Translations under genes and position numbers: made by a program
DNA from: Elusimicrobiota bacterium
GTDB lineage: Bacteria > Elusimicrobiota > Elusimicrobia > UBA1565 > UBA9628
Reading direction: 5' to 3'
Assembly (NCBI GenBank): GCA_041662295.1
Contig: JBAZSR010000002.1
Coordinates: forward strand, 2,130-66,129
Length of the DNA stretch: 64,000 nucleotides
Shown here: one piece after another, positions 1 through 64,000 of the stretch
How positions within the stretch are numbered: position 1 is the stretch's first letter
Layout: each line of letters begins with the position of its first letter
Notes under the pieces: generated by a model
Seen by the model: only the letters and a program-made list of their open reading frames with translations
Database searches by the model: none
Told to the model about the DNA's origin: nothing

Positions 1-1
1 C

Positions 2-1491
<1,490 letters not shown>

Positions 1492-1495
<4 letters not shown>

Positions 1496-1830
1496 GCCGC
1501 CGGACGGCCGCCGAGGCCGCCTCCGGCGCGGCGAGCCTTCTTCCCGCGGCGCGGTCCTTCGAGCACCAGCTTCTCCTTGGCGGGCCGCGGCAGGGACTTG
1601 ATGGCCGCCTCCCGCACCAGGGCGCCCGAGCGGGTATAGCGGTCTTCCCGGTAGGCAAGTTCGACCGGCAGGTGCGTTTTGGTGTAGGCCGCGCCGCGGC
1701 CGGACCGGTGCTGGGAGAGCCGGGCGTCCACGTCCTTGGCGATGCCCGTATAGAAGGAACCGTCCCCGCAGCGCAGGATGTACACGGACCACTCCCTGGG
1801 GCCCTTGTCCATGACGAGCCCTTCGAGCAT
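1492..1830 (-). CDS. GIY-YIG nuclease family protein (YhbQ/UPF0213-like)
   Basis: WSVYILRCGDGSFYTGIAKDVDARLSQH is a GIY-YIG core. The start was moved to an internal Met (MLEGLVMDK...) because the ORF's upstream extension overlaps the neighbouring gene. Confidence 0.7.
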
Positions 1831-1853
1831 GCGGCGGTACTTGGGATGCTGGG

Positions 1854-2714
1854 TCAAGGCTTCCCCCCCCGGCAGGACGCCACGCACGCCCGTGCGAAGC
1901 GCCGCAGGGCCTCGGGCCGCTGGACCAGGAAGAGCGAGGGCTCGACGAGCTCGAGCTCCATGACCGCCAGCCTCCCGTCCGGCAGGCGCACCGTGTCCAC
2001 GCGGGCATAGAGCAGGCGGTCCGCGACGGCGCCCAGGACCTTCTCGCCGAAGGCCTTTTCCTCGTCAGAGAGGTCCAGCGCCCCTGAAACGGCCTCCCGG
2101 CTGCCGCCGAAGCGCGGGCTCTTGGCTACGCCGTGCGTGAACTCGCCCGCGATCCACACCATGGCCCGCTCGCCGTGGTCCTCCACGGAACGCAGGTACG
2201 GCTGGACCATCATGGCGCGTCCGGCCGCGTTCTCCCGGAGGAACCGCTCCCCCTCATCCATCTCCCCCGGACCGAACCTCGCGGTGGCGAAGGACGCGGC
2301 CCCCACCCGGGGCTTGACCACCATGTCGGACCAGCCGCGGCGGGACGCGAGGTCCCGGAGACCCTCCGATCCTCCCTTGGGAACGAACTCCGTGGGAACG
2401 ACCGGGATCCCCCGCGCCTCCAGGTACCTGAGGTAGCCCTTGTCCGTGTTCCAGAGCACGACGTCCAGGGGATTGAGGAGCGTCGTGACCTTGGCGACGC
2501 GCCTGGCCCAATCGAGGAACTCCCTGAGATGGTGGACGTAGTTCCAGGTGGAGCGGATGACGCAGGCGCCGAACTGGCCGTAGTCCGCATGGTCCTCCCA
2601 CGGCACCAGGAACGGCAGGGCTCCCGCGTCCCTGATGGCCTCGAGCAGGGCCCCCTGGTCCGGGTCGGGCTCGGGCAGGGTCCGGCAGGACGCCAGGGCG
2701 ATGCGCACGGGCAA
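1854..2714 (-). CDS. ATP-grasp domain protein (RimK / glutathione-synthetase-like ligase)
   Basis: 286-aa ORF with ATP-grasp-like motifs (MVVKPRVGAASF...LELELVEPSLF). TTG start inferred at 2712-2714. Confidence 0.55.
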   Translation of the reverse strand: MPVRIALASCRTLPEPDPDQGALLEAIRDAGALPFLVPWEDHADYGQFGACVIRSTWNYVHHLREFLDWARRVAKVTTLLNPLDVVLWNTDKGYLRYLEARGIPVVPTEFVPKGGSEGLRDLASRRGWSDMVVKPRVGAASFATARFGPGEMDEGERFLRENAAGRAMMVQPYLRSVEDHGERAMVWIAGEFTHGVAKSPRFGGSREAVSGALDLSDEEKAFGEKVLGAVADRLLYARVDTVRLPDGRLAVMELELVEPSLFLVQRPEALRRFARACVASCRGGKP

Positions 2715-2732
2715 ATGGTATCATACCTCGCC

Positions 2733-4106
2733 ATGAACGGACCTCATCCATCGACGAGAAAAGCCGTTCTCCTCGCCCTCTGCCTGGGCTTCTCCCGGGC
2801 CCTGGCCCTGGCCGCGGAACCGGCGCCGGCGCGCTTCACGCTCTTGACCTCCGAGGTCCTCGACGCGGCATGCTTCCTCAACGCGGTGTCCGACAACCCC
2901 AGGTTCAACGAGCCCTGGGCGGACCTGCGCGAGGAGTGGCTTCCCAAGCTCCAGGCGGACCCCGCGGTCCGGGCCGCGCTCGACCGCTGGTCCGGCCGCG
3001 GCATCCAGCTCGCCTACCTCCTCTCCAGCCTGCCCGAGACCGACCTCGGGGGCATCCTCAAGCGCTTCGACGACCCCAAGCCGCTCCTGGCCGAGATCCG
3101 GCGCAAGCTCGACGAGCCGGCTTACGGCCCGGTCCTGGCGGACCTCGAGGCCAGCCACGGCATGGTCAGGACCCTGCTGGCCTTCCTCCATAGGAACGGC
3201 TTCTCGGCCCTGCGCGCCGAGCGCTACGGCGGCCTGCTCCGCGACAACCAGCTGGCGCTCGAGCCCGTGCTCAAGCGCTTCGACGCGGCCCGTTTCGCGG
3301 ACCTGCTCGAGGCCTTCTCGGGACGCAGGATCCCGGACCGGGAGATGAGGATCGCGGTGCTCGTCTTCGCCTCCCCCATGAGCTTCCAACTCAACGGCTT
3401 CAGCATAGGCTGGGGGACGCAGAAGGGCTCCCTGGACTGGCTCCTCGCGCACGAGTTCATGCACAAGCTCAATCCCTCCAGGGAGAACCTCGCGGCGCAG
3501 AAGCGCCTGGCCGGGGCCGATCCCCTCTACAAAGAGGCCTGGGACCGGGTCTACGGCGAGTTCAACGAAGGCAAGGAAGAGGAGTTCGTGGACGCCGCCA
3601 GCCGCTTCGCCCTGCTGGAGCTCGGCCTGGCCTCGCCGGTGCGCAACCTGCGCTCCATGAAGTTCCTCTACTTCTCCCAGAAGACCGGCAAGGGCGGCGT
3701 TCCCCTGGCCGCCGTGCTCTATGACGGCCTGGCCGCGGGCAAGGACCAGCAGAAGGGGCTGGGCTACGACCGCTTCATCGCCGCCGCGTTCTCCTCCGGA
3801 GGCCTCAGGCCCGGCCGCTTCGAGGAAGCCTACCGCAAGGCCATCAAGCCCGTCTCGGGGATGGCCGGCATGGTCCTCAAGGGGGAATCCTCCGGCGCCC
3901 GTGTGGAGAAGGTCTTCGAGGGCTTCCCGGCCGCCGGGGCCGGCATCAAGGCCGGAGACCTGCTGGTCTCGGCCCGAGGCGCGAGACTCGCGGGCAAGGA
4001 CCTCGACTCCATGCTCGACGCCCTGGCAGGCGAGTCCGGCAGTCAGGTCGAGGTCGTGGTCAAGGGGCTCCTCGTCGACCGGAAGGCCGTCCTGACCCTC
4101 AGGTGA
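2733..4106 (+). CDS. Secreted putative zinc metalloprotease (HEFMH motif) with C-terminal PDZ domain
   Basis: Signal peptide MNGPHPSTRKAVLLALCLGFSRALALA, an HExxH motif (LLAHEFMHKL), and a C-terminal PDZ-like segment GIKAGDLLVSARG...VEVVVKG. The low-complexity upstream part of the 657-aa ORF was trimmed. Confidence 0.5.
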   Translation: MNGPHPSTRKAVLLALCLGFSRALALAAEPAPARFTLLTSEVLDAACFLNAVSDNPRFNEPWADLREEWLPKLQADPAVRAALDRWSGRGIQLAYLLSSLPETDLGGILKRFDDPKPLLAEIRRKLDEPAYGPVLADLEASHGMVRTLLAFLHRNGFSALRAERYGGLLRDNQLALEPVLKRFDAARFADLLEAFSGRRIPDREMRIAVLVFASPMSFQLNGFSIGWGTQKGSLDWLLAHEFMHKLNPSRENLAAQKRLAGADPLYKEAWDRVYGEFNEGKEEEFVDAASRFALLELGLASPVRNLRSMKFLYFSQKTGKGGVPLAAVLYDGLAAGKDQQKGLGYDRFIAAAFSSGGLRPGRFEEAYRKAIKPVSGMAGMVLKGESSGARVEKVFEGFPAAGAGIKAGDLLVSARGARLAGKDLDSMLDALAGESGSQVEVVVKGLLVDRKAVLTLR

Positions 4107-4109
4107 CGC

Positions 4110-5666
4110 TCAGGGCGCGATGGTGCCGACCTCGAGCCGGCAGCCCGGGCCCGCCTTGTCCGTGAAGACCACGTTCCAGGAAGTGTTCCTCTGCCTGCAG
4201 GCCACGACGCGGCCAGGCAGGGTCACTTTGAAGACCACCGTGTCCCCTGGCCGAGCCTCGATGCCGCCGGAAGCGGTGGGGCCCTCCGCGGCCCGGGAGC
4301 CGCGGACCCCGGTCCCGGACACGCTCCAGGACACAGCGGCCGGGAATCTCCGGGTCTCGGCGCAGTGCCCGGGAAGAGGCTTGTCGCTCGGCGGCAAGGA
4401 CGCCAGGGTCAGGCGGTAGCCGACGCGCCCCTGCTTCTCGACCCGGAATTCCTGGGTCCAGCCCGTCCTCTCCTCGACGCGATCGCGCGCTTTCTCATCG
4501 TCCGTCGTGAGGATCTCCCCGGACGAGGAGACCTCGAACGAGCGGGCGTCGGCCAGCTCGAGGCCGGTGGCCGCGGCCTCGGGCTTTTTCGCGGAGCGCG
4601 GCAGGTCCACCCTGACCTTGGCGCGCTCCTGGCGCACGACCACGCTCATGCGCCGCGTCTCGTGCCCCGGAGCCGAGGCCACGAGCAGGTACTCGCCCGG
4701 CGGGAGATCCTCGAAGAAGAGGATGCCGTCGCCCGAAAGCCTCCGCGCCACGGGCCCGGCCAGGGTGACCGACGCGCCCGCGACCCCCGTTCCCCAGTAG
4801 CCGGGCTCGGAGACCTCGACCGAGAGGAGCTGCCGGGTCCGCAAGCCCCTCTCGGCGGCGCGGATGCGGCGGACCACCTCCTTCTGCGTCCACATGCCGG
4901 AATGGTCCCCGAGGCCCGTCCATCCGTCGACCTCGACCTCCAGGTTCTCGTCCGCGCCGGCCAGCTTCCAGGAGTGGGCGGCCACAGGGTCATCCCGGTC
5001 ATAGACATTGGTCCAGCGGTCCACCACGGGAGGCTTCTCCGCGCCGACGCCGACGCCCATCTGGCTCAGCGTCATCGCAAGGGGTCCTTCCGGAGTGTCG
5101 CGCCCCAGGGGAGAACCCAGGGTGAACCAGTGGGCCACACGGACAGGGTCGTGGACGCCCCTGGCCCGCAGGGCGGATTCGAGCCCGTCCCGGTCTCCTT
5201 GGGGGGTCGTGCCCCCTCCGACGGCGAGCTTGGCCATCACCGTGCCCCAGGAATGGGAGACGATGATGACGGGACGGTCCTTGTTCTCGGGCCGGGAGAG
5301 GACGTCGGCGAGTTGTTCCTGGACGCTGCCGCTCCACTCCCCAGCGCGCTGGGCGAAGTCCGAGAAGGACATGCCTTCGGTGCGCCCCTCGTAGCGGAAG
5401 GAGATCTCGTGCACCGGCCCGATCCCCCACTCCTTGGCGTCCGCGTCGGACCAGCCCGGGGCGCGGTCGCCGCCGCCGATGCCGTGCACCACGATGACGA
5501 GGGGGCGGGTCTCTCCCTCCAGGGGCTCCCCCCCTTTTTTGCGGCCGGCCTCCCGGGCCGCCTCCTCGAGGAGCATACCCTTGACGTCGACCTGCGCCAG
5601 GGCCGGGCCCGCCGTGAAGGCCAGCGCCGAGGCAACGGCCAGGACCGCCAGCCCCAGCCCGGCCAT
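4110..5666 (-). CDS. Secreted alpha/beta-hydrolase (lipase/esterase-like, SHSWG nucleophile elbow) with carboxypeptidase-regulatory-like beta-sandwich domain
   Basis: Start ATG at 5664-5666, only 2 bp after the helicase stop. Signal peptide MAGLGLAVLAVASALAFTAGPALAQ. Motifs VIIVSHSWGT and GILFFEDLPPGEYLLVASAPGHETRRMSVVV. The rest of the 941-aa ORF is a different-frame artefact. Confidence 0.6.
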   Translation of the reverse strand: MAGLGLAVLAVASALAFTAGPALAQVDVKGMLLEEAAREAGRKKGGEPLEGETRPLVIVVHGIGGGDRAPGWSDADAKEWGIGPVHEISFRYEGRTEGMSFSDFAQRAGEWSGSVQEQLADVLSRPENKDRPVIIVSHSWGTVMAKLAVGGGTTPQGDRDGLESALRARGVHDPVRVAHWFTLGSPLGRDTPEGPLAMTLSQMGVGVGAEKPPVVDRWTNVYDRDDPVAAHSWKLAGADENLEVEVDGWTGLGDHSGMWTQKEVVRRIRAAERGLRTRQLLSVEVSEPGYWGTGVAGASVTLAGPVARRLSGDGILFFEDLPPGEYLLVASAPGHETRRMSVVVRQERAKVRVDLPRSAKKPEAAATGLELADARSFEVSSSGEILTTDDEKARDRVEERTGWTQEFRVEKQGRVGYRLTLASLPPSDKPLPGHCAETRRFPAAVSWSVSGTGVRGSRAAEGPTASGGIEARPGDTVVFKVTLPGRVVACRQRNTSWNVVFTDKAGPGCRLEVGTIAP

Positions 5667-5668
5667 GG

Positions 5669-6889
5669 TCAGCGCCGCTTGCGGTAGAGACGGGCCATCC
5701 GGGCCCGGCCCCAGTTGAGGTCCTTGAAGGTCTTGGGCCGCGGCGGGGTCAGCTGGGGCGCCACGGTGTACTTGAAGTCCGGCAGCATGGCCCGCGGGAA
5801 CGTGATGCCGATGTAGCGCTCGATCGCGGTGAGGTACGGCTGCTCGTCCGGCGCCATCAGGGTGATGGCGTCGCCCGCGCCGTAGGCCCGGGCCGTGCGG
5901 CCCACGCGGTGGATGTAGTCCTCCGGGTGCTGGGGCAGGTCGTAGTTGATGACGTGGCTGATCTCCTTGACGTCGATGCCGCGCGCGGCGATGTCCGTGG
6001 CCACGAGGATGCGCGTGCGGCCGGAGCGGAAGCTGTCCATGGCCTGGTTGCGCTGGCCCTGGGTGCGGTCCGCGTGGATGACGCCCACGGAGAAGCCCTC
6101 GGTCTTCAGGCGCCCCGAGAGGCGGTCGGCCCCGTGCTTGGTCCGGGAGAACACCAGCCCCGAGCGGATCTGCGTGGACTCCAGCAGCGCGATGAGGAGC
6201 TGGGTCTTCTGCGTCTGCATCACCGGGTAGACGACCTGGCTGATGCCCTCGGCCACGGAAGTCGGGCGGGAGACCTCGACGCGCACCGGGTCGCGCAGGG
6301 CGAAGGCCGCGATCCGCTCGATCTCGGGGCCGAGCGTGGCGGAGAACATGAGGGTCTGCCGCCGGCTGGGCAGGCGGCCGATGATGTCGCGGATGTCGGG
6401 CAGGAAGCCCATGTCGAGCATGCGGTCCGCCTCGTCGAGGATCAGCAGTTCCAGCCGGTCGAGGCTCACGCTCTTCTGCCACAGGTGGTCGAGGAGGCGC
6501 CCCGGGGTCGCGATCACGACCTGCGCGCCCTCGTGGAACGACTTGCGCTGGTCCCCGTAGCCCACGCCGCCGATGACCACGGAGGTCTGGAAGCGGACGA
6601 ACTGCCCCAGGGACCGGAACTCCTTGTCCACCTGGAGCGCGAGCTCGCGCGTGGGGACGATCGCCAGGATGTGCACCCCGTGCAGGCTGCGCCCGAGGAT
6701 GCGCTGGAGCGCGGGCAGGGCGAAGGCCGCGGTCTTGCCGCTGCCGGTCTGGGCGCAGCCCATGATGTCCTTGCCCTGGAGGGCGATCGGGATGGTCTCG
6801 GTCTGGATCGGCGTGGGAGCCGTGAAATCCATGGCGTTGACCCCGCGCACGAGGTCGTTGTGCAGGCCCAGCTGAGTGAACGGCATCAT
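5669..6889 (-). CDS. DEAD-box ATP-dependent RNA helicase
   Basis: Q-motif (TPIQ), Walker A (AQTGSGKT), DEAD box (LDEAD), SAT and HRVGRTAR motifs. 406 aa. Confidence 0.9.
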   Translation of the reverse strand: MMPFTQLGLHNDLVRGVNAMDFTAPTPIQTETIPIALQGKDIMGCAQTGSGKTAAFALPALQRILGRSLHGVHILAIVPTRELALQVDKEFRSLGQFVRFQTSVVIGGVGYGDQRKSFHEGAQVVIATPGRLLDHLWQKSVSLDRLELLILDEADRMLDMGFLPDIRDIIGRLPSRRQTLMFSATLGPEIERIAAFALRDPVRVEVSRPTSVAEGISQVVYPVMQTQKTQLLIALLESTQIRSGLVFSRTKHGADRLSGRLKTEGFSVGVIHADRTQGQRNQAMDSFRSGRTRILVATDIAARGIDVKEISHVINYDLPQHPEDYIHRVGRTARAYGAGDAITLMAPDEQPYLTAIERYIGITFPRAMLPDFKYTVAPQLTPPRPKTFKDLNWGRARMARLYRKRR

Positions 6890-7033
6890 TCCTCCGAGAG
6901 ATTCCGGCGATGGGGGCGCGGTGCGACCGGTCCATTATACCAGTTTCCGTCCCGCCGTCCCTCCTCCGCGCCCCGAGAGTCCTGACGGGACGGCCCCCAT
7001 CATGGTATCATAGGGGGCGGAGGAAGCGCCCCC

Positions 7034-8236
7034 ATGACCGACTACACGCCCGAAGAATCTCAGGAAGAGACCGAGGATTTCGCCAAGCTTTTCGAAACCA
7101 GCTTCAAGGAGCCCGAGCGGCTCAAGCCCGGCCAGATGATCGAGGCCCTGGTGGTCAAGATCACGCCCGAGTGGATCTTCCTCGACGTCGGCCGCAAGGG
7201 CGAGGGCTACCTCGACCGCAAGGAGCTCGCGGACTCCGAGGGCAACATCCCGGTCAAGGAGGGCGACAAGGTCTGCGCCTACTACCTGCCGGGCAAGGGC
7301 AGCGAGATGCACTTCACGACCCGCATCGGCTCCGGCCCCGTGGGCCATTCCCAGCTCATGAACGCCTTCAAGAGCGGCATGCCCGTGGAGGGCACGGTCT
7401 CCAAGGAGATCAAGGGCGGCTTCGAGATCCGCGTCGGCAGCATCCGCGCCTTCTGCCCCTTCTCGCAGATGGGCCTGCGCCGCGAGGACGATCGCGCCTC
7501 CATGATCAACCAGACCCTGGTCTTCAAGATCACGGAATGCGGCGACCGCAACGTCGTGCTCTCGCGCAAGGCCATGGTGGAGGCCGATCGCAAGACCCAG
7601 GCCGCGGCCCTGCGCGAGACCCTGCAGGAAGGCATGCGGGTCCAGGGGACCGTCACCTCCATCCAGAAATTCGGCGCCTTCCTCGACATCGGCGGCATCG
7701 AGGGGCTCATCCCCGTCTCCGAGCTCGCCTTCAGCCGAGTCGAGAAGGTCGAGGACAAGCTCGCGGTCGGCCAGACCGTTGAGGTCGTCATCAAGCGGAT
7801 CGACTGGGAGAACAACAAGATCTCCTTCAGCCTCAAGGACACCCTCCCCGACCCCTGGGAACGCGCGGCCGAGCTCTGGCCCATCGGGACCTACCACTTC
7901 GGCACGGTCTCGCGCCTGGCCCCCTTCGGCGCCTTCGTCACCATGGGCGCGGGCATCGACGGCCTCATCCACATCTCCAAGCTCGGCGCCGGCCGACGCG
8001 TCGGCCACCCCAGGGAGGTCCTTAAGGAAGGCCAGCGCGTAGAGGTGCGCGTGGAAGGCGTCGACACCGCGGCCAAGAAGCTCTCGCTGTCCCTGGCGGA
8101 GGTGAGCCGCGCCCAGGAGGAGGAAGAGGAATCCCTCAAGGTCTACCGTCAGAGGGCCGAGAACTCCACCGGGGGCCTGGGCACCCTCGGCGACCTCCTG
8201 AAGGGCCAGCAGGGCTCCCGAGACGACGAGTCCTGA
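7034..8236 (+). CDS. rpsA: 30S ribosomal protein S1 (short form with four S1 domains)
   Basis: Acidic N-terminus (FAKLFETSF) followed by four S1 RNA-binding repeats. 400 aa. Confidence 0.8.
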   Translation: MTDYTPEESQEETEDFAKLFETSFKEPERLKPGQMIEALVVKITPEWIFLDVGRKGEGYLDRKELADSEGNIPVKEGDKVCAYYLPGKGSEMHFTTRIGSGPVGHSQLMNAFKSGMPVEGTVSKEIKGGFEIRVGSIRAFCPFSQMGLRREDDRASMINQTLVFKITECGDRNVVLSRKAMVEADRKTQAAALRETLQEGMRVQGTVTSIQKFGAFLDIGGIEGLIPVSELAFSRVEKVEDKLAVGQTVEVVIKRIDWENNKISFSLKDTLPDPWERAAELWPIGTYHFGTVSRLAPFGAFVTMGAGIDGLIHISKLGAGRRVGHPREVLKEGQRVEVRVEGVDTAAKKLSLSLAEVSRAQEEEEESLKVYRQRAENSTGGLGTLGDLLKGQQGSRDDES

Positions 8237-8271
8237 TCCGTCTTAGCCGCGGCTTCCAGAGGAGGTCCTCC

Positions 8272-10899
8272 ATGACCCGCCCACGACGTTCGATCGCATC
8301 CCTCCTCTTAGCCGCCGCCCTGACCCTCTCCGGACGGCCTGCGCCTGCCCAGGAGTGGCCCGACCTCTCCGCGCCGGCCCGGCCGGTGGGAGGCGGGGCC
8401 GGCGATGCGGCCGTCATCGTCGGCATCGAGGACTACGCGTTCGTGCCCGACGTCCCGGGAGCAGAGGCCAATGCCAAGGCCTGGTTCGACTACCTGACCG
8501 CGACCCGGGGCACCCCCCCGCAGAACATCAGGCTCCTGACAGGCATGGACGCCACCCGCGACGAGATCCTCGACGCGGTCCATGCGGCCGCCGCCAAAGC
8601 CGGCCCATCCGCCGCCCTCTGGTTCGTGTTCGTGGGCCACGGCGCGCCGGCCAAGGACGGCAAGGACGGCCTCCTGGTGGCCGTCGACGCCCAGCAGAAG
8701 GCCAAGAGCCTCGAACGCTACAGCCTGCGCCGCGGCGAGCTTCTCAAGGCGCTGAGCCTTTCCAAAGCCGGCTCCATCCAGGTCATCCTGGACGCCTGCT
8801 TCTCCGGGCGCGTGGAGGGCGGCGGCTCGCTCGCCCCGGGCCTGCAGCCCCTGGTGGCCGTGGCCGCGGCCGGCGCCTCCGACCCTAGGATGTCCGTGCT
8901 CACCGCGGCCAAGGGCGACCAGTTCGCGGGCGCCCTTCCCGGCGAAGATAGGCCGGCCTTCAGCTACCTGGTCCTGGGCGGCTTGCGGGGCTGGGCCGCC
9001 AAGGGGACGATCACGGCCAAGGACCTCTGGCGCTACGCCTCGGACGCGCTCGAAGCGACCCTGCGCGGCCGCGACCAGACCCCGGAGCTCACGGGCGCCG
9101 GGGACGCCCCGATCGCGGCCTCCCCTGGAGAGCAGGGGCCCGACCTGGCCGGCCTCTCCAAGGCCACGGCAGGCGGCGCCGCCACCGAGATGTTCCGGGT
9201 ATCGGCCCTTCCCAGCGTGCCCCGGGCGGAGGCGCCCAAGGCCCTGTCCGCCGACACAGCGGGCCTGGATTTCCGGGGTGTCGATGTCGCGGCTCTGCGG
9301 CTCTACGAACACGCCCTGGAGGCGGACAAGGGCGAGGACCCTCCGCAGAGCAAGGCGGAGGTCTGGAGGAGCCTCTCCCAACAGGCCCCGAAGTTCTCCG
9401 GAATCGCCGACAAGCGGGCGTCCGCGTGGGAGGACTACGCGAGCCAGCGCAAGGCAGCGGCCGAGGCGCGGGACAAGGCGCTCAAGGCCAGGGATGAGGA
9501 CTGGGCGAAGCTCTCGGACCTCCTCGACCTGAAAGTCGTCTCGGATGAGGAGAAGAAGCGCTGGGCAGTCCAATTCGCGCAAGCCTACTCCGGCTCCACC
9601 GGGCTCACCGCCTCGATGTCGCTCAAGCTCCTGCCGCTTGCGCCCGTCATCCGGCTCATGACCATGGCCTGCGACTCCGGCCAGTCCGCGGCCTGCACCG
9701 GGCTCGCCGTGTGCCACCTGCTGGGCAACGGCGTCCCGGAAAACAAGGCCAAGGCCGAAACCCTGTACCGGAAGGCCTGCGGCCTCGGCGATGCCCAAGG
9801 CTGCAACGACCTGGCGGACTCCCTCCGCAACCGCGACAGCGGCGGCCTGGAAGCGGAGGCCTCGGGGTTCTACCGCAAGGCTTGCGAAGGGGACTTCGGA
9901 CTCGGGTGCGCCAATCTCGCCTATATGCGGGAGGACGGCATCGGCGTGGACAAGGACGAGTCCCTGGCCGCGAAGACCCAGGCCCGGGCCTGCGGCCTCG
10001 GCTACCACGACTCCTGCGTCTCGGCCGGGATCATGCACGAGTTCGGCAAGGGCGTCCCCAAGGATGAGGCTCGGGCCGCGGAACTCTACCGCCAGGCCTG
10101 CGAAGCCGGAGTCGGGCGCGGCTGCACCAGCCTCGGCGTCATGCACGAGAACGGCAAGGGAATGCGCCTGGACCCTGCGCACGCGGCGGCGCTCTACCTC
10201 AAAGCCTGCGAGACCCTGGCCGATCACCGGGGCTGCTCTTTCCTCGGGGCCCTGCATCTGAGGGGAAAGGGCGTCGAGAAGGACGACGCCAAGGCGCTGG
10301 CGCTCTACGGCAAGGCCTGCGACAACGGATTCTGGGAGGGCTGCGTCAACCTCGGCGTCATGTTCGAGAACGGTTCCGGGACGGCCAAGGACATGGCCAA
10401 AGCCGCGGGAGCCTACCGCCAGGCCTGTGACGGAGGCCATCAACCGGGCTGCGCGGCTTTGGGCATCATGCACCAATACGGCAGAGGCGTGGCCAAGGAC
10501 CCCGCGAAGGCGGCCGGGCTCTTCCGCAAGGCCTGCGACCTCGGCAGCAACGAGGGCTGCTCCAACCTGGGAGGCTGCTACGCGAACGGGGAAGGGGTGG
10601 TCAAGGACCTGCCCAAAGCCGCCGCGCTCCTCGGCAAGTCATGCGAAGCCGGCTATCAACCCGGGTGCGTCAATCTCGGGACCATGCTGCTCAACGGCTT
10701 CGGGATCACGAAGGACGAGGCCAGGGCCATCGAGCTCTACCGCAAGGCATGCGACGCGGACATCGGCCACGGCTGCTTCAACCTGGCCGCGTCCTACGAC
10801 AACGGCCAAGGCGTGCCCCAAGACGGGGCCAAGGCGGCTCCGCTCTACAAGCGGGCGTGCGGCCTGGGCTTTTCCATGGCCTGCATGTGGGCCCGCTGA
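8272..10899 (+). CDS. Secreted caspase-like (peptidase C14) protein fused to about 12 Hcp-type Cys-containing Sel1 repeats
   Basis: Signal peptide. A caspase His-Cys dyad context (WFVFVGHG ... ILDACFSG). The C-terminal half repeats KAAxLYRKACDxGxxxGCxNLGxMYxNGxGVxKD. Confidence 0.75.
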   Translation: MTRPRRSIASLLLAAALTLSGRPAPAQEWPDLSAPARPVGGGAGDAAVIVGIEDYAFVPDVPGAEANAKAWFDYLTATRGTPPQNIRLLTGMDATRDEILDAVHAAAAKAGPSAALWFVFVGHGAPAKDGKDGLLVAVDAQQKAKSLERYSLRRGELLKALSLSKAGSIQVILDACFSGRVEGGGSLAPGLQPLVAVAAAGASDPRMSVLTAAKGDQFAGALPGEDRPAFSYLVLGGLRGWAAKGTITAKDLWRYASDALEATLRGRDQTPELTGAGDAPIAASPGEQGPDLAGLSKATAGGAATEMFRVSALPSVPRAEAPKALSADTAGLDFRGVDVAALRLYEHALEADKGEDPPQSKAEVWRSLSQQAPKFSGIADKRASAWEDYASQRKAAAEARDKALKARDEDWAKLSDLLDLKVVSDEEKKRWAVQFAQAYSGSTGLTASMSLKLLPLAPVIRLMTMACDSGQSAACTGLAVCHLLGNGVPENKAKAETLYRKACGLGDAQGCNDLADSLRNRDSGGLEAEASGFYRKACEGDFGLGCANLAYMREDGIGVDKDESLAAKTQARACGLGYHDSCVSAGIMHEFGKGVPKDEARAAELYRQACEAGVGRGCTSLGVMHENGKGMRLDPAHAAALYLKACETLADHRGCSFLGALHLRGKGVEKDDAKALALYGKACDNGFWEGCVNLGVMFENGSGTAKDMAKAAGAYRQACDGGHQPGCAALGIMHQYGRGVAKDPAKAAGLFRKACDLGSNEGCSNLGGCYANGEGVVKDLPKAAALLGKSCEAGYQPGCVNLGTMLLNGFGITKDEARAIELYRKACDADIGHGCFNLAASYDNGQGVPQDGAKAAPLYKRACGLGFSMACMWAR

Positions 10900-10968
10900 C
10901 GCCGAGAGCCTTGCCCGGCTAACCGCGAAGGGCGGAGCCAGCCTTAAAGGCTGCAGCGGCCTTCTGAG

Positions 10969-11508
10969 TCATGGGGTCGGCTCCTTGTCCCCTTGGGGCG
11001 CCTGCTCCGGCCGCTCCAGCCGCGCCGGGTCATAGCCCAGCCTCGCGACCTCAGCCATGACCCCCGCGTCCACGGAGGGATCCAGCGCAGGCGTCCGGGA
11101 GAGCACCCACAGATACTTGCGCTCCGGGTGGCCGACCATTGCCCAACGGTATTCCGGGTCCAGCGCGACGATCCAGTACGGCGCTGAGAACGGCCGGAAG
11201 AAGCTCACCTTGAGCCGCGAGTTCGACGGATCCACGCTCCACGCCCGGGCCCGGGCGGAGCGGACAGGCCCTTTCGGGCCGTCTTTGCGGCAGGTGTTGA
11301 CCACCGCCACGGTCCGATCCTCCTGCAGGGCATAGTCCGCGGTCACGCCGTGACAGCCTTTCTCGAAGCTGTTGGGGTACCGCGCGATCTCGTACCATCG
11401 GCCCATGTATCGGTCCAGCTCCACGCTGGGCATGGGCTGGGAATCGAACGGCGCGTGGCCGCAACCGCCCATCAGCAGGAATGCCGCCAGCGCCGCTGCT
11501 CTCTTCAT
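10969..11508 (-). CDS. blc: Outer-membrane lipocalin Blc
   Basis: Lipobox LMGGC and the bacterial lipocalin signature GRWYEIARYPNSFEKGC. 179 aa. Confidence 0.85.
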   Translation of the reverse strand: MKRAAALAAFLLMGGCGHAPFDSQPMPSVELDRYMGRWYEIARYPNSFEKGCHGVTADYALQEDRTVAVVNTCRKDGPKGPVRSARARAWSVDPSNSRLKVSFFRPFSAPYWIVALDPEYRWAMVGHPERKYLWVLSRTPALDPSVDAGVMAEVARLGYDPARLERPEQAPQGDKEPTP

Positions 11509-11546
11509 ACGCTGTATTATACGGAAAAGATCAGGCCACTGTTGGA

Positions 11547-11567
11547 AACTGGCTGAAGACCGAACTC
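11547..11567. repeat. Partial copy (R0) of the tRNA-3'-end-like island repeat (aactggctgaagaccgaactc)
   Basis: Matches the 3' part of repeats R1-R4. Lies within a roughly 290-bp segment homologous to 16361-16445, upstream of ORF6N copy 2. Confidence 0.4.
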
Positions 11568-11836
11568 CCAGCGATTCGACTGATTCAAGGGAACTTTTTC
11601 AAGCCTCGCTCGTATATATAAAGTATGGGCACTTCATCCCTTGAGCCGGATTGCATCGAACAGCGCATCTATCGGATCCGCGGACATCGGGTCATGCTGG
11701 ATTGCGACCTTGCCAGAATCTACGGGATATCGACCAAGCGACTTAATCAGCAGGCGTGCAGGAATCCGGAGCGTTTTCCTGATGATTTCATGTTCCGCGT
11801 GACTAAGGAAGAGGCCTCATCTCTAAGGTTGCATTT

Positions 11837-12939
11837 TGGGGATGCGTTGAATTAATCTGTTGAATGTCTCCCATTGCAGACCAGGTTTGGTCGCAGTCGG
11901 ATAAGCGCTGTGGCCCAACGAAGAAGTGACTTCGGGTTGTTGGCGGAACGGCTGCGACGGAACAGATCGCGGATGACTCCGCCCATAGATTCCATGACGT
12001 TCGTGGTGGCCGGCAGTCCAAGGTCTGGATGGGCACGATAAGCCCGGTAGTACTCAAGGCAGGCTAGGAAATCGCGCACGACCGCCTGCATCCTTCTTGT
12101 CCCACAATCACCCAGGGCTCGCTGTTGCAGGTCGGCAAGGGCACTGTTGAACTCAGCGCCTTTAGGCAGCTCCAACGCTTTCCGAACGAGTCGGTAGATT
12201 TGTTCTCTTACCTCCCCACCTTTGAGCGCCCGATATTGGCCGCGGCGGTGAAACTGAAGCTTGTGAATTAGATGGAATTGGCAAAGCTGCAGCACCCAGC
12301 GCTGCCGCTTCGCAATCTTCTGCATTCCATTCAGGTTGTCGACGACAAGGCCGCATATGCAAGCACGGGCGTTCTTTGGTATGGCAGCGAAAGCCAGTTC
12401 CCATCGCGAGGCGCCTTCTCTGCCTGCGACAAGCAACGGATCCAGGAATAGGGCGCTTGCCCCCGCGCATGGCTTCAGCGCCGTCAGGTACAGGACCCAG
12501 GGCTTTCCTGAAAATTGAAAACGCATGCCATCCGCAAGCAGGACGAGCGGGCCGTGAGGTATTCTGCGGTTGTAGGGCAGGCTGAGGAAGCGGACCAATG
12601 TCCTGCGGAATCTGTAACGCAGGGTCGGGGCAGACAGCATCCCCCGTTGCTGTGCTAGCTGGCGAAGCGTATAACGGCGTAGGAGGGCTCTTTCCAAGAT
12701 GGCAAGGCGCGTTCGGTGCTTGGGCCGTCCTCGCTTTCTCGGCCGGATTGACCAGGTCTTCTTGCAGCTAGAGCACTGCCGCCGACGCCTTCCAAAACGG
12801 CGAACCCTGGAGCCGCAGCATGGCGATTTCGCATGTCTGGCAATCATACATGCGAATTATCCTGAACTTCGAACGGCCTTCCGTCGACAATAACGCCAAT
12901 CTCGGAGGATTCTTCAACAGAATTTCTTTACGCATCCCC
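11837..12939. mobile_element. Insertion sequence (about 1.1 kb) with 27-bp imperfect terminal inverted repeats and a 5-bp ATTTT target-site duplication
   Basis: Left end GGGGATGCGTTGAATTAATCTGTTGAA; right end (reverse complement) GGGGATGCGTAAAGAAATTCTGTTGAA. Flanks gcATTTT|IS|ATTTTgc. The insertion site is the centre of a palindrome that is intact in the paralog (taagattgcaaaatgcaatctta). Confidence 0.75.
11852..12847 (-). CDS. IS transposase with N-terminal zinc-ribbon (family unresolved)
   Basis: 331 aa. N-terminal CCGSRVRRFGRRRRQCSSCKKTW and a C-terminal TTNVMES motif, which is DDE-transposase-like. Lies wholly inside the IS. Confidence 0.65.
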   Translation of the reverse strand: MIARHAKSPCCGSRVRRFGRRRRQCSSCKKTWSIRPRKRGRPKHRTRLAILERALLRRYTLRQLAQQRGMLSAPTLRYRFRRTLVRFLSLPYNRRIPHGPLVLLADGMRFQFSGKPWVLYLTALKPCAGASALFLDPLLVAGREGASRWELAFAAIPKNARACICGLVVDNLNGMQKIAKRQRWVLQLCQFHLIHKLQFHRRGQYRALKGGEVREQIYRLVRKALELPKGAEFNSALADLQQRALGDCGTRRMQAVVRDFLACLEYYRAYRAHPDLGLPATTNVMESMGGVIRDLFRRSRSANNPKSLLRWATALIRLRPNLVCNGRHSTD

Positions 12940-13297
12940 ATTTTGCAACCTTAGAGATGAGTCGTGGCCAGCACCGAAAATACCTGCCCTACGCCTTCAC
13001 CGAACACGGCGCTGTCATGCTCTCAGCCGTTCTCAGAACCCCTATCGCAGTCTCGGCCAGCATCCAGATCGTCCGCGCCTTCAACAGACTGCGGAAGATG
13101 GCCGCGGCCCACAAGGACCTGGCCCTCGCCCTCTCGGAACTTGCCAAGAAAGTCGCCGGGCATGATGACCAGTTCAAGATCGTCTTTGACGCTCTCCAGC
13201 GGCTCGAGGAACCGCCGGCCAAGCCGCGCAAGCAGATAGGATTCGTGCCGCCTAAATGAAAAAGCCGCCCCGAAGGACGGCTTCTCGTCGAAAGCTT

Positions 13298-13330
13298 GGG
13301 GAGTACAGGACGATATTAGAACCTGGCTGA
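13298..13330. repeat. Island repeat R1 (GGGGAGTACAGGACGATATTAGAACCTGGCTGA), a tRNA-Val 3'-end-like putative att scar
   Basis: A 33-bp core recurs at 14823, 15337 and 16346. It aligns with the minus-strand 3' end of tRNA-Val (TGGGCAGTATAGGATTTGAACCTATGAC) apart from a 5-nt insertion. Confidence 0.6.
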
Positions 13331-13380
13331 GGCGCGACGGTCCGACTTGGCCCCTAATCCCGCACATGATATGATGGCCC

Positions 13381-14778
13381 ATGCCCTTTCCTTTCTTGCT
13401 CACGGCCTTGTTGGCGCTCGCCGCGGCCCGTGTCCAGGCGGAATTGCCGCTTCCGGATTCCTTCACCATGACCTATCAAGTGACTGGTTCCGGCCGATTC
13501 AGCGGCGGGAAGTCCGATGCCATCGATTTCGGGCTCGGCGGCCGGGGGACAGGACGATATCGTCAATATTTGAAGCTCAACGGCATAAAAGGCTCTCCCC
13601 TCTCGGTCGATGTGGACCGCCTGCATGGCCAACTCCGGCTCGGCAGTGATTTCGGGCCCTTCTGGCTCTACGATCTCGGCAGGGGCTCCGTTGACAGCCT
13701 TGCCCCGCAGCTCGACCCGAACCGATTCACCAGGCCCGTTCGCCCCCCATTCCCGCTGCGGCCCGAGCACGCCTACCTGTTGCGGCATCGGACCCACCGC
13801 TATCTCGTGATCTTCCGCATCGACCCGGGATCTGCGGGAGACAGCCCGGAACGGCCAGGCCCGCCAGTCCCTCCCAGTCCCCTCACCCCGTCCATGCCAT
13901 CGGCACGGTCTTCCACAGAGATGTCAGCCGGACCGACACCGCCCGGGCCGGCCCCGGCACAGAAGGATTTCATCGCCATCCCCACGCCCAGCCCCATCGC
14001 CACAGTCGGCTCCACCGTCCTGGTCGAGGCCTTCGCCGTCGGGACGGATTCCGCGGCCTTCGTCTACATCCCCCTGCTCGGGGAACAGCACGCCGCCGAC
14101 ACGGTCATCCTTCTCGGCCCGGACGGAACCGTGGCGACGCTGCGGGGCTCACCGAGCTCCACCGCCACGGTTGTCGAAGGACTCCCCTTCCCCGAAGACC
14201 GATTCGAGGCCGAGCAGCCGCCCTTCGCGCGGCTCGAGGTCCCGGCATCCGTCCAAGGAGCCGCGCATTGGGGCTTCCGCGGCAGTGCCGCGCTCGCGGG
14301 GAACGGTCTCGGGCCGGACGCCCTGACATGGGATACGGGCACGAAGAATGGGAACGGCGGCCTCCCCCCCTGCGCAGAACGCCCCCAGGGACTCTTCCCC
14401 GGCGATTCGACGTTCTCGGCGTCGACGACCACGCTCTCCTCCATCAACGCCACGGTGGCATTCACTCGCTTCTCCTCCTTCACCGCCGACAGCTGTTTCG
14501 AAGAAACACGGGTCATCCTTTTCAACAGGGAGACGAAGGCCTGCGGCGTCCTCTTCAAAGACTCGCAGACGGAGTGCTGCGATCTGGCCTGGGACTCGGG
14601 GCTTACCGGACTGCTCAAGATCCAGAAAGATGAGCGCGAGCCGGAATATGTCCTGCTGCTGTCACAGGACTACGGCTGCAGAACCGGAGGCGAACGCCAC
14701 GCCGCGATCTTCCTCAACAGCCGCCTGAAGCATGTCCCGGGAAAGGACGCGTTCTCGGCGGAGGTCACCGGAGAGTAG
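13381..14778 (+). CDS. Secreted hypothetical protein with a Pro-rich linker
   Basis: Signal peptide MPFPFLLTALLALAAARVQA. 465 aa. No recognisable family. Confidence 0.45.
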   Translation: MPFPFLLTALLALAAARVQAELPLPDSFTMTYQVTGSGRFSGGKSDAIDFGLGGRGTGRYRQYLKLNGIKGSPLSVDVDRLHGQLRLGSDFGPFWLYDLGRGSVDSLAPQLDPNRFTRPVRPPFPLRPEHAYLLRHRTHRYLVIFRIDPGSAGDSPERPGPPVPPSPLTPSMPSARSSTEMSAGPTPPGPAPAQKDFIAIPTPSPIATVGSTVLVEAFAVGTDSAAFVYIPLLGEQHAADTVILLGPDGTVATLRGSPSSTATVVEGLPFPEDRFEAEQPPFARLEVPASVQGAAHWGFRGSAALAGNGLGPDALTWDTGTKNGNGGLPPCAERPQGLFPGDSTFSASTTTLSSINATVAFTRFSSFTADSCFEETRVILFNRETKACGVLFKDSQTECCDLAWDSGLTGLLKIQKDEREPEYVLLLSQDYGCRTGGERHAAIFLNSRLKHVPGKDAFSAEVTGE

Positions 14779-14822
14779 CGGGAACCACGCGCGCCGATTC
14801 CCGACGGGATGAAAGGGATGGT

Positions 14823-14855
14823 GGGGAGTACAGGACGATATTAGAACCCGACTGA
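14823..14855. repeat. Island repeat R2 (more diverged copy)
   Basis: GGGGAGTACAGGACGATATTAGAACCCGACTGA. Confidence 0.55.
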
Positions 14856-14884
14856 TGGACGAAAGCCTTGTCCTATTGCGGAAA

Positions 14885-15151
14885 TCATGGGTTCATGAGC
14901 CTCCTGAGGGCGGCCGCCAAATACCGCCGCAGGACCTCTTCGGAGTGTTTCTGAGGGATGAGCCCGGCCAAGTGAGCCCGGCTGGTCAAGGCCGCCCGGA
15001 CTGACTCGGCGAGCCCCTCCCGCGTCCACACGGTCCCCGAGCGGCCGAGCAGTGCGGCGAGCGCCCGATCCACGTCCTTTTCCGGGTCCATGGAGAATTG
15101 GACGGGATAGACCAGGGCCCGCACAGCCGCCTTCCAGTCTGATGCCTTCAT
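14885..15151 (-). CDS. Hypothetical protein (88 aa)
   Basis: The only sizeable ORF between R2 and R3. No recognisable motifs. Confidence 0.25.
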   Translation of the reverse strand: MKASDWKAAVRALVYPVQFSMDPEKDVDRALAALLGRSGTVWTREGLAESVRAALTSRAHLAGLIPQKHSEEVLRRYLAAALRRLMNP

Positions 15152-15336
15152 CGGTTCGGCCTATTCTACGAATATAGGGACCTACGGTGAACCAGGCCCG
15201 GTCGCTCCAACTGGCGAAACTCGAACGCCTCGTCTCCACGCACGACGATCACATCCAGGCCCTGTTCTCAGATTCCACCCTGAGCCAACAAAGCCACCCG
15301 ATTGGGCGGCTTTGCCTCGTCGGCCGTCGAAAGCTT

Positions 15337-15369
15337 GGGGAGTACAGGACGATATTAGAACCTGGCTGA
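15337..15369. repeat. Island repeat R3
   Basis: Identical to R1 over about 47 bp (cgtcgaaagcttggggagtacaggacgatattagaacctggctgagg). Confidence 0.6.
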
Positions 15370-15533
15370 GGGTCGAATCTGCCGTAATATGAGCCTTTCC
15401 GACAGGTCAACCGCAACAAAAACAGGTTCCCGAGGATTTCGCCTTCCGACTGACCAAAGGTGAGATGGAGAATTGGATATGGAGAAGAAACCTTTCTGCG
15501 GCGCGGGTGTTCCACCCATGATAGAATACCCCC

Positions 15534-16286
15534 ATGAACTTCTTTTTCCGATTCATGCTCGTTTCCCTTGCCGCCGCAAGCGCGAGCGCAGGGGTTTCCG
15601 CCGCGGAAACAGACGACAGGTGCGTGGAGTCATGGCAGGTCATCGCTGCCGATCCTTGCGACAAAGCGACCTGCTTCAGCAAGGATTGGCTGAAAGCTCC
15701 TTGCGACAAACGTCTTGAGTGGCGGTGCGTGGACAACCAGGCCGTGTGCGCGGTCCCGGCGGTGGTCCAGCCCAGAGCCGACACGCCGAAAGTCTGGCAG
15801 CCCATCCGCGAGAGACAACTCGCCTACAAGTCCAGCGTGCCGCAGGACTTGCTGAAGGAGGCGCAACGCAAGTTCCCCAGGTTCCGGCTCTACCTTCCTG
15901 TTGAAGCCTTTGAAGGACGCGTGGTGACCGCCGACTTCAACTGCGACAAGAAGCCGGATTATGTGTTGTCGGGTTTCGCCGACCCCAACGAAATCACGAA
16001 GGCGCTTGAATCCGCCGCGCCCGATCCGGTCACGCTGGAGAAAGCCCTAATCAAATTCGAAGCGTATGGCTACAGCCATGACGGGTTCATCGCGCTTACG
16101 GCGGTCAGCACAAAGAAAGGCCGCCGCTGGAGCCTGTTCAAAGGGGACTGCGTGCTGCCGCTCAAGCCGGATGACCCGAAGGACTGTACGGGACTGGCGG
16201 TCAGCTACTGCGGCCAAGACGCCAAGTACTTCTGGTGGGCAAAGGCGTCCGGGACATGGCAGGAACAGTTCGACATGGAGCACTGA
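15534..16286 (+). CDS. Secreted Cys-rich hypothetical protein
   Basis: Signal peptide MNFFFRFMLVSLAAASASAGVSAA. 250 aa with many Cys residues. The region is lower in GC than the surrounding core. Confidence 0.45.
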   Translation: MNFFFRFMLVSLAAASASAGVSAAETDDRCVESWQVIAADPCDKATCFSKDWLKAPCDKRLEWRCVDNQAVCAVPAVVQPRADTPKVWQPIRERQLAYKSSVPQDLLKEAQRKFPRFRLYLPVEAFEGRVVTADFNCDKKPDYVLSGFADPNEITKALESAAPDPVTLEKALIKFEAYGYSHDGFIALTAVSTKKGRRWSLFKGDCVLPLKPDDPKDCTGLAVSYCGQDAKYFWWAKASGTWQEQFDMEH

Positions 16287-16345
16287 GAAAGCGCTGCCCC
16301 CGTTTCGCGGGGGCAGATTCTCCGACGCGGAATGATGAAAGCGGT

Positions 16346-16378
16346 GGGGAGTACAGGATAATATTAGAACCTGGCTGA
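16346..16378. repeat. Island repeat R4
   Basis: GGGGAGTACAGGATAATATTAGAACCTGGCTGA. Confidence 0.6.
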
Positions 16379-16444
16379 AGGCCGAGCTCTCAGCAATTTG
16401 ATCGATTTCAGGGAACTTTTCCGGCCCTCGCTCGTATATAGGTT

Positions 16445-16969
16445 ATGGGCACTTCCCTTGAGCCGCAGAACATCGAAAGCCGCATCCACCTCATCCGCGG
16501 GCATCGGGTCATGCTGGACCGCGACCTGGCGAAAACCTACAGTGTCTCGACCATCCGTCTCAATCAGCAGGTACGCAGGAATCTGGAACGCTTCCCTGAG
16601 GACTTCATGTTCCAACTGACGAAGGAAGCGGCCGTCGCTCTAAGATTGCAAAATGCAATCTTAAAGGCTGGTCGTGGCCGGCACCGAAAATACCTGCCCT
16701 ACGCCTTCACCGAACACGGCGCGGTCATGCTCTCAGCCGTCCTGAGGACCCCCGTCGCTGTCACGGCCAGCATCCAGATCGTTCGCGCCTTCAACAGGAT
16801 GCGAAAGATGGCCGCAGCCCACAAGGACCTAGCCCTCGCCCTCTCAGAACTTGCCAACAAAGTCGCCGGGCATGACGATCAGTTCAAGATCGTCTTTGAC
16901 GCTCTCCAGCGGCTCGAGGAACCGCCTGCCACGCCGCGCAAGCAGATAGGCTTTGTACCGCCGGGTTGA
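16445..16969 (+). CDS. ORF6N-domain DNA-binding protein (intact paralog)
   Basis: [46 protein letters not shown], 174 aa. TATATA lies 6 nt upstream of the ATG. Confidence 0.75.
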   Translation: [174 protein letters not shown]

Positions 16970-17046
16970 AGCCGCACTGATGCGGTGCCAAGCTGCCACC
17001 GCAGCTAAATGAAAAAGCCGCCCCTCAAGGCGGCTTCGGGAAAACT

Positions 17047-17118
17047 TGGGCAGTATAGGATTTGAACCTATGACCCCTGTCGTGTGAGGACAGTGCTCTA
17101 CCGCTGAGCTAACTGCCC
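17047..17118 (-). tRNA. tRNA-Val (anticodon CAC), copy a
   Basis: The reverse complement folds as a cloverleaf: GGGCAGT-TA-GCTC-AGCGGTA-GAGC-A-CTGTC-CTCACAC-GACAG-GGGTC-ATAGG-TTCAAAT-CCTAT-ACTGCCC-A. Confidence 0.9.
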
Positions 17119-17227
17119 GGCTGCTCCGTCTGAGAGCCTCCTAGGACAAGAACCAATTCTTGTCGAGTATAGTGCTCTCGTAAAGGCCGTGCTTTGACCT
17201 GTTCTTCACGAATTGTAGCAGATTGCC

Positions 17228-17953
17228 CTAGGGACTCTTCTTTTTCCCCTTGTCGCTTGGCAAAGAGCCGACTACGGTGTCCAACTCCGAGATATCCAGA
17301 TGCCCAGACTCCAGGTGCTTCCATAAATATTCTACTTCGGCGGGAGAGGGGGCTTCTCTTCCCGCCCTTTTGAATGAATCCTTGATGGCAGCAACCCCAA
17401 CTGCTTTTGAAGTCGCACCTTTGTCTTTTATGATTTTCCGCTTAATATCTTCATCAAGCCCCCGCAAGGCCCAATTCTCATTCAAGAAAGTCACTATTAT
17501 TGCGTGTTTGGCCCACCGGGTTCCCAATCGTGACATGCGTTTCCCTAAGTCGTGGTCGCCGGATTCGGCAATGTAGTCGCATAAGGCCGCAAGGGAAAGG
17601 AGCAGGGATTGTGAAGGGACGCCACTGTAGGGGTACTTCTTGAGGGCACCGACAGCCTCCTTGGAACTGGAGAAAGAAAGGGGAATCGCTTCCGGTCTAA
17701 ATGACACATAATCAAGCTGTATCTCCAATTCTTCAAGAAAGTGTTGAATTTGCGACGGTGACAATAGCCCTTCGGGAAAACCTGTTGACGCCTGACTTCG
17801 AAACGATTCTATCCGAGCATAGTGTGCGGTGGTGACTGTCGAGCTATATAAGGATTCAACTACTCCCATTTCGGCACAAGCGAGACCTGGACCAACAAGG
17901 GTAACGAAAACTATCGCAAAGAGTCTCTCGCCGAGAAACCGCTGCATAAACAC
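17228..17953 (-). CDS. Secreted hypothetical protein (island cargo)
   Basis: 241 aa. N-terminal hydrophobic signal. Low GC. Confidence 0.4.
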   Translation of the reverse strand: MFMQRFLGERLFAIVFVTLVGPGLACAEMGVVESLYSSTVTTAHYARIESFRSQASTGFPEGLLSPSQIQHFLEELEIQLDYVSFRPEAIPLSFSSSKEAVGALKKYPYSGVPSQSLLLSLAALCDYIAESGDHDLGKRMSRLGTRWAKHAIIVTFLNENWALRGLDEDIKRKIIKDKGATSKAVGVAAIKDSFKRAGREAPSPAEVEYLWKHLESGHLDISELDTVVGSLPSDKGKKKSP

Positions 17954-18047
17954 CTCTCTATCCTTGCCAATAAATCATCCCATACAACCAGGGCTCGGAC
18001 CCAATGATATCACAGAACTCGCATCTCCTGAGCTTTTCCTTGTTGCA

Positions 18048-18551
18048 TCAGGGCAGGACTCTCTCTGTCGAGTCCGTAACGCCCTCGAAAGGCGTTTCTG
18101 CTTTGTCGGCAAGTTCCTTCAAAATACGCAACGCCTCCGCATCAAGGTCCGCATCTGTCCAATCCCTGTAGACCTCGCCCGCTACCCCTTCAATGCTGAT
18201 ATCAGAACATTGTCGAGGTTTGCCATAACCCCGCTCAATGATATATGTGGCTGCCGTTAGTCGCTCCTGAAGCGACGGAGCAATCAGGTTCCCGCGCCTA
18301 TCTGGGACCTTCTCTGAGCCCTCTGCAACCCGCTCCAAGAAGGCAAAGCCGAATTTGTCTGCCCATTCCGCACACCGCCGAATGTACCCGCTCCCCTTGG
18401 GCCGACCCGGCCCTCCGGGGTTACCCTTCTCAAATGGTCTACCTGGCATAAGTGCCTCCGCGACATTCCTGCGATAAATAACGCCCCACCACACAAAAGG
18501 AAAAATCGCTCCCATGCCCCTTGGGCAAGAAAGACAGCCTGTTCTCGGCAC
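18048..18551 (-). CDS. Hypothetical phage-like protein with GNPGGPGRPKG motif (DUF5681 / terminase-small-subunit-like N-terminus)
   Basis: MPGRPFEKGNPGGPGRPKGSG. The start may be this internal Met. Confidence 0.35.
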   Translation of the reverse strand: MPRTGCLSCPRGMGAIFPFVWWGVIYRRNVAEALMPGRPFEKGNPGGPGRPKGSGYIRRCAEWADKFGFAFLERVAEGSEKVPDRRGNLIAPSLQERLTAATYIIERGYGKPRQCSDISIEGVAGEVYRDWTDADLDAEALRILKELADKAETPFEGVTDSTERVLP

Positions 18552-18641
18552 TGTTCTGTTCCGAATGCTCTTGTTCAGAACCCGGTGGGGGCATGCGTGT
18601 TATTACTCCCTTTGACCTAGCCTTAACATCACCTTGACATC

Positions 18642-19736
18642 TCATTGATATAGCCTTGATGTTGCATTCTGCCTCAGCCTGTCATAAATTGCGCCCCAAT
18701 GCATCATGCTTTCGTTGGCCTTCGCCCACCATGCGGCCGTCATCTTAGTCCTAGGCCGATAGTGAAGTCGGGCAATGCCAATCAAAACCACCTCCGTCAT
18801 ATGTCTGAGCACTGGGAGCAGAATGGGCTCACAATCGAGTTCTTCCCTAGCCCAGTCGAGCTGCCCCGGCGTAACCATTCTGACGGCGGCCTCCTGGGCC
18901 TTGGTTCCCAACTTGTTTTCAATGTCCTCTCCCTGGCCGCAACCGACTGAATGGATTATTTCTGCTTCCGGCTTGTCTGACTCGTACAGGTGGGGAATCC
19001 ACTTCAATATCCCAAGGTCCCGCAACTGACCCAACCGTCTAAAAGCATCTGTTGCTTTCGACTCTCCCCCCGCCTTCTCCTCCTCAGTCAAGGTTGCTCG
19101 ATAATGAGGTTCTAGCGAACCACTACACGACACCCATTCCCGAGGATTTCCAAACCCCCAGACAACATAAGGCCCCTGCTGCCCAACCCGAACCCGCTCG
19201 AATACCTCCCAAGCCAGACTCCGTCTGATTCCGCCGGAATCGGGGAGAAATTGCTCATGGTAGAGGTCAACAAATAGTCGGAGGGTCATTACATCCTGAC
19301 ACTGCCGGACCCGTTCCAATGGGGAATCCTCGCCGTTGGCCCCCACCACAAGGGAATTCGGGAGAAAGACCAACCCGGCCTCTGGAGTCGGTTTGCTTCG
19401 CAAACTATAGAGGGGGCGAGTCCCTTCCTTGTCCTTTGTGATTAGCCTGGCCTTTATGAGCTTGCCTATGGCATCCTTGGCTCGCATCCGGCTGATTCGC
19501 GTGTATGTCTCAATGGCATGAGTGCTTGCCCTTGTAACATCGTTCAGCCTCCCACTGAAACTCGCCATCACCATATAGGCCACGGCAGGGTTGAGACCTA
19601 GGGTGCAGACGCGTTCCCAATGCTTGCCGTCTATGGCAAAGAAATGCCCCACCCCGCAGCTAGACTCTGGGGCCCCACACGGAGCCAACGCAGGCACGGC
19701 ACCCACTATTCCCCTCGCATATTCTCCCGGGGTCAT
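18642..19736 (-). CDS. Hypothetical protein with putative winged-helix segment (replication/regulatory candidate)
   Basis: 364 aa. The segment RASTHAIETYTRISRMRAKDAIGKLIKARLITK looks like a winged helix. Its start overlaps the upstream gene's stop by 4 bp, consistent with an operon. Confidence 0.4.
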   Translation of the reverse strand: MTPGEYARGIVGAVPALAPCGAPESSCGVGHFFAIDGKHWERVCTLGLNPAVAYMVMASFSGRLNDVTRASTHAIETYTRISRMRAKDAIGKLIKARLITKDKEGTRPLYSLRSKPTPEAGLVFLPNSLVVGANGEDSPLERVRQCQDVMTLRLFVDLYHEQFLPDSGGIRRSLAWEVFERVRVGQQGPYVVWGFGNPREWVSCSGSLEPHYRATLTEEEKAGGESKATDAFRRLGQLRDLGILKWIPHLYESDKPEAEIIHSVGCGQGEDIENKLGTKAQEAAVRMVTPGQLDWAREELDCEPILLPVLRHMTEVVLIGIARLHYRPRTKMTAAWWAKANESMMHWGAIYDRLRQNATSRLYQ

Positions 19737-20071
19737 GGCTGCACCCCCTCAAATAGGCCAGGCTGAGCCGACTCAGCCTTATGCCACAACCTCAGAGGCA
19801 AGGCTATTTGCGGCTCGTATCCCGCATAGTGAATGGGCCTGCCCTCTTGTCTAATTCGCCCCAAACTCGCAGAATAGGAAATGCCCGAATCCTTATCGGT
19901 CAGCAGGACTTCGATTACGCCTTGTTTCTGTGCCGCATCTAGTTGAGGAACGCTGAGTGCCCAGGAAGGTTCTGGATATCTCAACTGGTTCTTACTTCGG
20001 ACTGATTTGACCAGCCGCGCCCCGACGATACGTCCAGGAATCTTTTTCGGGTTGAAGGGGGTAGCACTCAT
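19733..20071 (-). CDS. Hypothetical protein (112 aa)
   Basis: 4-bp overlaps at both ends, consistent with an operon. Confidence 0.35.
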   Translation of the reverse strand: MSATPFNPKKIPGRIVGARLVKSVRSKNQLRYPEPSWALSVPQLDAAQKQGVIEVLLTDKDSGISYSASLGRIRQEGRPIHYAGYEPQIALPLRLWHKAESAQPGLFEGVQP

Positions 20072-20289
20072 ACTTTCCCTCCCTTCGATTCTGCCAATAC
20101 CTGATACACCCGGCGTGGCGTGATTCCGAGCAGGCTAGAGAGTTGATTGGCCGTCTTCCCTGCGGCGTGAAGGCGAAGGAGTTTTGCTTTGTCAATTCTG
20201 TCCCGCTTCGGAACATAGATTATTCGCCCTCCAGCCCTAGCCCTCAGCCTCGCCAAACACCTTTTGCATACGCAATCCATCAATGCCAT
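20068..20289 (-). CDS. Small HTH DNA-binding regulator (Mor-like)
   Basis: 73 aa. YVPKRDRIDKAKLLRLHAAGKTANQLSSLLGITPRRVYQVL. First gene of the minus-strand operon. Confidence 0.5.
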   Translation of the reverse strand: MALMDCVCKRCLARLRARAGGRIIYVPKRDRIDKAKLLRLHAAGKTANQLSSLLGITPRRVYQVLAESKGGKV

Positions 20290-20858
20290 ATATAACCTCC
20301 CAGGAAATAAAAATGGCCCGTCAATAGTTAGAACAACTCGTCGGAGCCTAGGTATACCTAGACCCTAACGGCTTTTCTTTCCTATCGACAAGCCTGGGTG
20401 GTTATCCGATGGACCGTCCGTATTGGGTTATCGGACTGAATTGTGCGGCCCCTTTCGGGGTTGTCCCACATCCAGCCCGGCCCACGGACTTCTTCGGGCC
20501 AACAGCACTTGCTTCATGTTCCTACACCATCCGCACATTGGGCCCTTGCGGGTTATCCTAGGGCGAAGCATGAACACGATGCCCCAATAACGGAGGGGCC
20601 TCCCGTTTGTGTCATCAACTCAAAGAACAGGGGAAACCTTCAATCAATTATACCAGTTCAACTTGCCTTACCACTGAAAAACCGCCGGGAAATCCTTTGA
20701 CCAGTTCTTCACCCCATGCAACAAACTATGCCAGCCGGAACCTCTCCCTCCCCTTTAGCTAAGCCCCTATGCAGTCCAACGACGAGCCTTACCGATGTCC
20801 CTAAAAAGCACCGTCAATTGCTTGACCCCTTTGAGGAACAAGTAATAGACTCATCCTG

Positions 20859-21248
20859 ATGACCAAATTAAATGCTACGCGTGGATTTCTTTTGGCTCTA
20901 GCCCTGGCACCCCTCGGCGGGTGCGCCACAACACCCAAGAGTAGCCCAGGCAATCTTACCCACGGCGGGGTCCAACTCTTTCTCAAGAAAGGCGTAACCA
21001 CGCAAGCAGAGGTCCTTGAGAAATTTGGTGCCCCAAACATCGCTACGGTTGATGGTGCGGGGCATGAAGTCTGGACCTACCAAAAGCACGCCTCTGTTTC
21101 CCATGAGTCTTCTGGGTATGCGACGATTGTCCTGTTTGGAGGGTCTTCCAGCGGTTTTGAACAATCGTCCCGCACGATGACATTGATTATTAAATTTAAC
21201 GACACAAAGGTCGTTTCAGATTTCAGCAGCATGTACTCTAGCTTCTAG
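20859..21248 (+). CDS. Lipoprotein (unknown function)
   Basis: Lipobox LGGC. 129 aa. AT-richer than the surroundings. Confidence 0.5.
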   Translation: MTKLNATRGFLLALALAPLGGCATTPKSSPGNLTHGGVQLFLKKGVTTQAEVLEKFGAPNIATVDGAGHEVWTYQKHASVSHESSGYATIVLFGGSSSGFEQSSRTMTLIIKFNDTKVVSDFSSMYSSF

Positions 21249-21256
21249 GAGCATTT

Positions 21257-21709
21257 ATGAAAAAATTCATTGCAGTACTCCTACTTGCAATTTTGTCTGG
21301 CTGTGCATCGGCTCCAAAATTGACCTCGCTTGAGTTGCAGGCGATTCAGAAACGACAATATGATTCATCGAAACAGATTGTTTTCGCATCCGCAATGTCG
21401 GTCTTTCAGGACCTGGGCTACACCATCAAGAGCGCGGATATACAAACTGGACTGATTCAAGCTCAGAGCCCGACGGAAAGCACCGTATTTTTCGGGTCCT
21501 ACATGAGCAATGTTGAGGCAACCGCTTTTGTTGAAGAACTATCACCCGCCAAATCAAGCATCCGCTTAAACTTTGTTCAGGTAAATGAATCCTCCTCTGG
21601 ATATGGAATGAAGTCCAAGTCGGACACCCCCATCGTGGACTCCAAGGTTTACCAAAACGCTTTCACAAAGATTCAAGAAGCGATTTTCATTCGCACGAAT
21701 ACTCAGTAA
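21257..21709 (+). CDS. Lipoprotein (unknown function)
   Basis: Lipobox LSGC. 150 aa. AT-rich codon usage. Confidence 0.55.
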   Translation: MKKFIAVLLLAILSGCASAPKLTSLELQAIQKRQYDSSKQIVFASAMSVFQDLGYTIKSADIQTGLIQAQSPTESTVFFGSYMSNVEATAFVEELSPAKSSIRLNFVQVNESSSGYGMKSKSDTPIVDSKVYQNAFTKIQEAIFIRTNTQ

Positions 21710-21741
21710 CCCCTCCCCCCTGACTAGCCTTCCCTAAAAAG

Positions 21742-22719
21742 CTAATCCAACCTGACTCGCTTCCTCTCGCCAGGGAGAGGCCCCATCTTATCCAATGGGC
21801 TAGCTCGACGGTGTTCTGTCAAAGCATCATCGTCGGTCATGTTGACATAGTTCCTCACCATGTCGAGGGAGGAATGCCCCAAGAGCTTTTGCAAGGCCAT
21901 GATGTCCCCCCCATTCCTGAGGAATTGGAGAGCAAAGAAGTGCCTCAACGCATGGGGAGAGAGCCTATCAGCGGCAATCCCTACCGTCCTGGTGTAGCGT
22001 TTCATCCTGTGGGCGAAGTGTGTCCGTTTCAGCGTCCTTCCAAAACGGTCAATCCATAGGCTATCGCATCCCTCGACGGTGCCCCTCTTTCGCATCCAGA
22101 GCATGAGGGCATGACGGGCAGTGCTCCCGAAGGCAATCCGGCGCTCCTTCCCTCCTTTCCCCATAACCGCGATGGTGTTGCTTCCCCAATCAATCTCGGA
22201 GAGCTTCACGGAAAGGGCCTCGCTGATTCTCAGCCCTGTATCGGCCAGAAACAGTATTAGGGAATGGTCCCGAAGGCCGAGAGCTTTGCCTGTGTCAATC
22301 ACTTCGAGGATACGCCTCAATTCCTCGACGGTGATAGGCTTTAGGAATCTCCGCTCCCGCCTGGGATGTTCTACCTTTTCCATCGGGTCGAGGATTATCA
22401 GCCCGTCCCGGTGTAGGAAGTGCCAGAAGGTTCTGAGTATCTTGAAGATACAGGCTACCGTCGTGGGTTTGTTGCCTCTCTCCTTACAGTGGTCGAGGAA
22501 GGCCCTCAGGTGTGGGGATTGAATCTCACCGGGCGAAAGGTTGCCATTCTCTGCTACCCAAGCCCGGAACAATCTCAACCGGACAGCATAGAGGTCGATA
22601 GTCGGCTGAGAAAGATTGAGGCTCTTGCACCGCAAGAGAAACATCCTCGCGGCAGTGTCCCAATTGAGGGTTTGCGGGGTAATGCTTGCGATATTCAACC
22701 TGTCCATGTGCTCCTCCAA
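21742..22719 (-). CDS. Tyrosine-type site-specific integrase/recombinase
   Basis: N-terminal core-binding (SAM-like) domain. The catalytic R...HALRH...LLGHSSLDMVRNY motifs with the Tyr nucleophile. 325 aa. Confidence 0.85.
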   Translation of the reverse strand: MEEHMDRLNIASITPQTLNWDTAARMFLLRCKSLNLSQPTIDLYAVRLRLFRAWVAENGNLSPGEIQSPHLRAFLDHCKERGNKPTTVACIFKILRTFWHFLHRDGLIILDPMEKVEHPRRERRFLKPITVEELRRILEVIDTGKALGLRDHSLILFLADTGLRISEALSVKLSEIDWGSNTIAVMGKGGKERRIAFGSTARHALMLWMRKRGTVEGCDSLWIDRFGRTLKRTHFAHRMKRYTRTVGIAADRLSPHALRHFFALQFLRNGGDIMALQKLLGHSSLDMVRNYVNMTDDDALTEHRRASPLDKMGPLPGERKRVRLD

Positions 22720-22823
22720 AACAGGTCGAGTATAGTGCTGTCATGGGCCCCAAAAGGCCCAGAAAAAGCACCTTCCAGACTTTACGCTAGGTGGGTTCTC
22801 CGACGGAGAGGACAGCGAGGAAT

Positions 22824-22895
22824 GGGCAGTATAGGATTTGAACCTATGACCCCTGTCGTGTGAGGACAGTGCTCTACCGCTGAGCTAACTGCCCG
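22824..22895 (-). tRNA. tRNA-Val (anticodon CAC), copy b
   Basis: Identical to copy a over the whole gene plus the GGC 5' flank. Confidence 0.9.
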
Positions 22896-22949
22896 GCAGA
22901 GGATATTCTACAACACTTTTCCGCTGGCCCCCAACCCGCACTAGGAAAG

Positions 22950-23405
22950 TCATGCCGGACCGGAGGAACAGCGCCGGTAGAGGCCGTTCTTGCGGACCAT
23001 CAGCTTGTTGATGATGAATTCGCGGCGCAGGGTGCAGACGTCCTCGTGGAACCGGCGGAGGGTGTCGTTGACCTCGGCTTCGGTGTAGACCCTCCCTTGA
23101 AGGAAATTCGAGGCCAGCCGCTCGAGGACGAGGAGGCGCTTGCCCCGCTTGGCCGGGATGCTGACGAGCCTCCCGTCCGCGCTGAAAAAACTCTGGAGTA
23201 CGCGGTCCTGATCGCTGAGCCGGTTCGAATGCCGCTCAAGCCACTCGCGCACCGAGGCCTCCTCGACCCGCCAGTCCTTGCCGAGCTTGTACGCCTTGAT
23301 CTCCCCGCTTTGGAGCTTGCGCAGCACGACCTGAGTGTTCATCCGGAGGATCTCGGCCACTTCCGCGGCTGTCAGCAGCTTGAGGTCTCTGATCTCGCTC
23401 TTCAT
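22950..23405 (-). CDS. DNA-binding protein: excisionase/MerR-type HTH plus DUF2087-like C-terminal domain
   Basis: The N-terminus LLTAAEVAEILRMNTQVVLRKLQSGEIKAYKLGKDWRV matches excisionase/MerR-type HTHs. 151 aa. Confidence 0.5.
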   Translation of the reverse strand: MKSEIRDLKLLTAAEVAEILRMNTQVVLRKLQSGEIKAYKLGKDWRVEEASVREWLERHSNRLSDQDRVLQSFFSADGRLVSIPAKRGKRLLVLERLASNFLQGRVYTEAEVNDTLRRFHEDVCTLRREFIINKLMVRKNGLYRRCSSGPA

Positions 23406-23520
23406 ATTGTGTACTTTTATGTACTTTAAGATACTTTACAATATACCGGCGCCCCAATCAAGGGCGCCCGGCGCACCCAAGAGCCTCTTTTCGCGTCCAA
23501 AGGGCAGTAGGGAAACGACC

Positions 23521-24432
23521 ATGCCCCCCCGCCTTGGACTGTGCTGTCTCTTCATGGCCGAGCCCATCCGCTACCGCACGACCAGGGCCACGATCCTGAA
23601 ACGATTCCTTAAGAAGGAACGCTTGGCCAAGGCCTCGGCGCTGTGCCTCCATAATATGGAAAGCCTCAAGGCCTCCATCGAGGCGGTGGTCAGGCTGGGG
23701 ATCGGCGCCTTCCGCGTCCAGAGCGGACTTTTTCCAAGGGCGACCCACCCCGAGGTAGGCTACGCCCTCTCCGACCTGTTGGACAAGGAACGCATCCTAG
23801 CGCTCGCCAGAGAGGTCCGGAGCCTCGCCAAGAAACACGGAGTTCGGCTGAGCCTGCACCCGGACCAGTTCGTGAGCCTCTCCTCAGCCAAGCCCGCGGT
23901 GACGGACTCCTCCGTCCGGGAACTCGAGTTCCAGGGCCTCCTGGCCGAACTCATCGGAGCCGAGACCATCACCCTGCACGGAGGCGGGGCCGAAGGAGGC
24001 AAGGAAGCGGCGCTCGCCCGACTCCGGAAAGGCTTCGGGAGGCTCTCCCGCCGGGTGAGGAGGCGCCTTGCCCTCGAGAATGACGACCGGGTCTACACGC
24101 CGAGCGACCTTCTCCCCCTCTGCCGCAAGCTCGGCATCCCCATGGTCTACGACTGCCACCACCACCGCTGCCTGCCGGACGGCCTGAGCCTTCCGGAAGC
24201 TTCCCGGGCCGCTGCCGCGACCTGGAGGCGGCTCTCCCGAGAGCCCTATTTCCACGTCTCCTCGCCGAAATACGGCTGGAACGGCCGGGACCCCAGGCCG
24301 CACAGCGACTACATCGACCCCTTGGACTTCCCCAAGGCCTGGCTGGCCGGCCGGCTGACCGTGGACGTGGAGGCCAAGGCCAAGGAACTGGCCGTGCTGG
24401 CCCTCCGGGAGAGGCTGCCGAGCTCCCGTTGA
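23521..24432 (+). CDS. uvsE: UV DNA damage endonuclease UvsE/UVDE
   Basis: ITLHGGG, LALENDDRVYT and VYDCHHH motifs. The start was moved to MPPRLGL. Confidence 0.75.
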   Translation: MPPRLGLCCLFMAEPIRYRTTRATILKRFLKKERLAKASALCLHNMESLKASIEAVVRLGIGAFRVQSGLFPRATHPEVGYALSDLLDKERILALAREVRSLAKKHGVRLSLHPDQFVSLSSAKPAVTDSSVRELEFQGLLAELIGAETITLHGGGAEGGKEAALARLRKGFGRLSRRVRRRLALENDDRVYTPSDLLPLCRKLGIPMVYDCHHHRCLPDGLSLPEASRAAAATWRRLSREPYFHVSSPKYGWNGRDPRPHSDYIDPLDFPKAWLAGRLTVDVEAKAKELAVLALRERLPSSR

Positions 24433-24551
24433 CTCGGAAGGGGTCATTTTTCTATACTGACCATGCTCTCCGTTGTACCGTAGGGAATCCCCAAAAGGCT
24501 CCTACTGAAGAAGCGGTATGCACGGAAGGCGGGACGCCGTCGCGTCAAGCT

Positions 24552-24623
24552 GCGGGCGTAGTTCAATGGTAGAACACAAGCCTTCCAAGCTTGATACGTG
24601 GGTTCGATTCCCATCGCCCGCTC
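24552..24623 (+). tRNA. tRNA-Gly (anticodon TCC)
   Basis: Cloverleaf: GCGGGCG-TA-GTTC-AATGGTA-GAAC-A-CAAGC-CTTCCAA-GCTTG-ATAC-GTGGG-TTCGATT-CCCAT-CGCCCGC. Confidence 0.9.
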
Positions 24624-24653
24624 GGGACGCAGCGGCACGCTGAGAGGCTTTGC

Positions 24654-24726
24654 GCCCACGTAGCTCAGTCGGCAGAGCATCTCCATGGTAAGGAGAAGGT
24701 CGGCGGTTCGATTCCGCCCGTGGGCT
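24654..24726 (+). tRNA. tRNA-Thr (anticodon GGT)
   Basis: Cloverleaf: GCCCACG-TA-GCTC-AGTCGGCA-GAGC-A-TCTCC-ATGGTAA-GGAGA-AGGTC-GGCGG-TTCGATT-CCGCC-CGTGGGC-T. Confidence 0.9.
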
Positions 24727-24806
24727 GACTCAGCCCGCCTTGAAAGGGCCGTTTTGTAGTAGAATGGACTGCCTCACCAGAACTTCGATAAGGAGAGTAC
24801 AGGATC

Positions 24807-25994
<1,188 letters not shown>

Positions 25995-25998
25995 CCGG

Positions 25999-26151
25999 AT
26001 GGGAGACCGCGTCGTCGTCACGCTCGGCTGTACCGTGTGCAAGAACAAGAATTATCATTTCCAGCACGGCAAGAAGAAGGAGTACAAGGTCGAAGTCAAG
26101 AAGTTCTGCCGGTGCTGCGGCAAGCAGACGGCCCATAAGGAAGTGAAGTAG
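25999..26151 (+). CDS. rpmG: 50S ribosomal protein L33
   Basis: MGDRVVVTLGCTVCKNKNYHFQHGKKKEYKVEVKKFCRCCGKQTAHKEVK, a zinc-ribbon L33. Not in the ORF track because it is shorter than 60 aa. Confidence 0.85.
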   Translation: MGDRVVVTLGCTVCKNKNYHFQHGKKKEYKVEVKKFCRCCGKQTAHKEVK

Positions 26152-26246
26152 CTGTCCGGGGCGGGCCCCGCCCGCCCCGGGCCGTCTTCACTCGGTTCCT
26201 TTAAATAGATCTGCGCGCGAGAGCTGGAGGCTTTCGCTTGCCACGA

Positions 26247-26317
26247 GGGGGTGTCGGTTAATGGCAAACCACCGGTCTCCAAAACCGGGACTCCAGGTTC
26301 AAGTCCTGGCGCCCCCG
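26247..26317 (+). tRNA. tRNA-Trp (anticodon CCA)
   Basis: Cloverleaf with anticodon loop CTCCAAA and T-arm CCAGG-TTCAAGT-CCTGG. Confidence 0.85.
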
Positions 26318-26340
26318 CGCGCGCAAGCTCGGAGTCAATC

Positions 26341-26526
26341 ATGAACGCAGTGACGCAATTCGTGCAGGAAGCGTACAACGAGCTCAAGAAGACCACCTGG
26401 CTCACCAGGCAGGAGGCCGTGGGGTCTTCCGTCGCCGTGGTCATCCTGGTCGCCATCGTCGCGGCCTACGTCTCCACGGTCGACTTCCTGCTGTCCATCA
26501 TTCTCGGGGCGGTCTTGGGCCGCTAG
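26341..26526 (+). CDS. secE: Preprotein translocase subunit SecE
   Basis: 61 aa with a single TM segment. Conserved position between tRNA-Trp and nusG. Confidence 0.8.
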   Translation: MNAVTQFVQEAYNELKKTTWLTRQEAVGSSVAVVILVAIVAAYVSTVDFLLSIILGAVLGR

Positions 26527-26540
26527 GAGGCCATCAATCC

Positions 26541-27071
26541 ATGGAGCGCAGCTGGTACGTGGTGCACACTCAGCCCGGCTACGAGGACCGGGTCAAGACC
26601 CTTTTGGAACAGCGGATCGCCGCCGATCGCCTCCAGGAGAAGATCTTCTCCGTGTTCGTGCCGACCGAGGACGTCGTCGAGGTCAAGCGCAACAAGAAGA
26701 AGGTCTCCAAGCGCAAGTTCTTCCCCGGCTACGTCCTGCTGGACATGAAGGTCGACGAGACCACCTACTGGATGGTCAAGGGCGTCCCCGGGGTCAACGG
26801 CTTCCTCGGCGAGCCCCACCCGACCCCCCTGCCCGAGGAGGAGATCAAGTCCATCCTCGAGCTCACCACCGAGTCCGCGGCGAACAAGCCCCGGCCCGCG
26901 GTCCAGTTCGAGAAGGGCGAGAGCGTGCGCATCATCGAGGGCCCCTTCCGCCACTTCGTCGGCATCGTCGAGGAGGTCAACGAGCCCCGGGCCAAGATCA
27001 AGGCCATGGTCACCATCTTCGGCCGGCCCACGCCGGTCGAGCTCGACTTCCTCCAGGTGGAGAAGATCTGA
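26541..27071 (+). CDS. nusG: Transcription termination/antitermination factor NusG
   Basis: N-terminal NGN domain ([11 protein letters not shown]) and a KOW domain ([24 protein letters not shown]). Confidence 0.95.
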
Positions 27072-27411
27072 TGCCGACCCCCGTGCAGGCGCCCCACCGC
27101 GACGACGTCGAGCAGCCGGGCGCCGCCGCGTTCTCGATCCACATCGACCACGGCCGGGGCTTGGGGCTGCTGGGCGCGGTGCTCGCCTGCGCCACGGCGA
27201 TGGCGGCGCTGGTCTTCGGCGCCCTGGCCATGTTCGTCACCCCGCTGATCGCGGGCGCCGTGACCACCCTGCTCTGGCCCGTGATCTTCTCCCAGCAGTT
27301 CACGTCGTGGGTCTTCGGGACGCCGTACCTGCCGTTCTGGAAGGCCTTCCTGCTTTTCGTTCTGGTCGGAGCCGTCGTCCGATTCCACAAGTGGTCCACC
27401 TCAGGAGACAT

Positions 27412-27840
27412 ATGGCGAAGAAAGTAAAAACACAGATCAAACTTCAGATCCCCGCCGGCGCCGCGAACCCCGCGCCTCCGGTCGGCCCCGCGCTCGGGCA
27501 GCACGGCGTCAACATCATGGACTTCTGCCGGCGCTTCAACGACGAGACGCGCAAGGAGGAGGCCGGGATGACCATCCCCGTGGTCATCACCGTCTACGAA
27601 GACCGCTCCTTCAGCTTCATCACCAAGAAGCCGCCCGTCTCCTCCCTGCTCAAGCGCGCCGCGGGCCTCGCCAAGGCCTCCGGCGAGCCCAACCGCAACA
27701 AGGTGGGCAAGATCACCGTCCAGCAGGCAGAAGACATCGCCCGGCTCAAGATGCCGGACCTCAACACCAAGGACCTCAAAGCCGCCCTCCAGATGGTCCG
27801 CGGCACCGCCCGCTCCATGGGCATCGAGATCGAGGGCTGA
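27412..27840 (+). CDS. rplK: 50S ribosomal protein L11
   Basis: [48 protein letters not shown]. Confidence 0.95.
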
Positions 27841-27850
27841 GGATACAACA

Positions 27851-28534
27851 ATGGGAAAGAGAACGCAGGCCGTCACGAAGACATTCGACGCGATGAAGCT
27901 CCACACCCTCGCCGAGGGCGCGGCCGTGGTCAAGAAGTGCGCCACCGCCAAGTTCGACGAGACCATCGAGCTCCACGTCCACCTCGGCGTGGACCCCAAG
28001 CAGTCCGACCAGCAGGTCCGCGGCACGGTCAGCCTGCCGCACGGCCTGGGCAAGACCAAGAAGATCGCGGTCGTGGCCAAAGGCGACAAGCAGCGCGACG
28101 CCCAGGCCGCCGGCGCGGACCTCGTGGGCGCCGAGGACCTCATCGAGCAGATCTCCAGAGGCGTGCTCGACTTCGAGGTGCTCGTGGCGACCCCCGACAT
28201 GATGAAGGACCTCGCCAAGCTCGGCAAGGTGCTCGGCCCAAAGGGCCTCATGCCCAACCCCAAAAGCGGCACCGTCACCATGGACATCGCCAAGGCCGTC
28301 AAGGAGCTCAAGGCCGGCCGCGTCGAGTACAAGGTCGACGAGTTCGGCAACATCCACTGCCCCATCGGCAAGGCATCCTTCGACGCCGCGAAGATCGCCG
28401 GCAACGCCAAGTCCGTGCTCGACGCCATCATCAAGGCCCGCCCCTCCTCCGCGAAGGGCATCTACATGATGAGCGTGACGCTGTCCTCCACCATGGGCCC
28501 CGGGGTCAAGCTCGACCCCAACGAGAAGCACTGA
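27851..28534 (+). CDS. rplA: 50S ribosomal protein L1
   Basis: 227 aa. Typical L1 sequence (…GPKGLMPNPKSGTVT…). Confidence 0.95.
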   Translation: MGKRTQAVTKTFDAMKLHTLAEGAAVVKKCATAKFDETIELHVHLGVDPKQSDQQVRGTVSLPHGLGKTKKIAVVAKGDKQRDAQAAGADLVGAEDLIEQISRGVLDFEVLVATPDMMKDLAKLGKVLGPKGLMPNPKSGTVTMDIAKAVKELKAGRVEYKVDEFGNIHCPIGKASFDAAKIAGNAKSVLDAIIKARPSSAKGIYMMSVTLSSTMGPGVKLDPNEKH

Positions 28535-28565
28535 CCTGCGCAGGTCGACCGAACGGCCCGCGGCC

Positions 28566-29921
28566 TTACGCCGCGGGCCTTCGCTTTGGGAGGAGCCCCG
28601 GCCCTGAGGCGATGGACGCCAGCTCACACGCCAGGATCCCGGCCTGATTCTCGCGCGTATACTTGGCGATCTCCCCAGGAATTCGGCCGGGGGTAGGGGA
28701 ATTTCCTTCCGCGAACGCCTTGTACGTCCTGACGATGACATCTTGGATATCCGCCACGCTGGAGACCACGACCCCCATCCCGGTCTCGCGAAGGACCAGG
28801 TCCATGGCGCCCCCCTTTTTTCCTATGGCCAGGATGGGGCGCGTTGAAGCCAGGTACTCGAAGAACTTGCCCGGAAATCCTCCGCCGGAGCCCGGGGTGT
28901 TCCAGTTGATGACCAGGAGCAGATGCGCCCGCCTTTGAAGGCGGACCGCCTCGGCCTGCGGCACGGGCCCATGGCACTCAACCAAGTCCGCCACGCCCGA
29001 TTCCCGCGCCATCTCCTCCGTCCGGTCATGGTCGGGCCCGTAGAAAACGACCCGGAGCCCTCCAGGGAGACGGCGCCCCTCCCGCAGGTCCCGGACCGCC
29101 TCGAAGAGGTCACGCGGATCGATCTTGCCTGGATAAAGCATCCCGGTGAACAGGATGGTGAACCGCTCGAAGAGCGGCAGGGGCTCCGACTGGCAGTCGG
29201 GCTCGAAGCCATTGGAGACCACGAAGACGGGCTTGCGATGAACGAGCCTCAAATACTCCGCCAGGGGCTCCGAGACCGTGCACAGCGCGGAGGCCCTCCT
29301 CACGACCCTGGCCTCGACCACCTCCCTCATCCGCTGGAGCCAGGGACTCTGCTCTATCAGAGGGTTGCCGCTCCACAGGTCGCGGAAATCCGCGACCCAG
29401 GGGACCCCGAGGGCCTTCTGGACCGAGCTGGCCAGAAGGTGCGATGAGAACGGCGCCGAACTCGACAGGATGACATCAGGCTGGATGGATCGGGCGAATC
29501 GGATAGCCTGCCTCCGGCCAAGGACGGCCCAGGGCCACGCGGAGTCGGGGAACGCCAGCAGGCCGTCGTAGAGAGCCATCCCCGCCCTGAGCGGAGAAAA
29601 CCCTCCCGCCCGGGCCGCCCGCATCCTTGTCACGCCTCCAGCCCGGAAGGCGTTCCCAAGGAGCCGCGGGATGGCCCGGCTGAGGTCGAATCCAGCGGTC
29701 CTGCACACCGCTGCGGCGGACTCGTCCGCCGGAGCCTCCCCGTCAGAGGGCACCCAGGCGCTCGGACGCACCGAGACCACGTAGGGCTCCCAGCCCTTCT
29801 TGGGGAGGTGCCTGACGAAAGAGACGACCCGGGCCGTACCGATCGCGTTGATCGGGGGATACATGTAGCTGACGATCAATATCCTGCGCCCGGGAGATGC
29901 CGCCATGGATCCACGCCGCAC
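28566..29921 (-). CDS. Glycosyltransferase family 4
   Basis: GT-B fold. Motifs ILFTGMLYPGK and EYLASTRPILA. The start may be the internal MAASPG. Confidence 0.75.
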   Translation of the reverse strand: MRRGSMAASPGRRILIVSYMYPPINAIGTARVVSFVRHLPKKGWEPYVVSVRPSAWVPSDGEAPADESAAAVCRTAGFDLSRAIPRLLGNAFRAGGVTRMRAARAGGFSPLRAGMALYDGLLAFPDSAWPWAVLGRRQAIRFARSIQPDVILSSSAPFSSHLLASSVQKALGVPWVADFRDLWSGNPLIEQSPWLQRMREVVEARVVRRASALCTVSEPLAEYLRLVHRKPVFVVSNGFEPDCQSEPLPLFERFTILFTGMLYPGKIDPRDLFEAVRDLREGRRLPGGLRVVFYGPDHDRTEEMARESGVADLVECHGPVPQAEAVRLQRRAHLLLVINWNTPGSGGGFPGKFFEYLASTRPILAIGKKGGAMDLVLRETGMGVVVSSVADIQDVIVRTYKAFAEGNSPTPGRIPGEIAKYTRENQAGILACELASIASGPGLLPKRRPAA

Positions 29922-29951
29922 GTTGGCGAGATGCTACCATATGTCGGAATG

Positions 29952-31073
29952 ATACAGAGGACGTGGGCCGTCTTGATCGCCGGATTCGTCCTTCTCCTGG
30001 GACTGCTGCTCCTTTCCAGCGATGGGATCCATCACGCCAATGACACCGCGTCGTATCTGCAGAGCGCCGCCAACGTCGCAGCGGGATTTCCCCCTGTCGG
30101 GGTCCGGACGTCGAGCATCGGCTATGCCGCCCTGATCGCTGCCTCCCGGGCCTTGGGGCTCGGCTTGTGGGGCGTCATGGCGATCCAGACCCTCCTCTCC
30201 GTGCTGGCTGCAAGGGCGCTATTCTCCCTCGGCCAGAGGCTCCACAGCGACCATGCCGGCTTTCTCGCTGCGCTGTTCCACCTCTGGAATCCGGACATCG
30301 TCCGCTGGCACGGCTACATCCTCACGGACTCCATCTACACTTCGCTCGTCGTGCTGGTCACGTGGAGCCTCGTGCGGGCATGGGAGAACCGGACCTTGAC
30401 GGCGCATCTTGCCGCGATGGCACTGGTCGGGCTTGCCGCATTCACGCGGATCAATGGCTGGCTGTTGGTGCCAATCGCGCTCTATCATTGCGCGTCGGTG
30501 CTGCAGGTCTCCGCGGCCAAGAAACTCCTGCTTGTCTCAGTCTGCCTGGCTGCCTGCGCCGGGGCTGGGCTCCTGGCCCTGGATTCCGCAATCCTAATCT
30601 CGGAGACAAGCCCTCTCGAGAGGCTCTACAACGGCGAAGTCTTGGGCAAGATCGGCCGCTGGCGCATCCCGATGCCCGCCGCGCCGGCTGGCGCAGGCAT
30701 CGCGGAAGCGCCCATGTACATCGCATCCCACCCTCTCTCCTGCCTCCGCTTGGCAGGGACGCGCCTCGCGGTGGAGCTGTGGCACGTTCGGCCGGAGTAT
30801 TCCGCGCTCCACAACGCCCTCATCGCCTCATTTTATCCCCTGATGCTCCTGTTTTCCCTATGGACCATGTGGCGGTTCCGGGCCGAAGCGCTCGTCCGCC
30901 TCTGCGCCGTCATCGCAGGAGCCCATCTGCTGCTCGTCTCCATGACGTTCCCCGACCATGACGGCCGGTATCTCCTCTTCATCTTTCCCCTGATTGGACT
31001 CTTGGCATCCGCTGCCATCGGCTCCATTGCCCGCGGAGTGCGCCCCCCGATGCCAGGAACACGCTCCCCATGA
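29952..31073 (+). CDS. Multi-pass membrane GT-C glycosyltransferase (GT39/GT83, ArnT/PMT-like)
   Basis: About 11 TM helices. The first periplasmic loop carries HANDTASYLQSAANV. Confidence 0.55.
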   Translation: MQRTWAVLIAGFVLLLGLLLLSSDGIHHANDTASYLQSAANVAAGFPPVGVRTSSIGYAALIAASRALGLGLWGVMAIQTLLSVLAARALFSLGQRLHSDHAGFLAALFHLWNPDIVRWHGYILTDSIYTSLVVLVTWSLVRAWENRTLTAHLAAMALVGLAAFTRINGWLLVPIALYHCASVLQVSAAKKLLLVSVCLAACAGAGLLALDSAILISETSPLERLYNGEVLGKIGRWRIPMPAAPAGAGIAEAPMYIASHPLSCLRLAGTRLAVELWHVRPEYSALHNALIASFYPLMLLFSLWTMWRFRAEALVRLCAVIAGAHLLLVSMTFPDHDGRYLLFIFPLIGLLASAAIGSIARGVRPPMPGTRSP

Positions 31074-32280
31074 GACTGTTGTTCTTCGACTTCACCATCA
31101 CATTCGGAGGAGGCCCCCAGGGAACGGCCTATCTCGTCCACCGCCTCAGCACCGACAACGAAGTCCATGTCGTCGATGCATACGGCTGCTGCGGCATGTA
31201 TGCCGAGGCGATGAATAAGACCGGGGCCAGGCATCATGTTCTCAAGCGCAATGCACGAACCACCAGCGTCGGGCATTACGGAGCGCCACTGGCGCGGCTC
31301 GTCTCGCTTATCAGCCAGTTGCCGGAGCTCTGGGATGTCCGGCAAAGATTGGAGCGCACAATCCTCGAGGTCGACCCGGACGTCATCTGGGTGAACAATG
31401 AGAAATCGCTGGTCTTCCTTGCCAGCATTCTGCGGCTGCGGCGCTACCCATTGGTAGTCTACATCCGCGGATGGGCGACGCCCGATCAGATGACCTCCCG
31501 TTTCAAATGGTTCATACGGAACAGGGCCTCGGCTGTGGTGGCGCATTCCCGAGCAACCATCGACCAGTTGAGACTGGCCGGCATCCCGGAAAAGCAGCTG
31601 CATTTCACCCCGAACGTCGTTGACCGCGCGGAGTTGTTGCGGCTTGCCGCAAAGGGATTCGCCATCCCCGCGCCGACGCTACTGCGGCATCCACGACTTC
31701 TGCTCCCCGCGGCCCGCATCACCCCGAAAAAGGGCCATAGCACGGCCCTTGAAGCTGTTTCCTTGCTCAAGAAAGACGGCCTCGAAGCCTCCTTATGGCT
31801 TCCGGGAGTTGCGGCGGTCGGCGACAAGAGCGACTATGTTGATAAGCTCAAGCGAACGGCAGCGGAGGCTGGCCTGACAAACAATGTGGAATTCCTTGGC
31901 TGGAGGTCGGACATGCCTGCCTCATCAGCGCAGCCGACATCGTCATCCTACCCACTTACACCGAGGGCCTTCCGCGAGCCATTCTCGAGGCCATGACCCT
32001 GAAGCGCCCCGTGTGCGCCACGCCGGTGGGTGGGATCCCGGAGATCATCGAGCACGGAAGGACGGGATTGCTCTCCGGGGCCGGAGACGCGGCAGCCCTC
32101 GCTGGGAACATCCTGAGACTCGCAGAGGAGCCGGCGGCGATGGAAAGACTCGTCCTCGAGGCCTCACGGTTCGTCGCCGGATACTGCGACCCGGAAGCCC
32201 ATACGCGGAAAGTCCTGGAGGTCTTCGGCCGAGCCGTCAGGCAGGGATGGGGCGGAACCGGCCGGCGACCAGGTCCCTGA
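31070..32280 (+). pseudogene. GT4 glycosyltransferase with a -1 frameshift near 31918-31922 (C-run GCCC to GCC)
   Basis: Frame A (31070-31996) ends ...FLGWRSDMPA. Frame C (to 32280) continues LISAADIVILPTYTEGLPRAILEAMTLKRPVCATPVGGIPEII, the canonical GT4 C-terminal motif. Confidence 0.7.
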
Positions 32281-33694
32281 CGTCGCGCCAGGCGCGCTCG
32301 CCGCAGGCGCGGATCAGGCCGCCATAGCAGGCCGCCCCTGCCGCCGCCTCGACGGCCAGAAGCGCCGCCGGGGACAGAACATCCGCCAAGCCGCTCCGGA
32401 AGGCCCCGACCACCATGCCCATGGCCGCGGAGCAAGCCAGGATCCGGGTGAGGTTGCCGATGAACTCCGCCCAAGTCAGGCCGATGAGCCTGCCCGCAAA
32501 ATGGAAGAACGGGTACGCGGTCAGGGTCCAGGCGATGGCGTATCCCGCCGCGACACCGACGATCCCCCACCTCAGCCCCGCGATGATGCCGAGCAGGATG
32601 ACGGCCTTGAGGAAGAAGCCGACCTTGAACTGGAGGTCCGCGCGGCCCTGGGACATGTAGAGCGGCCCAAGGATGGCCGTGACGGACTGCATCAAGCCCA
32701 CCCCTGCCAGGATGCGCAGCACCGGCACCATCCCGGCCCATTGCTCCCCGAAGACGACCAAGACGAACTCCTTCGCCGTGACGAAGACGCCGGCCATCAT
32801 CGGGAAGGTGATCAGCGCCACGGCCCGGCTGACCTTCAGACAGATGCTCTTGACCCGTTCCTTGTCATCCTGGAGCCTGGAGAACGCCGGGAACAACACC
32901 CTGGCCGGGATCCGAGACACGACGATCAAGGGAACGAGCATGACCAGGTACGCCCGGCTGTAGAGCCCCACCGCGGCCGAGCCGAGGACGATCCCGATCA
33001 GGAGATTGTCGAGGTTGCGCGTCAGGAGGTTAAAGGTCGTCTCCGCGGCCATGTTCACGCTGAAGGGCAGGAGCTCCCGGACCGAGGCCCAGCGGAAGGT
33101 CTTCCGGGGCCTCCACCCGCCCAGGACCCAGAGCGCCCCGGCCGTGACCGAGGCGTTGAGCAGCGTCTGGGCGACCAGGCTCCAAACTCCCCACCCGAAC
33201 CATGCCAGGAGAATCGCGGCGGGCCCTGCCACTGCCGCGGCCGAGACCTCGACGACCGCCAGCGTCTTGAAGTCGAGGCCCCTCGTCAGGAGGGCCCCGG
33301 GCACGACTCCGAAGGAGTTCAGGAGGAAGACGAGGCAGAGCACCGCGTTCATGGAGGCGAGGACCGGCTCTTGGTAGACCCATGCGACCCACGAGCCCCA
33401 GAACAACGCCAGCGCGCTCATCGCCGCGCCGCACGCGATGTTGAACCAAAGGACGCTGCTGAGCCCCTCCTCGTTGAGCTCCTTCCTCTGGATGACGGCT
33501 GACCCCAGGCCCATCTCCGCCACGGCCCCGCCGAGCCCCACGGCGACCCAAGCCATGGCCATGAGCCCGAACTCCCTAGGGCTCAGGAGCCTGGCGAGGA
33601 CGACCATGACGACGAATTTGATGACGTGCCGCCCGATCTGGCTGGCAAAGCTCCAGGTGAGACCCCGAAGGGCGCGGTCCCGGAGATCCTTCAT
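32237..33694 (-). CDS. wzx: Polysaccharide/oligosaccharide flippase (Wzx, MOP superfamily)
   Basis: 485 aa with 12-14 TM helices. Typical Wzx N-terminus (LTWSFASQIGRHVIKFVVMVVLARLLSPREFG). Confidence 0.8.
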   Translation of the reverse strand: MKDLRDRALRGLTWSFASQIGRHVIKFVVMVVLARLLSPREFGLMAMAWVAVGLGGAVAEMGLGSAVIQRKELNEEGLSSVLWFNIACGAAMSALALFWGSWVAWVYQEPVLASMNAVLCLVFLLNSFGVVPGALLTRGLDFKTLAVVEVSAAAVAGPAAILLAWFGWGVWSLVAQTLLNASVTAGALWVLGGWRPRKTFRWASVRELLPFSVNMAAETTFNLLTRNLDNLLIGIVLGSAAVGLYSRAYLVMLVPLIVVSRIPARVLFPAFSRLQDDKERVKSICLKVSRAVALITFPMMAGVFVTAKEFVLVVFGEQWAGMVPVLRILAGVGLMQSVTAILGPLYMSQGRADLQFKVGFFLKAVILLGIIAGLRWGIVGVAAGYAIAWTLTAYPFFHFAGRLIGLTWAEFIGNLTRILACSAAMGMVVGAFRSGLADVLSPAALLAVEAAAGAACYGGLIRACGERAWRDVRDLVAGRFRPIPA

Positions 33695-33704
33695 GGGCGG
33701 GTGG

Positions 33705-37762
<4,058 letters not shown>

Positions 37763-38668
37763 ACCTCTCGCGCTTAAAGCGCCTGCTCGTCGGACGCGGG
37801 TCGCCGACCCAGGCCGCCTTCCTGGCCCTCGCACGGCTCGGCCAAGTCCGCTTCGAGTCGTGCCTCGCCGTGGACGGCCACCGGCTCCACGCCCGGACCT
37901 CGGACCGGGCCCTGGCGCTCCTCCTGCACCGCCTGGGCCTGGCGGACACGGCCGAGAAGCGCTGGCTCTCCGAGAACGCGCGCCCCGGCATGACCTGCCT
38001 CGACATCGGCGCCAACATCGGGATCTACACGCTCTATCTCGCGCGCCTGGCCGGACCCGCGGGCCGTGTCGTGGCCTTCGAGCCCGAGCCCGAGAACTTC
38101 GACCTCCTCGAGAAGAACGTCATCGCCAACGGCTACGGCAACGTCGAATGCGTCCGCAAGGCGGTCAGCGACCGCGCCGGGACCGCGGACCTCGGCTTCT
38201 GCGAGGAGAACCGCGGAGACCACCGGCTGGGCGGCCAGGGCCGGAGCACGGTCGCGGTGGAGACCCTGCGGCTCGACGACTATTTCCCCCCGGCCAGCAG
38301 GGTCGACGTCATCAAGATGGACATCCAGGGCTCCGAGCTTGGCGCCATGGAAGGCATGCGCCGCCTGCTCCGGGACAACCCGGGCGTCCAGATCGTGGCC
38401 GAGTTCTGCCCCTCCCTCATCGAGGCCGCGGGCGGCTCGGCCGAGGCCTTCCCCGCGTTCTGGAGGGCCGAGGGCTTCAAAGCCTTCCTGCTCAGCGAGG
38501 GCCTGCGGCCCGTCTCGCTCGAGGACGCGTCCTCCTTCATGGACATGGGCCGGAACCAGGGCTACCTCAACGTCCTGCTCCGCAGGCTCCGGGACTGAGC
38601 TCAACGACGCCGTCTCTCCCCGCCTGCGAACGGGTACAATATCAGGATCCGGTCCCTGGAGGAACGTC

Positions 38669-41512
38669 ATGTCCTACCGCTTGAAGAAGTCCGCCGCCTC
38701 CACCCTCTCGAGCCTGCTCGCCTTGCTGCTCCTCCTCCAGCCGCTGGCCGCCGCCGTGCCCCAGCGCATCCTCTACCAGGGGACCCTGCGCCAGACCGGC
38801 GGCCTCTACACCGGCAGCGCCGCCTTCCTCTTCCGCATCACCGACTCCTCCGGCGGGGTCGAGTACTGGAGCTCGGGCTCCACCGTGGTGGCCGTGACCG
38901 CCGGGCTCTTCCGCTACCCCCTGGGCGCGGACAACCCCGGCACCGGAGGGGTCGACGAATCAGCCTCCTTCCTCACCATCGACTGGTCCAACATCGCCCC
39001 CTACGTCGAGGTCACGGTCAACGGGGATCTCCTCTCCCCCCGCGAGGAGATCCACTCCGTCCCCTACGCCATCTTCAACTCCGCTGCGACCGACATGGTC
39101 AACCCCCGGGTGCTCCGCGCCGGAGACGCCATGACCGGCCAGCTCACCATCGCGGGCTCCACCCTCACGGTCACGGGCAGCGCCTTCTCGGTCGGAGGCT
39201 CGACCCTCGCGGTCAAGGACGGCAGGCTGGGGATCGGCGTCACCGCGCCCCAGACGCCGCTCCATATCGAGAACAACGGCGCCAGCCTCGTCAAACTGGT
39301 CAACACCGCCGTGACCGCCAACGGCTGGGGCATCCGGCATCTCGCCGGCAACATCCTCGCCGTCACCGACAACCAGAGCGCGTCCGACCGGATGTACTTC
39401 GACGGCTCCGGCAACGTCGGCATCGGCCCCGTGTCCGCGCCGCTGAGCAGGCTCCACGTCCTCAACGGCGACATCCGCGTCTCGACGGAAGCGGGCCAGC
39501 CCTCCCGGGGAGTCATCTTCCAGGATGGCACCACCCTGCTCACCGCAGGAGGCGCCAATGCCTGGGCCATGGTGGACGCCTCCTCGGTCGCCAGCGCGGT
39601 CGCGGGCAACGTCGGGATCGGCACCACTCACCCGGACGTCAAGCTCCACGTGGCCGGCAACATGCACGTCGACACCTCCGGAACCTCGTCTTTGACCCGC
39701 AACGTGACCTTCAAGAGCGGGGGCTCCGCCCTGGACTGGGCCTCCTACGGCGGAGGCTGGGCCCCGGGCCTCATGCTCCAGGGCTCGACCCCGGCAGGCG
39801 CGGACAGCGCCTCGGAGTTCCTCTTCCTCTCGGCCTTGGACGACACGCAGGCAGCGCTCATCGCCTCGGGCAAGGACCTCGAGATCTACACCGGCGCGCC
39901 CCTGGGCTCTTCGGGCAGCAGGTCCCTCTACCTCGGGGGCACGGGCAACCTCTTCCTCGGCGTGGACGCCGGCAGGGTTCACGCGGCGGCCAACGGCACG
40001 TTCGTCGGCTACCAGGCGGGCTACAACAACACGACCGGGTCCAACAACACGTTCCTCGGCGGCAGGGCCGGACGGGCCGACACCACGGGCAGCGACAACG
40101 TGTCCGTGGGGATGGAGAGCGGCCTCACGAACGCCGCGGGCAACAGCCTCACCCTGCTCGGCTTCCGGGCCGGCTACAGCAACACCGGCAGCAGCAACAC
40201 CTTCGCGGGCTATCTCGCCGGCTACTCCAACACCTCGGGCCGCTACAACGTCTCCGTGGGCAACCGCGCCCTCTACGGCAACTGGACGGGCGACGAGAAC
40301 ACCGCGGTCGGCTATCAGGCAGGCGAGAGCCAGCTCTCCACCGGCGTGACCTTCCTCGGCTACCAGGCGGGCAGGGCCAACACCACGGGCGCGGGCAACA
40401 CCTGCATCGGCAGGTCCGCCTGCCAGGCCAACACGACCACGGACTACGGCACATTCGTGGGCTACAGCGCGGGGATCAGCAACACCGCGAGCTACAACAC
40501 CTTCATCGGCTTCGACGCCGGCTATTCGAACACCTCGGGCGCCAACAACGCCTTCCTCGGCTTCTACTCCGGCTACACCAACTCGGCCGGGACGAGGAAC
40601 ACCTATATCGGGACCTCGGCCGGCTATTCCGCCACCGGGAGCGACAACACGTTCCTCGGCCAAGCCGCGGGCTACAGCACGTCCTCCGGCGGCCAAAACA
40701 CCGTGCTGGGCTCCCAGGCGGGACTCAACCTCGGGACCGGAGCCGGCAACGTGCTCCTGGGGTACATGGCCGGCTACAACGAGACAGGCTCCAACAAGCT
40801 CTACATCGACAACTCCAACACCGCCTCGCCCCTCATCGGGGGCAATTTCAGCACCAACGAGGTCAGCGTCAACGGGGTCCTGGGCGTTGGGACCACGGAC
40901 CCCAACGAGAGCTTCCGGCTCGACGTCCGGGGAACGATCCTCGTCACCGACGCCACGGCTTTCGAGGGCGGCATCATCACCCACTCCGCCAACGGCCTCC
41001 TCCTCTCCGGCGTGGACGCGACCAAGGCGGTCATCCTCGCGATCAACGGCACCGAGAAGGCGCGCCTGCACTCCAGCGGGAGATTCGGGGTTGGGACGGA
41101 TAACCCCAACGACGGCATGGTGGAGGTCAAGGGCGGCTCGGTGTGCGTGGACACGAACTCCGACGACTCCGCGACCTCGTGCGTCGCCAACGAGTCCGAT
41201 GAGAGGCTCAAGCGGGAGATCGAGCCCATCACGGGCGCGGTGGAGAAACTCAAGAGGCTGCGCGGGGTGACTTTCGACTGGCGGTGGGACGAGTTCGAGC
41301 AGGTCCGGCGCTTCAAGGCCCTGCCCCACTCCATGGGCCTCATCGCGCAGGACGTGGAGAAGGTCTTCCCTGCGGCCATGAACGAGGAGATCGGGGTCTA
41401 CAAGTCAGTCAACTACAACGCCCTCGTGGGCGCCCTGGTCGAGGCGGTCAAGGAACAGCAGGCTGAGATCGACTCCCTCCAGGAGAAGGTGCGCCTGCTT
41501 GAGAAGCCCTAA
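38669..41512 (+). CDS. Secreted tail-fibre-like repeat protein with C-terminal peptidase-S74 intramolecular-chaperone autoprocessing domain
   Basis: RBS GGAGG. Signal peptide. More than 20 copies of an about 18-aa repeat, GYxAGxxNTTGxxNTFLG. The C-terminus has SDERLKREIEP...MGLIAQDVEKVFPAAM, a Ser-Lys dyad context of endosialidase-type chaperone domains. The 1148-aa ORF in the track is an upstream-extended artefact. Confidence 0.75.
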   Translation: MSYRLKKSAASTLSSLLALLLLLQPLAAAVPQRILYQGTLRQTGGLYTGSAAFLFRITDSSGGVEYWSSGSTVVAVTAGLFRYPLGADNPGTGGVDESASFLTIDWSNIAPYVEVTVNGDLLSPREEIHSVPYAIFNSAATDMVNPRVLRAGDAMTGQLTIAGSTLTVTGSAFSVGGSTLAVKDGRLGIGVTAPQTPLHIENNGASLVKLVNTAVTANGWGIRHLAGNILAVTDNQSASDRMYFDGSGNVGIGPVSAPLSRLHVLNGDIRVSTEAGQPSRGVIFQDGTTLLTAGGANAWAMVDASSVASAVAGNVGIGTTHPDVKLHVAGNMHVDTSGTSSLTRNVTFKSGGSALDWASYGGGWAPGLMLQGSTPAGADSASEFLFLSALDDTQAALIASGKDLEIYTGAPLGSSGSRSLYLGGTGNLFLGVDAGRVHAAANGTFVGYQAGYNNTTGSNNTFLGGRAGRADTTGSDNVSVGMESGLTNAAGNSLTLLGFRAGYSNTGSSNTFAGYLAGYSNTSGRYNVSVGNRALYGNWTGDENTAVGYQAGESQLSTGVTFLGYQAGRANTTGAGNTCIGRSACQANTTTDYGTFVGYSAGISNTASYNTFIGFDAGYSNTSGANNAFLGFYSGYTNSAGTRNTYIGTSAGYSATGSDNTFLGQAAGYSTSSGGQNTVLGSQAGLNLGTGAGNVLLGYMAGYNETGSNKLYIDNSNTASPLIGGNFSTNEVSVNGVLGVGTTDPNESFRLDVRGTILVTDATAFEGGIITHSANGLLLSGVDATKAVILAINGTEKARLHSSGRFGVGTDNPNDGMVEVKGGSVCVDTNSDDSATSCVANESDERLKREIEPITGAVEKLKRLRGVTFDWRWDEFEQVRRFKALPHSMGLIAQDVEKVFPAAMNEEIGVYKSVNYNALVGALVEAVKEQQAEIDSLQEKVRLLEKP

Positions 41513-41557
41513 TTTGATATCCTCGCATCGTCGGACCATCGACATCAGGAGGCGGCC

Positions 41558-42694
41558 ATGATAGACAAGCGCAACGAAGCCCTCGCGAAGATCCTCGTCG
41601 ACTACTCCACCAAGCTCAAGAAGGGCGACGTCCTCTACCTCGAGATCAAGGGCAAGCCCGCCCTGGAGCTGGGCAAGCACGTCATCCGCCTGGCGGCCGA
41701 GCGCGGGGCCACCCCCTTCTACTACTACAACGACGAGTCCCTGGGCAGGCAGTGGATCGCCCACGCCTCCGAGGCGCAGTTCAAGACCATGGCCAAGCTC
41801 CATCTGCACCTGATGAAGAAGGCCGACGCCTACATCGGCATCCGCGGCTCGGACAACCCCTTCGACCTGGCCGACATGCCGGGCAAGCAGATGGCGATGA
41901 TGAACACGCTCTTCTACAAGCCCGTACACTTCGACGAGCGGGTCCGCCGCACCCGCTGGGTCGTCATGCGCTACCCCACGGACTCCATGGCCCAGCTCGC
42001 CAAGACCTCGCAGGAGAAATTCGAGGACTTCTACTTCGACGTGTGCTGCGCGGACTACCCCAAGATGTCCAAGGCCCAGGACAAGCTCGTGGCGCTCATG
42101 AACCGCACCGACAAGGTGCGCATCAAGTCCCCGGGCACGGACCTGTCCTTTTCCATCAAGGGCATCCCGAGCGTCAAGTGCGACGGCGAGCGCAACATCC
42201 CGGACGGCGAGGTCTACACCGCGCCGGTCAAGACCTCGGTCAACGGCACCATCCGCTTCAACACCCCGACCATCCATGACGGCGTGGTCTACACCGGCAT
42301 CGCCTTCACCTTCAAGGACGGGAAGATCGTCAAGGCCGCGGCCGACGCCAACGAAGACAAGCTCAACAAGGTCCTCGACACGGACGCAGGCGCCCGCTAC
42401 GTCGGCGAGTTCGCCATCGGGGTGAACCCCTTCGTGCTCGAGCCCATGATGGACACCCTCTTCGACGAGAAGATCGCGGGGTCCTTCCACTTCACGCCCG
42501 GCTCCTGCTACGACGAGGCGGACAACGGCAACAAGTCCGCCATCCACTGGGACCTGGTCCTCATCCAGCGGCCCGAGCACGGCGGCGGCGAGATCTGGTT
42601 CGACGGCAAGCTCGTGCGCAAGGACGGCAGGTTCACGGACGCGGCCCTCGAGAGGATGTTCTCCAAGGAAAACCTCAAGGGGAGGCCGGCATGA
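41558..42694 (+). CDS. Aminopeptidase, M29 family (AmpS/PepS-like)
   Basis: 378 aa. Typical M29 N-terminus (ALAKILVDYSTKLKKGD) and C-terminal metal-binding HWD motifs. Confidence 0.7.
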   Translation: MIDKRNEALAKILVDYSTKLKKGDVLYLEIKGKPALELGKHVIRLAAERGATPFYYYNDESLGRQWIAHASEAQFKTMAKLHLHLMKKADAYIGIRGSDNPFDLADMPGKQMAMMNTLFYKPVHFDERVRRTRWVVMRYPTDSMAQLAKTSQEKFEDFYFDVCCADYPKMSKAQDKLVALMNRTDKVRIKSPGTDLSFSIKGIPSVKCDGERNIPDGEVYTAPVKTSVNGTIRFNTPTIHDGVVYTGIAFTFKDGKIVKAAADANEDKLNKVLDTDAGARYVGEFAIGVNPFVLEPMMDTLFDEKIAGSFHFTPGSCYDEADNGNKSAIHWDLVLIQRPEHGGGEIWFDGKLVRKDGRFTDAALERMFSKENLKGRPA

Positions 42695-43524
42695 TCCCCC
42701 AAGACACCAAGAACACCCGCGTCCTGCTCGCCATGCTGTGCCTGCCGCTCCTGGGCCTGGCGGCGAGACCGCTCTTCGCGGACGGAGGCGAAGAGATCCT
42801 CGCGGCCCACCCCATGCCGCTGTACAAGGACAGCGTGCCGGCCGCTGACAACAGACTGAACCGATTGACCAAGAACGACCTGGGAACGGTCCGGAAGTTC
42901 TTCGAGGCCAACCTGAAGCCCGGAGACAGGATCGAGACGTTCAGCAAAGACGACGAGACCGGCTTCAATGTCATCTACACCAAGAAGACCGGATCCCGGG
43001 AGCTGAAGGCATTCGAGCTGCGCGTGACTGCCCGTTCCGGAAAACGGCCGCCGCACACGGCGTTCGGCGAGCTTTTCGGGCAGGTCAGCTTCGGCCGCCA
43101 CAAGGAGTCCGAGCTCAAGGCCCTGCAAAAGGAGTACGGGGATATCGACCTCGCCTATTTCCGCGGAAACGAGGACAAGCTGATCGCCGAACGCGCCAGC
43201 CGGGAAGCCCACCCCGATCAGGACACGCTGAAGGCGGCCGGGAAGAAGAACAAGGTCTCAGCGGAGGACAAGGCCGAGGCCAAGGAGCTCAAGAGGAAGA
43301 TGAAGGAGCTGAAGGCTCAGGGCGACTTCGCGGGGATGATGGCGCTGGCCCAGAGCAGCAAGAAGTTCCAGGCTCCGCCGTCCAACCAGATGGAGGCCGC
43401 CAGACTCGCTGCGGAAGACCGCAGCCGCGACACCTGGGACATCTGGGTGCGCTGCCTGAAGGAAACCAAGGCGGCCGCCTACCGCACCAGGCTGGAATAC
43501 TCCTCAGACGCCCTTCCGGATTAG
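42691..43524 (+). CDS. Secreted hypothetical protein (Lys/Glu-rich C-terminal half)
   Basis: Signal peptide MLCLPLLGLAARPLFA. Overlaps the upstream stop (ATGA). Confidence 0.45.
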   Translation: MIPQDTKNTRVLLAMLCLPLLGLAARPLFADGGEEILAAHPMPLYKDSVPAADNRLNRLTKNDLGTVRKFFEANLKPGDRIETFSKDDETGFNVIYTKKTGSRELKAFELRVTARSGKRPPHTAFGELFGQVSFGRHKESELKALQKEYGDIDLAYFRGNEDKLIAERASREAHPDQDTLKAAGKKNKVSAEDKAEAKELKRKMKELKAQGDFAGMMALAQSSKKFQAPPSNQMEAARLAAEDRSRDTWDIWVRCLKETKAAAYRTRLEYSSDALPD

Positions 43525-44873
43525 CCTTCCGGCCCCGGCCCGGCCTTCACGAGCCGATCCGCCAGGAGCTCCGCCACAGCCTCGTTGAGCGCCGGCCGGG
43601 GATGAGCGTCCTTCCCGTACCAATACCGGTTCCTGCTGTCGGGATAGGCCAGCTCCTCCGGCAGATCGAATGCCTCGATCCCGGAGGAAAGGCGCAGGCG
43701 CGGGACCTCCCTGAAGTATCCCCGGAGGAGCACGAGCCTCACGCCGAGGCGGCGGCCGAAGTCTCCCAGTTCGTCGACCTGGCGCTGGGCCTGGGCCAGC
43801 GTCCGTCCCGTGTCCGCCCAGCCGGGCCGTCCGAGGACCCGCCGGGAGCAGGCGTGGACGAACTGCCGGACGCGCAGGCCGTCGACCACGGCACGGAGCA
43901 GGGGAGACTCGGGCGAGCGGTCCATGATGGCCTGGCTGTCGAGAGGATCGTGGTCGTTGCCCCCGATGTAGGAGAGGATGACGATGTCGACATCGAGCTC
44001 CGGGACGAGGGCCTTGACCGCTCGGCCGTACCCGTAGAGCCCGTTGCCCGGGAAGCCCGCGGCAGCCACGTCGAAGCGTCCCGGCGCCCTCCTTTCGAGC
44101 GCCCCGGCCAGAAGCGCGGGCAAGGTATGCTCGTTGTCCGGGATGCCGAGCCCCCAGACGAAGGAGTCGCCCACCACCAGGACCCTCCGGCAGCCCGGCT
44201 CCAGGACCGCGGGCTCCCGGTCCCGATAGCCCAGGCTGTTGTACCGATTGACCGCCGGCGGGTAGCCGTCGACCTCGTCGTTGCCGGAGTAATCCTCGAC
44301 CGTGGTGGCCCCGGCCGGGAAGGAGACCAGGCCGTGCCGATTGAGGGTCGGGCCGCGGTCCGGACCGAAGGCCAGGAGCGCCGCGATGGAAAAAGCCGCG
44401 GACAGCAGACCCGCGGCGGCCATGCGGACCGAGGCGGATGCGTCCGCCGGACGCAGGAGGACGAGCTCGGCGGCAAGCCCACGGAGCCCGGTCCGTCCAG
44501 GGCCGGCCAGGCGGGCGGCGCAGAACAGGCCCGCGGCCAGCAGGAGCGCCGGGTACAGGGAGACCTCCAGGCCCTCTCGGTCCGCGAAGGCCAGCTGGAG
44601 CGCGTCATCCATGTTCCCGATCATGGCGAGGACCAGGAGGACCGTGGCGGCCAGCAGGAGGAGGAACGCCGCGACCGCGAGCCTTCCGAGGACCCGGCGG
44701 GAGAGGAAGAGCCACAGAAGGACCCCCGAGTTCACGGCCGCAGCCAGAGGGATGCCGATGATGACCGCGAAGGCTGCGGGACAGACCGCGAGCAGGGGAG
44801 GGCCGAGGAAAGGCCCGACCCCGGCCAAGAACGCCGCGGAGAGCCCCGCCAGACAGCAGAGGATGATGGCCAT
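43521..44873 (-). CDS. Membrane-anchored SGNH/GDSL hydrolase
   Basis: N-terminal TM helices. VLVVGDSFVWG (GDS) block and GGNDH block. Confidence 0.65.
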   Translation of the reverse strand: MAIILCCLAGLSAAFLAGVGPFLGPPLLAVCPAAFAVIIGIPLAAAVNSGVLLWLFLSRRVLGRLAVAAFLLLLAATVLLVLAMIGNMDDALQLAFADREGLEVSLYPALLLAAGLFCAARLAGPGRTGLRGLAAELVLLRPADASASVRMAAAGLLSAAFSIAALLAFGPDRGPTLNRHGLVSFPAGATTVEDYSGNDEVDGYPPAVNRYNSLGYRDREPAVLEPGCRRVLVVGDSFVWGLGIPDNEHTLPALLAGALERRAPGRFDVAAAGFPGNGLYGYGRAVKALVPELDVDIVILSYIGGNDHDPLDSQAIMDRSPESPLLRAVVDGLRVRQFVHACSRRVLGRPGWADTGRTLAQAQRQVDELGDFGRRLGVRLVLLRGYFREVPRLRLSSGIEAFDLPEELAYPDSRNRYWYGKDAHPRPALNEAVAELLADRLVKAGPGPEG

Positions 44874-44899
44874 GCCGCCGGCCTCTCAGACCCGGAGCG

Positions 44900-46108
44900 T
44901 CACGGAGCTCTCCCGCGCCCGGCCAGGATGGCCCGGATCCGGCTCGCCCCCCCTCCGGCCAGGACCAGCATCAGCGGCATGAGCGGCACGCGGTAGCGGA
45001 TGGGAGCGTGGCTGACCGAGTAGGTAGCGGTCACGACCAGCATGAAGACGGCCATCCAGCGGACCCACGGGTTGGCGCGTCCGAACCAGAGGCCCAGCAG
45101 AGCCAGAGGGACGAGCCAGCCGTCGCTGAGGAGCGCCAGCAGCCGCACCAGGGAAGCCTTGTGGGTATAGGCCCGGTCGCGGGGGAGGATCCTCCATAAG
45201 CCGAAGAGCCTGCCTGCGCAGTCCTTCAGGAAGAACCACGGCCGCTCTTTAAGGATGCTCATGGAGGCGGCTTGAAAAGCCTTGTTGCTCTCGGCCTCGG
45301 GGAGGCTGGCCATGCGCTGGAACTCGGTGTCGTCGCCGGGGTTGCCGAGGATGCGGTTCTGCTCCTCGGTGCCCAGGGCCTCGTAGGGCACGGTCAGGGC
45401 CCAGTACATCTGGATGCCGACCAGGCTCGAGGCCGGGATGAAGGAGCGCATGACCGCGAGGTTCCGGCCGACCCACACGCCGACCAGGGCCGCGACCGGG
45501 AGGCAGAAAGCCAGGAACCATTTCCAGCGCCACGGCCTTCCCCACCCCGCGGCCAGGCCGGCGATCCCCACGGCCGGAGCCATGGCCCCGTTGGTCAGGC
45601 ACATCCACCCGGCAAGCCCGCCCGCTCCGGCCAGCAAGCGCCATTCCCGAGCAGGGACAGCGCGCACCAGCAGGAGGAAGACCCCGGCCGCGAGGAAGGA
45701 CAGCAGGGATTCGCGGAAGAAGTACGCGGAGTAGTAGATGAAGTACGGGTACACGACAGAGGCCCAGAACGCGAACCTGGCCGCCCAGAGATCGAAGAGC
45801 GCCAGGGCCAGGAGATAAACCAGCCAGGACGTGGCAGCGGAGAGGAGGCTCTGGCCCACGATCACGGACCAGGGGCTCTTGCCCGAGACCGCGTAGAGGC
45901 CCGCGATCAGCAGAGGATAGCCGGGCTCGCGCACCGCGGTCGCAAGAGGCGGCTTCTCAGCGTAGATCCCGTGGTCGATGAGGTTGACGGCCAGGATCTC
46001 GAAGTCGAGGCTGCCGAAGAGCCGGACGCCGTCGTACTGCAGGGCCCCGAACCCGACCCGCAGGGCCAGGGCCGCCAATAGCCCGAGGAGAAGCTCCCTC
46101 CTGCTCAA
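44900..46108 (-). CDS. Multi-pass GT-C glycosyltransferase (ArnT/GT39-83-like), TTG start coupled to the upstream stop
   Basis: 402 aa. Periplasmic loop NLIDHGIYAEKPPL. TTG at 46106-46108 overlaps the GT2 TGA (TTGA). The low-complexity 5' part of the 769-aa ORF was trimmed. Confidence 0.55.
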   Translation of the reverse strand: MSRRELLLGLLAALALRVGFGALQYDGVRLFGSLDFEILAVNLIDHGIYAEKPPLATAVREPGYPLLIAGLYAVSGKSPWSVIVGQSLLSAATSWLVYLLALALFDLWAARFAFWASVVYPYFIYYSAYFFRESLLSFLAAGVFLLLVRAVPAREWRLLAGAGGLAGWMCLTNGAMAPAVGIAGLAAGWGRPWRWKWFLAFCLPVAALVGVWVGRNLAVMRSFIPASSLVGIQMYWALTVPYEALGTEEQNRILGNPGDDTEFQRMASLPEAESNKAFQAASMSILKERPWFFLKDCAGRLFGLWRILPRDRAYTHKASLVRLLALLSDGWLVPLALLGLWFGRANPWVRWMAVFMLVVTATYSVSHAPIRYRVPLMPLMLVLAGGGASRIRAILAGRGRAP

Positions 46109-47298
46109 GACGCCCCCCCCTCCCCGCGCGAGGACGGAAGGTGGCGCGCGAGGTCCAGGGTCACGCCGAAGGCGGCGAGCACGGTGCCGGAGATGACGGC
46201 GAGGCTGCCGGTCAGCACGTAGATCCAGTGCTGGTGGATCTGCCGGCTCGTGACGTATTCGATGATGGTGCGGGTGTTGAGGAGCACGCCCGCGAGCACG
46301 AGGACCACGCCGACCGCGAGGGAGTAGTCGCGGACCCTGGGCCGGTCCCAGAACCCGGAGCCCCGGCCGACCGCGGCGTCCGAGAGCTTCTGCGCGATGC
46401 CCCCGAAGGTCAGGCAGATGAGCGAGCACACCGCGAGGGTCACGATGGCGAGCAGTCGGTAGATCATGTCCTCCGGGTTCTCCAGACGCCTCAGGGACAG
46501 GTACTGGGCGATCGGGCCGGCGCCGTAGGCCAGGGCGGTCAGGGCGAAGAGAAGACCGGCGGGACCGAAGATGCGCAGGGGGTAGTACGCGAAGATGACG
46601 CCCAGGATGACGCGCAGGAAGCGCATGCCGTCGGCCAGCACATTGAGCTTGGACCGGCCCATCCGCTCGGCGTAGGCGATGGGGACCTCCACGATCCGAG
46701 CCCCCATGCAGGCGGCGCGCGCGGTCATGGCGGGCGTGAAGTGCAGGCCCTCGGGCAGGGGCAGGAGCCTGGGCAGGAGCCTGCGGGAGAAGAGCCGCAC
46801 ACCGCTGGCCGTGTCGGTCACGGCCACACCGGTGAGCCTCGAGATCACGGCCGCGTAGAAGCGGTTGCCCAGCACGCGCACCCGCGGCATCTGGGAGCCG
46901 TGGTGGAGCCGGCCGCCGATGGCGAGGTCCGCTCCGGTCCGGACGAGCTCGCGGTGCAGGTCGATGAAGCAGAGCGGGTCGATGGTGCCGTCCGCGTCCA
47001 TGAAGGCCAGGAGTCCTCCGCGCGCCGCGGCAAATCCGGTCATGAGCGCCGCCCCGTAGCCCCGGTTGACCGGGTGGCTGACGACCCGGACACGCTCGAA
47101 GCCCGCGGCGATCCGCCGGGTCGCGTCCTTGGAGCCGTCGTCCACCACGAGGATCTCCACCGCATCGAGGCCCGTCTCCCGGCGCAAAGCCTCCTCGGCG
47201 TCCAGGCACTGCTTCAGCGCCGAGGGGAGGGCCTCCTCCTCGTTGTAGGCGGGCAGGACGATGGTCAGGGTCTTGGCGTCCGCGGCGGCTTGGGTCAT
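46105..47298 (-). CDS. GT2 polyprenol-phosphate glycosyltransferase (ArnC/GtrB/Dpm1-like) with C-terminal TM helices
   Basis: LTIVLPAYNEE...VVDDGSKD...DADG plus a C-terminal two-TM anchor. ATG at 47296-47298. Overlaps the upstream gene's stop (ATGA). Confidence 0.75.
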   Translation of the reverse strand: MTQAAADAKTLTIVLPAYNEEEALPSALKQCLDAEEALRRETGLDAVEILVVDDGSKDATRRIAAGFERVRVVSHPVNRGYGAALMTGFAAARGGLLAFMDADGTIDPLCFIDLHRELVRTGADLAIGGRLHHGSQMPRVRVLGNRFYAAVISRLTGVAVTDTASGVRLFSRRLLPRLLPLPEGLHFTPAMTARAACMGARIVEVPIAYAERMGRSKLNVLADGMRFLRVILGVIFAYYPLRIFGPAGLLFALTALAYGAGPIAQYLSLRRLENPEDMIYRLLAIVTLAVCSLICLTFGGIAQKLSDAAVGRGSGFWDRPRVRDYSLAVGVVLVLAGVLLNTRTIIEYVTSRQIHQHWIYVLTGSLAVISGTVLAAFGVTLDLARHLPSSRGEGGAS

Positions 47299-48297
47299 GC
47301 GTTGGTCTCCGGGAAGAGCCGCAGGCGCAGGCTGCGCAGGCCCGCGGCCCCCGAATAGAGGGAATAGAGCGACAGGTAGAGCGTGGGCGAGAGCACGGCC
47401 ACGAGCAGGCTCGCCAGCCTGAAGCGGCCGAAGCAGGAGCGCCGGGCCGCGGCGAAGCCCTCCCGCCAGAGCTTCCAAGCCGAGACCGGCCGGGCCAGGA
47501 GCGCCTCCCGCAGGATGCCCCGCCGCAGGAGCTCGAGCTCCTCGCGGAGCAGGTAGTCGCGGCTCAAGGCCGCCTTGGCCTCCTTGAGCCAGCGCTTGAG
47601 GTGCGCGGAGAAAAGCGTCCGCATCTTGAAGTCCAGCTCGATCTTGGCCGGGTCCGAAAGCCCGCACGCGCACCAGTTTGCGCCGTGCACGCGGTGCAGG
47701 CCGAGGACCGCCGGGATGTTGGCCACCCGCCAGGAGAAGAGGGTCTTCACGGTCAGGAAATCGTCGAGATAGTAAAAGAGCTCCTTGGGAATGGGCAGGG
47801 CCGCGAGCAGGGCCTCCCGGCGGAAGGCGAGGCCGCTCGTGGCCGTGAAGTGCGTCTTCGCTGCCAGGAAATCGTCGAGGCCGTAGGAGGGGGCCCAAGC
47901 CGGGTGGCTGGCGCCCAGGGACTCGAGGCTCCCGGACACGTCGTCGAGCCAGTGCTGGACGGCGCCGACCTTGGGGTCGTCGAAGAGGGGCGCCACCGCG
48001 GAGAGCTTCCCCGGCAGCCACACGTCGTCGCTGTCGAGCAGGCAGACCACGCTGCCGCGGGCCGCGCGGATGCCGGCGTTGAAGGCCTCGGCCTGCCCCT
48101 GCCGGGGGTCGAGCAGCACGGCTCGCACCCGGTCCCCGTAGCCCCGGATGATCTCGCGGGAATCGTCGGTCGAGCCGTCGTCGGCGACGATGACCTCGAC
48201 CTCGTTGGCCGGGAAGTCCTGCGCCAGGACGCTGTCGACCGCGGCGCTGAGGAACCGGCCGTAGTTGTGGTTGTCGATGACGACCGAGACGCGGGGC

Positions 48298-48305
<8 letters not shown>
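47295..48305 (-). CDS. GT2 glycosyltransferase
   Basis: VSVVIDNHNYGRFL...ADDGSTDDS...DSDD motifs. 336 aa. Confidence 0.75.
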
Positions 48306-50190
<1,885 letters not shown>

Positions 50191-50195
50191 ATGCT

Positions 50196-50255
50196 GGGGT
50201 CAGATCTTGAGATTTGAGTTTTCTAACGAAAACTCAAATCTCAAGATCTGACCCC
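50196..50255. repeat. Perfect 28-bp-stem inverted repeat (AT-rich hairpin) filling the GT9-asnB intergenic region
   Basis: GGGGTCAGATCTTGAGATTTGAGTTTTC-TAAC-GAAAACTCAAATCTCAAGATCTGACCCC. One nucleotide from the GT9 stop and 5 nt from the asnB ATG. About 39% GC in a 70%-GC context. Confidence 0.85.
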
Positions 50256-50256
50256 A

Positions 50257-51366
50257 TTATACACGATAGGCCTTGAGGGCGTGGCGGAAGACCTCGTCCT
50301 CGCGCAGACCGGCCAGGCACCGGTGGTGCCCGCAGTCCGTGTAGTCGATGCCCAGCCGCCCACGCGGCATGCCCAGACGAACGCAGGGCCCGCACGGGAC
50401 GTTGAGGCGGACGTCGGCGTGGCCCGGCTCCCAGGCGCCGAGCTCCTCGGGGTCGGTCGGCCCCCAGAGCGTGAGGGTCTTGACCCTCAGAGCCATGGCG
50501 GCCTTGGCCAGTCCCGTGTCGTTGGCGATGAAAAGGCCGCAGCGCTCGATGAGGGCGAAGGTCTCCACGAGACGGCACCGGCCGACGAAGGACGGGATCT
50601 CCCAGCCCGCGGCCCTGCGCGCCGCTTCCACGGCCCGGGATTCTTCGGGCCCGCCCACGAGGAAGGGCTCGGCCCCGGCCTCGTCGCGCAGGCGGCGCAG
50701 GACCCCGCCGAGGCGCTCCGCGGCCCAGATCTTGGCGTAGGGGTTGTCCGGGGCGCCCAGGTGCGCTCCGACCAGGACGTGCCTGGGCCGGTCTCCCAGG
50801 GCCCGGGCCGCGAAGGCCCGCGCACCCTCGGGGACGGGCAGGACCGGGCCGTCCCAACCCGCGGTGGGCCCCGAGCCCAGGGCCTCCAGGAGGCGGAGGT
50901 TCCTCCGGACCGCGTTCTCGGGCCCCGGGCCGGTCCAGACCTTGCGGTTGAGCAGAAGCCTGCGGCTGGCCTCGCCGGTCACCAGGGCCCTCTTGGCAAG
51001 CCAAGCCAGGCGGCCCGCGGCTCCGAGGCCCTCCGGCGGGGAGAGCCGCACGCAGTGGCCGGCACGAAGACGGGCGGCAGACAGGGTCTCCCGGAAGAAA
51101 TGCGCGGGCGAAGAGAGGGTGAGCAGGACAGCGTCGAAGCCCCGATCGAGGAGCCGGGCGTTGAGCCGCCGGCGGTCGGCCTCGCCGGCGCCCTCCCACT
51201 CCGCGAGCTCCACGTCGTCGACGAGGCCCGCGGCCGGAATGAGCTCCTTGGAAACAGGACTCGGGTTGGCCAGGAAGGTCACCCGGCTCTCCGGGAAGAG
51301 CTTCCGGAGCCCGGCCAGGACCGGGAGGAAGAAGATCGCGTCTCCCACCGCGGCGTAGCCCAGCAC
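50257..51366 (-). CDS. Glycosyltransferase family 9 (heptosyltransferase-like)
   Basis: LFIANDTGLAKAAMALRVKTLTLWGPTDP. GTG start. Possibly a few residues longer at the N-terminus (WLVLGYAAVGD). Confidence 0.7.
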   Translation of the reverse strand: MLGYAAVGDAIFFLPVLAGLRKLFPESRVTFLANPSPVSKELIPAAGLVDDVELAEWEGAGEADRRRLNARLLDRGFDAVLLTLSSPAHFFRETLSAARLRAGHCVRLSPPEGLGAAGRLAWLAKRALVTGEASRRLLLNRKVWTGPGPENAVRRNLRLLEALGSGPTAGWDGPVLPVPEGARAFAARALGDRPRHVLVGAHLGAPDNPYAKIWAAERLGGVLRRLRDEAGAEPFLVGGPEESRAVEAARRAAGWEIPSFVGRCRLVETFALIERCGLFIANDTGLAKAAMALRVKTLTLWGPTDPEELGAWEPGHADVRLNVPCGPCVRLGMPRGRLGIDYTDCGHHRCLAGLREDEVFRHALKAYRV

Positions 51367-51557
51367 GAGCCATTGCTTGGGAGCGCCCCCGGACGGGGCA
51401 GGAGCGAGGAGGCTGAGCCTGGCCGAGCCCGCCAGCCAGCCCAGATGCCTGAGGAACGCCTTGGAAGACCCGGTGCCGATGCCCCATCATAGCAAAGGCC
51501 GTTTCCGACGGCCACCGCCCCGTTCCCTTCCCGAGGCAGATATGGTATTTTGAGCCC

Positions 51558-53156
51558 ATGGCCGGCTGCATCTCCAAGGGTCTGGACTGCCGCGCGCAGC
51601 TCCTGCTCGAGGCCTCGTGCCTCATCGCCTCCAAACTCGACCTGGGCGAACTGCTCAAGACCATCCTCGAGCTGGGAAGCAAGGTCGTGGGCTCCGAGCG
51701 CACCTCCCTGTTCCTGCTCGACGAGAAGACGCAGTGCCTGTACTTCGACGTGGCCCTTGGCTTGGGGCCCGAGGTCTCGAGCCTGCGCTTCCCCCTCGGC
51801 CAGGGCATCGCCGGCACCGTGGCCCAGGAGCGCAAGCCCCTCATCATCAACGACGCCCGCGCCGACCCCCGCTGGTCCTCCAAGGCCGACGCCAAGACCG
51901 GCTTCGTGACCCGGTCCCTGCTGGCCGTGCCCATGGTCCACCAGGGCAAGCTCATCGGCGTCCTAGAGGCCATCAACAAGACCGCGGGCGGGTTCGACGA
52001 GACCGACGTCAGCGTGTTCGACTCCCTGGCCGCGCAGGCGGCCGTGGCCATCGAGAACGCGCGGCTCTTCTCCGCGGTGCGCGAGGAGCGCGCCATGCTC
52101 GACGCCATGTTCTCCCAGATGACGGACGGCGCCATCCTCTCCGACGCCAAGGGCGCCATCCTCATCGCCAACAACACCGCGCGCAAGCTCCTCTGCCTCG
52201 ACGAGGGGCGCGGCACGCTGGAGGCCGCGCTCTCAGGCATGACGCTCCGCCCCCCCCTGGGCGAGATCCTCTCCGCCGCCTCCATGCTCATGGAAGCGGA
52301 GCGCGAGAAGCCCACGAAGCTCGTGCTCGAGGGCGTCTCGACCCCCATCGCGCTCAGCGCCCCCGGCGGCCGCGGCGACGCCATGGCCGGGAAGTTCTGG
52401 GTCTTCCGCAACGTGACCGAGGACCGGCGCAAGGAGTCCCTCAAGCGCACCTTCCTCTCCCTGATGTCCCACAAGCTCAAGACCCCGCTGGCCTCCATCA
52501 CGGGCTACGCGGAACTGCTGACCTCGGACCCGCCCGCGGCCCTCGGCGAGATGGACCTCAAGGCCCTGACCGCCATCCTCCGGCAGGGGCGCAAGCTCTC
52601 CTCCCTGGTCAACAAGCTGCTCAACTTCACCACCCTCGAGGACGAGGGCTTCGCCTTCAAGGCCGGCCCCCTGCCGGTGGCGGACGCGGCCGGCGACGCG
52701 GTCTCGGCCATGGCCGAGTGGCTCCAGGAGAACGGCGCCTCGGTCAAGATCGAGACCGGGGGCTGCCTGGTCGTGGCGGACCGCTACCTCCTCACCGAGG
52801 TCCTCAAGAACCTCATCGAGAACGCGGTCAAGTTCGACACGAAGCCGGCCAAGGAGGTCGCGGTCGCGGCCTGGGCCGAAGGCCCAGGGACCGAAGGTCC
52901 AGGGGCCGAAGGCGGCCTCACCCACATCGCGGTCCACGACAAGGGCCCCGGCATCCCGCCCGAGGACCAGGAGCAGGTCTTCAGCCAGTTCCACCAGATT
53001 GAGGAGTCCTTCACGGGCCAGATGGAAGGCGCGGGGCTGGGCCTGGCCTACGTCAAGAAGGTCGTGGAGCGCCTCGGAGGCTCGGTGCGCCTCGAGTCCA
53101 GCCTCGGCCAGGGCACGGTGGTCACGGTGTCTTTGCCCGCGCCCCGAGCCCCATGA
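51558..53156 (+). CDS. Cytoplasmic sensor histidine kinase with GAF and PAS-like domains
   Basis: GAF domain (LFLLDEKTQCLYFD...GIAG), HisKA (LMSHKLKTPLASITGY) and HATPase_c (GAGLGLAYVKK). No TM segments. No adjacent response regulator. Confidence 0.8.
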   Translation: MAGCISKGLDCRAQLLLEASCLIASKLDLGELLKTILELGSKVVGSERTSLFLLDEKTQCLYFDVALGLGPEVSSLRFPLGQGIAGTVAQERKPLIINDARADPRWSSKADAKTGFVTRSLLAVPMVHQGKLIGVLEAINKTAGGFDETDVSVFDSLAAQAAVAIENARLFSAVREERAMLDAMFSQMTDGAILSDAKGAILIANNTARKLLCLDEGRGTLEAALSGMTLRPPLGEILSAASMLMEAEREKPTKLVLEGVSTPIALSAPGGRGDAMAGKFWVFRNVTEDRRKESLKRTFLSLMSHKLKTPLASITGYAELLTSDPPAALGEMDLKALTAILRQGRKLSSLVNKLLNFTTLEDEGFAFKAGPLPVADAAGDAVSAMAEWLQENGASVKIETGGCLVVADRYLLTEVLKNLIENAVKFDTKPAKEVAVAAWAEGPGTEGPGAEGGLTHIAVHDKGPGIPPEDQEQVFSQFHQIEESFTGQMEGAGLGLAYVKKVVERLGGSVRLESSLGQGTVVTVSLPAPRAP

Positions 53157-54562
53157 GGCCGCGGCTGAGCGACCTGCGGCCCGACGACTACCCACGCGTC
53201 GCCGGGGCCGCGGACTACGGGGAGATCTACCTCGAGGAGTCCCAGGGGCTGGGCATCCGGCTCGAGGACTCCAGCATCGACGACGTCGCCTCCGTCTCCG
53301 AGCGCGGCCTGGCGGTCCGGTTCCTGCGCCGCCGCGGCAGCGCGGTGGAGACCCTCCACGGCAGCGCCAACTCGCTGGACCCCGAGACCGCCGGCCGTCT
53401 GGCTCAGGAGCTCCTCGGCAAGCCCTTGAAGACCGGGCAGGGCCGCCTCCTCAAGCCCCGCCTCCACCGCCATCCCATGAAGGTCGACCCCCTGGCGGTC
53501 CCGCTCGACAAGAAGATCAGCATGCTGCGCCTGATGAACAGCCTGACCCGGGCCGAGTTCCCCCACATCCGGCAGGTCACGGTGTCCTACGCGGAGCGCC
53601 GCAAGGTCTTCGCGGTCATCAACTCCGACGGGGCCTTCCACACCGAGGAGAGGACGGGGCTCCTCCTCTCGGTCAACGTCGTGGCGGAGAAGGCCGGCCT
53701 CCTCCAGAGCGGGACCGCCGCGGTCGGCGCGATCATGGGCTTCGAGCTCCTTGCGGGGCAGGTCCCCGCGGACCTTTGCCGCACCGCGGCCAAGCGGGCG
53801 GTCGCCAAGCTCGACGCTCCCAAGGCCAAGGCCGGGGAGACCACGGTCGTCATCTCGAGCTCGGCCGGCGGCACGCTCATCCACGAGGCCATCGGCCACT
53901 CCCTCGAGGCCGACGCCATCCAGGAGGGCACCTCCCCGGCCTACAAGGGCAGGCTCGGGAAGGTCGTCGCGCCGGAGACCCTGTCGATCATCGACGACCC
54001 CACGCTGCCCTCCGTGCGGGGGAGCTTCGCCATCGACGACGAGGGGGTGCCGTCCGCCCCCACGGTCCTCGTCAAGAACGGCGTCCTCTCCGACTACCTC
54101 TACGACCGCTCGTCCGCCATGAGGGAGGACCGCCCCTCCAACGGGCACGGGCGGCGCGAGTCCTTCTACTGCCGCCCCATCCCGCGCATGTCGAACCTCT
54201 ACATCGCGCCCGGGCCGGACGATCCGGCGGCCATCCTGTCCAGCCTCAAGTCGGGCATCCTCGTGACGCACATGGGCTCGGGACAAGTCAACACCACCAC
54301 CGGCGAGTTCGTCTTCGAGGTCGACGAGGGCTACCGGGTGGAGGACGGTCAGATCAAGGGCCTCGTGCGCGACGCCAACCTCCTGGGCGTGGGGCCCGAG
54401 GTGCTCCGCTCCATCGACCGGCTCGGCTCGGACCTGGGCTGGGGCATCGGCAGCTGCGGCAAGGACGGCCAGACCGTGCCCGTGACGGACGGCCAGCCGA
54501 CCCTGCGCATCCCCAAGCTCCTCATCGGCGGACGGCACGAAGGGGCCCCCGCCGGTGTCTAA
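53153..54562 (+). CDS. tldD: TldD-family metalloprotease
   Basis: HEAIGHSLE zinc site. 469 aa. Overlaps the histidine kinase stop (ATGA). Confidence 0.8.
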   Translation: MRPRLSDLRPDDYPRVAGAADYGEIYLEESQGLGIRLEDSSIDDVASVSERGLAVRFLRRRGSAVETLHGSANSLDPETAGRLAQELLGKPLKTGQGRLLKPRLHRHPMKVDPLAVPLDKKISMLRLMNSLTRAEFPHIRQVTVSYAERRKVFAVINSDGAFHTEERTGLLLSVNVVAEKAGLLQSGTAAVGAIMGFELLAGQVPADLCRTAAKRAVAKLDAPKAKAGETTVVISSSAGGTLIHEAIGHSLEADAIQEGTSPAYKGRLGKVVAPETLSIIDDPTLPSVRGSFAIDDEGVPSAPTVLVKNGVLSDYLYDRSSAMREDRPSNGHGRRESFYCRPIPRMSNLYIAPGPDDPAAILSSLKSGILVTHMGSGQVNTTTGEFVFEVDEGYRVEDGQIKGLVRDANLLGVGPEVLRSIDRLGSDLGWGIGSCGKDGQTVPVTDGQPTLRIPKLLIGGRHEGAPAGV

Positions 54563-54584
54563 CCTCGCGCGGCCCCGGAGGCCC

Positions 54585-55028
54585 ATGGAACGGACCCTGA
54601 CCTTCCTTCTTCTTCTGAGCCTAGCCGGTCTCATGCCCCTCGCGCAGGGATGCCGCAACGCTACGACGGTCCCGGAGAAGGAGGATGCCATGGAATGGAA
54701 AGGACAGCACTGCGGCCAGGCCCGACCCTCCAGCCGCGTGGTCAGGACGGCCGAGGAATGGCAGGCGCTCTGGGCCGAAATCGGCCGGCCCGCGCCCGCG
54801 GACCTCGGAGAGCGCTTCGCCGCCGCGGTCTTCCTGGGCAGCCGGCCCACGGGCGGGTTCGGGGTGAGGTTCCACGACCCGATCCAGGAGGGCGGCAGGG
54901 TGAAGGTCCGCTTCGAGACGCTGGTCCCCAAGGGGTTCGTCACCCAGGCCTTCACCGAGCCCTACGCCGTGCGGCTCTACCCCAAGACCGGCCTCCCGGT
55001 CGACCTCCTGGAGGCGTCCGCGCCGTGA
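54585..55028 (+). CDS. Lipoprotein of unknown function (possibly PrcB-like)
   Basis: MERTLTFLLLLSLAGLMPLAQGC lipobox. About 147 aa. Confidence 0.45.
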   Translation: MERTLTFLLLLSLAGLMPLAQGCRNATTVPEKEDAMEWKGQHCGQARPSSRVVRTAEEWQALWAEIGRPAPADLGERFAAAVFLGSRPTGGFGVRFHDPIQEGGRVKVRFETLVPKGFVTQAFTEPYAVRLYPKTGLPVDLLEASAP

Positions 55029-55783
55029 ATGCGGCCCTGCCGCGGCTCGGCAGGCTCCTCCTGGCGGCCCTGCTGCTGGCCGCCTCGGCGGCCGCTGCGG
55101 AGCGGGAAGCCCCCGCGCCCGCCGGGGACCCCTCCGGCCGCTGGTCGAAGCAGGGCTCCTCCCTCGTCCTCTACGATTCCTCCGGCACCATCGTCAGCGA
55201 GATCCCCCTGAGCCGCTCCGAGAACCCCTCTTCGGCCGGCGTCGCGGTGAGCCGGACCGAGGGAGGGGCGTCCGCCGACGGCCGCTTCGCCTGGACCTTC
55301 GAGAAGAACACGGTCTGGAACGCCTCCAAGACGGTCCGCCGCCGCGAGGACCGGGTCCTGCGCTACTACGGCACGAGCGGCATGGAGCTCTGGAGCCTGC
55401 CGGGCGCGGACGCTCCGCCGCACGGCGACCCCGTCGCGCTGAGCAGTTCCGGCGAGACCGTGGTCGTCGGGGTCCTGAAGAAGGACGGCTCGTGGACGGC
55501 CGCGGCGCGGACCTTCGTGGGCACCACGGTCTGGGAGACCGAGGCCAAGGGCCTGCTCTCCCTCTCCCTGACCCCGGAGGGCCGCTACGCTCTCATCCGG
55601 TGGTCCGAGCTGGACACGAGCGCGACCCACTCCTTCGTGGAGCTCGCCACGGGCAACCGCAAGGACATCCCCTCGGACGAGTTCATCCTCGGCGCGGCCC
55701 GCTTCGACGACGACGGCAAGGTCTTCTCCGGCTCCCGGCTCCTCCACGACTTCAAGAAGGCCGCCGCGCCGGACCAGCCATGA
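55025..55783 (+). CDS. Secreted hypothetical protein
   Basis: GTG start overlapping the upstream stop. Signal peptide LGRLLLAALLLAASAAAA. 252 aa. Confidence 0.45.
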   Translation: MNAALPRLGRLLLAALLLAASAAAAEREAPAPAGDPSGRWSKQGSSLVLYDSSGTIVSEIPLSRSENPSSAGVAVSRTEGGASADGRFAWTFEKNTVWNASKTVRRREDRVLRYYGTSGMELWSLPGADAPPHGDPVALSSSGETVVVGVLKKDGSWTAAARTFVGTTVWETEAKGLLSLSLTPEGRYALIRWSELDTSATHSFVELATGNRKDIPSDEFILGAARFDDDGKVFSGSRLLHDFKKAAAPDQP

Positions 55784-57360
55784 GGGCGGCGCCGGCCCTC
55801 CTGCTCCTGCTTGGAGCGCTGTCCCTGCTCGGCTTCGGGCTTGCGTCGGCGCAGAACGACCTCGACCTCTCGGAGCACGACCTCCTGATCCAGCGGATGG
55901 AGCGGTCCCTCCGGGAGGACCCCTCCACGGTGGACGCCCTCGCGGACCGCATCAGCCGCTCGTCCTTGGCCGGGCTCCTCACGACCGCCCCGAACCAGGA
56001 CCGGCGCCTCGAGGAGATCAAGGAGTGGATCGGCGCGCACCGGGACCAGGCGGCCCAGATCGCGGTAGGGCTGGCGCGCGACGACGCCGAGGACAACGAC
56101 GCCTTCGAATCGGCGCTCAAGACCAGCCTGCAGAGGAGCAAATCCGCCTTCAAGCTCAGCTCCGAGCTCGACAAGACCATCCTCGGCAAGCTCAAGGAAT
56201 CCAGCGGCGCGACCCGGGCCGCGAAGACCGACGAACTGCTCAAGGACGAGGAGAAGGGCGAGCTCGTCAAGACCCTCTTCGAGGGGGACGGCAGCATGAC
56301 AGGCAAGGTCCTCGGGTTCGGGGACTCCAAGGATTCAGCCCCTCCCGCGGCCTCGGTCATGGCAGGCTCAGGCTTCTTCGACAACCTCAGCGCCGTGAAC
56401 ATGGGCGGCTACTCCCCCCAGCTCCTCGCCATCCAGAGCTCCCTCAACGCGGCCAGAGTGCCGGGGGCCCCGCGGCTCGTCGAGACCGGCCGGCTGGACT
56501 ACGAGACCCTCCACTATCCCTCGTACCAGATGCGCTTCGACTTCCAGAACCTTTCGGCGCGCCTGCGCCGCGACCGGACCCTCGCGCTGGCCCGGCTCCT
56601 TGGCCGGGAACGGAGCCTCTCGCCGGAGGACCTCCGGGACCCGAAGCTCGCGCTCACGCTCGAGCAGGAGGCCGGCGCCCGGCTCCCTCCCGACGCCCGC
56701 TCGGCCAAGCGCGCCAAGCTCCTCGACCGCATCCGCGGCCTGCTCGCCGACTTCTCCGCCGCGGCCGCGGTCAGCCGCGACCCCTCCAAGATCACACGAG
56801 GACTGCTCCAGTCGCTCGGGAGCAGGCAGAAGGAAGCCGGCCGCTGGATCACGATCGCCTCGTTGGAGGAGGAGCTCGCCCTGATCGCGGCCGAGGAGGG
56901 CTTCCTGTCGCAGGGGCTCCTGGCCGCCATCGACGCCTGCCCCGTGCCCGAGGATGCCAAAGCCGCGTACAAGCGGCGGGGACAGGACTACGCCCAGCGC
57001 CTGGCCGCGCTCAAGGCCAACGACGAGGCCGCCATCGCGGGCCTCGAGGCCCCAGGCTGGGAGGCGGGCGTCGCGAAAGTGCAGGCCCTGCTTTCCAAGA
57101 ACGCGGGCCTGCGCAAGAACCTGAGCCGCGACATCCGGGACTACACGGTCGTCCCGAGCCGCCTGGCGGCCACGCTCCGCGTCGTGCCGCGCTGGAGGAG
57201 CATCCTCGAGGGCCTCGTCCTGCGCTTCTTCCCGTCGAGCGGCTACGCCCTCGGCCTGCGCAAGGAGGAGCGGGAGGCCGGACGCTTGCGCGACGTCTTT
57301 CTGAAGATCGCCGCAGGCGACCGTGACGCGGCCCACGAGATCCTGACCGCGGGGTTCTGA
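55780..57360 (+). CDS. Secreted hypothetical protein (526 aa, helical/charged)
   Basis: ATGA overlap with the upstream gene. Signal peptide MRAAPALLLLLGALSLLGFGLASA. Confidence 0.5.
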   Translation: MRAAPALLLLLGALSLLGFGLASAQNDLDLSEHDLLIQRMERSLREDPSTVDALADRISRSSLAGLLTTAPNQDRRLEEIKEWIGAHRDQAAQIAVGLARDDAEDNDAFESALKTSLQRSKSAFKLSSELDKTILGKLKESSGATRAAKTDELLKDEEKGELVKTLFEGDGSMTGKVLGFGDSKDSAPPAASVMAGSGFFDNLSAVNMGGYSPQLLAIQSSLNAARVPGAPRLVETGRLDYETLHYPSYQMRFDFQNLSARLRRDRTLALARLLGRERSLSPEDLRDPKLALTLEQEAGARLPPDARSAKRAKLLDRIRGLLADFSAAAAVSRDPSKITRGLLQSLGSRQKEAGRWITIASLEEELALIAAEEGFLSQGLLAAIDACPVPEDAKAAYKRRGQDYAQRLAALKANDEAAIAGLEAPGWEAGVAKVQALLSKNAGLRKNLSRDIRDYTVVPSRLAATLRVVPRWRSILEGLVLRFFPSSGYALGLRKEEREAGRLRDVFLKIAAGDRDAAHEILTAGF

Positions 57361-57375
57361 GCCCTCCGGCCGCCC

Positions 57376-58074
57376 CTACCTCGGCGGAACGACGCAGTAG
57401 CCCCGGCCCGACACAGCCGTCAGCCACCGGTCCGACCGCCACCCGAGCTTGAGCCGGATGCGCCGGACGTGCACGTCCACGGTCCGGAGCGCGCCCTCGG
57501 ACGGAGGGTCCATGCCCCAGACCTTTTTATAGAGCTCCACACGGTCCTCCGGCTCCGGACTGCGGCACGCCAGCTCGTAGAGGAGGCTGAACTCCTTGGG
57601 GGTCAGATGCGGGTAGTCCTTCCCCTTGAGGAAGACCGTCTTGCGGCCGTAGTCGAGCCGCAGGTCTCCGACGGAAACCTCGGGGGGGTGCTCGGCCTCG
57701 GGCCGGGAGCGACGCAGGAGCGCCCGGCAGTAGGCCAGGAGGCGCGCGCCCTTCACCGGCTTGGTCAGGTAGTCGTCGGCCCCCATGTCGAGGCAGGCCA
57801 CGTCCTGGCCCTCCCGGTCGTTGCCGGTCAGGATGAGGACCGGGATGCTCGCGCTGCGCTGGTCCTGCTTGAGCCGCTGACAGACCTCGACGCCGCCGAT
57901 GCCCGGCAGGACGAGATCCAGGATGATGAGGTCCGGATGCTCCTCGAGAGCCTTGGCCGCGCCGGCCTTGCCCGTAGCGGCTTCGAGGACCGCATAGCCT
58001 TCGCGGGTCAGGACGTCCGACACGGCCTTCCTGAACCCGGCGTCATCCTCGATGAGCAGGACCCTTTGAGCCAT
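57376..58074 (-). CDS. OmpR-family response regulator
   Basis: REC domain (LLIEDD...DLIILDLVLPG) and winged-helix Trans_reg_C (LTPKEFSLLYELA). Confidence 0.9.
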   Translation of the reverse strand: MAQRVLLIEDDAGFRKAVSDVLTREGYAVLEAATGKAGAAKALEEHPDLIILDLVLPGIGGVEVCQRLKQDQRSASIPVLILTGNDREGQDVACLDMGADDYLTKPVKGARLLAYCRALLRRSRPEAEHPPEVSVGDLRLDYGRKTVFLKGKDYPHLTPKEFSLLYELACRSPEPEDRVELYKKVWGMDPPSEGALRTVDVHVRRIRLKLGWRSDRWLTAVSGRGYCVVPPR

Positions 58075-58100
58075 CGTCGTTATTATATAACCTTACTGGG

Positions 58101-59297
58101 ATGCGGAGCCGATACCTGTTGTTCTTCCGCGCGGTCCTGGCCGAGACCCTGCTCCTGCAGTGCCTCTACGCGCCCAGCGGGGACGGCCCGCCCTGGCGGA
58201 TCTGGGTCCTGCTGGGGCTCTACGTCTTCTTCGGCCTCGCCTTCTTCCTCCTCGAGAAGCGCCTGCCGGCGCTCGGAGCATGGCTGCCGGTGTCCTTCAT
58301 CGTTGACCTGGGCATGACCTCGCTCATCCTCCTGGCGGCAGGGGGCTTCGCCGGCGACTTCCATATCGCCTTCTTCCTGGTCATCCTGAGCACCGCCCTC
58401 ATCGACAGCATGGCCTTCAGCTTCGTGGTCGGAGGCGTGACCTGCGTGGTCTACGCGTCCCTGGCCCTGCCCTCCTTCAAGGACGCCCTGCAGCCCCACC
58501 AGCTGCTGCGCCTCTCCCTGCTCCTGACCACGGCCTTCTTCAGCACCTTCATCGCGGACCACGCCCGCCGCGTCAAGTCGGCCACCGCCCAGGAGTACCA
58601 GGAACGCCTGGCCTGGCTGGAGCGGCTCTCGTTCACGGGCCAGGCCCTCGCCCGCATCCTCCACGAGCTCAAGACCCCCCTGAGCACCATCAGCCTCACG
58701 GCGGAGTCCGCCAAGGAGCTCCTGCGGCAGGGCTCCACCCTGGACTTCGAGACCCGCCTGACCAGCATCGAGGCGGAGGCCGACCGGGCCGCGCAGATCG
58801 TGGCCGGCTACCTCGATTTCGTCCGGCCGACGAAGCTCGCGCTCAAGCCCCTCCCTGTGCAGGAGCCCCTGCGCCAGGCGCTTGCCTCCGCGAAACTGCG
58901 GCTGGAGGACATGGGGATCTCCGTGGCGGAGCGCCTCGGCGAGGAAGCCCTGGTGGAAGGCAGCTGCCGACACCTAGCCCAGCTTTTCACCATCCTCATC
59001 GACAACGCCATCGCGGCCATGCCCCTCGGAGGACGCCTGGAGGTCGAGGTCGGCGTCCGGACCGGGAGGATCGTCGTGTCCATCGCGGACACCGGGGTCG
59101 GGCTCACACCCGAGGAAGCGTCCCTCCTCTTCAAGGACTTCGCCACGACCAGGCCGGAGTCCGGCGGCACGGGCCTCGGCCTGTCCATCGGCCGCTGGAT
59201 CACGCTCCAGCACCGGGGGGACCTCGGCCTCGCCAGCCCGGGACGGGCCAAGGGCGCGGTCGCGACGGTATCCCTGCCCCTGGCCCCGAAAAGTTAA
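58101..59297 (+). CDS. Membrane sensor histidine kinase
   Basis: Four to five TM helices, HisKA (ILHELKTPLSTIS) and HATPase_c (GTGLGLSIGR). Divergent from the response regulator. Confidence 0.85.
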   Translation: MRSRYLLFFRAVLAETLLLQCLYAPSGDGPPWRIWVLLGLYVFFGLAFFLLEKRLPALGAWLPVSFIVDLGMTSLILLAAGGFAGDFHIAFFLVILSTALIDSMAFSFVVGGVTCVVYASLALPSFKDALQPHQLLRLSLLLTTAFFSTFIADHARRVKSATAQEYQERLAWLERLSFTGQALARILHELKTPLSTISLTAESAKELLRQGSTLDFETRLTSIEAEADRAAQIVAGYLDFVRPTKLALKPLPVQEPLRQALASAKLRLEDMGISVAERLGEEALVEGSCRHLAQLFTILIDNAIAAMPLGGRLEVEVGVRTGRIVVSIADTGVGLTPEEASLLFKDFATTRPESGGTGLGLSIGRWITLQHRGDLGLASPGRAKGAVATVSLPLAPKS

Positions 59298-59342
59298 CAG
59301 AAAGTTTGGTGGCCGCTCCCGGGCCCCGGGGTTAAGCTATGA

Positions 59343-61069
59343 GTGATGACCGCCAGGGCTTACCGACGGACGGACGGATCCAGGGGCGCGGTCCAGGCCG
59401 GAGGCCCTGGCCTTCCAACACATTGGAGGGCCAGGTCCCGGGGATCGATCCTCCTCGAGACGGTCCTGGCCATGTTCATCATGACCACGGTCGGGGTCTC
59501 GCTGCTCTCCATGGTCCAGCGGTCCCTGGTGGTGTCCTTCAAGGCCCGCGAGCAGATGACCTGCTCCAGGATGGCGCAGACCGGCTCGGCCAGGGTCAAG
59601 AACATCGACTTCTACTACCTGTTCGCCGCAGATTCGGCCCAGGCGGACCACGGGCTCCAGGCGGCCTACCCCTACCGGACGGTTCTCGACGGGCTCAAGG
59701 CGACGCTGGGCGGCGCGCGGTTCGACCGCTTCCGCATCCAGGTGACCTTCATGCGCCGCGACATCTCGGACTCCAACGGCGACGGTCTGACCTCGGACCT
59801 CGTGCCCTTCCGGGACGACAACGGCGACAGCATCGACGACATCGACTCCAACATCCGCTTCAGGGACCAGAACACGGACGGCGACTTCACGACACCTACG
59901 CGGCCGGAGGCCGCACCGTCGCGGAGCAGCCCGACACGCACATCAAGAAGGTCCAGTTCGACGTCTTCCGCCAGGGCCGGCTGGTCTGCTCCCAGACCGA
60001 GTTCGTGTCCTTGGAGCAGTTCTCGGGGGACTACAACCCCTCGAGCGAGGCCTCCCTCTCCCTGCTGATCTCCACCCCGGCCAACAGCGGCTACCTCTAT
60101 GACCTCGGTACGACGGCCAGACAGCAGTCCTGGAGCCTTCCCATCGCCAAGGCCTACCCCTCGGACATCCCCCGCTACCGGGCCGACGGCATCTCCCCCT
60201 TGACGGTCGAAGGGGAGACCGACCCCCTGGCGAGCGTCAACCTCTACGTCAATGCCAGCGGCATCCTGGCCAGCCCGGCTGCGGACATGGGCGGGGTCTT
60301 CTCCGCGAGCCCCCTCGCGGTCACGCTGGCCCTGGTGGAGGGCACAGACGAACTCCGGGGCCAGGCCTCGAAGGACGGCTACGCCTCGCCCATCGGCCAG
60401 AGGACCGTCATCTACGACCTGCAGGCTCCCTCGGCGTCCTCCCTCTCCCCCGCGTCCGGGGGAACGATCTTCACCCGTTCGCCGTTCGTCGCCGCGGTCC
60501 TGACGGACCCCGGGGCCTCGACCACCACCACGAGCGGCGTCTGCCCCGAAGTCATCACCCTGTTCATCGACGGGGCCGAGGTCCACCACTCCTACGCGGA
60601 CGGGACCGTGGTCTGGGTCGACTCCGTCACGGGCATCTCTCCCGTCCTCTCGACGAAGGCCTACACGGCCGTCGTCGAGTTCGGCGACTACGCTGGCTAC
60701 AAGGCAAGCGCGACCTGGACCTTCACCCTCTCCGTGCCGGACACGGACCACTCCGCGCCCTCGGTCGCGAATAAGACCCCCATCGGCGGCTCGGCCCCGG
60801 CCCTGCCCGAGATCTCGGCCAAGGTCTTCGACAACCAGAGCGGCATCATCCTCTCGAGCATCGTGCTCAAGCTCGACGGCGCGGTGGTGGTGGACGCCTC
60901 GAACATCGCCTCCCACTACGATGCCGCCGGCGAGCGGGTCTTCTACACGCCGTCATCGGCGTTCACCTCCGGCTCAAGCCACACGGTCGAGGTCACGGCC
61001 AGCCACTGGGCCACGGACCCCTCGAACAAGGTCACCACGGTCGAGACATGGGACTTCACGGTCGAATGA
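59343..61069 (+). pseudogene. Prepilin-leader (type IV pilin-like / pseudopilin-like) protein with dockerin-like Ca-binding loops, frameshifted near 59905
   Basis: RG|SILLETVLAMFIMTTVGVSLL pilin-class N-terminus. Loops DSNGDGLTSDLVPF and DDNGDSIDDID. The frame switches from ...QNTDGDFT to (D)TYAAGGRTVAEQPDTHIKKVQFDVF... and continues to 61069. Inserting one nucleotide restores about 575 aa. Confidence 0.6.
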
Positions 61070-61070
61070 T

Positions 61071-61910
61071 ATGAGGTCTGACCCCAGAGGCGGCGTGACG
61101 CTGACGGAGCTCATGCTGGGATTGGCCATCATGGGGATCATGGTGGCGGGCTTCTCCACCATGCTCGGGTTCATCGTCAAGACCACGACCAAGGCCCAGA
61201 CCACGGGCGAGGCGCAGGAGACGGTGCGGCAGACCCTCTCCAGGGTCGAGGATGCGCTCGCCGCCGCCAACCAGGTCACGGTCACCTCCGGGACCTTCAT
61301 CGAATTCATCGCGGACCTCGACCAGAGCCCTTCCTACGACCCCAACGGCGACCTCGACGGCGACGACGTGCCCAACTACCGCGACGGCGACCGCGACGGG
61401 GACGCCGGCCTGCTCCTTCCGGCCGTCAGCCAATGGCAGGCCGGGTACAACCTCAAGGACGACGATGAGGACGGCGACGGCCAAGTCGACGTCCGGCAGC
61501 GGATTTACCTCTCCAGCCGCGCGGTCTACCTGGACATGAGCGTCAACGGCTCGGCCTGGAGCGCCTCACGCCGCAGGGTCCTCGCCGTTGACATCTCCAC
61601 GCTCAACTTCACCTACTGGGGGAACAAAGCCAACACCCTGGGCCGCAACCTCGACCGGGGCAATGACGGCGCCTCGGGCACCGGCGACCAGGGAGAGAAC
61701 GACGGCGTCATCTCGGCGCGCGAGATGGACTGGGTCCAACCCGCGGCCGGCATGGGAGACCGCAGCCGCTTCCTCGACACGACGAACGAACGACGCTATG
61801 TCACCACGGTCCGGATCCACATCGGCTCGGACCGCAACAGGGACGGGACCATCGATTATGCCGTGGAAACCGACGTGTATCCGCCGCTCCTGCCGCTCAA
61901 GAGCAGGTAG
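61071..61910 (+). CDS. Prepilin-leader protein with Asp-rich Ca-binding loops
   Basis: MRSDPRGGVTLTELMLGLAIMGIMVAGF, which fits the G-F/V-T-L-x-E prepilin consensus. DPNGDLDGDDVPNYRDGDRDGD. Confidence 0.65.
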   Translation: MRSDPRGGVTLTELMLGLAIMGIMVAGFSTMLGFIVKTTTKAQTTGEAQETVRQTLSRVEDALAAANQVTVTSGTFIEFIADLDQSPSYDPNGDLDGDDVPNYRDGDRDGDAGLLLPAVSQWQAGYNLKDDDEDGDGQVDVRQRIYLSSRAVYLDMSVNGSAWSASRRRVLAVDISTLNFTYWGNKANTLGRNLDRGNDGASGTGDQGENDGVISAREMDWVQPAAGMGDRSRFLDTTNERRYVTTVRIHIGSDRNRDGTIDYAVETDVYPPLLPLKSR

Positions 61911-61944
61911 AGAGAAGGGGCTCGGCCAACAGGGCAGCGCGCTG

Positions 61945-63147
61945 TTGGCCGCGCTGGCCGTGCTCCTGTTCGCCCTTCCGGTCGCCATCGTCTTCTACAA
62001 GCACTCGGCGCAGACCCTGATCAGCGCCGTGGCTGAGAAGCGCCAGAAGACCGCGGCGTACCTCGCCAACAGCGCGGTCACGGACTACATGCGGCAGTTC
62101 TCTCAGGACGCCTACAACGGCCACTACGACCTGTCCACGCTGAGCAGGCCCGAGACCTTCACCGGCGCCGGGTTCTCCAGCGTGGACTTCGAGGCGGACA
62201 GCGTCAACCGCACGGTCTTCCTGCGCGCCACCGGCACCTACGGCAGCTCGGCCAGGCCCCTGGCCCGCAAGGTCCTCGAGGCCCTCATCCAGTTCGCCTC
62301 GGACCTGGTGCAGTTCGGGGTCATGGTCAACGGCGGCTGGAGCATCAGCTCGAGCAACGTCACCTACTTCGGCGGGTTCTACACCAACGGCAACCTCTCG
62401 ATCACCGGGGCCAACGTCCGCTTCCAGGGAGGGCCGCTGGTGGTGGCCGGCAACGTGGCGGGCAACAACGCGGTCGTCGACGGAGACCTCTACTACAGCG
62501 GGGTGAGCGCCGCGAACATCACCGTGCTCGGCCAGACCTACAACTATATCCCAGCCATCACCTGGCCGACCCTGGACTTCGCCTACTACGACGCCCACTA
62601 CACCTACAAGACCACGGTCAACCGCACCATCGTGTTCAACTCCACGAACACCTTCACCGTGGTGGGCGGGGCGACCTACGGCATCCCTGCCGACGGGGCC
62701 ATCATCTACGGGGAGAACTGCAGCCTGACCGTCCGCGGGGTCGTCAGCGGCCGGGTCACGGTGGTGGCCGGGTCTGCGGCCGCGGGCAATTGCGCCTCGG
62801 CCTCGGGCAGGGTCATCGTAAGCGACGACCTCTACTACGTCGGCGCGAGCTCCATCGCAGCCGGGCCGAACCAGTCCTTCGCGGCCCTGGCGCGCAACTG
62901 CGCCCGGTTCCAGAAGAACGCCGCCAACCTCACGGCCGTGGGCGTCTACTTCGTGCAGGAGGGGACCAACAACATGGAGCTCGCGGGCACCGCGGGATTC
63001 CGGTTCCAGCTCTTCGGGGTCCGCACCCAGATCGTCTCCCCCTCGGGCTTCGCGCCCAACTCCTACACCTACGACCCCAACCTGCGCTCCTACCCCCCTC
63101 CGGGACTGCCTGAGAAGGCCCTCCTCGTCAACTGGAACCTGCGTTAG
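61945..63147 (+). CDS. Degenerate pilin-like N-terminus fused to a predicted parallel beta-helix domain
   Basis: QQGSALLAALAVLLFALPVAIVF. Repetitive GNxSITGANVxF/GNVAGNNAVVDG beta-helix-like strands. The start codon is uncertain: no ATG, TTG at 61945 or GTG at 61960, and an SD-like GAGAAGGGG at 61912. Confidence 0.45.
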   Translation: MAALAVLLFALPVAIVFYKHSAQTLISAVAEKRQKTAAYLANSAVTDYMRQFSQDAYNGHYDLSTLSRPETFTGAGFSSVDFEADSVNRTVFLRATGTYGSSARPLARKVLEALIQFASDLVQFGVMVNGGWSISSSNVTYFGGFYTNGNLSITGANVRFQGGPLVVAGNVAGNNAVVDGDLYYSGVSAANITVLGQTYNYIPAITWPTLDFAYYDAHYTYKTTVNRTIVFNSTNTFTVVGGATYGIPADGAIIYGENCSLTVRGVVSGRVTVVAGSAAAGNCASASGRVIVSDDLYYVGASSIAAGPNQSFAALARNCARFQKNAANLTAVGVYFVQEGTNNMELAGTAGFRFQLFGVRTQIVSPSGFAPNSYTYDPNLRSYPPPGLPEKALLVNWNLR

Positions 63148-63177
63148 ATGATGTATCATCCCCCAGGAGACGCCCCA

Positions 63178-64000
63178 TGAGAGGAGACCAATTCTTCAAA
63201 GAGATGGCCGTCCGGCCGCCGTTCACGAAGCTCCACCCCCGCGTCGGAGCCTTCTTCAAGGAGTACCTGGCCAAGGAGAAGGTGGTGCGGTTCGGCGACG
63301 GCTATGTCGTCAACACGAACTTCCCGCCCTACCCGAGCCCAGCCTTCGAGCGCTTCGCCGAGGGCTTCGCCGACGCCGGGTCGACCGTGCACCGCAGGCT
63401 CCATAACGTGACGCTCGCGGTGACCAACCGCTGTTCCTACAAGTGCTGGCACTGCTACAACGCGGACAGGAGCCCCCGGGACCTGTCCCTCCCCCGCCTG
63501 GAAAGGCTGGCCGAGGAGCTCGCGGACCTCGGCGCGGTCTGCGTCACGCTCACCGGAGGCGAGCCCCTCATCCGGGAGGACCTCCCCGCCATCACGGCCG
63601 CCTTCGGCAAACGCTTCTGCCTGACCTTGGGCACCACGGGAGCGGGCCTGACCGTCGAGAAGGCCGCCCGGCTCAAGGCTGACGGCGTCTTCGCGGTCGG
63701 GATCAGCCTCGACTCCCAGGACGAGGCCGAGCACGACCGCCTGCGGGGCGTGCCGGGCGCCTTCAAGACAGCGCTCTCGGCCCTGCGCCTGTGCCGGGAG
63801 GCCGGGCTCTACTCCTATGTGGTGGCCGTGGCGAGCAAGGCCCTGCTCGAGAAGACCGCCTTCTTCTCTTTCCTGAGGTTCTGCGGGGACGCGGGCGCCT
63901 ACGAGACGCACCTGCTCGAGCCCTGCCCGGTCGGCCGTCTCAAGGGAAGGAAGGACGCGGTCCTCTCTCCCGAGGACTCCAGCCGCATCCTCGACTACCA
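63178..64000 (+). CDS. Radical SAM domain protein (3' end outside the window)
   Basis: RBS AGGAGA. The segment TNRCSYKCWHCYN is a CxxxCxxC cluster. GGEPL motif. Confidence 0.7.

Follow-up and report, generated by a model that had tools for sequence, protein, structure and literature searches.

Candidate att-type junctions: tRNA-Val-like repeats beside an integration hotspot in an Elusimicrobiota bacterium

Beside a tRNA-Val gene in a 64,000-nucleotide stretch of an Elusimicrobiota genome (contig JBAZSR010000002.1; hereafter, the window), a 41-bp repeat separates a row of small gene modules. We rate at about even the chance that these repeats are att-type junctions of integrase-less mini-islands accreted in tandem at tRNA-Val. 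The repeat reads like part of a tRNA, one copy is positionally equivalent to a tRNA end, identity between copies stops at sharp borders, and the array adjoins an active-looking island for which a relative retains the empty site; that a site-specific recombinase made the copies is what we infer. The locus reproduces in miniature a known pattern, in which islands line up in tandem beside a tRNA gene, and is no novel type of system.

The repeat unit and its likeness to a tRNA end

A first-pass annotation of this DNA had placed a 33-bp core at 13298, 14823, 15337 and 16346, and a pattern search of the window returned exactly these four plus-strand matches, each with no mismatches, where 0.00 were expected in shuffled sequence. 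The conserved unit that encloses the core is longer than had been noted, at 41 bp (TGGGGAGTACAGGAYRATATTAGAACCYGRCTGANGNNCGA), and the four copies, rep1 to rep4 (Table 1), are identical to one another at 35–39 of 41 positions (85–95%). A partial fifth copy had been reported at 11547; a fifth copy does exist, but it is a full-length, degenerate one (rep5), with 24–28 of 41 positions identical to the others. The chromosomal blc gene starts 15 bp away from rep5, and ORF6N-1 follows 62 bp downstream of it; the copy belongs to an 87-nt block with 78% identity to the rep4-containing sequence in front of ORF6N-2.

Table 1. Features of the repeat array and the adjoining island (window positions).
Feature	Position	Strand	Remarks
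rep5	11523..11563	-	oldest, degenerate copy; outer border of low-GC region
ORF6N-1	11625..13259	+	KilA-N-like DNA-binding protein gene; split by IS
IS in ORF6N-1	11838-12939		5-bp target duplication ATTTT; inverted repeat
IS transposase	11852-12847	-	331 aa; weak IS256-family match
Terminator hairpin between ORF6N-1 and rep1	13261..13283	-	homologous to tRNA-Val A terminator
rep1	13297..13337	-	flank type I, AAGCTTTCGACG on minus strand
Gene A (islet A cargo)	13381..14778	+	465-aa predicted secreted ORFan, MFA6315862.1
rep2	14822..14862	-	flank type II; minus strand reads ...ACTCCCC-A-CCA-TC
Gene B (islet B cargo)	14885..15151	-	88-aa hypothetical protein; promoter-like site 15191-15163
rep3	15336..15376	-	flank type I
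ORF6N fragment	15400..15458	+	frameshifted, internal (aa about 41-62); directly after rep3
Gene C (islet C cargo)	15534..16286	+	250-aa predicted secreted ORFan
rep4	16345..16385	-	flank type II, ...ACTCCCC-A-CCG; 60 bp upstream of ORF6N-2
ORF6N-2	16445..16969	+	intact; convergent with tRNA-Val A; Pfam PF10543, E 3.6e-31
tRNA-Val A terminator	17014..17037	-	intrinsic; T-run on minus strand
tRNA-Val(cac) A	17047..17118	-	inner end of islet array; distal (attR-type) end of island 1
Island 1	17119..22822	-	5.7-kb integrative element, GC 0.53; flanked by two tRNA-Val copies, 75 nt identical
Xer-like tyrosine recombinase of island 1	21742-22719	-	
tRNA-Val(cac) B	22823..22894	-	adjoins integrase

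All five copies share the orientation of tRNA-Val, and all fall inside the 5.6 kb 3' of that gene; a profile search found no further 41-bp unit in the remaining 58 kb of the window, and searches of 185,579 species genomes, JGI metagenome contigs and IMG/VR, the source genome not being among them, returned no true matches. The unit has no palindrome, dyad symmetry or terminal inverted repeats, and it folds no better than shuffled sequence (z -1.2 to +1.5). These results speak against a REP- or MITE-type short sequence scattered through the whole genome and clustered here by chance, which we regard as very improbable. A short-read assembly of the same organism (L092) does break at rep3, as assemblies do at repeated sequences, but the local copies suffice to explain that break.

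Identity between copies is lost within a few bases of the unit, and the 30-nt flanks agree mostly at chance level (5–12 of 30). The exceptions are the 30 nt right of rep4 and rep5 and the 12 nt left of rep1 and rep3, with which rep3 matches rep1 at 50 of 52 positions (96%). The similarity to tRNA-Val noted earlier for the 12 nt upstream holds for rep1 and rep3, where a common ORF6N-terminator module accounts for it.

Read on the minus strand, the unit runs through a T-stem, T-loop, 5-nt insertion, T-stem and acceptor strand like the 3' end of tRNA-Val. The alignment of AGGTTCtAAT[ATCGT]CCTgTACTcCCCA with AGGTTCAAAT CCTATACTGCCCA has 20 of 23 identical positions plus the 5-nt insertion, so the earlier alignment was right and its gap is real. 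The likeness exceeds that of shuffled sequence: a local score as high as the observed 21 arises in 0.02% of shuffled cores (P 2e-4) and in 0.14% of random 34-mers from the window (P 1.4e-3). The 3' end of an unrelated tRNA-Pro scores 23 against the core, above tRNA-Val, so the similarity of the core is not specific to tRNA-Val; the core taken alone, which ranks about 6th–8th of 2526 window tiles, shows no more than a modest likeness to tRNA-Val, and typical exact att repeats match their tRNA better than this unit does. Searched between 11400 and 17200 at E <= 10, the Rfam tRNA model RF00005 matched tRNA-Val A alone, and ARAGORN called no tRNA at the repeats. The type II flanks, A-CCA or A-CCG, resemble the CCA-encoding tRNA-Val genes of two relatives (L096, L097), and the minus strand of rep2 looks like a tRNA end with an encoded CCA. 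The pseudo-T-loop has 12 nt, and the acceptor-like strand ACTCCCC meets the tRNA-Val 5' strand GGGCAGT with a C.C mismatch and does not pair; therefore the repeat can neither regenerate a working tRNA nor replace the tRNA end, and so it is not the present-day partner of tRNA-Val.

Position of the array at a tRNA-Val integration hotspot

In both relatives, as at ORF6N-2 in the window, an ORF6N gene, a terminator and tRNA-Val are contiguous. The ORF6N-1–terminator–rep1 segment aligns base for base with this arrangement: the terminator before rep1 is 88% identical over 33 nt to the one after tRNA-Val A, the flank TTCGACGA-AAGCCG is common to L096, and the blastn alignment of L096 to the window continues from ORF6N across the terminator and 13 nt into rep1. 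By this alignment, rep1 is shown to occupy what corresponds to the site of the tRNA-Val 3' end in the relatives, with the same flank. The other homologous segment of L096 ends inside rep4, at window position 16373, beyond which L096 has other genes and no empty junction. We count this break in synteny as apparent support for a junction, and no relative has a clean empty site or a changed cassette order at any repeat.

Island 1, on the other side of tRNA-Val A, does have an empty site. The island is absent from L096, whose single tRNA-Val has a 5' flank matching that of tRNA-Val B; L096 positions 3100–3208 correspond to window positions 22823–22931 at 94.5% identity, and 2464–3175 to 16373–17122. 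This demonstrates that the tRNA-Val locus is an integration hotspot for tyrosine-recombinase islands in the lineage.

The first-pass annotation read the array as serial integration at one tRNA followed by progressive decay of the older att sites. Its first half is borne out insofar as the repeats are like the tRNA-Val 3' end, co-oriented, found only on the 3' side, and delimit low-GC modules that end at the hotspot, but the islets have no integrase and relatives have no clean empty site for them. Its second half is not supported: there is no gradient of decay, and rep1 to rep4 differ from tRNA-Val by one and the same 5-nt insertion and by common substitutions. These shared derived changes, together with the high mutual identity, mark the four as copies of one already modified site, not as tRNA ends that decayed each on its own. 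The repeats are also better conserved than the ORF6N paralogues beside them (77–91% identical), which points to recent spread or maintenance and not to neutral decay.

If the repeats are junctions, an element or duplicated module would have carried a copied tRNA-Val 3' end together with the flank and terminator downstream of it, and this copy would have gained three substitutions and, next to the T-loop, the 5-nt insertion. In its altered form the site may then have served as the recombination partner for later insertions, repeat by repeat and not repeat by tRNA, each event leaving a near-identical copy between unrelated cargo while tRNA-Val was kept intact. The present modules would be CIME-like remnants without recombinase genes, mobilised, if at all, only in trans, for instance by an integrase of the island 1 family.

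Gene modules between the repeats

The repeats bound five modules: ORF6N-1 with its IS, gene A, gene B, the ORF6N fragment with gene C, and ORF6N-2. The islets measure 0.5–1.7 kb with one gene each, far below the usual size of an island. They had been described as lower in GC, and they are (0.57–0.66 against 0.68–0.70 in the chromosome), though islet A, at 0.656, only slightly. Gene A has no Pfam or NCBIfam match and only a self match among 5.8 billion proteins; gene C likewise has no family match and its protein search returned itself only, and the two proteins are unrelated (E = 2.1). ORF6N is present in three or four copies or fragments. By tblastn with ORF6N-2, the two halves of ORF6N-1 correspond to aa 1–69 (11625–11834, 69%) and aa 71–173 (12945–13253, 90%), and the fragment after rep3 appears as two adjacent HSPs, RQVNRNKNRFP and KQVPEDFAFRLTK. 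None of the ORFs between 11564 and 17046 has a recombinase domain, and the islets hold no integrase, excisionase or remnant of either.

The main rival to junctions, distinctly less probable in our judgement, makes the repeats passive scars of duplication. An ORF6N–terminator–tRNA-Val segment would have been duplicated by ordinary recombination, the spare tRNA would have decayed to a 3' stub, and further segmental duplications would have multiplied the stub, the copies being held alike by gene conversion, with no site-specific recombinase and no function. The ORF6N copies and the lack of recombinase genes in the islets fit such a history, as does the ancestral state of the ORF6N–terminator–tRNA-Val arrangement in this lineage. 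In unrelated phyla, moreover, ORF6N paralogues often stand in tandem with their intergenic DNA duplicated too and no tRNA nearby, and the divergence of rep1 from the tRNA end (about 13% plus the indel) is similar to that of the terminator (12%) and of the C-terminal part of ORF6N (9%). Duplication should leave homology that fades gradually, however, whereas here a few bases suffice for identity to drop from about 90% to chance level; the copies are set apart by unrelated ORFan genes; 41 bp is about as short a tract as RecA-dependent conversion can use; and rep1 to rep4 are more alike than the genes supposedly copied along with them. Borders this sharp are to be expected of site-specific junctions.

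It is unlikely that the repeat is instead a cis-regulatory or protein-binding site, such as an ORF6N operator, upstream of co-regulated genes and only secondarily tRNA-like. The earlier observation that four of the five copies lie upstream of a plus-strand gene is correct (50–165 bp), three copies are followed by ORF6N or its fragment, and the repeats are more conserved than the genes beside them. A 116-nt direct repeat with GGTTCTATTAC and several GTTCTAATA motifs flanks ORF6N in L012, another genome of the Elusimicrobiota, but its resemblance to our repeat falls short of significance (nhmmer E about 3), and relative to ORF6N it points the opposite way. The repeats stand at unequal distances from the start codons (50, 164, 60 and 62 bp), and every gene has a predicted -10 box (TATGAT, TAGAAT, or GGAAC-N16-CGTA) much closer to its start and outside the repeat; for gene A, a promoter scan predicts TTGGCC-17-TATGAT at 13347–13375. 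Rep2, moreover, is placed between the convergent 3' ends of genes A and B. The repeated promoter once proposed is a weak alternative, and a promoter role of the repeat is unlikely. The repeat also lacks dyad symmetry, and a binding site leaves the positional equivalence to the tRNA end unexplained. A terminator-like hairpin at 15291–15313 precedes rep3.

Against the repeats being junctions we count the missing islet integrases, the want of clean empty sites in relatives, the small size of the islets, the inability to regenerate a tRNA, the modest likeness of the core, the tandem ORF6N duplications far from any tRNA in many phyla, and the absence from the array of the arm-type motif of island 1, GTCGAGTATAGTGCT. 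A bolder version seems improbable. In it the altered end of tRNA-Val, whose pseudo-T-loop has 12 nt, would be the dedicated recombination site of a self-contained Elusimicrobiota cassette system, a functional analogue of an integron attC array that would derive from a tRNA att site and be insulated from the tRNA by the 5-nt insertion. Xer-like tRNA integrases acting in trans would insert, excise and shuffle single genes with their own promoters at the repeats, here the genes of ORF6N regulators and of ORFan secreted proteins.

If the repeats are recombination junctions, a tRNA hotspot would have evolved a secondary site of its own, by now harmless to the tRNA, that could gather single-gene cargo such as ORFan secreted proteins and ORF6N genes in a poorly studied, uncultured phylum. 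If they are duplication scars only, the finding is an ordinary one, and under either reading no long-standing question is opened. For annotators the locus is a concrete case of tRNA-derived repeats that tRNA finders miss.

Comparison with known systems

Of the marks of an att site, a co-oriented direct repeat of the tRNA 3' end on the 3' side is seen in five of five copies, and an integrase inside the element is present in island 1 only, not among the ORFs of the islets. In Dehalococcoides, tandem islands lie downstream of ssrA with repeats of the ssrA 3' end between them; these repeats depart from ssrA at one common position and are each accompanied by a conserved motif foreign to ssrA, insertion takes place in the T-loop, and an integration module is lacking in 15 of the islands (PMC3146451). 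The array described here is similar in lying 3' of one small-RNA gene with co-oriented 3'-end copies between its units, in having repeats that share a difference from the gene and are each adjoined by a conserved non-gene motif, in its junction in the T-loop region, in its many units without an integration module, and in its strain-specific cargo of lower GC. Unlike our short, single-gene units, the Dehalococcoides islands are much larger and multi-gene, many with a six-gene integration module. Their recombinase is a serine enzyme, whereas an Xer-like tyrosine enzyme adjoins our array; the 5-nt insertion, moreover, makes our repeat incompatible with the tRNA.

The att sites of cis-mobilizable elements (CIMEs) are demonstrably recognised by the integrase of a neighbouring element. 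CIMEs and the accretion of integrative elements are known from the streptococcal ICE and IME literature (reviewed in PMC5704250). Like such arrays, ours consists of segments that have att-type boundaries but lack genes for recombination or transfer, and an element with an integrase adjoins them in tandem at the shared target; unlike them, the repeat of island 1 is the full 75-nt tRNA, and its arm-type motif does not recur in the array.

Integron cassette arrays, with their attC sites, and the pdif modules of Acinetobacter carry single-gene modules between short, conserved recombination-type sites. Our array shares with them diverse, ORFan-rich single-gene cargo between short sites and a tyrosine recombinase nearby. 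It differs from integrons in that its genes have their own predicted promoters and its site is tRNA-derived, and from pdif arrays, whose sites alternate, in that all sites are direct. An integron integrase was rejected (TIGR02249, 82.8 bits against a cut-off of 265; PRK15417, 63.9 against 435), as were attC sites, the repeats containing no attC-like imperfect palindrome and folding like their shuffles.

Williams reportedly described in 2002 that integrated elements leave tRNA gene fragments behind. Such fragments are attR remnants of these elements (PMC9897764). Our repeats resemble them as partial tRNA 3' ends that point the same way as the intact tRNA and lie on the distal edge of foreign DNA, but ordinary fragments are near-exact (52 nt exact in L003), whereas ours are diverged, number five, and are closer to each other than to the tRNA. 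Related elements carry ORF6N just inside their ends, at tRNA-Arg in L003 (52-nt repeat) and at tRNA-Gly in L093 (80-nt repeat).

Layout of the array and distribution of the repeat

The source of this locus is an uncultured Elusimicrobiota MAG (window proteins MFA6315861-MFA6315865, locus tags WC943_00425 onwards), whose GC content is 0.68-0.70 in the chromosome and 0.53-0.66 between the blc lipocalin gene and tRNA-Val B, the second of two tRNA-Val(cac) genes. On the plus strand, the order is rep5, the DNA-binding protein gene ORF6N-1 (split by an IS), a terminator, rep1, gene A, rep2, gene B (minus strand), a hairpin, rep3, a frameshifted ORF6N fragment, gene C, a terminator, rep4, the paralogous ORF6N-2, a terminator, tRNA-Val(cac) A, a 5.7-kb island (island 1) and tRNA-Val(cac) B. 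Genes A and C have only self matches among 5.8 billion proteins, and comparison of the two shows that they are unrelated. Because BLASTP gives no alignment, we dropped the interpretation of 15187-15321 as a C-terminal ORF6N remnant; ahead of rep3, likeness to the ORF6N-1 3' region is limited to the hairpin and a 12-nt flank.

Features of the tRNA-Val locus in the window and of related (L096, L097) and other comparison (L003, L012, L067, L089, L093) loci
Feature	Sequence	Position	Remark
Secreted protein gene	window	8272-10899	875 aa
blc lipocalin gene	window	10969-11508	outer border of low-GC stretch
rep5	window	11523-11563	
IS in ORF6N-1	window	11838-12939	1.1 kb
rep1	window	13297-13337	flank type I
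Gene A	window		465-aa secreted ORFan
Core match within gene A CDS	window	13548-13560	220 bp past rep1
rep2	window	14822-14862	flank type II
Gene B	window		88 aa, minus strand
rep3	window	15336-15376	flank type I
ORF6N fragment	window	15400-15470	after rep3
Gene C	window		250-aa secreted ORFan
rep4	window	16345-16385	flank type II
tRNA-Val A	window	17047-17118	minus strand
Island 1	window	17119-22822	
Island-end motif	window	17162, 22725	15 nt
tRNA-Val B	window	22823-22894	minus strand
Excisionase-family HTH gene	window	22950-23405	151 aa
GGGAAC-N16-CGTA(T/A)A element	window	11592-11624, 16412-16444	
	L012	~5965-6000	
	L096	~2503-2536	
	L097	~5950-5985	
ORF6N palindrome	window	16636-16666	ORF6N-2
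	L003	~10195	
	L012	~6195	
	L067	~4935	
	L096	~2727	
ORF6N 5' fragment	L097	5895-5930	
ORF6N 3'-end remnant	L096	~500-530	
Direct repeat	L012	5758-5873, 6679-6794	116 nt
Integrase C-terminal remnants	L089	1620-1690	
	L003	9790-9910, 10530-10600	

The first-pass annotation reported four copies of a 33-bp core, and these are borne out by exact plus-strand matches at 13298, 14823, 15337 and 16346, where chance predicts none. Aligned in register, the copies define a conserved unit of 41 bp, with pairwise identities of 35-39/41 (85-95%) among reps 1-4 and identical (100%) cores in rep1 and rep3. In the 30 nt on both sides, identity drops to what chance would give (5-12/30), except that similarity extends 12 nt leftwards between rep1 and rep3 and 30 nt rightwards between rep4 and rep5; the flank types alternate along the array (I, II, I, II). 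A fifth copy had been described as partial; it exists, but is full length and degenerate (24-28/41), and lies within an 87-nt block that shares 78% identity with the sequence preceding ORF6N-2.

A profile built from the copies detects no others in the 64-kb window, the best non-self matches, among them the tRNA-Val A end, having E ~1. The pattern GTACAGGANNATATTAGAACC has no match in 185,579 species genomes or in IMG/VR viral contigs (source MAG not included). Two matches in JGI metagenome contigs are attributable to chance, lying inside an unrelated low-GC transposase ORF with nothing shared beyond 21 nt. The one further sequence from the same organism is a 1.3-kb Logan contig. That the repeat is a dispersed element of the REP or MITE type is highly improbable: the profile search lends this no support within the window, and the unit contains no palindrome. 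An Rfam search of the repeats finds no structured RNA family, the real tRNA alone matching, and neither strand of the repeat gives a folding signal.

Two minor features lie nearby. Within the gene A CDS is a 12-nt exact core match, ACAGGACGATAT, preceded by GGGGG, which may be coincidental (rough chance estimate, ~0.2 such matches). The 875-aa secreted protein ends in a Sel1-like repeat array, seen in the DNA as 108-nt periodic repeats, and is otherwise ordinary.

Relationship of the repeat to tRNA-Val

Read on the minus strand, the unit is TCG..CC.TCAGCC AGG TTCTAAT ATCGT CCTGT ACTCCCC A, and the tRNA-Val end is ATAGG TTCAAAT CCTAT ACTGCCC A. The previously proposed alignment with a 5-nt insertion holds: MAFFT puts ATCGT after the T-loop and before the 3' strand of the T-stem, with agreement at 20/23 of the remaining positions. 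The likeness also exceeds that of shuffled sequence: 0.02% of shuffled cores, and 0.14% of 34-mers drawn at random from the window, attain its local alignment score of 21. The tRNA-Pro of an unrelated genome, however, scores 23, above tRNA-Val, and the 33-bp core alone ranks ~6th-8th among 2526 window tiles; the tRNA likeness of the repeat sequence is generic. ARAGORN and the Rfam tRNA model (E <= 10) report no tRNA at the repeats.

The positional argument for a tRNA origin is stronger than the sequence likeness. In L096 (SRR12113395) and L097 (JGI 3300045118), the order is ORF6N gene, terminator, then the 3' end of a tRNA-Val(cac) convergent with the gene, an arrangement that recurs at ORF6N-2; at ORF6N-1, the terminator (88% identical) is followed by rep1 in place of the tRNA. 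With blastn, L096 aligns to the window across the ORF6N gene and the terminator and then 13 nt into rep1, and the spacer beside rep1, CTTTCGACGAGAAGCCG, matches that beside the L096 tRNA, CCTTCGACGACAAGCCG. tRNA-Val A is followed by its own intrinsic terminator, a hairpin whose T-run is on the minus strand, and this hairpin also stands after rep1. Type II flanks continue after the acceptor-like strand as A-CCA-TC (rep2) and A-CCG-C (rep4), resembling the tRNA-Val genes of L096 and L097, which encode CCA, unlike those of the window. From these comparisons we conclude that a tRNA-Val 3' end gave rise to the 3' half of the unit and to its flank. The sequence of the 5' half, TCG..CC.TCAGCC, is kept among the repeats and is not tRNA-like. 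A different parental tRNA, if any, would start GGGGAGT, end ACTCCCCA and carry a CAGG/CCTG T-stem.

The idea that older att sites decayed progressively does not fit the divergence among copies, which follows no gradient with distance from the tRNA. The insertion is common to reps 1-4, as are three substitutions relative to the tRNA, and the flanking ORF6N paralogues are less alike than these repeats (77% in the 5' part, 91% in the 3' part). Reps 1-4 are thus copies of one already-modified site, recently spread or homogenised. This site cannot restore a tRNA, because ACTCCCC does not pair fully with the 5' strand GGGCAGT and the loop spans 12 nt; we infer that the recombination partner of a rep, if any, must be another rep and not the tRNA.

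Accretion, duplication and regulation as possible origins of the array

Unrelated cargo is separated by short repeats that have sharp borders and a common orientation, and the array adjoins an integrase island at the same tRNA. Such a layout is typical of integrative elements accreted in tandem and of CIME-like remnants without an integrase; we favour this reading, at about even odds. A close parallel is published for the ssrA array of Dehalococcoides, in which the repeats likewise share a difference from ssrA, with a conserved non-ssrA motif alongside, the insertion maps to the T-loop, and 15 islands lack an integration module (PMC3146451). Tandem islands with att-type repeats at tRNAs are known; the miniature single-gene units, the tRNA-uncoupling insertion and the I, II, I, II alternation of flanks are unusual here.

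The main rival, that passive duplication and gene conversion made the repeats, draws on the tandem duplication of ORF6N genes in many phyla without tRNAs and on a divergence between rep1 and the tRNA close to that seen in the neighbouring terminator and gene. Against it stand the sharp identity borders and the unrelated ORFans carried as cargo, and we consider it fairly unlikely. A regulatory site, such as the promoter suggested in the first-pass annotation, is unlikely: each gene has its own -10 box nearer the start and outside the repeat, distances from repeat to start codon vary, and rep2 lies between two convergent gene ends. The sole sigma-70-like match overlapping a repeat is weak, at rep4 (ATGAAA-16-GATAAT). 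An integron was rejected, the repeats showing no folding signal, and an integron-like cassette system using a tRNA-derived site is improbable.

The integrase island and the ORF6N genes

One stretch of L096 matches window 16373-17122 (ORF6N-2, terminator and tRNA-Val A), and its tRNA with the next 37 nt matches 22823-22931 (tRNA-Val B and 5' flank) at 94.5%; since it matches both outer sides, L096 represents the empty site for island 1. The island carries a Xer-like tyrosine recombinase (21742-22719; Pfam Phage_integrase, E 1.4e-37). The tRNA-Val genes flanking it are complete and identical (75/75), and attP must therefore contain the whole tRNA gene. The motif near both island ends, GTCGAGTATAGTGCT, has similar counterparts in L003 and L089 and may be an arm-type site; it is absent from the repeat array. 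Integrases of the same family lie beside tRNA-Arg in L003 (52-nt exact repeat) and tRNA-Gly in L093 (80-nt repeat), both with an ORF6N gene just inside the element. Integrase C-terminal CDS remnants (...SPLDRL.PLPGERKRVR...) occur on both sides of ORF6N in L089 and L003, as though the integrase gene 3' end of these related elements had taken up an ORF6N module by insertion or exchange. An excisionase-family gene (TIGR01764, E 3.6e-10) lies immediately 5' of tRNA-Val B, on the chromosomal side and outside island 1.

A general ORF6N-tRNA linkage was rejected: among 80 loci from GTDB species genomes, only ~8 lie within 6 kb of a tRNA, and the linkage is limited to close Elusimicrobiota relatives. 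By eye, GGGAAC-N16-CGTA(T/A)A is conserved before the ORF6N genes of this lineage, 5-10 nt from the start codon; it looks like an ECF-sigma promoter, a prediction from sequence, and the resulting transcripts would be nearly leaderless. In L096, a short ORF6N 3'-end remnant (...taggttcgtgccgcccaag...) between pilin-like genes suggests repeated ORF6N gain and decay around the locus. In the Elusimicrobiota MAG L012, a direct repeat (84% identical) flanks ORF6N, with a third, partial copy right after the ORF6N stop codon and a second ORF6N paralogue upstream. It begins CGGTTCTATTACTGTCCTATTC, loosely like the rep minus strand (17/22), and was not used as evidence because the match is not significant (E ~3) and the orientation is opposite.

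ORF6N genes also carry a perfect DNA palindrome in mid-CDS, at codons ~64-75, in the same place across many phyla. It is present in most of 96 unique homologues, with arms of at least 10 nt in 61 and up to 17 nt, and is centred at 36-46% of gene length in 82% of genes; codon-shuffled controls mostly have arms of 5-6 nt (maximum 10 in 480 trials). Of 11 papers found to mention ORF6N, none points to it in title or abstract. The arms differ between homologues yet co-vary to remain perfectly complementary, around a spacer of 1 or 3 nt, which indicates selection at the DNA level, for instance as a dimer binding site or a target for recombination or IS insertion. The IS in ORF6N-1 (termini GGGGATGCG.../...CGCATCCCC; 5-bp target duplication ATTTT) is inserted exactly at the palindrome centre; its 331-aa product has a Zn-ribbon at the N terminus and only weak IS256-family similarity. 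Behind rep3, the ORF6N fragment stops close to the position of the palindrome, and in L097 a 5' fragment ending ...LRSQIVTLK, at the palindrome, directly adjoins the promoter of the next complete ORF6N. Across the palindrome, the amino acid identity of ORF6N-1 to ORF6N-2 rises abruptly from 69% to 90%. The palindrome thus coincides with recombination borders in the window and L097, in the form of IS insertion, truncations and an identity jump.

Follow-up and report, generated by a model that had tools for sequence, protein, structure and literature searches.

The fibre gene and its chromosomal neighbourhood

We analysed a window of 64 kb (the whole stretch of DNA under study, taken from a 71.7-kb source contig) from the MAG of an uncultured groundwater Elusimicrobiota, and we found that it carries a gene for a 947-residue protein, which NCBI names 'tail fiber domain-containing protein'. 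The GC content of the gene (0.678) is native to the window (0.659). Its product is composed, from the N-terminus to the C-terminus, of a predicted signal peptide, a beta-sandwich domain, a shaft, a tandem repeat array, a tip and a Peptidase_S74 domain (Table 1). The protein begins with MSYRLKKSAASTLSSLLALLLLLQPLAAA followed by VP, and this start has the sequence features of a Sec-type signal peptide, with a basic n-region (KK), an AxA site and the sole hydrophobic stretch of the protein, while a lipobox Cys is absent from it. The same N-terminal layout precedes a conserved VPxxIxYQG start in all 21 of the 21 aligned homologues. These features suggest that the 947-aa protein is secreted, and the initial annotation, which had described a secreted tail-fibre-like repeat protein of this length, was borne out by the ORF, by the signal peptide features and by matches to PHROG families.

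When examining the neighbouring genes with Pfam, we observe upstream, in order, GT4, PMT_2 (GT-C), GT4, Wzx-like, GH77, Fcl-like epimerase, methyltransferase-GT2 and FkbM genes, and downstream, in order, genes for the M29 aminopeptidase, a hypothetical protein, GDSL, a PMT_2 protein, GT2, AsnB and GT9. This confirms the earlier placement of the fibre gene between an FkbM methyltransferase and an M29 aminopeptidase in a glycan locus. Neither the FkbM-fibre nor the fibre-M29 adjacency was found in the relatives examined.

Table 1. Features of the fibre gene and its immediate neighbours, in window coordinates.
Feature	Coordinates	Strand	Basis or remark
FkbM-family methyltransferase	37726..38598	+	PF05050, E=2e-21; 70 nt upstream of fibre
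Ribosome-binding site GGAGGA	38658..38663	+	read from sequence; 5 nt ahead of fibre ATG
Fibre ORF, 947 aa	38669..41512	+	ATG 38669, stop 41510-41512
Sec-type signal peptide, aa 1-28	38669..38752	+	predicted cleavage between AAA and VP
N-terminal beta-sandwich domain, aa 29-133, proposed cell-proximal anchor	38753..39067	+	AF2, homologue conservation
Proximal shaft, aa ~150-428	39116..39952	+	beta-rich segments, three capping-loop motifs
Array of 17 tandem 16-17-residue repeats, aa 429-712	39953..40804	+	autocorrelation
Distal tip, aa 713-842, C-terminus of predicted mature fibre	40805..41194	+	capping-loop motifs at aa 738, 806
Peptidase_S74 intramolecular chaperone/autoprotease, aa 843-947	41195..41509	+	PF13884
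M29 aminopeptidase	41558..42694	+	PF02073, E=1e-57; 45 nt downstream of fibre

The N-terminal domain and its family

The N-terminal domain is modelled by AF2 as a confident beta-sandwich, with a pLDDT of 88-97 across aa 31-133. A comparison of the domain with the PDB found no fold match, and the N-domains of the MAT (mosaic adhesive trimer) fibres of Bdellovibrio are likewise reported, in the description drawn on here, to be without a PDB homologue (Caulton et al. 2024, PMC10769870). We also detect a match of aa 20-89 to the NCBIfam model Bdello_MAT_N (NF053851; E=1.5e-7), which falls short of the curated cut-off (31 bits against 60) and spans profile positions 4-76 of 162, only the first half of the model. 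The same model is matched by 19 of the 21 homologues, with a best E of 4.6e-11. This pattern fits a putative distant homology to Bdello_MAT_N, not membership of the Bdellovibrio subfamily, and the sub-threshold score on this Bdellovibrio-specific model is one of the points on which the protein differs from the MAT fibres. Proteins labelled as Bdellovibrio were not returned by database searches with the N-domain profile or with the N-terminal half.

Searching with the N-domain profile, we recovered 102,676 clusters, more than 100,000 at 50% identity, and the putative anchor domain thus defines a very large family. Within Elusimicrobia, P0002 and P0005 share the N-domain at 87-89% identity, P0003 and P0006 at 70-74%, and P0002, the likely orthologue, is 88% identical across the N-terminal half. 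The distal regions of these four proteins are at most 39% identical or unrelated, and S74 is absent from them. Close paralogues with the same N-domain and a swapped distal part are found in other Elusimicrobia MAGs, and a genome scan with the fibre protein as the query returned relatives only in groundwater Elusimicrobia. At the C-terminus of P0005 we observe a weak, sub-threshold C1q/TNF-like match (E=0.007); such an end would parallel the division of MAT fibres into S74 and non-S74 classes.

Shaft, repeat array and tip

Capping loops of MAT fibres are defined, in the same account, by the motif V-G-G/N-pi-x-x-P-x-x-x-L (PMC10769870), and we find five matches to it in the protein, at aa 187, 250, 315, 738 and 806. 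The three in the shaft read LGIGVTAPQTPLHI at 187, VGIGPVSAPLSRLHV at 250 and VGIGTTHPDVKLHV at 315. A phmmer search against PDB sequences aligned aa 207-409 to the Bdellovibrio MAT fibre Bd2133 (8OND, E=1e-7), and the shaft is best read as a series of beta-helix segments whose capping loops resemble those of Bd2133.

The shaft is followed by a tandem array rich in Asn, Gly and Thr with the consensus FLGYQAGYSNTTGSNNT. The array had been recognised before as more than 20 repeats of about 18 residues; the tandem arrangement stands, whereas the count and the unit length are revised to 17 units of 16-17 residues. The autocorrelation peaks at lags of 17 and 50, which reflects a super-period of 50 residues (16+17+17). 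This longer period was rejected as a feature of the family, most homologues having a plain 17-residue period. We found no DNA-level tandem repeat with TRF across the array, which indicates that the array is old and led us to reject a recent duplication of the repeats. In the AF2 model, the array has a pLDDT of 75-93 and forms a single-chain solenoid with one short strand per repeat, and because of this the picture of an intertwined triple helix may apply to the shaft and the tip only. A search of tail-fibre families, as the initial annotation had proposed, matched the repeat region to PHROG tail-spike and tail-fibre families, and the region also matches phage tail fibres at 31-40% identity.

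In the tip, aa 739-841 have a pLDDT below 50. All of the structure predictions are monomer models, and the low tip pLDDT would fit an obligately intertwined trimer, although other causes are possible. The solved tip of Bd3182 has, in the published description, two capping loops ahead of the S74 site (PMC10769870).

The C-terminal S74 domain

The autoprocessing domain that had been proposed at the C-terminus was recovered by an HMM search with PF13884, which matches aa 843-904 (E=6e-15, 55.7 bits against a cut-off of 22) over profile positions 1-57 of 58. The domain reaches the C-terminus of the fibre and closes with a long helix at aa ~916-945. Its SDERLK motif contains Ser843 (codon 41195-41197) and Lys848 (codon 41210-41212), both of which are invariant in an alignment of 15 sequences, so that the Ser-Lys dyad, singled out earlier as the point to check, is intact. 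The C-terminal end of phage S16 gp37 (6F45) can also be aligned to the domain, SDRRIK corresponding to SDERLK with the pattern SDxRxK matched. At the level of structure, the model of the domain has a pLDDT of 70-85, and the best Foldseek match is the ICA domain of eukaryotic MyRF (7DC3; E=5e-4, probability 1.00, target-normalised TM 0.68, rmsd 2.7 A), whereas the lower matches, 3GW6 and 3GUD, are not significant (E 0.3-0.7). MyRF is a membrane-bound transcription factor, unlike the fibre, and the autoprocessing domain is all that the two have in common.

Folding assisted by S74 domains and their self-cleavage have been shown experimentally in endosialidase, phage T5 and Bd3182. By homology to these, we infer that the fibre trimerises and is autocleaved at Ser843.

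The fibre gene is not part of a prophage

We next considered whether the gene belongs to a phage. The initial annotation had placed it outside any prophage, and Pfam and PHROGs scans of the neighbouring genes and of the unknown ORFs in the 64-kb window agree, since we detected no capsid, portal, terminase, tail or baseplate genes among the ORFs scanned. When all window ORFs of 60 aa or more were searched with HMMs, neither a further fibre nor a further S74 domain turned up. Across nine independent homologue loci examined (the P0050 contig is syntenic with L011, and both were counted as one locus), there are no phage-structural Pfam annotations, and a scan of IMG/VR returned no close relative of the fibre. 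The sole mobile element in the window lies at ~17.0-22.9 kb, ~16 kb from the fibre, with a GC content of 0.527 and identical tRNA-Val flanks. A link between the fibre and this integrative element was rejected, as tuf, nusG and rplKA intervene and the element has no structural genes.

The distal half of the protein, at aa ~427-947, is matched by 637 phage records at 30-40% identity, none of which (0/637) covers at least 80% of the fibre, the N-terminal 420 residues being without a phage match. The distal half is a module in common with phage tail fibres, and the proximal half is confined to cellular proteins. The protein could in principle be the receptor-binding protein of an orphan prophage, a tailocin or a contractile injection system, assembling onto a phage-like particle rather than onto the cell. 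The phage matches of the distal half, the strong hits to PHROG families of tail fibres, tail spikes and baseplates and the NCBI label all point in that direction, but we consider such an origin highly improbable, given the Sec signal peptide, which is at odds with the cytoplasmic assembly of phage fibres, the 420 residues that no phage record matches, the distance and composition of the mobile element, the native GC of the fibre gene and the lack of detected structural phage genes within 64 kb. Overall, the fibre is host-encoded and not prophage-borne, which is supported by its native GC, its signal peptide, the lack of phage structural genes and an N-domain common to many cellular paralogues.

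Relation to the surrounding glycan genes

Upon comparing the locus with those of its relatives, we found a different setting for the same N-domain. At five loci in other Elusimicrobia MAGs (the P0002 locus is not among them), the paralogue lies behind a histidine kinase/response regulator, in a locus with PorV-like and TPR genes. It directly follows a conserved module in which this two-component system is joined by a TPR protein, an outer-membrane barrel of the PorV/PorQ family and a protein with a T9SS-type CTD; none of the glycan genes of the window is near it at these five loci. The S74-type homologue loci L004, L013, L014 and L015 have unrelated neighbours. Among the more distant S74-type homologues, only one other lineage has them beside glycosyltransferases, and in this unrelated lineage tandem S74 fibres adjoin a GT4/sulfotransferase/GT2 cluster. 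The fibre itself contains 18 N-x-S/T sequons against 11.7 +/- 3.0 in shuffled sequences, a mild enrichment due to the NTT/NTS consensus of the repeats, which homologues conserve regardless of context.

These observations bear on the proposal, made in the initial annotation, that the fibre is possibly glycosylated and linked to the glycan made by the surrounding genes. In a wider form of this idea, the fibre would be a glycoprotein, or would bind the cell's own glycan, in either case coupled to the locus, with the GT-C (PMT_2), GT2/GT4 and methyltransferase proteins decorating Ser, Thr or Asn of the repeats or building an envelope glycan that anchors the fibre. The gene is co-directional with FkbM and follows it by 70 nt with no terminator-like site on the + strand in the interval, the locus encodes two PMT_2-family GT-C proteins, and the excess of sequons and the tandem fibres of the unrelated lineage are in keeping with such a coupling. 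However, the five Elusimicrobia loci with the same N-domain and the four S74-type loci do not share it, the NTT/NTS sites belong to the conserved structure of the repeat, in phage fibres as well as in all homologues, and surface-related genes are often clustered without an enzyme-substrate relation. Since the paralogues lie in a TCS/PorV-like locus and not in a glycan locus, glycosylation by the neighbours is unsupported. We regard the coupling as unlikely; it could also be an addition to the explanation that we favour below.

The glycan locus also raises the possibility of an enzyme, for which S74-bearing endosialidases and the hydrolases or lyases of many EPS operons would be the models. The protein would then be a secreted, trimeric, tailspike-like polysaccharide depolymerase that trims or remodels the exopolysaccharide or O-antigen of the flanking locus. 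S74 domains were first described on endosialidases, some of the phage matches are annotated 'endo-N-acetylneuraminidase' and the gene lies inside a glycan locus, but sequence searches against Pfam, NCBIfam and the PDB revealed no catalytic domain, and all Foldseek matches to beta-propeller or right-handed beta-helix enzymes have E >1. Furthermore, a 17-residue repeat of this sort is a module of fibres and the association with the locus is not conserved, which leaves this reading very unlikely.

A probable cell-encoded mosaic fibre of the MAT kind

Taken together, these results make it likely that the gene is a chromosomal Elusimicrobiota gene for a secreted, trimeric cell-surface fibre of the Bdellovibrio MAT kind, with a mosaic build. 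The chain would be exported through its Sec signal peptide (aa 1-28), after which the S74 domain (aa 843-947) would assemble three chains and template the folding of the adjacent tip (aa 713-842). It would then cleave itself off at Ser843 through the Ser843/Lys848 dyad, leaving a mature fibre of ~814 residues (aa 29-842). The N-terminal beta-sandwich (aa 29-133) would anchor this fibre on the cell envelope, so that it is presumably located on the surface of the producing cell, and the shaft, the 17-repeat solenoid and the exposed tip would be the binding parts, their external ligand being most likely a substrate or a glycan on the surface of another cell, a role that is suggested by phage and MAT fibres.

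The closest known analogue, which the initial annotation had missed, is the S74 subgroup of the MAT fibres of Bdellovibrio bacteriovorus, to which Bd3182 belongs (Caulton et al. 2024, PMC10769870). As far as the published description goes, both start with a signal peptide and a conserved beta-rich N-domain of ~100-130 aa, which in the Elusimicrobiota protein matches the MAT model below its threshold. Both are long fibres, of ~900-1000 aa, in which capping loops of the form VGxGxxxPxxxL recur, and both end in an S74 domain that carries SDxxxK, with a pair of capping loops just ahead of the known or predicted cleavage site. The two systems are also alike in that paralogues retain the N-domain and exchange tips and in that the genes are chromosomal and not prophage-borne, and the shaft similarity to the solved Bd2133 adds to the resemblance. 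On the other hand, the host is a groundwater Elusimicrobiota MAG without evidence of predation, and a prey-handling role is not transferable to it. The Elusimicrobiota fibre further has a 17-unit, 17-residue NTTG-type array as in phage fibres, of which the description of Bd3182 that we drew on makes no mention. The supplement of Caulton 2024 yielded no non-Bdellovibrio homologues.

Among phage fibres that bear such chaperones, we compared the protein with K1F endoNF (3GW6), phi29/GA-1 gp12 (3GUD), T5 pb1 (4UW8), S16 gp37 (6F45) and the Roseobacter phage CRP-1 tail protein. Beyond the similarity of the distal half, they have the S74 fold and the Ser-Lys dyad in common with the protein, and by analogy the same mechanism is expected, in which folding depends on trimerisation and is followed by self-cleavage. 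Unlike these fibres, the protein starts with a Sec signal peptide, is encoded outside any phage genome and carries a cellular-only proximal half of ~400 residues in place of the virion-attachment domain.

Some homologues are labelled as trimeric autotransporter adhesins (YadA-like) in JGI annotation, and one homologue, P0031, carries YadA_head repeats. The protein resembles YadA-type adhesins as a putatively trimeric, repeat-rich surface fibre rich in Asn, Gly and Thr; in contrast to them, it lacks a C-terminal beta-barrel translocator/anchor and has the S74 chaperone there instead, and neither PF03895 nor PF05658 matches it at E <=1. The T9SS sorting domain models PF18962 and TIGR04183 are likewise unmatched in the fibre and present in some homologues. 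Many homologues carry precomputed annotations of PF26696 'PTL_trimer', and a literature search on S74 fibres in Elusimicrobia and on PF26696 found nothing relevant.

Implications for the fibre family

A broader reading, which we hold to be doubtful, is that MAT-type fibres are a pan-prokaryotic surface-fibre system that includes DPANN archaea and is not a predator speciality. Under it, groundwater Elusimicrobia would keep multi-paralogue sets with swappable tips, the TCS/PorV/TPR/CTD module would possibly serve as an export, anchoring or regulation apparatus, and the copy in the window would possibly be glycan-anchored or glycan-modified. If this were true, the N-terminal anchor domain would be common to the >100,000 clusters at 50% identity.

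This gene is by itself mostly confirmatory, as known S74 fibres already predict how its product is built and how it is likely to mature. For the annotation of such genomes, the label 'tail fiber domain-containing protein' should not count as a prophage marker. Under the favoured explanation, phage-like adhesive fibres that are encoded by the cell, a class recently described in the predator Bdellovibrio, would also occur in a phylum that is uncultured and non-model, and the protein would belong to a fibre family that is very large, little studied and so far characterised in Bdellovibrio only.

Domain architecture of the fibre protein

We found that the gene for the fibre protein is intact, with a GGAGGA ribosome-binding site 5 nt upstream of its ATG start, and that the N-terminus of the product reads MSYRLKKSAASTLSSLLALLLLLQPLAAA and then VPQRILYQG, with a basic n-region and an AxA cleavage site. 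The signal peptide holds the only hydrophobic segment, and the same layout, followed by a conserved VPxxIxYQG motif, recurs in 21 of 21 aligned homologues, which bears out the secreted protein of the initial annotation. Behind it, aa 31-133 are modelled as a beta-sandwich (AF2, 21-sequence alignment, pLDDT 88-97), for which Foldseek found no homologue in the PDB; Caulton et al. 2024 (PMC10769870) report none either for the N-domain of the mosaic adhesive trimer (MAT) fibres of Bdellovibrio bacteriovorus.

Further along, aa 207-409 align to 8OND, the Bdellovibrio fibre Bd2133 (PDB sequence search, E=1e-7), and the MAT capping-loop motif, as defined by Caulton et al., occurs five times (aa 187, 250, 315, 738 and 806). 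The region at aa 429-712 consists of 17 repeat units with the consensus FLGYQAGYSNTTGSNNT, spaced strictly at 16/17/17 residues, giving a 50-residue super-period whose signal exceeds that of the 17-residue period. Most homologues have the 17-residue period alone, and the 16/17/17 pattern is probably a duplicated three-repeat block. The initial annotation gave over 20 repeats of ~18 residues; the array itself holds, and the count was a small overestimate. Since TRF found no DNA-level repeat across it, the array is old. In the AF2 model of the C-terminal half (aa 420-947), the repeats have pLDDT 75-93 and one short strand per 17 residues, and Foldseek found no significant PDB match to the solenoid. 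An obligately intertwined tip would account for the pLDDT below 50 at aa 739-841, though other causes are possible.

At the C-terminus, Pfam Peptidase_S74 (PF13884) matches aa 843-904 (E=6e-15, 55.7 bits, cut-off 22), with an SDERLK motif that gives Ser843 as predicted nucleophile and Lys848 as base, both invariant in the 15-sequence alignment of homologous C-terminal halves. The domain model (pLDDT 70-85) matches the MyRF ICA domain 7DC3 (Foldseek, E=5e-4, target-normalised TM 0.68); 3GW6 and 3GUD are also among the matches, at non-significant E-values. Profile score, dyad, position and fold all place the domain in the S74 family, and both the proposed domain and the Ser-Lys dyad on which that proposal hung are present.

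Mosaic relatives and relationship to MAT fibres

In segment-wise BLAST the N-domain identity is 87-89% for the homologues P0002 and P0005; for P0003 and P0006 it is 70-74%. Outside the N-domain all four diverge from the fibre or carry replaced sequence. The full-length relatives P0003, P0005 and P0006 lack S74, and P0005 (N-domain 87% identical) ends in a weak C1q/TNF-like match at aa 677-777 (E=0.007, below threshold), reminiscent of Bd2439 and Bd2734 of Bdellovibrio, whose tips are TNF-like. A constant N-domain with a replaced distal part follows the same logic as the MAT fibres, which have S74 and non-S74 classes, some with TNF-like tips (PMC10769870). A single MAG can encode several such proteins: one has WC943_16640 and WC943_14475, and a second has HY924_00735 and HY924_14995.

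The fibre shares with Bdellovibrio MAT fibres the signal peptide, capping loops, similarity to the solved shaft and mosaic build, whereas the N-domain model that defines them (NCBIfam NF053851, Bdello_MAT_N) matches aa 20-89 at 31 bits, below the cut-off of 60; 19 of the 21 homologous N-termini match it, at best with E=4.6e-11. We class the fibre as distantly related to MAT fibres and outside the Bdellovibrio group.

Phage affinities and the mobile element

The repeats and C-terminus match tail-spike, tail-fibre and baseplate families in PHROGs, and 637 of 50,697 phage records match the fibre by tblastn. The phage matches listed are confined to aa ~314-947, mostly from ~aa 427 on, at 30-40% identity; none of the 637 records covers at least 80% of the fibre, and no close relative was found in IMG/VR. 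The proximal half is cellular. No gene for a capsid, portal, terminase, tail or baseplate turned up among the window ORFs scanned with Pfam and PHROGs, in agreement with the initial view that the fibre is not in a prophage, and an HMM search of every ORF of 60 aa or more gave no further fibre or S74 domain. The GC content is 0.678 for the fibre gene and 0.659 for the window. The protein has a signal peptide and a cellular N-terminal half, and the scanned ORFs include no phage genes; all three points speak against an orphan phage or tailocin fibre, a reading that we hold to be extremely unlikely. The integrative element (Table), in which no phage structural genes were found, lies in a low-GC stretch at ~16-24 kb and is separated from the fibre gene by tuf, nusG and rplKA.

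Table. Coordinates of features in the window and in loci of fibre homologues (L numbers).
Sequence	Feature	Position	Strand	Remarks
Window	Anti-repressor-like gene	16445-16966		Just outside left tRNA-Val copy
Window	Integrative element	17047-22894		Only mobile element of the window; GC 0.527 (window 0.659)
Window	tRNA-Val(CAC), two identical copies, 72 nt	17047-17118, 22823-22894		Flank the integrative element
Window	Tyrosine integrase	21745-22719	-	Inside the integrative element
Window	Excisionase-like gene	22953-23405	-	Just outside right tRNA-Val copy
Window	PMT_2-family (GT-C) membrane glycosyltransferase	29808-31070	+	Pfam
Window	Fibre gene	38669-41512	+	947 codons
Window	N-terminus from which profile A1 was built	38669-39193
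Window	Fibre repeat units	39953-40804
Window	PMT_2-family (GT-C) protein	44903-47209	-	Pfam; unusually long, 769 aa, PMT_2 in C-terminal half
L001	Kinase/regulator stretch	3509-9825
L001	P0005	10001-12394
L002	Kinase/regulator stretch	2624-9492
L002	65-aa ORF fragment	13055-13248		Contig end, directly downstream of P0003
L003	Kinase/regulator stretch	3133-9493
L010	Kinase/regulator stretch	6675-7855
L012	Kinase/regulator stretch	297-7004
L011	Tandem fibre pair	7001-11606
L015	Tandem fibre pair	1938-5600

Glycan genes around the fibre

The glycan-gene neighbours are as first described: Pfam identifies GT4, PMT_2 (GT-C), GT4, a Wzx-like flippase, GH77, an Fcl-like epimerase, a methyltransferase-GT2 fusion and FkbM upstream, and an M29 aminopeptidase, a hypothetical gene, GDSL, the long PMT_2 protein, GT2, AsnB and GT9 downstream. 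The two PMT_2 glycosyltransferases flank the fibre locus. FkbM, the fibre gene and M29 may be co-transcribed, because no terminator-like site lies between them on the + strand; co-transcription alone does not prove an enzyme-substrate link. Shuffled sequences give 11.7 +/- 3.0 N-x-S/T sequons, compared with 18 in the fibre, an excess that comes from the NTT/NTS repeat consensus kept in all homologues. Homologues of the window's glycan genes are absent from nine distinct loci (L001-L010, L005 being a sub-range of the L001 contig). The more distant S74-type homologues include one lineage in which paired tandem fibres adjoin a GT4/sulfotransferase/GT2 cluster; four other loci have unrelated neighbours. 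The earlier suggestion that neighbouring genes modify the fibre is thus not supported; a glycoprotein, or coupling to the flanking glycan locus, is possible and in our judgement unlikely. The fibre yielded neither a catalytic domain nor a catalytic fold, and a tailspike-like depolymerase for the locus's polysaccharide is very unlikely.

Predicted mode of action

We consider it likely, from its sequence, that the protein is a secreted, trimeric surface fibre of the MAT type that trims itself through S74. It would be exported by Sec; by homology, S74 would drive trimerisation and tip folding and then cleave itself off at Ser843, freeing a chaperone of ~105 residues and leaving a mature fibre of aa 29-842. 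Such self-cleavage was shown experimentally in endoNF, T5 and Bd3182, according to Caulton et al. (PMC10769870). The N-terminal beta-sandwich may retain the fibre on the envelope via some partner, and the shaft, repeat solenoid and exposed tip would make contact with an external ligand that is probably a glycan, as phage and MAT fibres suggest. By homology, the proposed functional model for the whole protein is an S74-type MAT fibre, and for its distal half a phage tail fibre. The kind of fibre is already known, and NCBI annotation flags it generically as 'tail fiber domain-containing protein'. Two other classes were ruled out: a trimeric autotransporter, because there is no anchor barrel, and T9SS cargo, because Pfam and NCBIfam find no CTD.

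The N-domain family and a conserved module

Among 1.84 billion cluster representatives (50% identity), profile A1 matches 102,676 at E <=1e-3 and 67,677 at E <=1e-10, with named matches in Elusimicrobia, Zixibacteria, Eisenbacteria, Chloroflexota, Myxococcota, Bacteroidota and DPANN archaea; the DPANN labels are Nanoarchaeota, Pacearchaeota and Aenigmarchaeota. The Pfam copy searched holds no model for the family. From these counts and taxa, the family is very large; it is largely uncharacterised, and the fibre is an ordinary member. Some family members are short, at 250-300 aa, and carry tips of the C1q or F5/8-type-C kind, and PF26696 'PTL_trimer' is precomputed on many homologues, including P0014, P0017, P0027 and P0036. 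S74-type repeat fibres elsewhere often stand in adjacent tandem pairs (L011, L015 and the JGI contig of P0050), and the pairs of L011 and of the P0050 contig adjoin a GT4/sulfotransferase/GT4/GT2 cluster. The fragment at the L002 contig end, with a weak Peptidase_S74 match, may belong to another fibre gene or to a split gene.

Five loci from other Elusimicrobia MAGs encode fibres with the same N-domain, at 34-86% identity (L001/L005, L002/L007, L003/L006, L010 and, more distant, L012). In each, a histidine kinase and a response regulator directly precede the fibre, and in the four with enough upstream sequence hypothetical genes and TPR genes (Pfam annotation) also lie upstream. An NCBIfam scan of the module genes in L001 and L012 found a PorV/PorQ-family outer-membrane protein in both (111 and 156 bits, cut-off 90) and a T9SS type A sorting domain protein that just reaches threshold in L001, its L012 counterpart scoring below; the window has no homologue of the PorV-like, TPR or CTD genes. 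The kinase/PorV-like module could be an export, anchoring or regulation system for the fibres. Overall, two leads are of more interest than the fibre itself: the size of the N-domain family, and the conserved PorV-like/two-component module that adjoins paralogues in other Elusimicrobia.

Follow-up and report, generated by a model that had tools for sequence, protein, structure and literature searches.

Three adjacent genes of an uncultivated Elusimicrobia bacterium probably encode minor pilins that prime and cap a type IV filament of this group, with Ig domains carried by the first protein (P1) and a ComZ-like beta-solenoid by the third (P3). The filament is most probably a type IVa-like pilus. 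We regard the trio as a minor-pilin set for tip and priming that is specific to this lineage and decorated with extra modules, and the machine it would serve is of a kind already known. The genes lie in a 64,000-nt stretch of DNA (the window), for which an earlier note had proposed a pilin-anchored surface or adhesion module. The pilin class and the unusual modules fit that proposal, but it was too general, the core features being those of an I-J-K tip and priming set. The features discussed are given below.

57376..58074, minus strand: OmpR/PhoB-family response regulator (Response_reg and Trans_reg_C, NCBIfam)
58101..59297, plus strand: sensor histidine kinase (HisKA and HATPase_c by Pfam and NCBIfam), 46 nt upstream of P1
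59343/59346..61069, plus strand: P1, prepilin-type protein of modular build, 575 aa after restoring one deleted base
59763..59913, plus strand: Asp-rich, putative Ca2+-binding loops in the pilin head of P1 (residues ~141-190)
59888..59889, plus strand: P1 frameshift site, a single T absent between both bases
60062..61066, plus strand: tandem array of three Ig-like beta-sandwich domains in P1 (residues ~241-575)
61071..61910, plus strand: P2, minor pilin of classic prepilin type, 279 aa (TIGR02532, homologues)
61858 (ATG)..63147, plus strand: P3, Glu5-less candidate cap pilin of PilX/GspK/ComZ type, 429 aa (AF2, Foldseek, HMMs)
62314..63069, plus strand: beta-solenoid module of P3 (residues ~153-404, modelled by AF2 as a run of short parallel strands)
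63177 onward: radical SAM gene, downstream of the trio

Gene order and neighbourhood

P1, P2 and P3 are consecutive prepilin-leader genes, tightly packed on the plus strand (59343-63147), as the earlier note had reported, and the N-terminal strings quoted for them were all recovered. P1 and P2 are separated by 1 nt, and P2 and P3 overlap by 53 nt in different frames. Gene order in relatives was counted in each locus where the contig permitted, with homologues reaching down to 32-34% identity. Each of the 31 Elusimicrobia-type species genomes found to hold the trio showed identical order and strand, as did JGI/ENA contigs. Every block consisted of three genes, with no fourth prepilin-type gene beside the trio in the loci examined. 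No H-type (GspH/FimU) subunit gene was found adjoining the trio and no further prepilin motif was found within the window; an H-type gene may lie elsewhere in the genome.

A Pfam scan covering 43 ORFs of the window, all but a few short ones, returned no gene for a pilus ATPase, a platform protein, a prepilin peptidase or a secretin, in agreement with the earlier note, and the window contained no major pilin gene. The 8-10 kb flanks of related loci (L002, L003, L035/L036, L037) likewise held no gene for an assembly ATPase, a platform protein, a peptidase, a secretin or a major pilin.

The divergent OmpR/kinase pair, two secreted proteins and radical SAM gene described around the trio are positioned as claimed, but these neighbours differ in how widely they are shared. 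The response regulator was typed from the precomputed Pfam annotation of the exact product and from NCBIfam, where its best matches were PhoB and MtrA, all under equivalog cut-offs. In a hydropathy scan, the N-terminal ~160 residues of the kinase resolve into about five or six hydrophobic stretches joined by very short loops, a multi-transmembrane arrangement without a periplasmic domain. No terminator-like site was found between the kinase and P1. In 14 of 31 species-representative loci the minus-strand regulator and plus-strand kinase lie directly upstream of the trio, the two-component system being a conserved neighbour in one subclade only. The radical SAM gene adjoins the trio in just 1 of 31 such loci (L004) and adjacency of the two signal-peptide proteins is confined to the two closest genomes (L004, L002/L005); given this rare adjacency, both were placed outside the conserved block.

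Sequence and predicted structure of the three proteins

P2 has a short basic leader and the motif GG/VTLTELM (the slash marks the predicted cleavage site), and four Asp-rich loops are conserved in its globular part. Its string RGG/VTLTELMLGLAIMGIM carries Glu at +5, and GG/VTLTE is conserved over 89 homologues. When the prepilin HMMs named in the earlier note were applied, P2 passed TIGR02532 (17.8 bits, cut-off 16.3), a model hit by 67 of the 89 family members, but fell narrowly under PF07963 (20.8 against 21.2), and P1 and P3 of the window matched neither at threshold. Solved pilins match the N-terminal helix of P2. Its full-length homologues, 91 in number, all come from Elusimicrobia-type MAGs.

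The N-terminus of P1 consists of a long basic leader (34 aa) ending in RG/SILLE and followed by the alpha1 helix, and its string RG/SILLETVLAMFIM has Glu at +5 after the predicted cleavage site. The RG/SILLE motif is kept across 80 homologues. By homologue comparison, the family pattern is RG/S(I/V)LLET and distant members show the canonical G/FTLxE. N_methyl was matched by 11 and TIGR02532 by 4 of these 80 proteins, and the N-termini of the P1 and P2 families were aligned by profile-profile comparison (probability 96%, E 3.7e-9).

An AF2 model of the P1 homologue P0171 (79% identical, pLDDT 89.9) contains a helix at 37-88, a pilin head up to ~225 and then three beta-sandwich domains, with Ig-like domains assigned from secondary structure at 243-360, 366-465 and 476-576. 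Foldseek matched this model to tandem Ig/cadherin-type adhesins such as SiiE, and Ig-type HMM support came from Big_5 in the window protein (E 0.028) and from Big_5, Big_13 and Big_6 at family level. With its class III signal peptide, predicted pilin fold and extra folded domains, P1 may be classed as a modular pilin. The earlier note took long C-terminal regions to stand in for ordinary pilin heads; in P1 and P3 the models instead show a normal pilin helix and sheet, to which modules are added.

The Asp-rich loops noted earlier in P1 and P2 are present and conserved across both families. The P1 head holds three DxNxDG loops (DSNGDG..D, DDNGD..DD.D and DQN.DGD.YD), in which the D/N positions are acidic or Asn in 82-100% of cases over 80 homologues, and model confidence over this region of P0171 is 84-91. 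The conserved loops of P2 read YD...D.DGDG.PN.RD.DRD.DA, NLKDDDEDGDG..DV and D.N.DGK.DY, and some P2 relatives weakly match Ca-binding proteins (XopAW 8, lanmodulin 1). P1 and P2 gave no match to a dockerin or EF-hand model of Pfam at E<=1, so the description of these loops as dockerin-like or EF-hand sites reduces to a resemblance of DxDxDG-type loops.

The leader of P3 is 26 aa long, and the string QQG/SALLAALAVLLF has the Gly and the hydrophobic helix and no Glu at +5. The family pattern, (R)GQ/ALVxAL, is also without Glu5, as is expected of K-type subunits, and the Gly preceding the helix is at least 90% conserved in the broad P3 family. The window protein matched no prepilin HMM and neither PilX_N nor GspK. 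Among its relatives, PilX_N was matched by 7 of 75 (best E 2.1e-5), and within the broad family T2SS_GspK was matched by 5 of 72 (E at least 0.0037) and ComGG by one.

The parallel beta-helix predicted for P3 in the earlier note is backed by its AF2 model (pLDDT 91.8), which comprises a helix at 28-83, a sheet at 100-147, the solenoid and a final strand at 420-428. A Foldseek search of the PDB returned ComZ (6qvi, E 1e-8 and 8e-8, prob 1.00) and nothing else below E 0.5; ice-binding-protein solenoids were weak matches and no viral tailspike matched significantly. By its modelled fold P3 would be a ComZ-type beta-solenoid tip pilin, with a superposition on ComZ that is poor overall (TM 0.27-0.34, rmsd 12-14 A). 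No sequence link to ComZ (6qvi) was found through two family profiles at E<=10 or through distant members.

Weak HMM affinities follow the gene order I-J-K. They run to ComGE (22), PilV (5) and GspI (5) among the 80 members of the P1 family, to PpdB (46), ComGE (33), ComGF (15) and GspJ (14) among the 89 of the P2 family, and to PilX_N and GspK among P3 relatives. On these sub-threshold matches, driven largely by the N-terminal helix, P1 is tentatively assigned as I-type, P2 as J-type and P3 as K-type.

Proposed tip complex and alternative readings

Starting from the established prepilin-type N-termini, predicted folds, strict gene order and a P1 reading frame that is unbroken in an independent assembly, we propose the following for how the proteins are processed, assembled at the tip and regulated, and for their Ca2+ binding and ligand. 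Each protein would enter the inner membrane through the hydrophobic helix at its N-terminus, and a prepilin peptidase encoded elsewhere would remove the leaders after the conserved Gly. From the gene linkage and the tight or overlapping junctions we infer a staggered tip complex, in which the three helices would pack as a bundle that primes filament assembly and ends at the tip. P3 would form the cap, lacking Glu5 and with its bulky solenoid positioned as in ComZ, and P2 and P1 would lie below it. As exposed modules with an effector or adhesion role we propose P1's three Ig-like domains and P3's solenoid; P3 family members mostly have a basic globular part (median pI 8.7), which would fit a putative polyanion ligand such as DNA. 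The conserved DxDxDG-type loops may bind Ca2+ and thereby stiffen the pilin heads. In the subclade of the window, the operon may be co-transcribed with the kinase and is probably controlled by the kinase together with the OmpR/PhoB-family protein, the probable local regulator.

Unlikely, though the best placed of the alternatives, is a reading of the trio as GspI-GspJ-GspK, the tip of a type II secretion pseudopilus, which is a periplasmic piston exporting proteins and not a surface pilus. Source databases do name the proteins 'type II secretion system protein' or 'pseudopilin PulG', the trio has weak matches to gspI, gspJ and T2SS_GspK models, and type IV pilus minor pilins and type II pseudopilins are structurally interchangeable classes (PMC5131608). 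However, the trio stands outside any gsp operon with no GspG or GspH beside it, and the GspK insertion is alpha-helical (PMC6561018), whereas P3 carries a solenoid of ComZ type. An Ig stalk of ~335 residues and a solenoid of ~250 residues would also seem ill-suited to a short periplasmic pseudopilus. The pattern of type IVa minor pilins, as in fimS-algR/fimU-pilVWXY1E, is instead an operon that stands alone next to a two-component system.

The P1 reading frame breaks in the window, with TTC^ACG where TTC TAC G is expected. Were this frameshift genuine, P1 would be a pseudogene and the set non-functional in this genome, which we consider improbable. The lesion is real in the window and the deposited contig, for which the JGI record calls just a 352-aa C-terminal fragment (P0184), and the missing T is outside any homopolymer run. 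Yet an independent assembly (SRR18595301, Logan contig L001) carries the T and shows no other difference over 3,353 nt (57376-60728), so the gene is intact there. No other lesions were found in P1, coding-type composition is kept in both halves, and the listed full-length homologues (~530-580 aa) are all intact.

There is only a slight chance that the three are bitopic inner-membrane or periplasmic proteins outside any filament, with an uncleaved pilin-like helix as signal anchor, for example in a pilin-mimicking envelope or adhesion complex. The failure of P1 and P3 of the window to reach prepilin HMM thresholds, their long leaders and the lack of pilus machinery nearby would suit such proteins. 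Against this, one Glu5-less subunit with two Glu5 subunits is the signature of a tip complex (PMC9934059), Gly-1 and Glu5 are kept across the P1 and P2 families up to the G/FTLxE of distant P1 members, and many homologues have short leaders (5-12 aa). The predicted pilin-like heads and the modelled ComZ fold of P3 also argue against it.

The P3 N-terminus, 'ALPVAIV', is Leu/Ala/Pro-rich and in this may loosely resemble TadG-type N-termini. Although Tad systems are reported in Elusimicrobia (PMC6668835, PMC8809381) and no type IV filament is reported more often there, Tad/Flp-type pseudopilins (TadE/TadF/TadG analogues) are a very improbable identity for the trio, given that no TadE/Tad Pfam match was obtained for the trio or its families at E<=0.01, that P2 matches N-methylation-type prepilin models and that the weak matches are to Com/Gsp/Pil minor pilins.

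Comparison with known systems

Read as a minor-pilin tip set, the trio resembles GspI-GspJ-GspK and FimU-PilV-PilW-PilX in its I-J-K order, in a bulky last subunit without Glu5 and in weak HMM affinities that run in the matching order. It differs in that neither an H subunit nor PilY1 is present in the block and all matches are below family cut-offs; in addition, P3 bears a beta-solenoid in place of the helical insertion of GspK, and the I-type subunit P1 is the largest of the trio and not the smallest. Ca2+ sites are common in the pilin heads of both families. In P. aeruginosa the fimU-pilVWXY1E minor-pilin operon adjoins FimS-AlgR and is controlled by it, and the trio would likewise be a minor-pilin operon away from the machinery and beside a two-component system. 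The regulator here is of OmpR/PhoB type, neither LytTR (AlgR) nor NtrC (PilR), and the correspondence with PilS-PilR or FimS-AlgR would be a functional analogy only.

The Verru_Chthon cassette proteins A-D (TIGR02596-02600) are also a stand-alone prepilin-type cassette, from another uncultivated-rich group. Weak matches linked P1 relatives to protein B (4), P2 relatives to C (19) and P3 relatives to A (3). That cassette has four genes, and the matches are sub-threshold and come from a minority of trio relatives.

In Thermus thermophilus, three adjacent genes encode competence pilins, the GspI-like TTHA1218 (PilA2), the GspJ-like TTHA1219 (PilA3) and the large pilin-like TTHA1220 (ComZ), in that order (PMC5131608). 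ComZ is a tip pilin that binds DNA and also PilA2. The last protein of each trio is without the usual motifs and combines the pilin fold with a grafted beta-solenoid, as modelled for P3, and ice-binding-protein solenoids weakly match ComZ (PMC6561018) and P3 alike. P3 is shorter (429 aa against the 507-residue 6QVI chain) and has no detectable sequence similarity to ComZ; the I-type partner is a pilin of ~120 aa in Thermus and the 575-aa P1 with three Ig domains here. The phylum also differs, and here no H-type or major pilin gene is adjacent.

The modular pilins PilA-PilB-PilC of S. sanguinis were shown to make up a tip complex, in which bulky modules grafted C-terminally confine the complex to the tip and present adhesive effectors (PMC9934059). 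Their modules are vWA and lectin domains, in contrast to the three Ig-like domains and solenoid found here; S. sanguinis is a monoderm, and in the trio it is the Glu5-less subunit itself that bears the large solenoid. Both sets nevertheless comprise three minor pilins, one of them without Glu5, and carry bulky modules that include an Ig-like one, and the predicted architecture of P1, a pilin helix and head with added Ig-like domains, is that of a modular pilin.

Gene layout and the P1 frameshift

The region at 59343-63147, in a window of ~68% G+C, consists of three same-strand genes with a strong third-position GC bias, which encode the prepilin-leader proteins P1, P2 and P3. The N-terminal strings quoted for them in the earlier note were all found in the sequence.

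Features of the trio and its two-component system
57376-58074, minus strand: OmpR-type response regulator
58101-59297, plus strand: histidine kinase
59343 (GTG) or 59346 (ATG) to 61069, plus strand: P1, split over two frames in the window
61071-61910, plus strand: P2, an open reading frame
61858-63147, plus strand: P3, with 61858 as the sole in-frame ATG before the hydrophobic helix

The P3 ATG lies 53 nt inside P2, and the stretch 61858-61910 codes in one frame for the P3 start and basic leader (MPWKPTCIRRSCRSRA) and in another for the highly conserved P2 C-terminus (ETDVYPPLLPLKSR). Many P3 homologues use another ATG, which arises in GAT-GTC-TAT and gives "MSIRR...". The overlap is kept in close relatives and missing from distant ones, which suggests translational coupling.

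The break in P1 was traced to one T absent between 59888 and 59889. A contig from the Logan assembly of SRR18595301 (L001) matched window positions 57376-60728 perfectly except for an extra T, which restores an unbroken P1 reading (...DGDFYDTYAAGG...). Of the exact-sequence look-ups, those with P2, P0001 and P0092 retrieved no record, and the one with the response regulator led to L001. The source contig as deposited (71,724 nt) carries the lesion as well, given that its called P1 product is a 352-aa C-terminal fragment (P0184). Because L001 has the T and all of the full-length P1 homologues listed are intact (about 530-580 aa), the missing base is more probably an error of assembly or consensus than the mark of a pseudogene. 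Chimeric misassembly, which had been named beforehand as fatal to the proposal, was ruled out by the recurrence of the same five-gene arrangement in many independent assemblies.

Prepilin signatures, subunit types and predicted structures

The N-termini were assessed in families that, clustered at 90%, number about 80-90 members apiece. P2 passed the prepilin HMM TIGR02532 (17.8 bits, the cut-off being 16.3) and scored 20.8 with PF07963, whose cut-off is 21.2. TIGR02532 was matched by 67 of 89 P2 family members, whose N-termini are textbook, with a short basic leader followed by G|[VFT]TLxELM. The proposed prepilin identity was thus confirmed by HMM for P2 and not for the window P1 protein, which matched no prepilin HMM at threshold. 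Family evidence that P1 is nevertheless a probable prepilin is good: RG|S(I/V)LLETVLA is conserved, more distant members have G|FTLVE or G|FSLVE, N_methyl was matched by 11 of 80 members, and the P1 and P2 family profiles align across leader and helix (96% probability, E 3.7e-9).

P3 lacks Glu5, as expected of a K-type subunit. In its family a basic leader precedes a Gly, whose conservation in the broad family is 90% or higher, and the sequence continues as ALVxALxxLLFxLP; PilX_N was matched by 7/75 family members and T2SS_GspK by five of the broader family. The P3 profile aligned in register, weakly, with that of P1 or P2. An exhaustive P3 profile search recovered 285 cluster representatives at 50% identity, and remote members begin with PilX-type N-termini; the cluster names of distant P3 relatives were uninformative.

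Subunit affinities in family-wide NCBIfam scans (all matches sub-threshold but ordered)
P1 family: weak matches to ComGE (22 members), PilV (5) and GspI (5); tentatively type I
P2 family: weak matches to PpdB (46 members), ComGF (15), GspJ (14) and ComGE (33); tentatively type J
P3 broad family: weak matches to GspK (5) and ComGG (1); tentatively type K

The assignment of P1, P2 and P3 to the minor-pilin classes I, J and K (GspI, GspJ and GspK) is tentative because these matches are driven largely by the N-terminal helix.

In the P3 model (pLDDT 91.8, pTM 0.83), a helix of 56 residues (28-83) is followed by four strands forming a sheet (100-147), by a long series of short strands of the beta-solenoid type (153-404) and by a final strand (420-428), in agreement with the beta-helix predicted from sequence. 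Against the PDB, its sole significant matches were two chains of ComZ, the Thermus thermophilus tip pilin (6qvi; E 1e-8 and 8e-8, probability 1.00); matches ranked after these, including a Caldicellulosiruptor adhesin and ice-binding-protein solenoids, had E >0.5. No viral protein matched P3 significantly, and PDB searches with two distant P3 relatives gave no bridge to ComZ. In ComZ, the pilin domain is reported to have GspK as its nearest relative and the solenoid an ice-binding protein; the same study argued that only the tip of the pilus, the site at which ComZ binds PilA2 and DNA, has room for the solenoid (PMC6561018).

P1 was modelled on P0171, an intact homologue 79% identical to it (pLDDT 89.9). 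A 52-residue helix is followed by a pilin head, with the Asp-rich motifs in head loops, and then by three beta-sandwich domains (243-360, 366-465 and 476-576), whose structural matches are adhesins with tandem Ig or cadherin-type domains, SiiE among them. Some P1 family members match Big_5, Big_13 or Big_6. PDB sequence searches with profiles of the P1, P3 and broadened P3 families returned no globular-domain relatives, and matches to the P2 family profile were limited to pilin N-terminal helices. The earlier statement that these proteins have no ordinary pilin globular domains was wrong: the models have pilin domains with modules added, which makes them by definition modular pilins, that is, pilin domains with extra modules (PMC9934059).

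Loops of the DxDxDG type rank among the best-conserved positions in both the P1 and P2 families. The Asp-rich loops that had been pointed out are therefore real and conserved, and their dockerin or EF-hand identity was rejected because neither set of models matched the loop-bearing proteins in the HMM scan. A few P2 relatives weakly match Ca-binding proteins. Since Ca2+ sites are common in pilins and pseudopilins, it is reasonable to regard the P1 and P2 loops as putative Ca2+ sites. The globular parts of both are strongly acidic (median pI 4.5 for P1 and 4.3 for P2), and that of P3 is basic in 59/75 members (median pI 8.7). This contrast would fit electrostatic pairing in a complex or a polyanionic ligand, e.g. 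DNA.

Conservation, neighbouring genes and possible regulation

Each of the three families gave 79-91 matches, and where a source is named it is nearly always an Elusimicrobia MAG. P2 homologues are named prepilin or T2SS protein; most P1 and P3 homologues carry the name "hypothetical". When one genome per GTDB species was scanned, 31 loci were recovered, 28 of which are labelled Elusimicrobia or Endomicrobia (among them the Endomicrobia MAG locus L026); the exceptions are one Caldiserica and two labelled "bacterium" only. The gene-order check was affirmative: across these 31 loci, as far as the contigs permit, P1, P2 and P3 are neighbours on one strand with their order unchanged, down to 32-34% identity, and the order is also kept on JGI and ENA contigs. 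It is kept, too, at the locus of a remote P3 relative from the exhaustive profile search, where the trio (681, 286 and 488 aa) adjoins an ECF sigma factor.

In 14 of the 31 loci the trio is directly preceded by the OmpR-type regulator and kinase, arranged divergently as in the window; the remainder have a different two-component pair, a downstream one, or none detected. The kinase N-terminus (~160 residues) contains five or six hydrophobic segments, and the loops between them are minimal. A 46-nt gap with no terminator-like site separates the kinase from P1, and a promoter and terminator scan of 57-64 kb gave nothing exceeding shuffled expectation. The divergent start codons (58074-58101) are 26 nt apart, with equal spacing at L002, a close relative's locus, so both promoters must fall in neighbouring coding sequences.

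Other neighbours did not hold up as members of the block. The radical SAM gene (63177-64000, cut by the window end) adjoins the trio in 1/31 species-representative loci, that of the closest relative (L004), and was rejected as a system part. Its full-length homologue, which follows P3 on L004 (12121-14136), is a generic 671-aa fusion of an rSAM/SPASM-like N-terminal and a BioC-like methyltransferase C-terminal part and scores below every NCBIfam equivalog cut-off. The two upstream secreted proteins (55025-55780 and 55780-57357, plus strand; 252 and 526 aa with signal peptides and no Pfam/NCBIfam match), PrcB_C and TldD were likewise rejected, their synteny being limited to the two closest genomes' loci (L004 and L002/L005).

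At L002 (GCA_016218545.1, JACRDQ010000029.1), the 526-aa secreted protein and the response regulator flank a gene at 5697-6275 that encodes 192 aa with STN and Secretin_N domains. This gene has no counterpart in the window, where just 18 nt separate 57357 from 57376. As the earlier note stated, no pilus machinery was seen in the window, and none occurred in the flanks for which gene tables were read (L002, L003, L035/L036 and L037). On L003 (JGI Ga0376277_0000332), the two-component system and orthologous trio are closely preceded by a second, paralogous set of three genes (1727-6053). Its products are an 863-aa protein with N_methyl and CarboxypepD_reg, one of 165 aa with N_methyl and one of 409 aa that has no Pfam match, which points to several alternative minor-pilin sets in these genomes.

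Elsewhere in the window, a perfect 75-nt direct repeat (17047-17121 and 22823-22897, 5,776 nt apart) was observed, each copy being a complete minus-strand tRNA-Val(CAC). The segment between them (17122-22822; GC 0.51-0.55 against ~0.68 for the window) ends with a tyrosine integrase (21745-22719, minus strand) and resembles a small integrative element that has tRNA-Val as its insertion site. Just outside it are an ORF6N/Rha-like gene (16445-16966) and a DUF2087/HTH gene (22953-23405). Separately, a 1,172-aa protein (37994-41509, plus strand), surrounded by many glycosyltransferase and polysaccharide genes, has as its sole Pfam match a C-terminal Peptidase_S74 intramolecular-chaperone domain, a kind found on endosialidase or tailspike-like fibres.

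A proposed minor-pilin set and its relation to known systems

The best-supported reading is that the trio is a lineage-specific I-J-K minor-pilin set priming and capping a type IV filament. P3 would form a ComZ-like cap, P1 would be a modular subunit bearing a stalk, and P2 would be a conventional minor pilin rich in putative Ca-loops. A T2SS pseudopilus tip, membrane anchors outside any filament, Tad pseudopilins and a decaying locus were weighed as rivals. The observation in the earlier note thus stands, and its interpretation is supported in part.

The basic P3 against acidic P1 and P2, together with the trio in the Endomicrobia MAG, would fit a more specific proposal that we consider improbable: the trio as a ComZ-like DNA receptor at a competence-pilus tip, its expression set by a membrane-embedded kinase that, like PilS, senses which pilins are present. 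Endomicrobia are reported to have retained comEC, pilD and orphan pilins, with no known outer-membrane route of DNA uptake (PMC8809381). DNA as the P3 ligand, tied to these reports, is speculative; if true, the trio would supply the missing outer-membrane step of Elusimicrobia and Endomicrobia.

With the minor-pilin reading, three protein families acquire a concrete identity that can be tested; most P1 and P3 entries have been deposited as "hypothetical protein". Cap pilins with a ComZ-type beta-solenoid would then occur beyond Thermus in a second phylum, an uncultivated one. P1 would represent an I-type subunit turned long Ig-domain stalk, supporting the emerging view of minor-pilin tip complexes as platforms for interchangeable effectors.

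PilS performs intramembrane pilin sensing, and FimS-AlgR controls the P. aeruginosa minor-pilin operon. The kinase here recalls both, but its regulator is OmpR-type, so the likeness is one of analogy and not membership. In Thermus, the order TTHA1218 (GspI-like), TTHA1219 (GspJ-like) and TTHA1220 (ComZ) (PMC5131608) equals that of P1-P2-P3. The trio is a known kind of system with some architectural twists and not a new mechanism.
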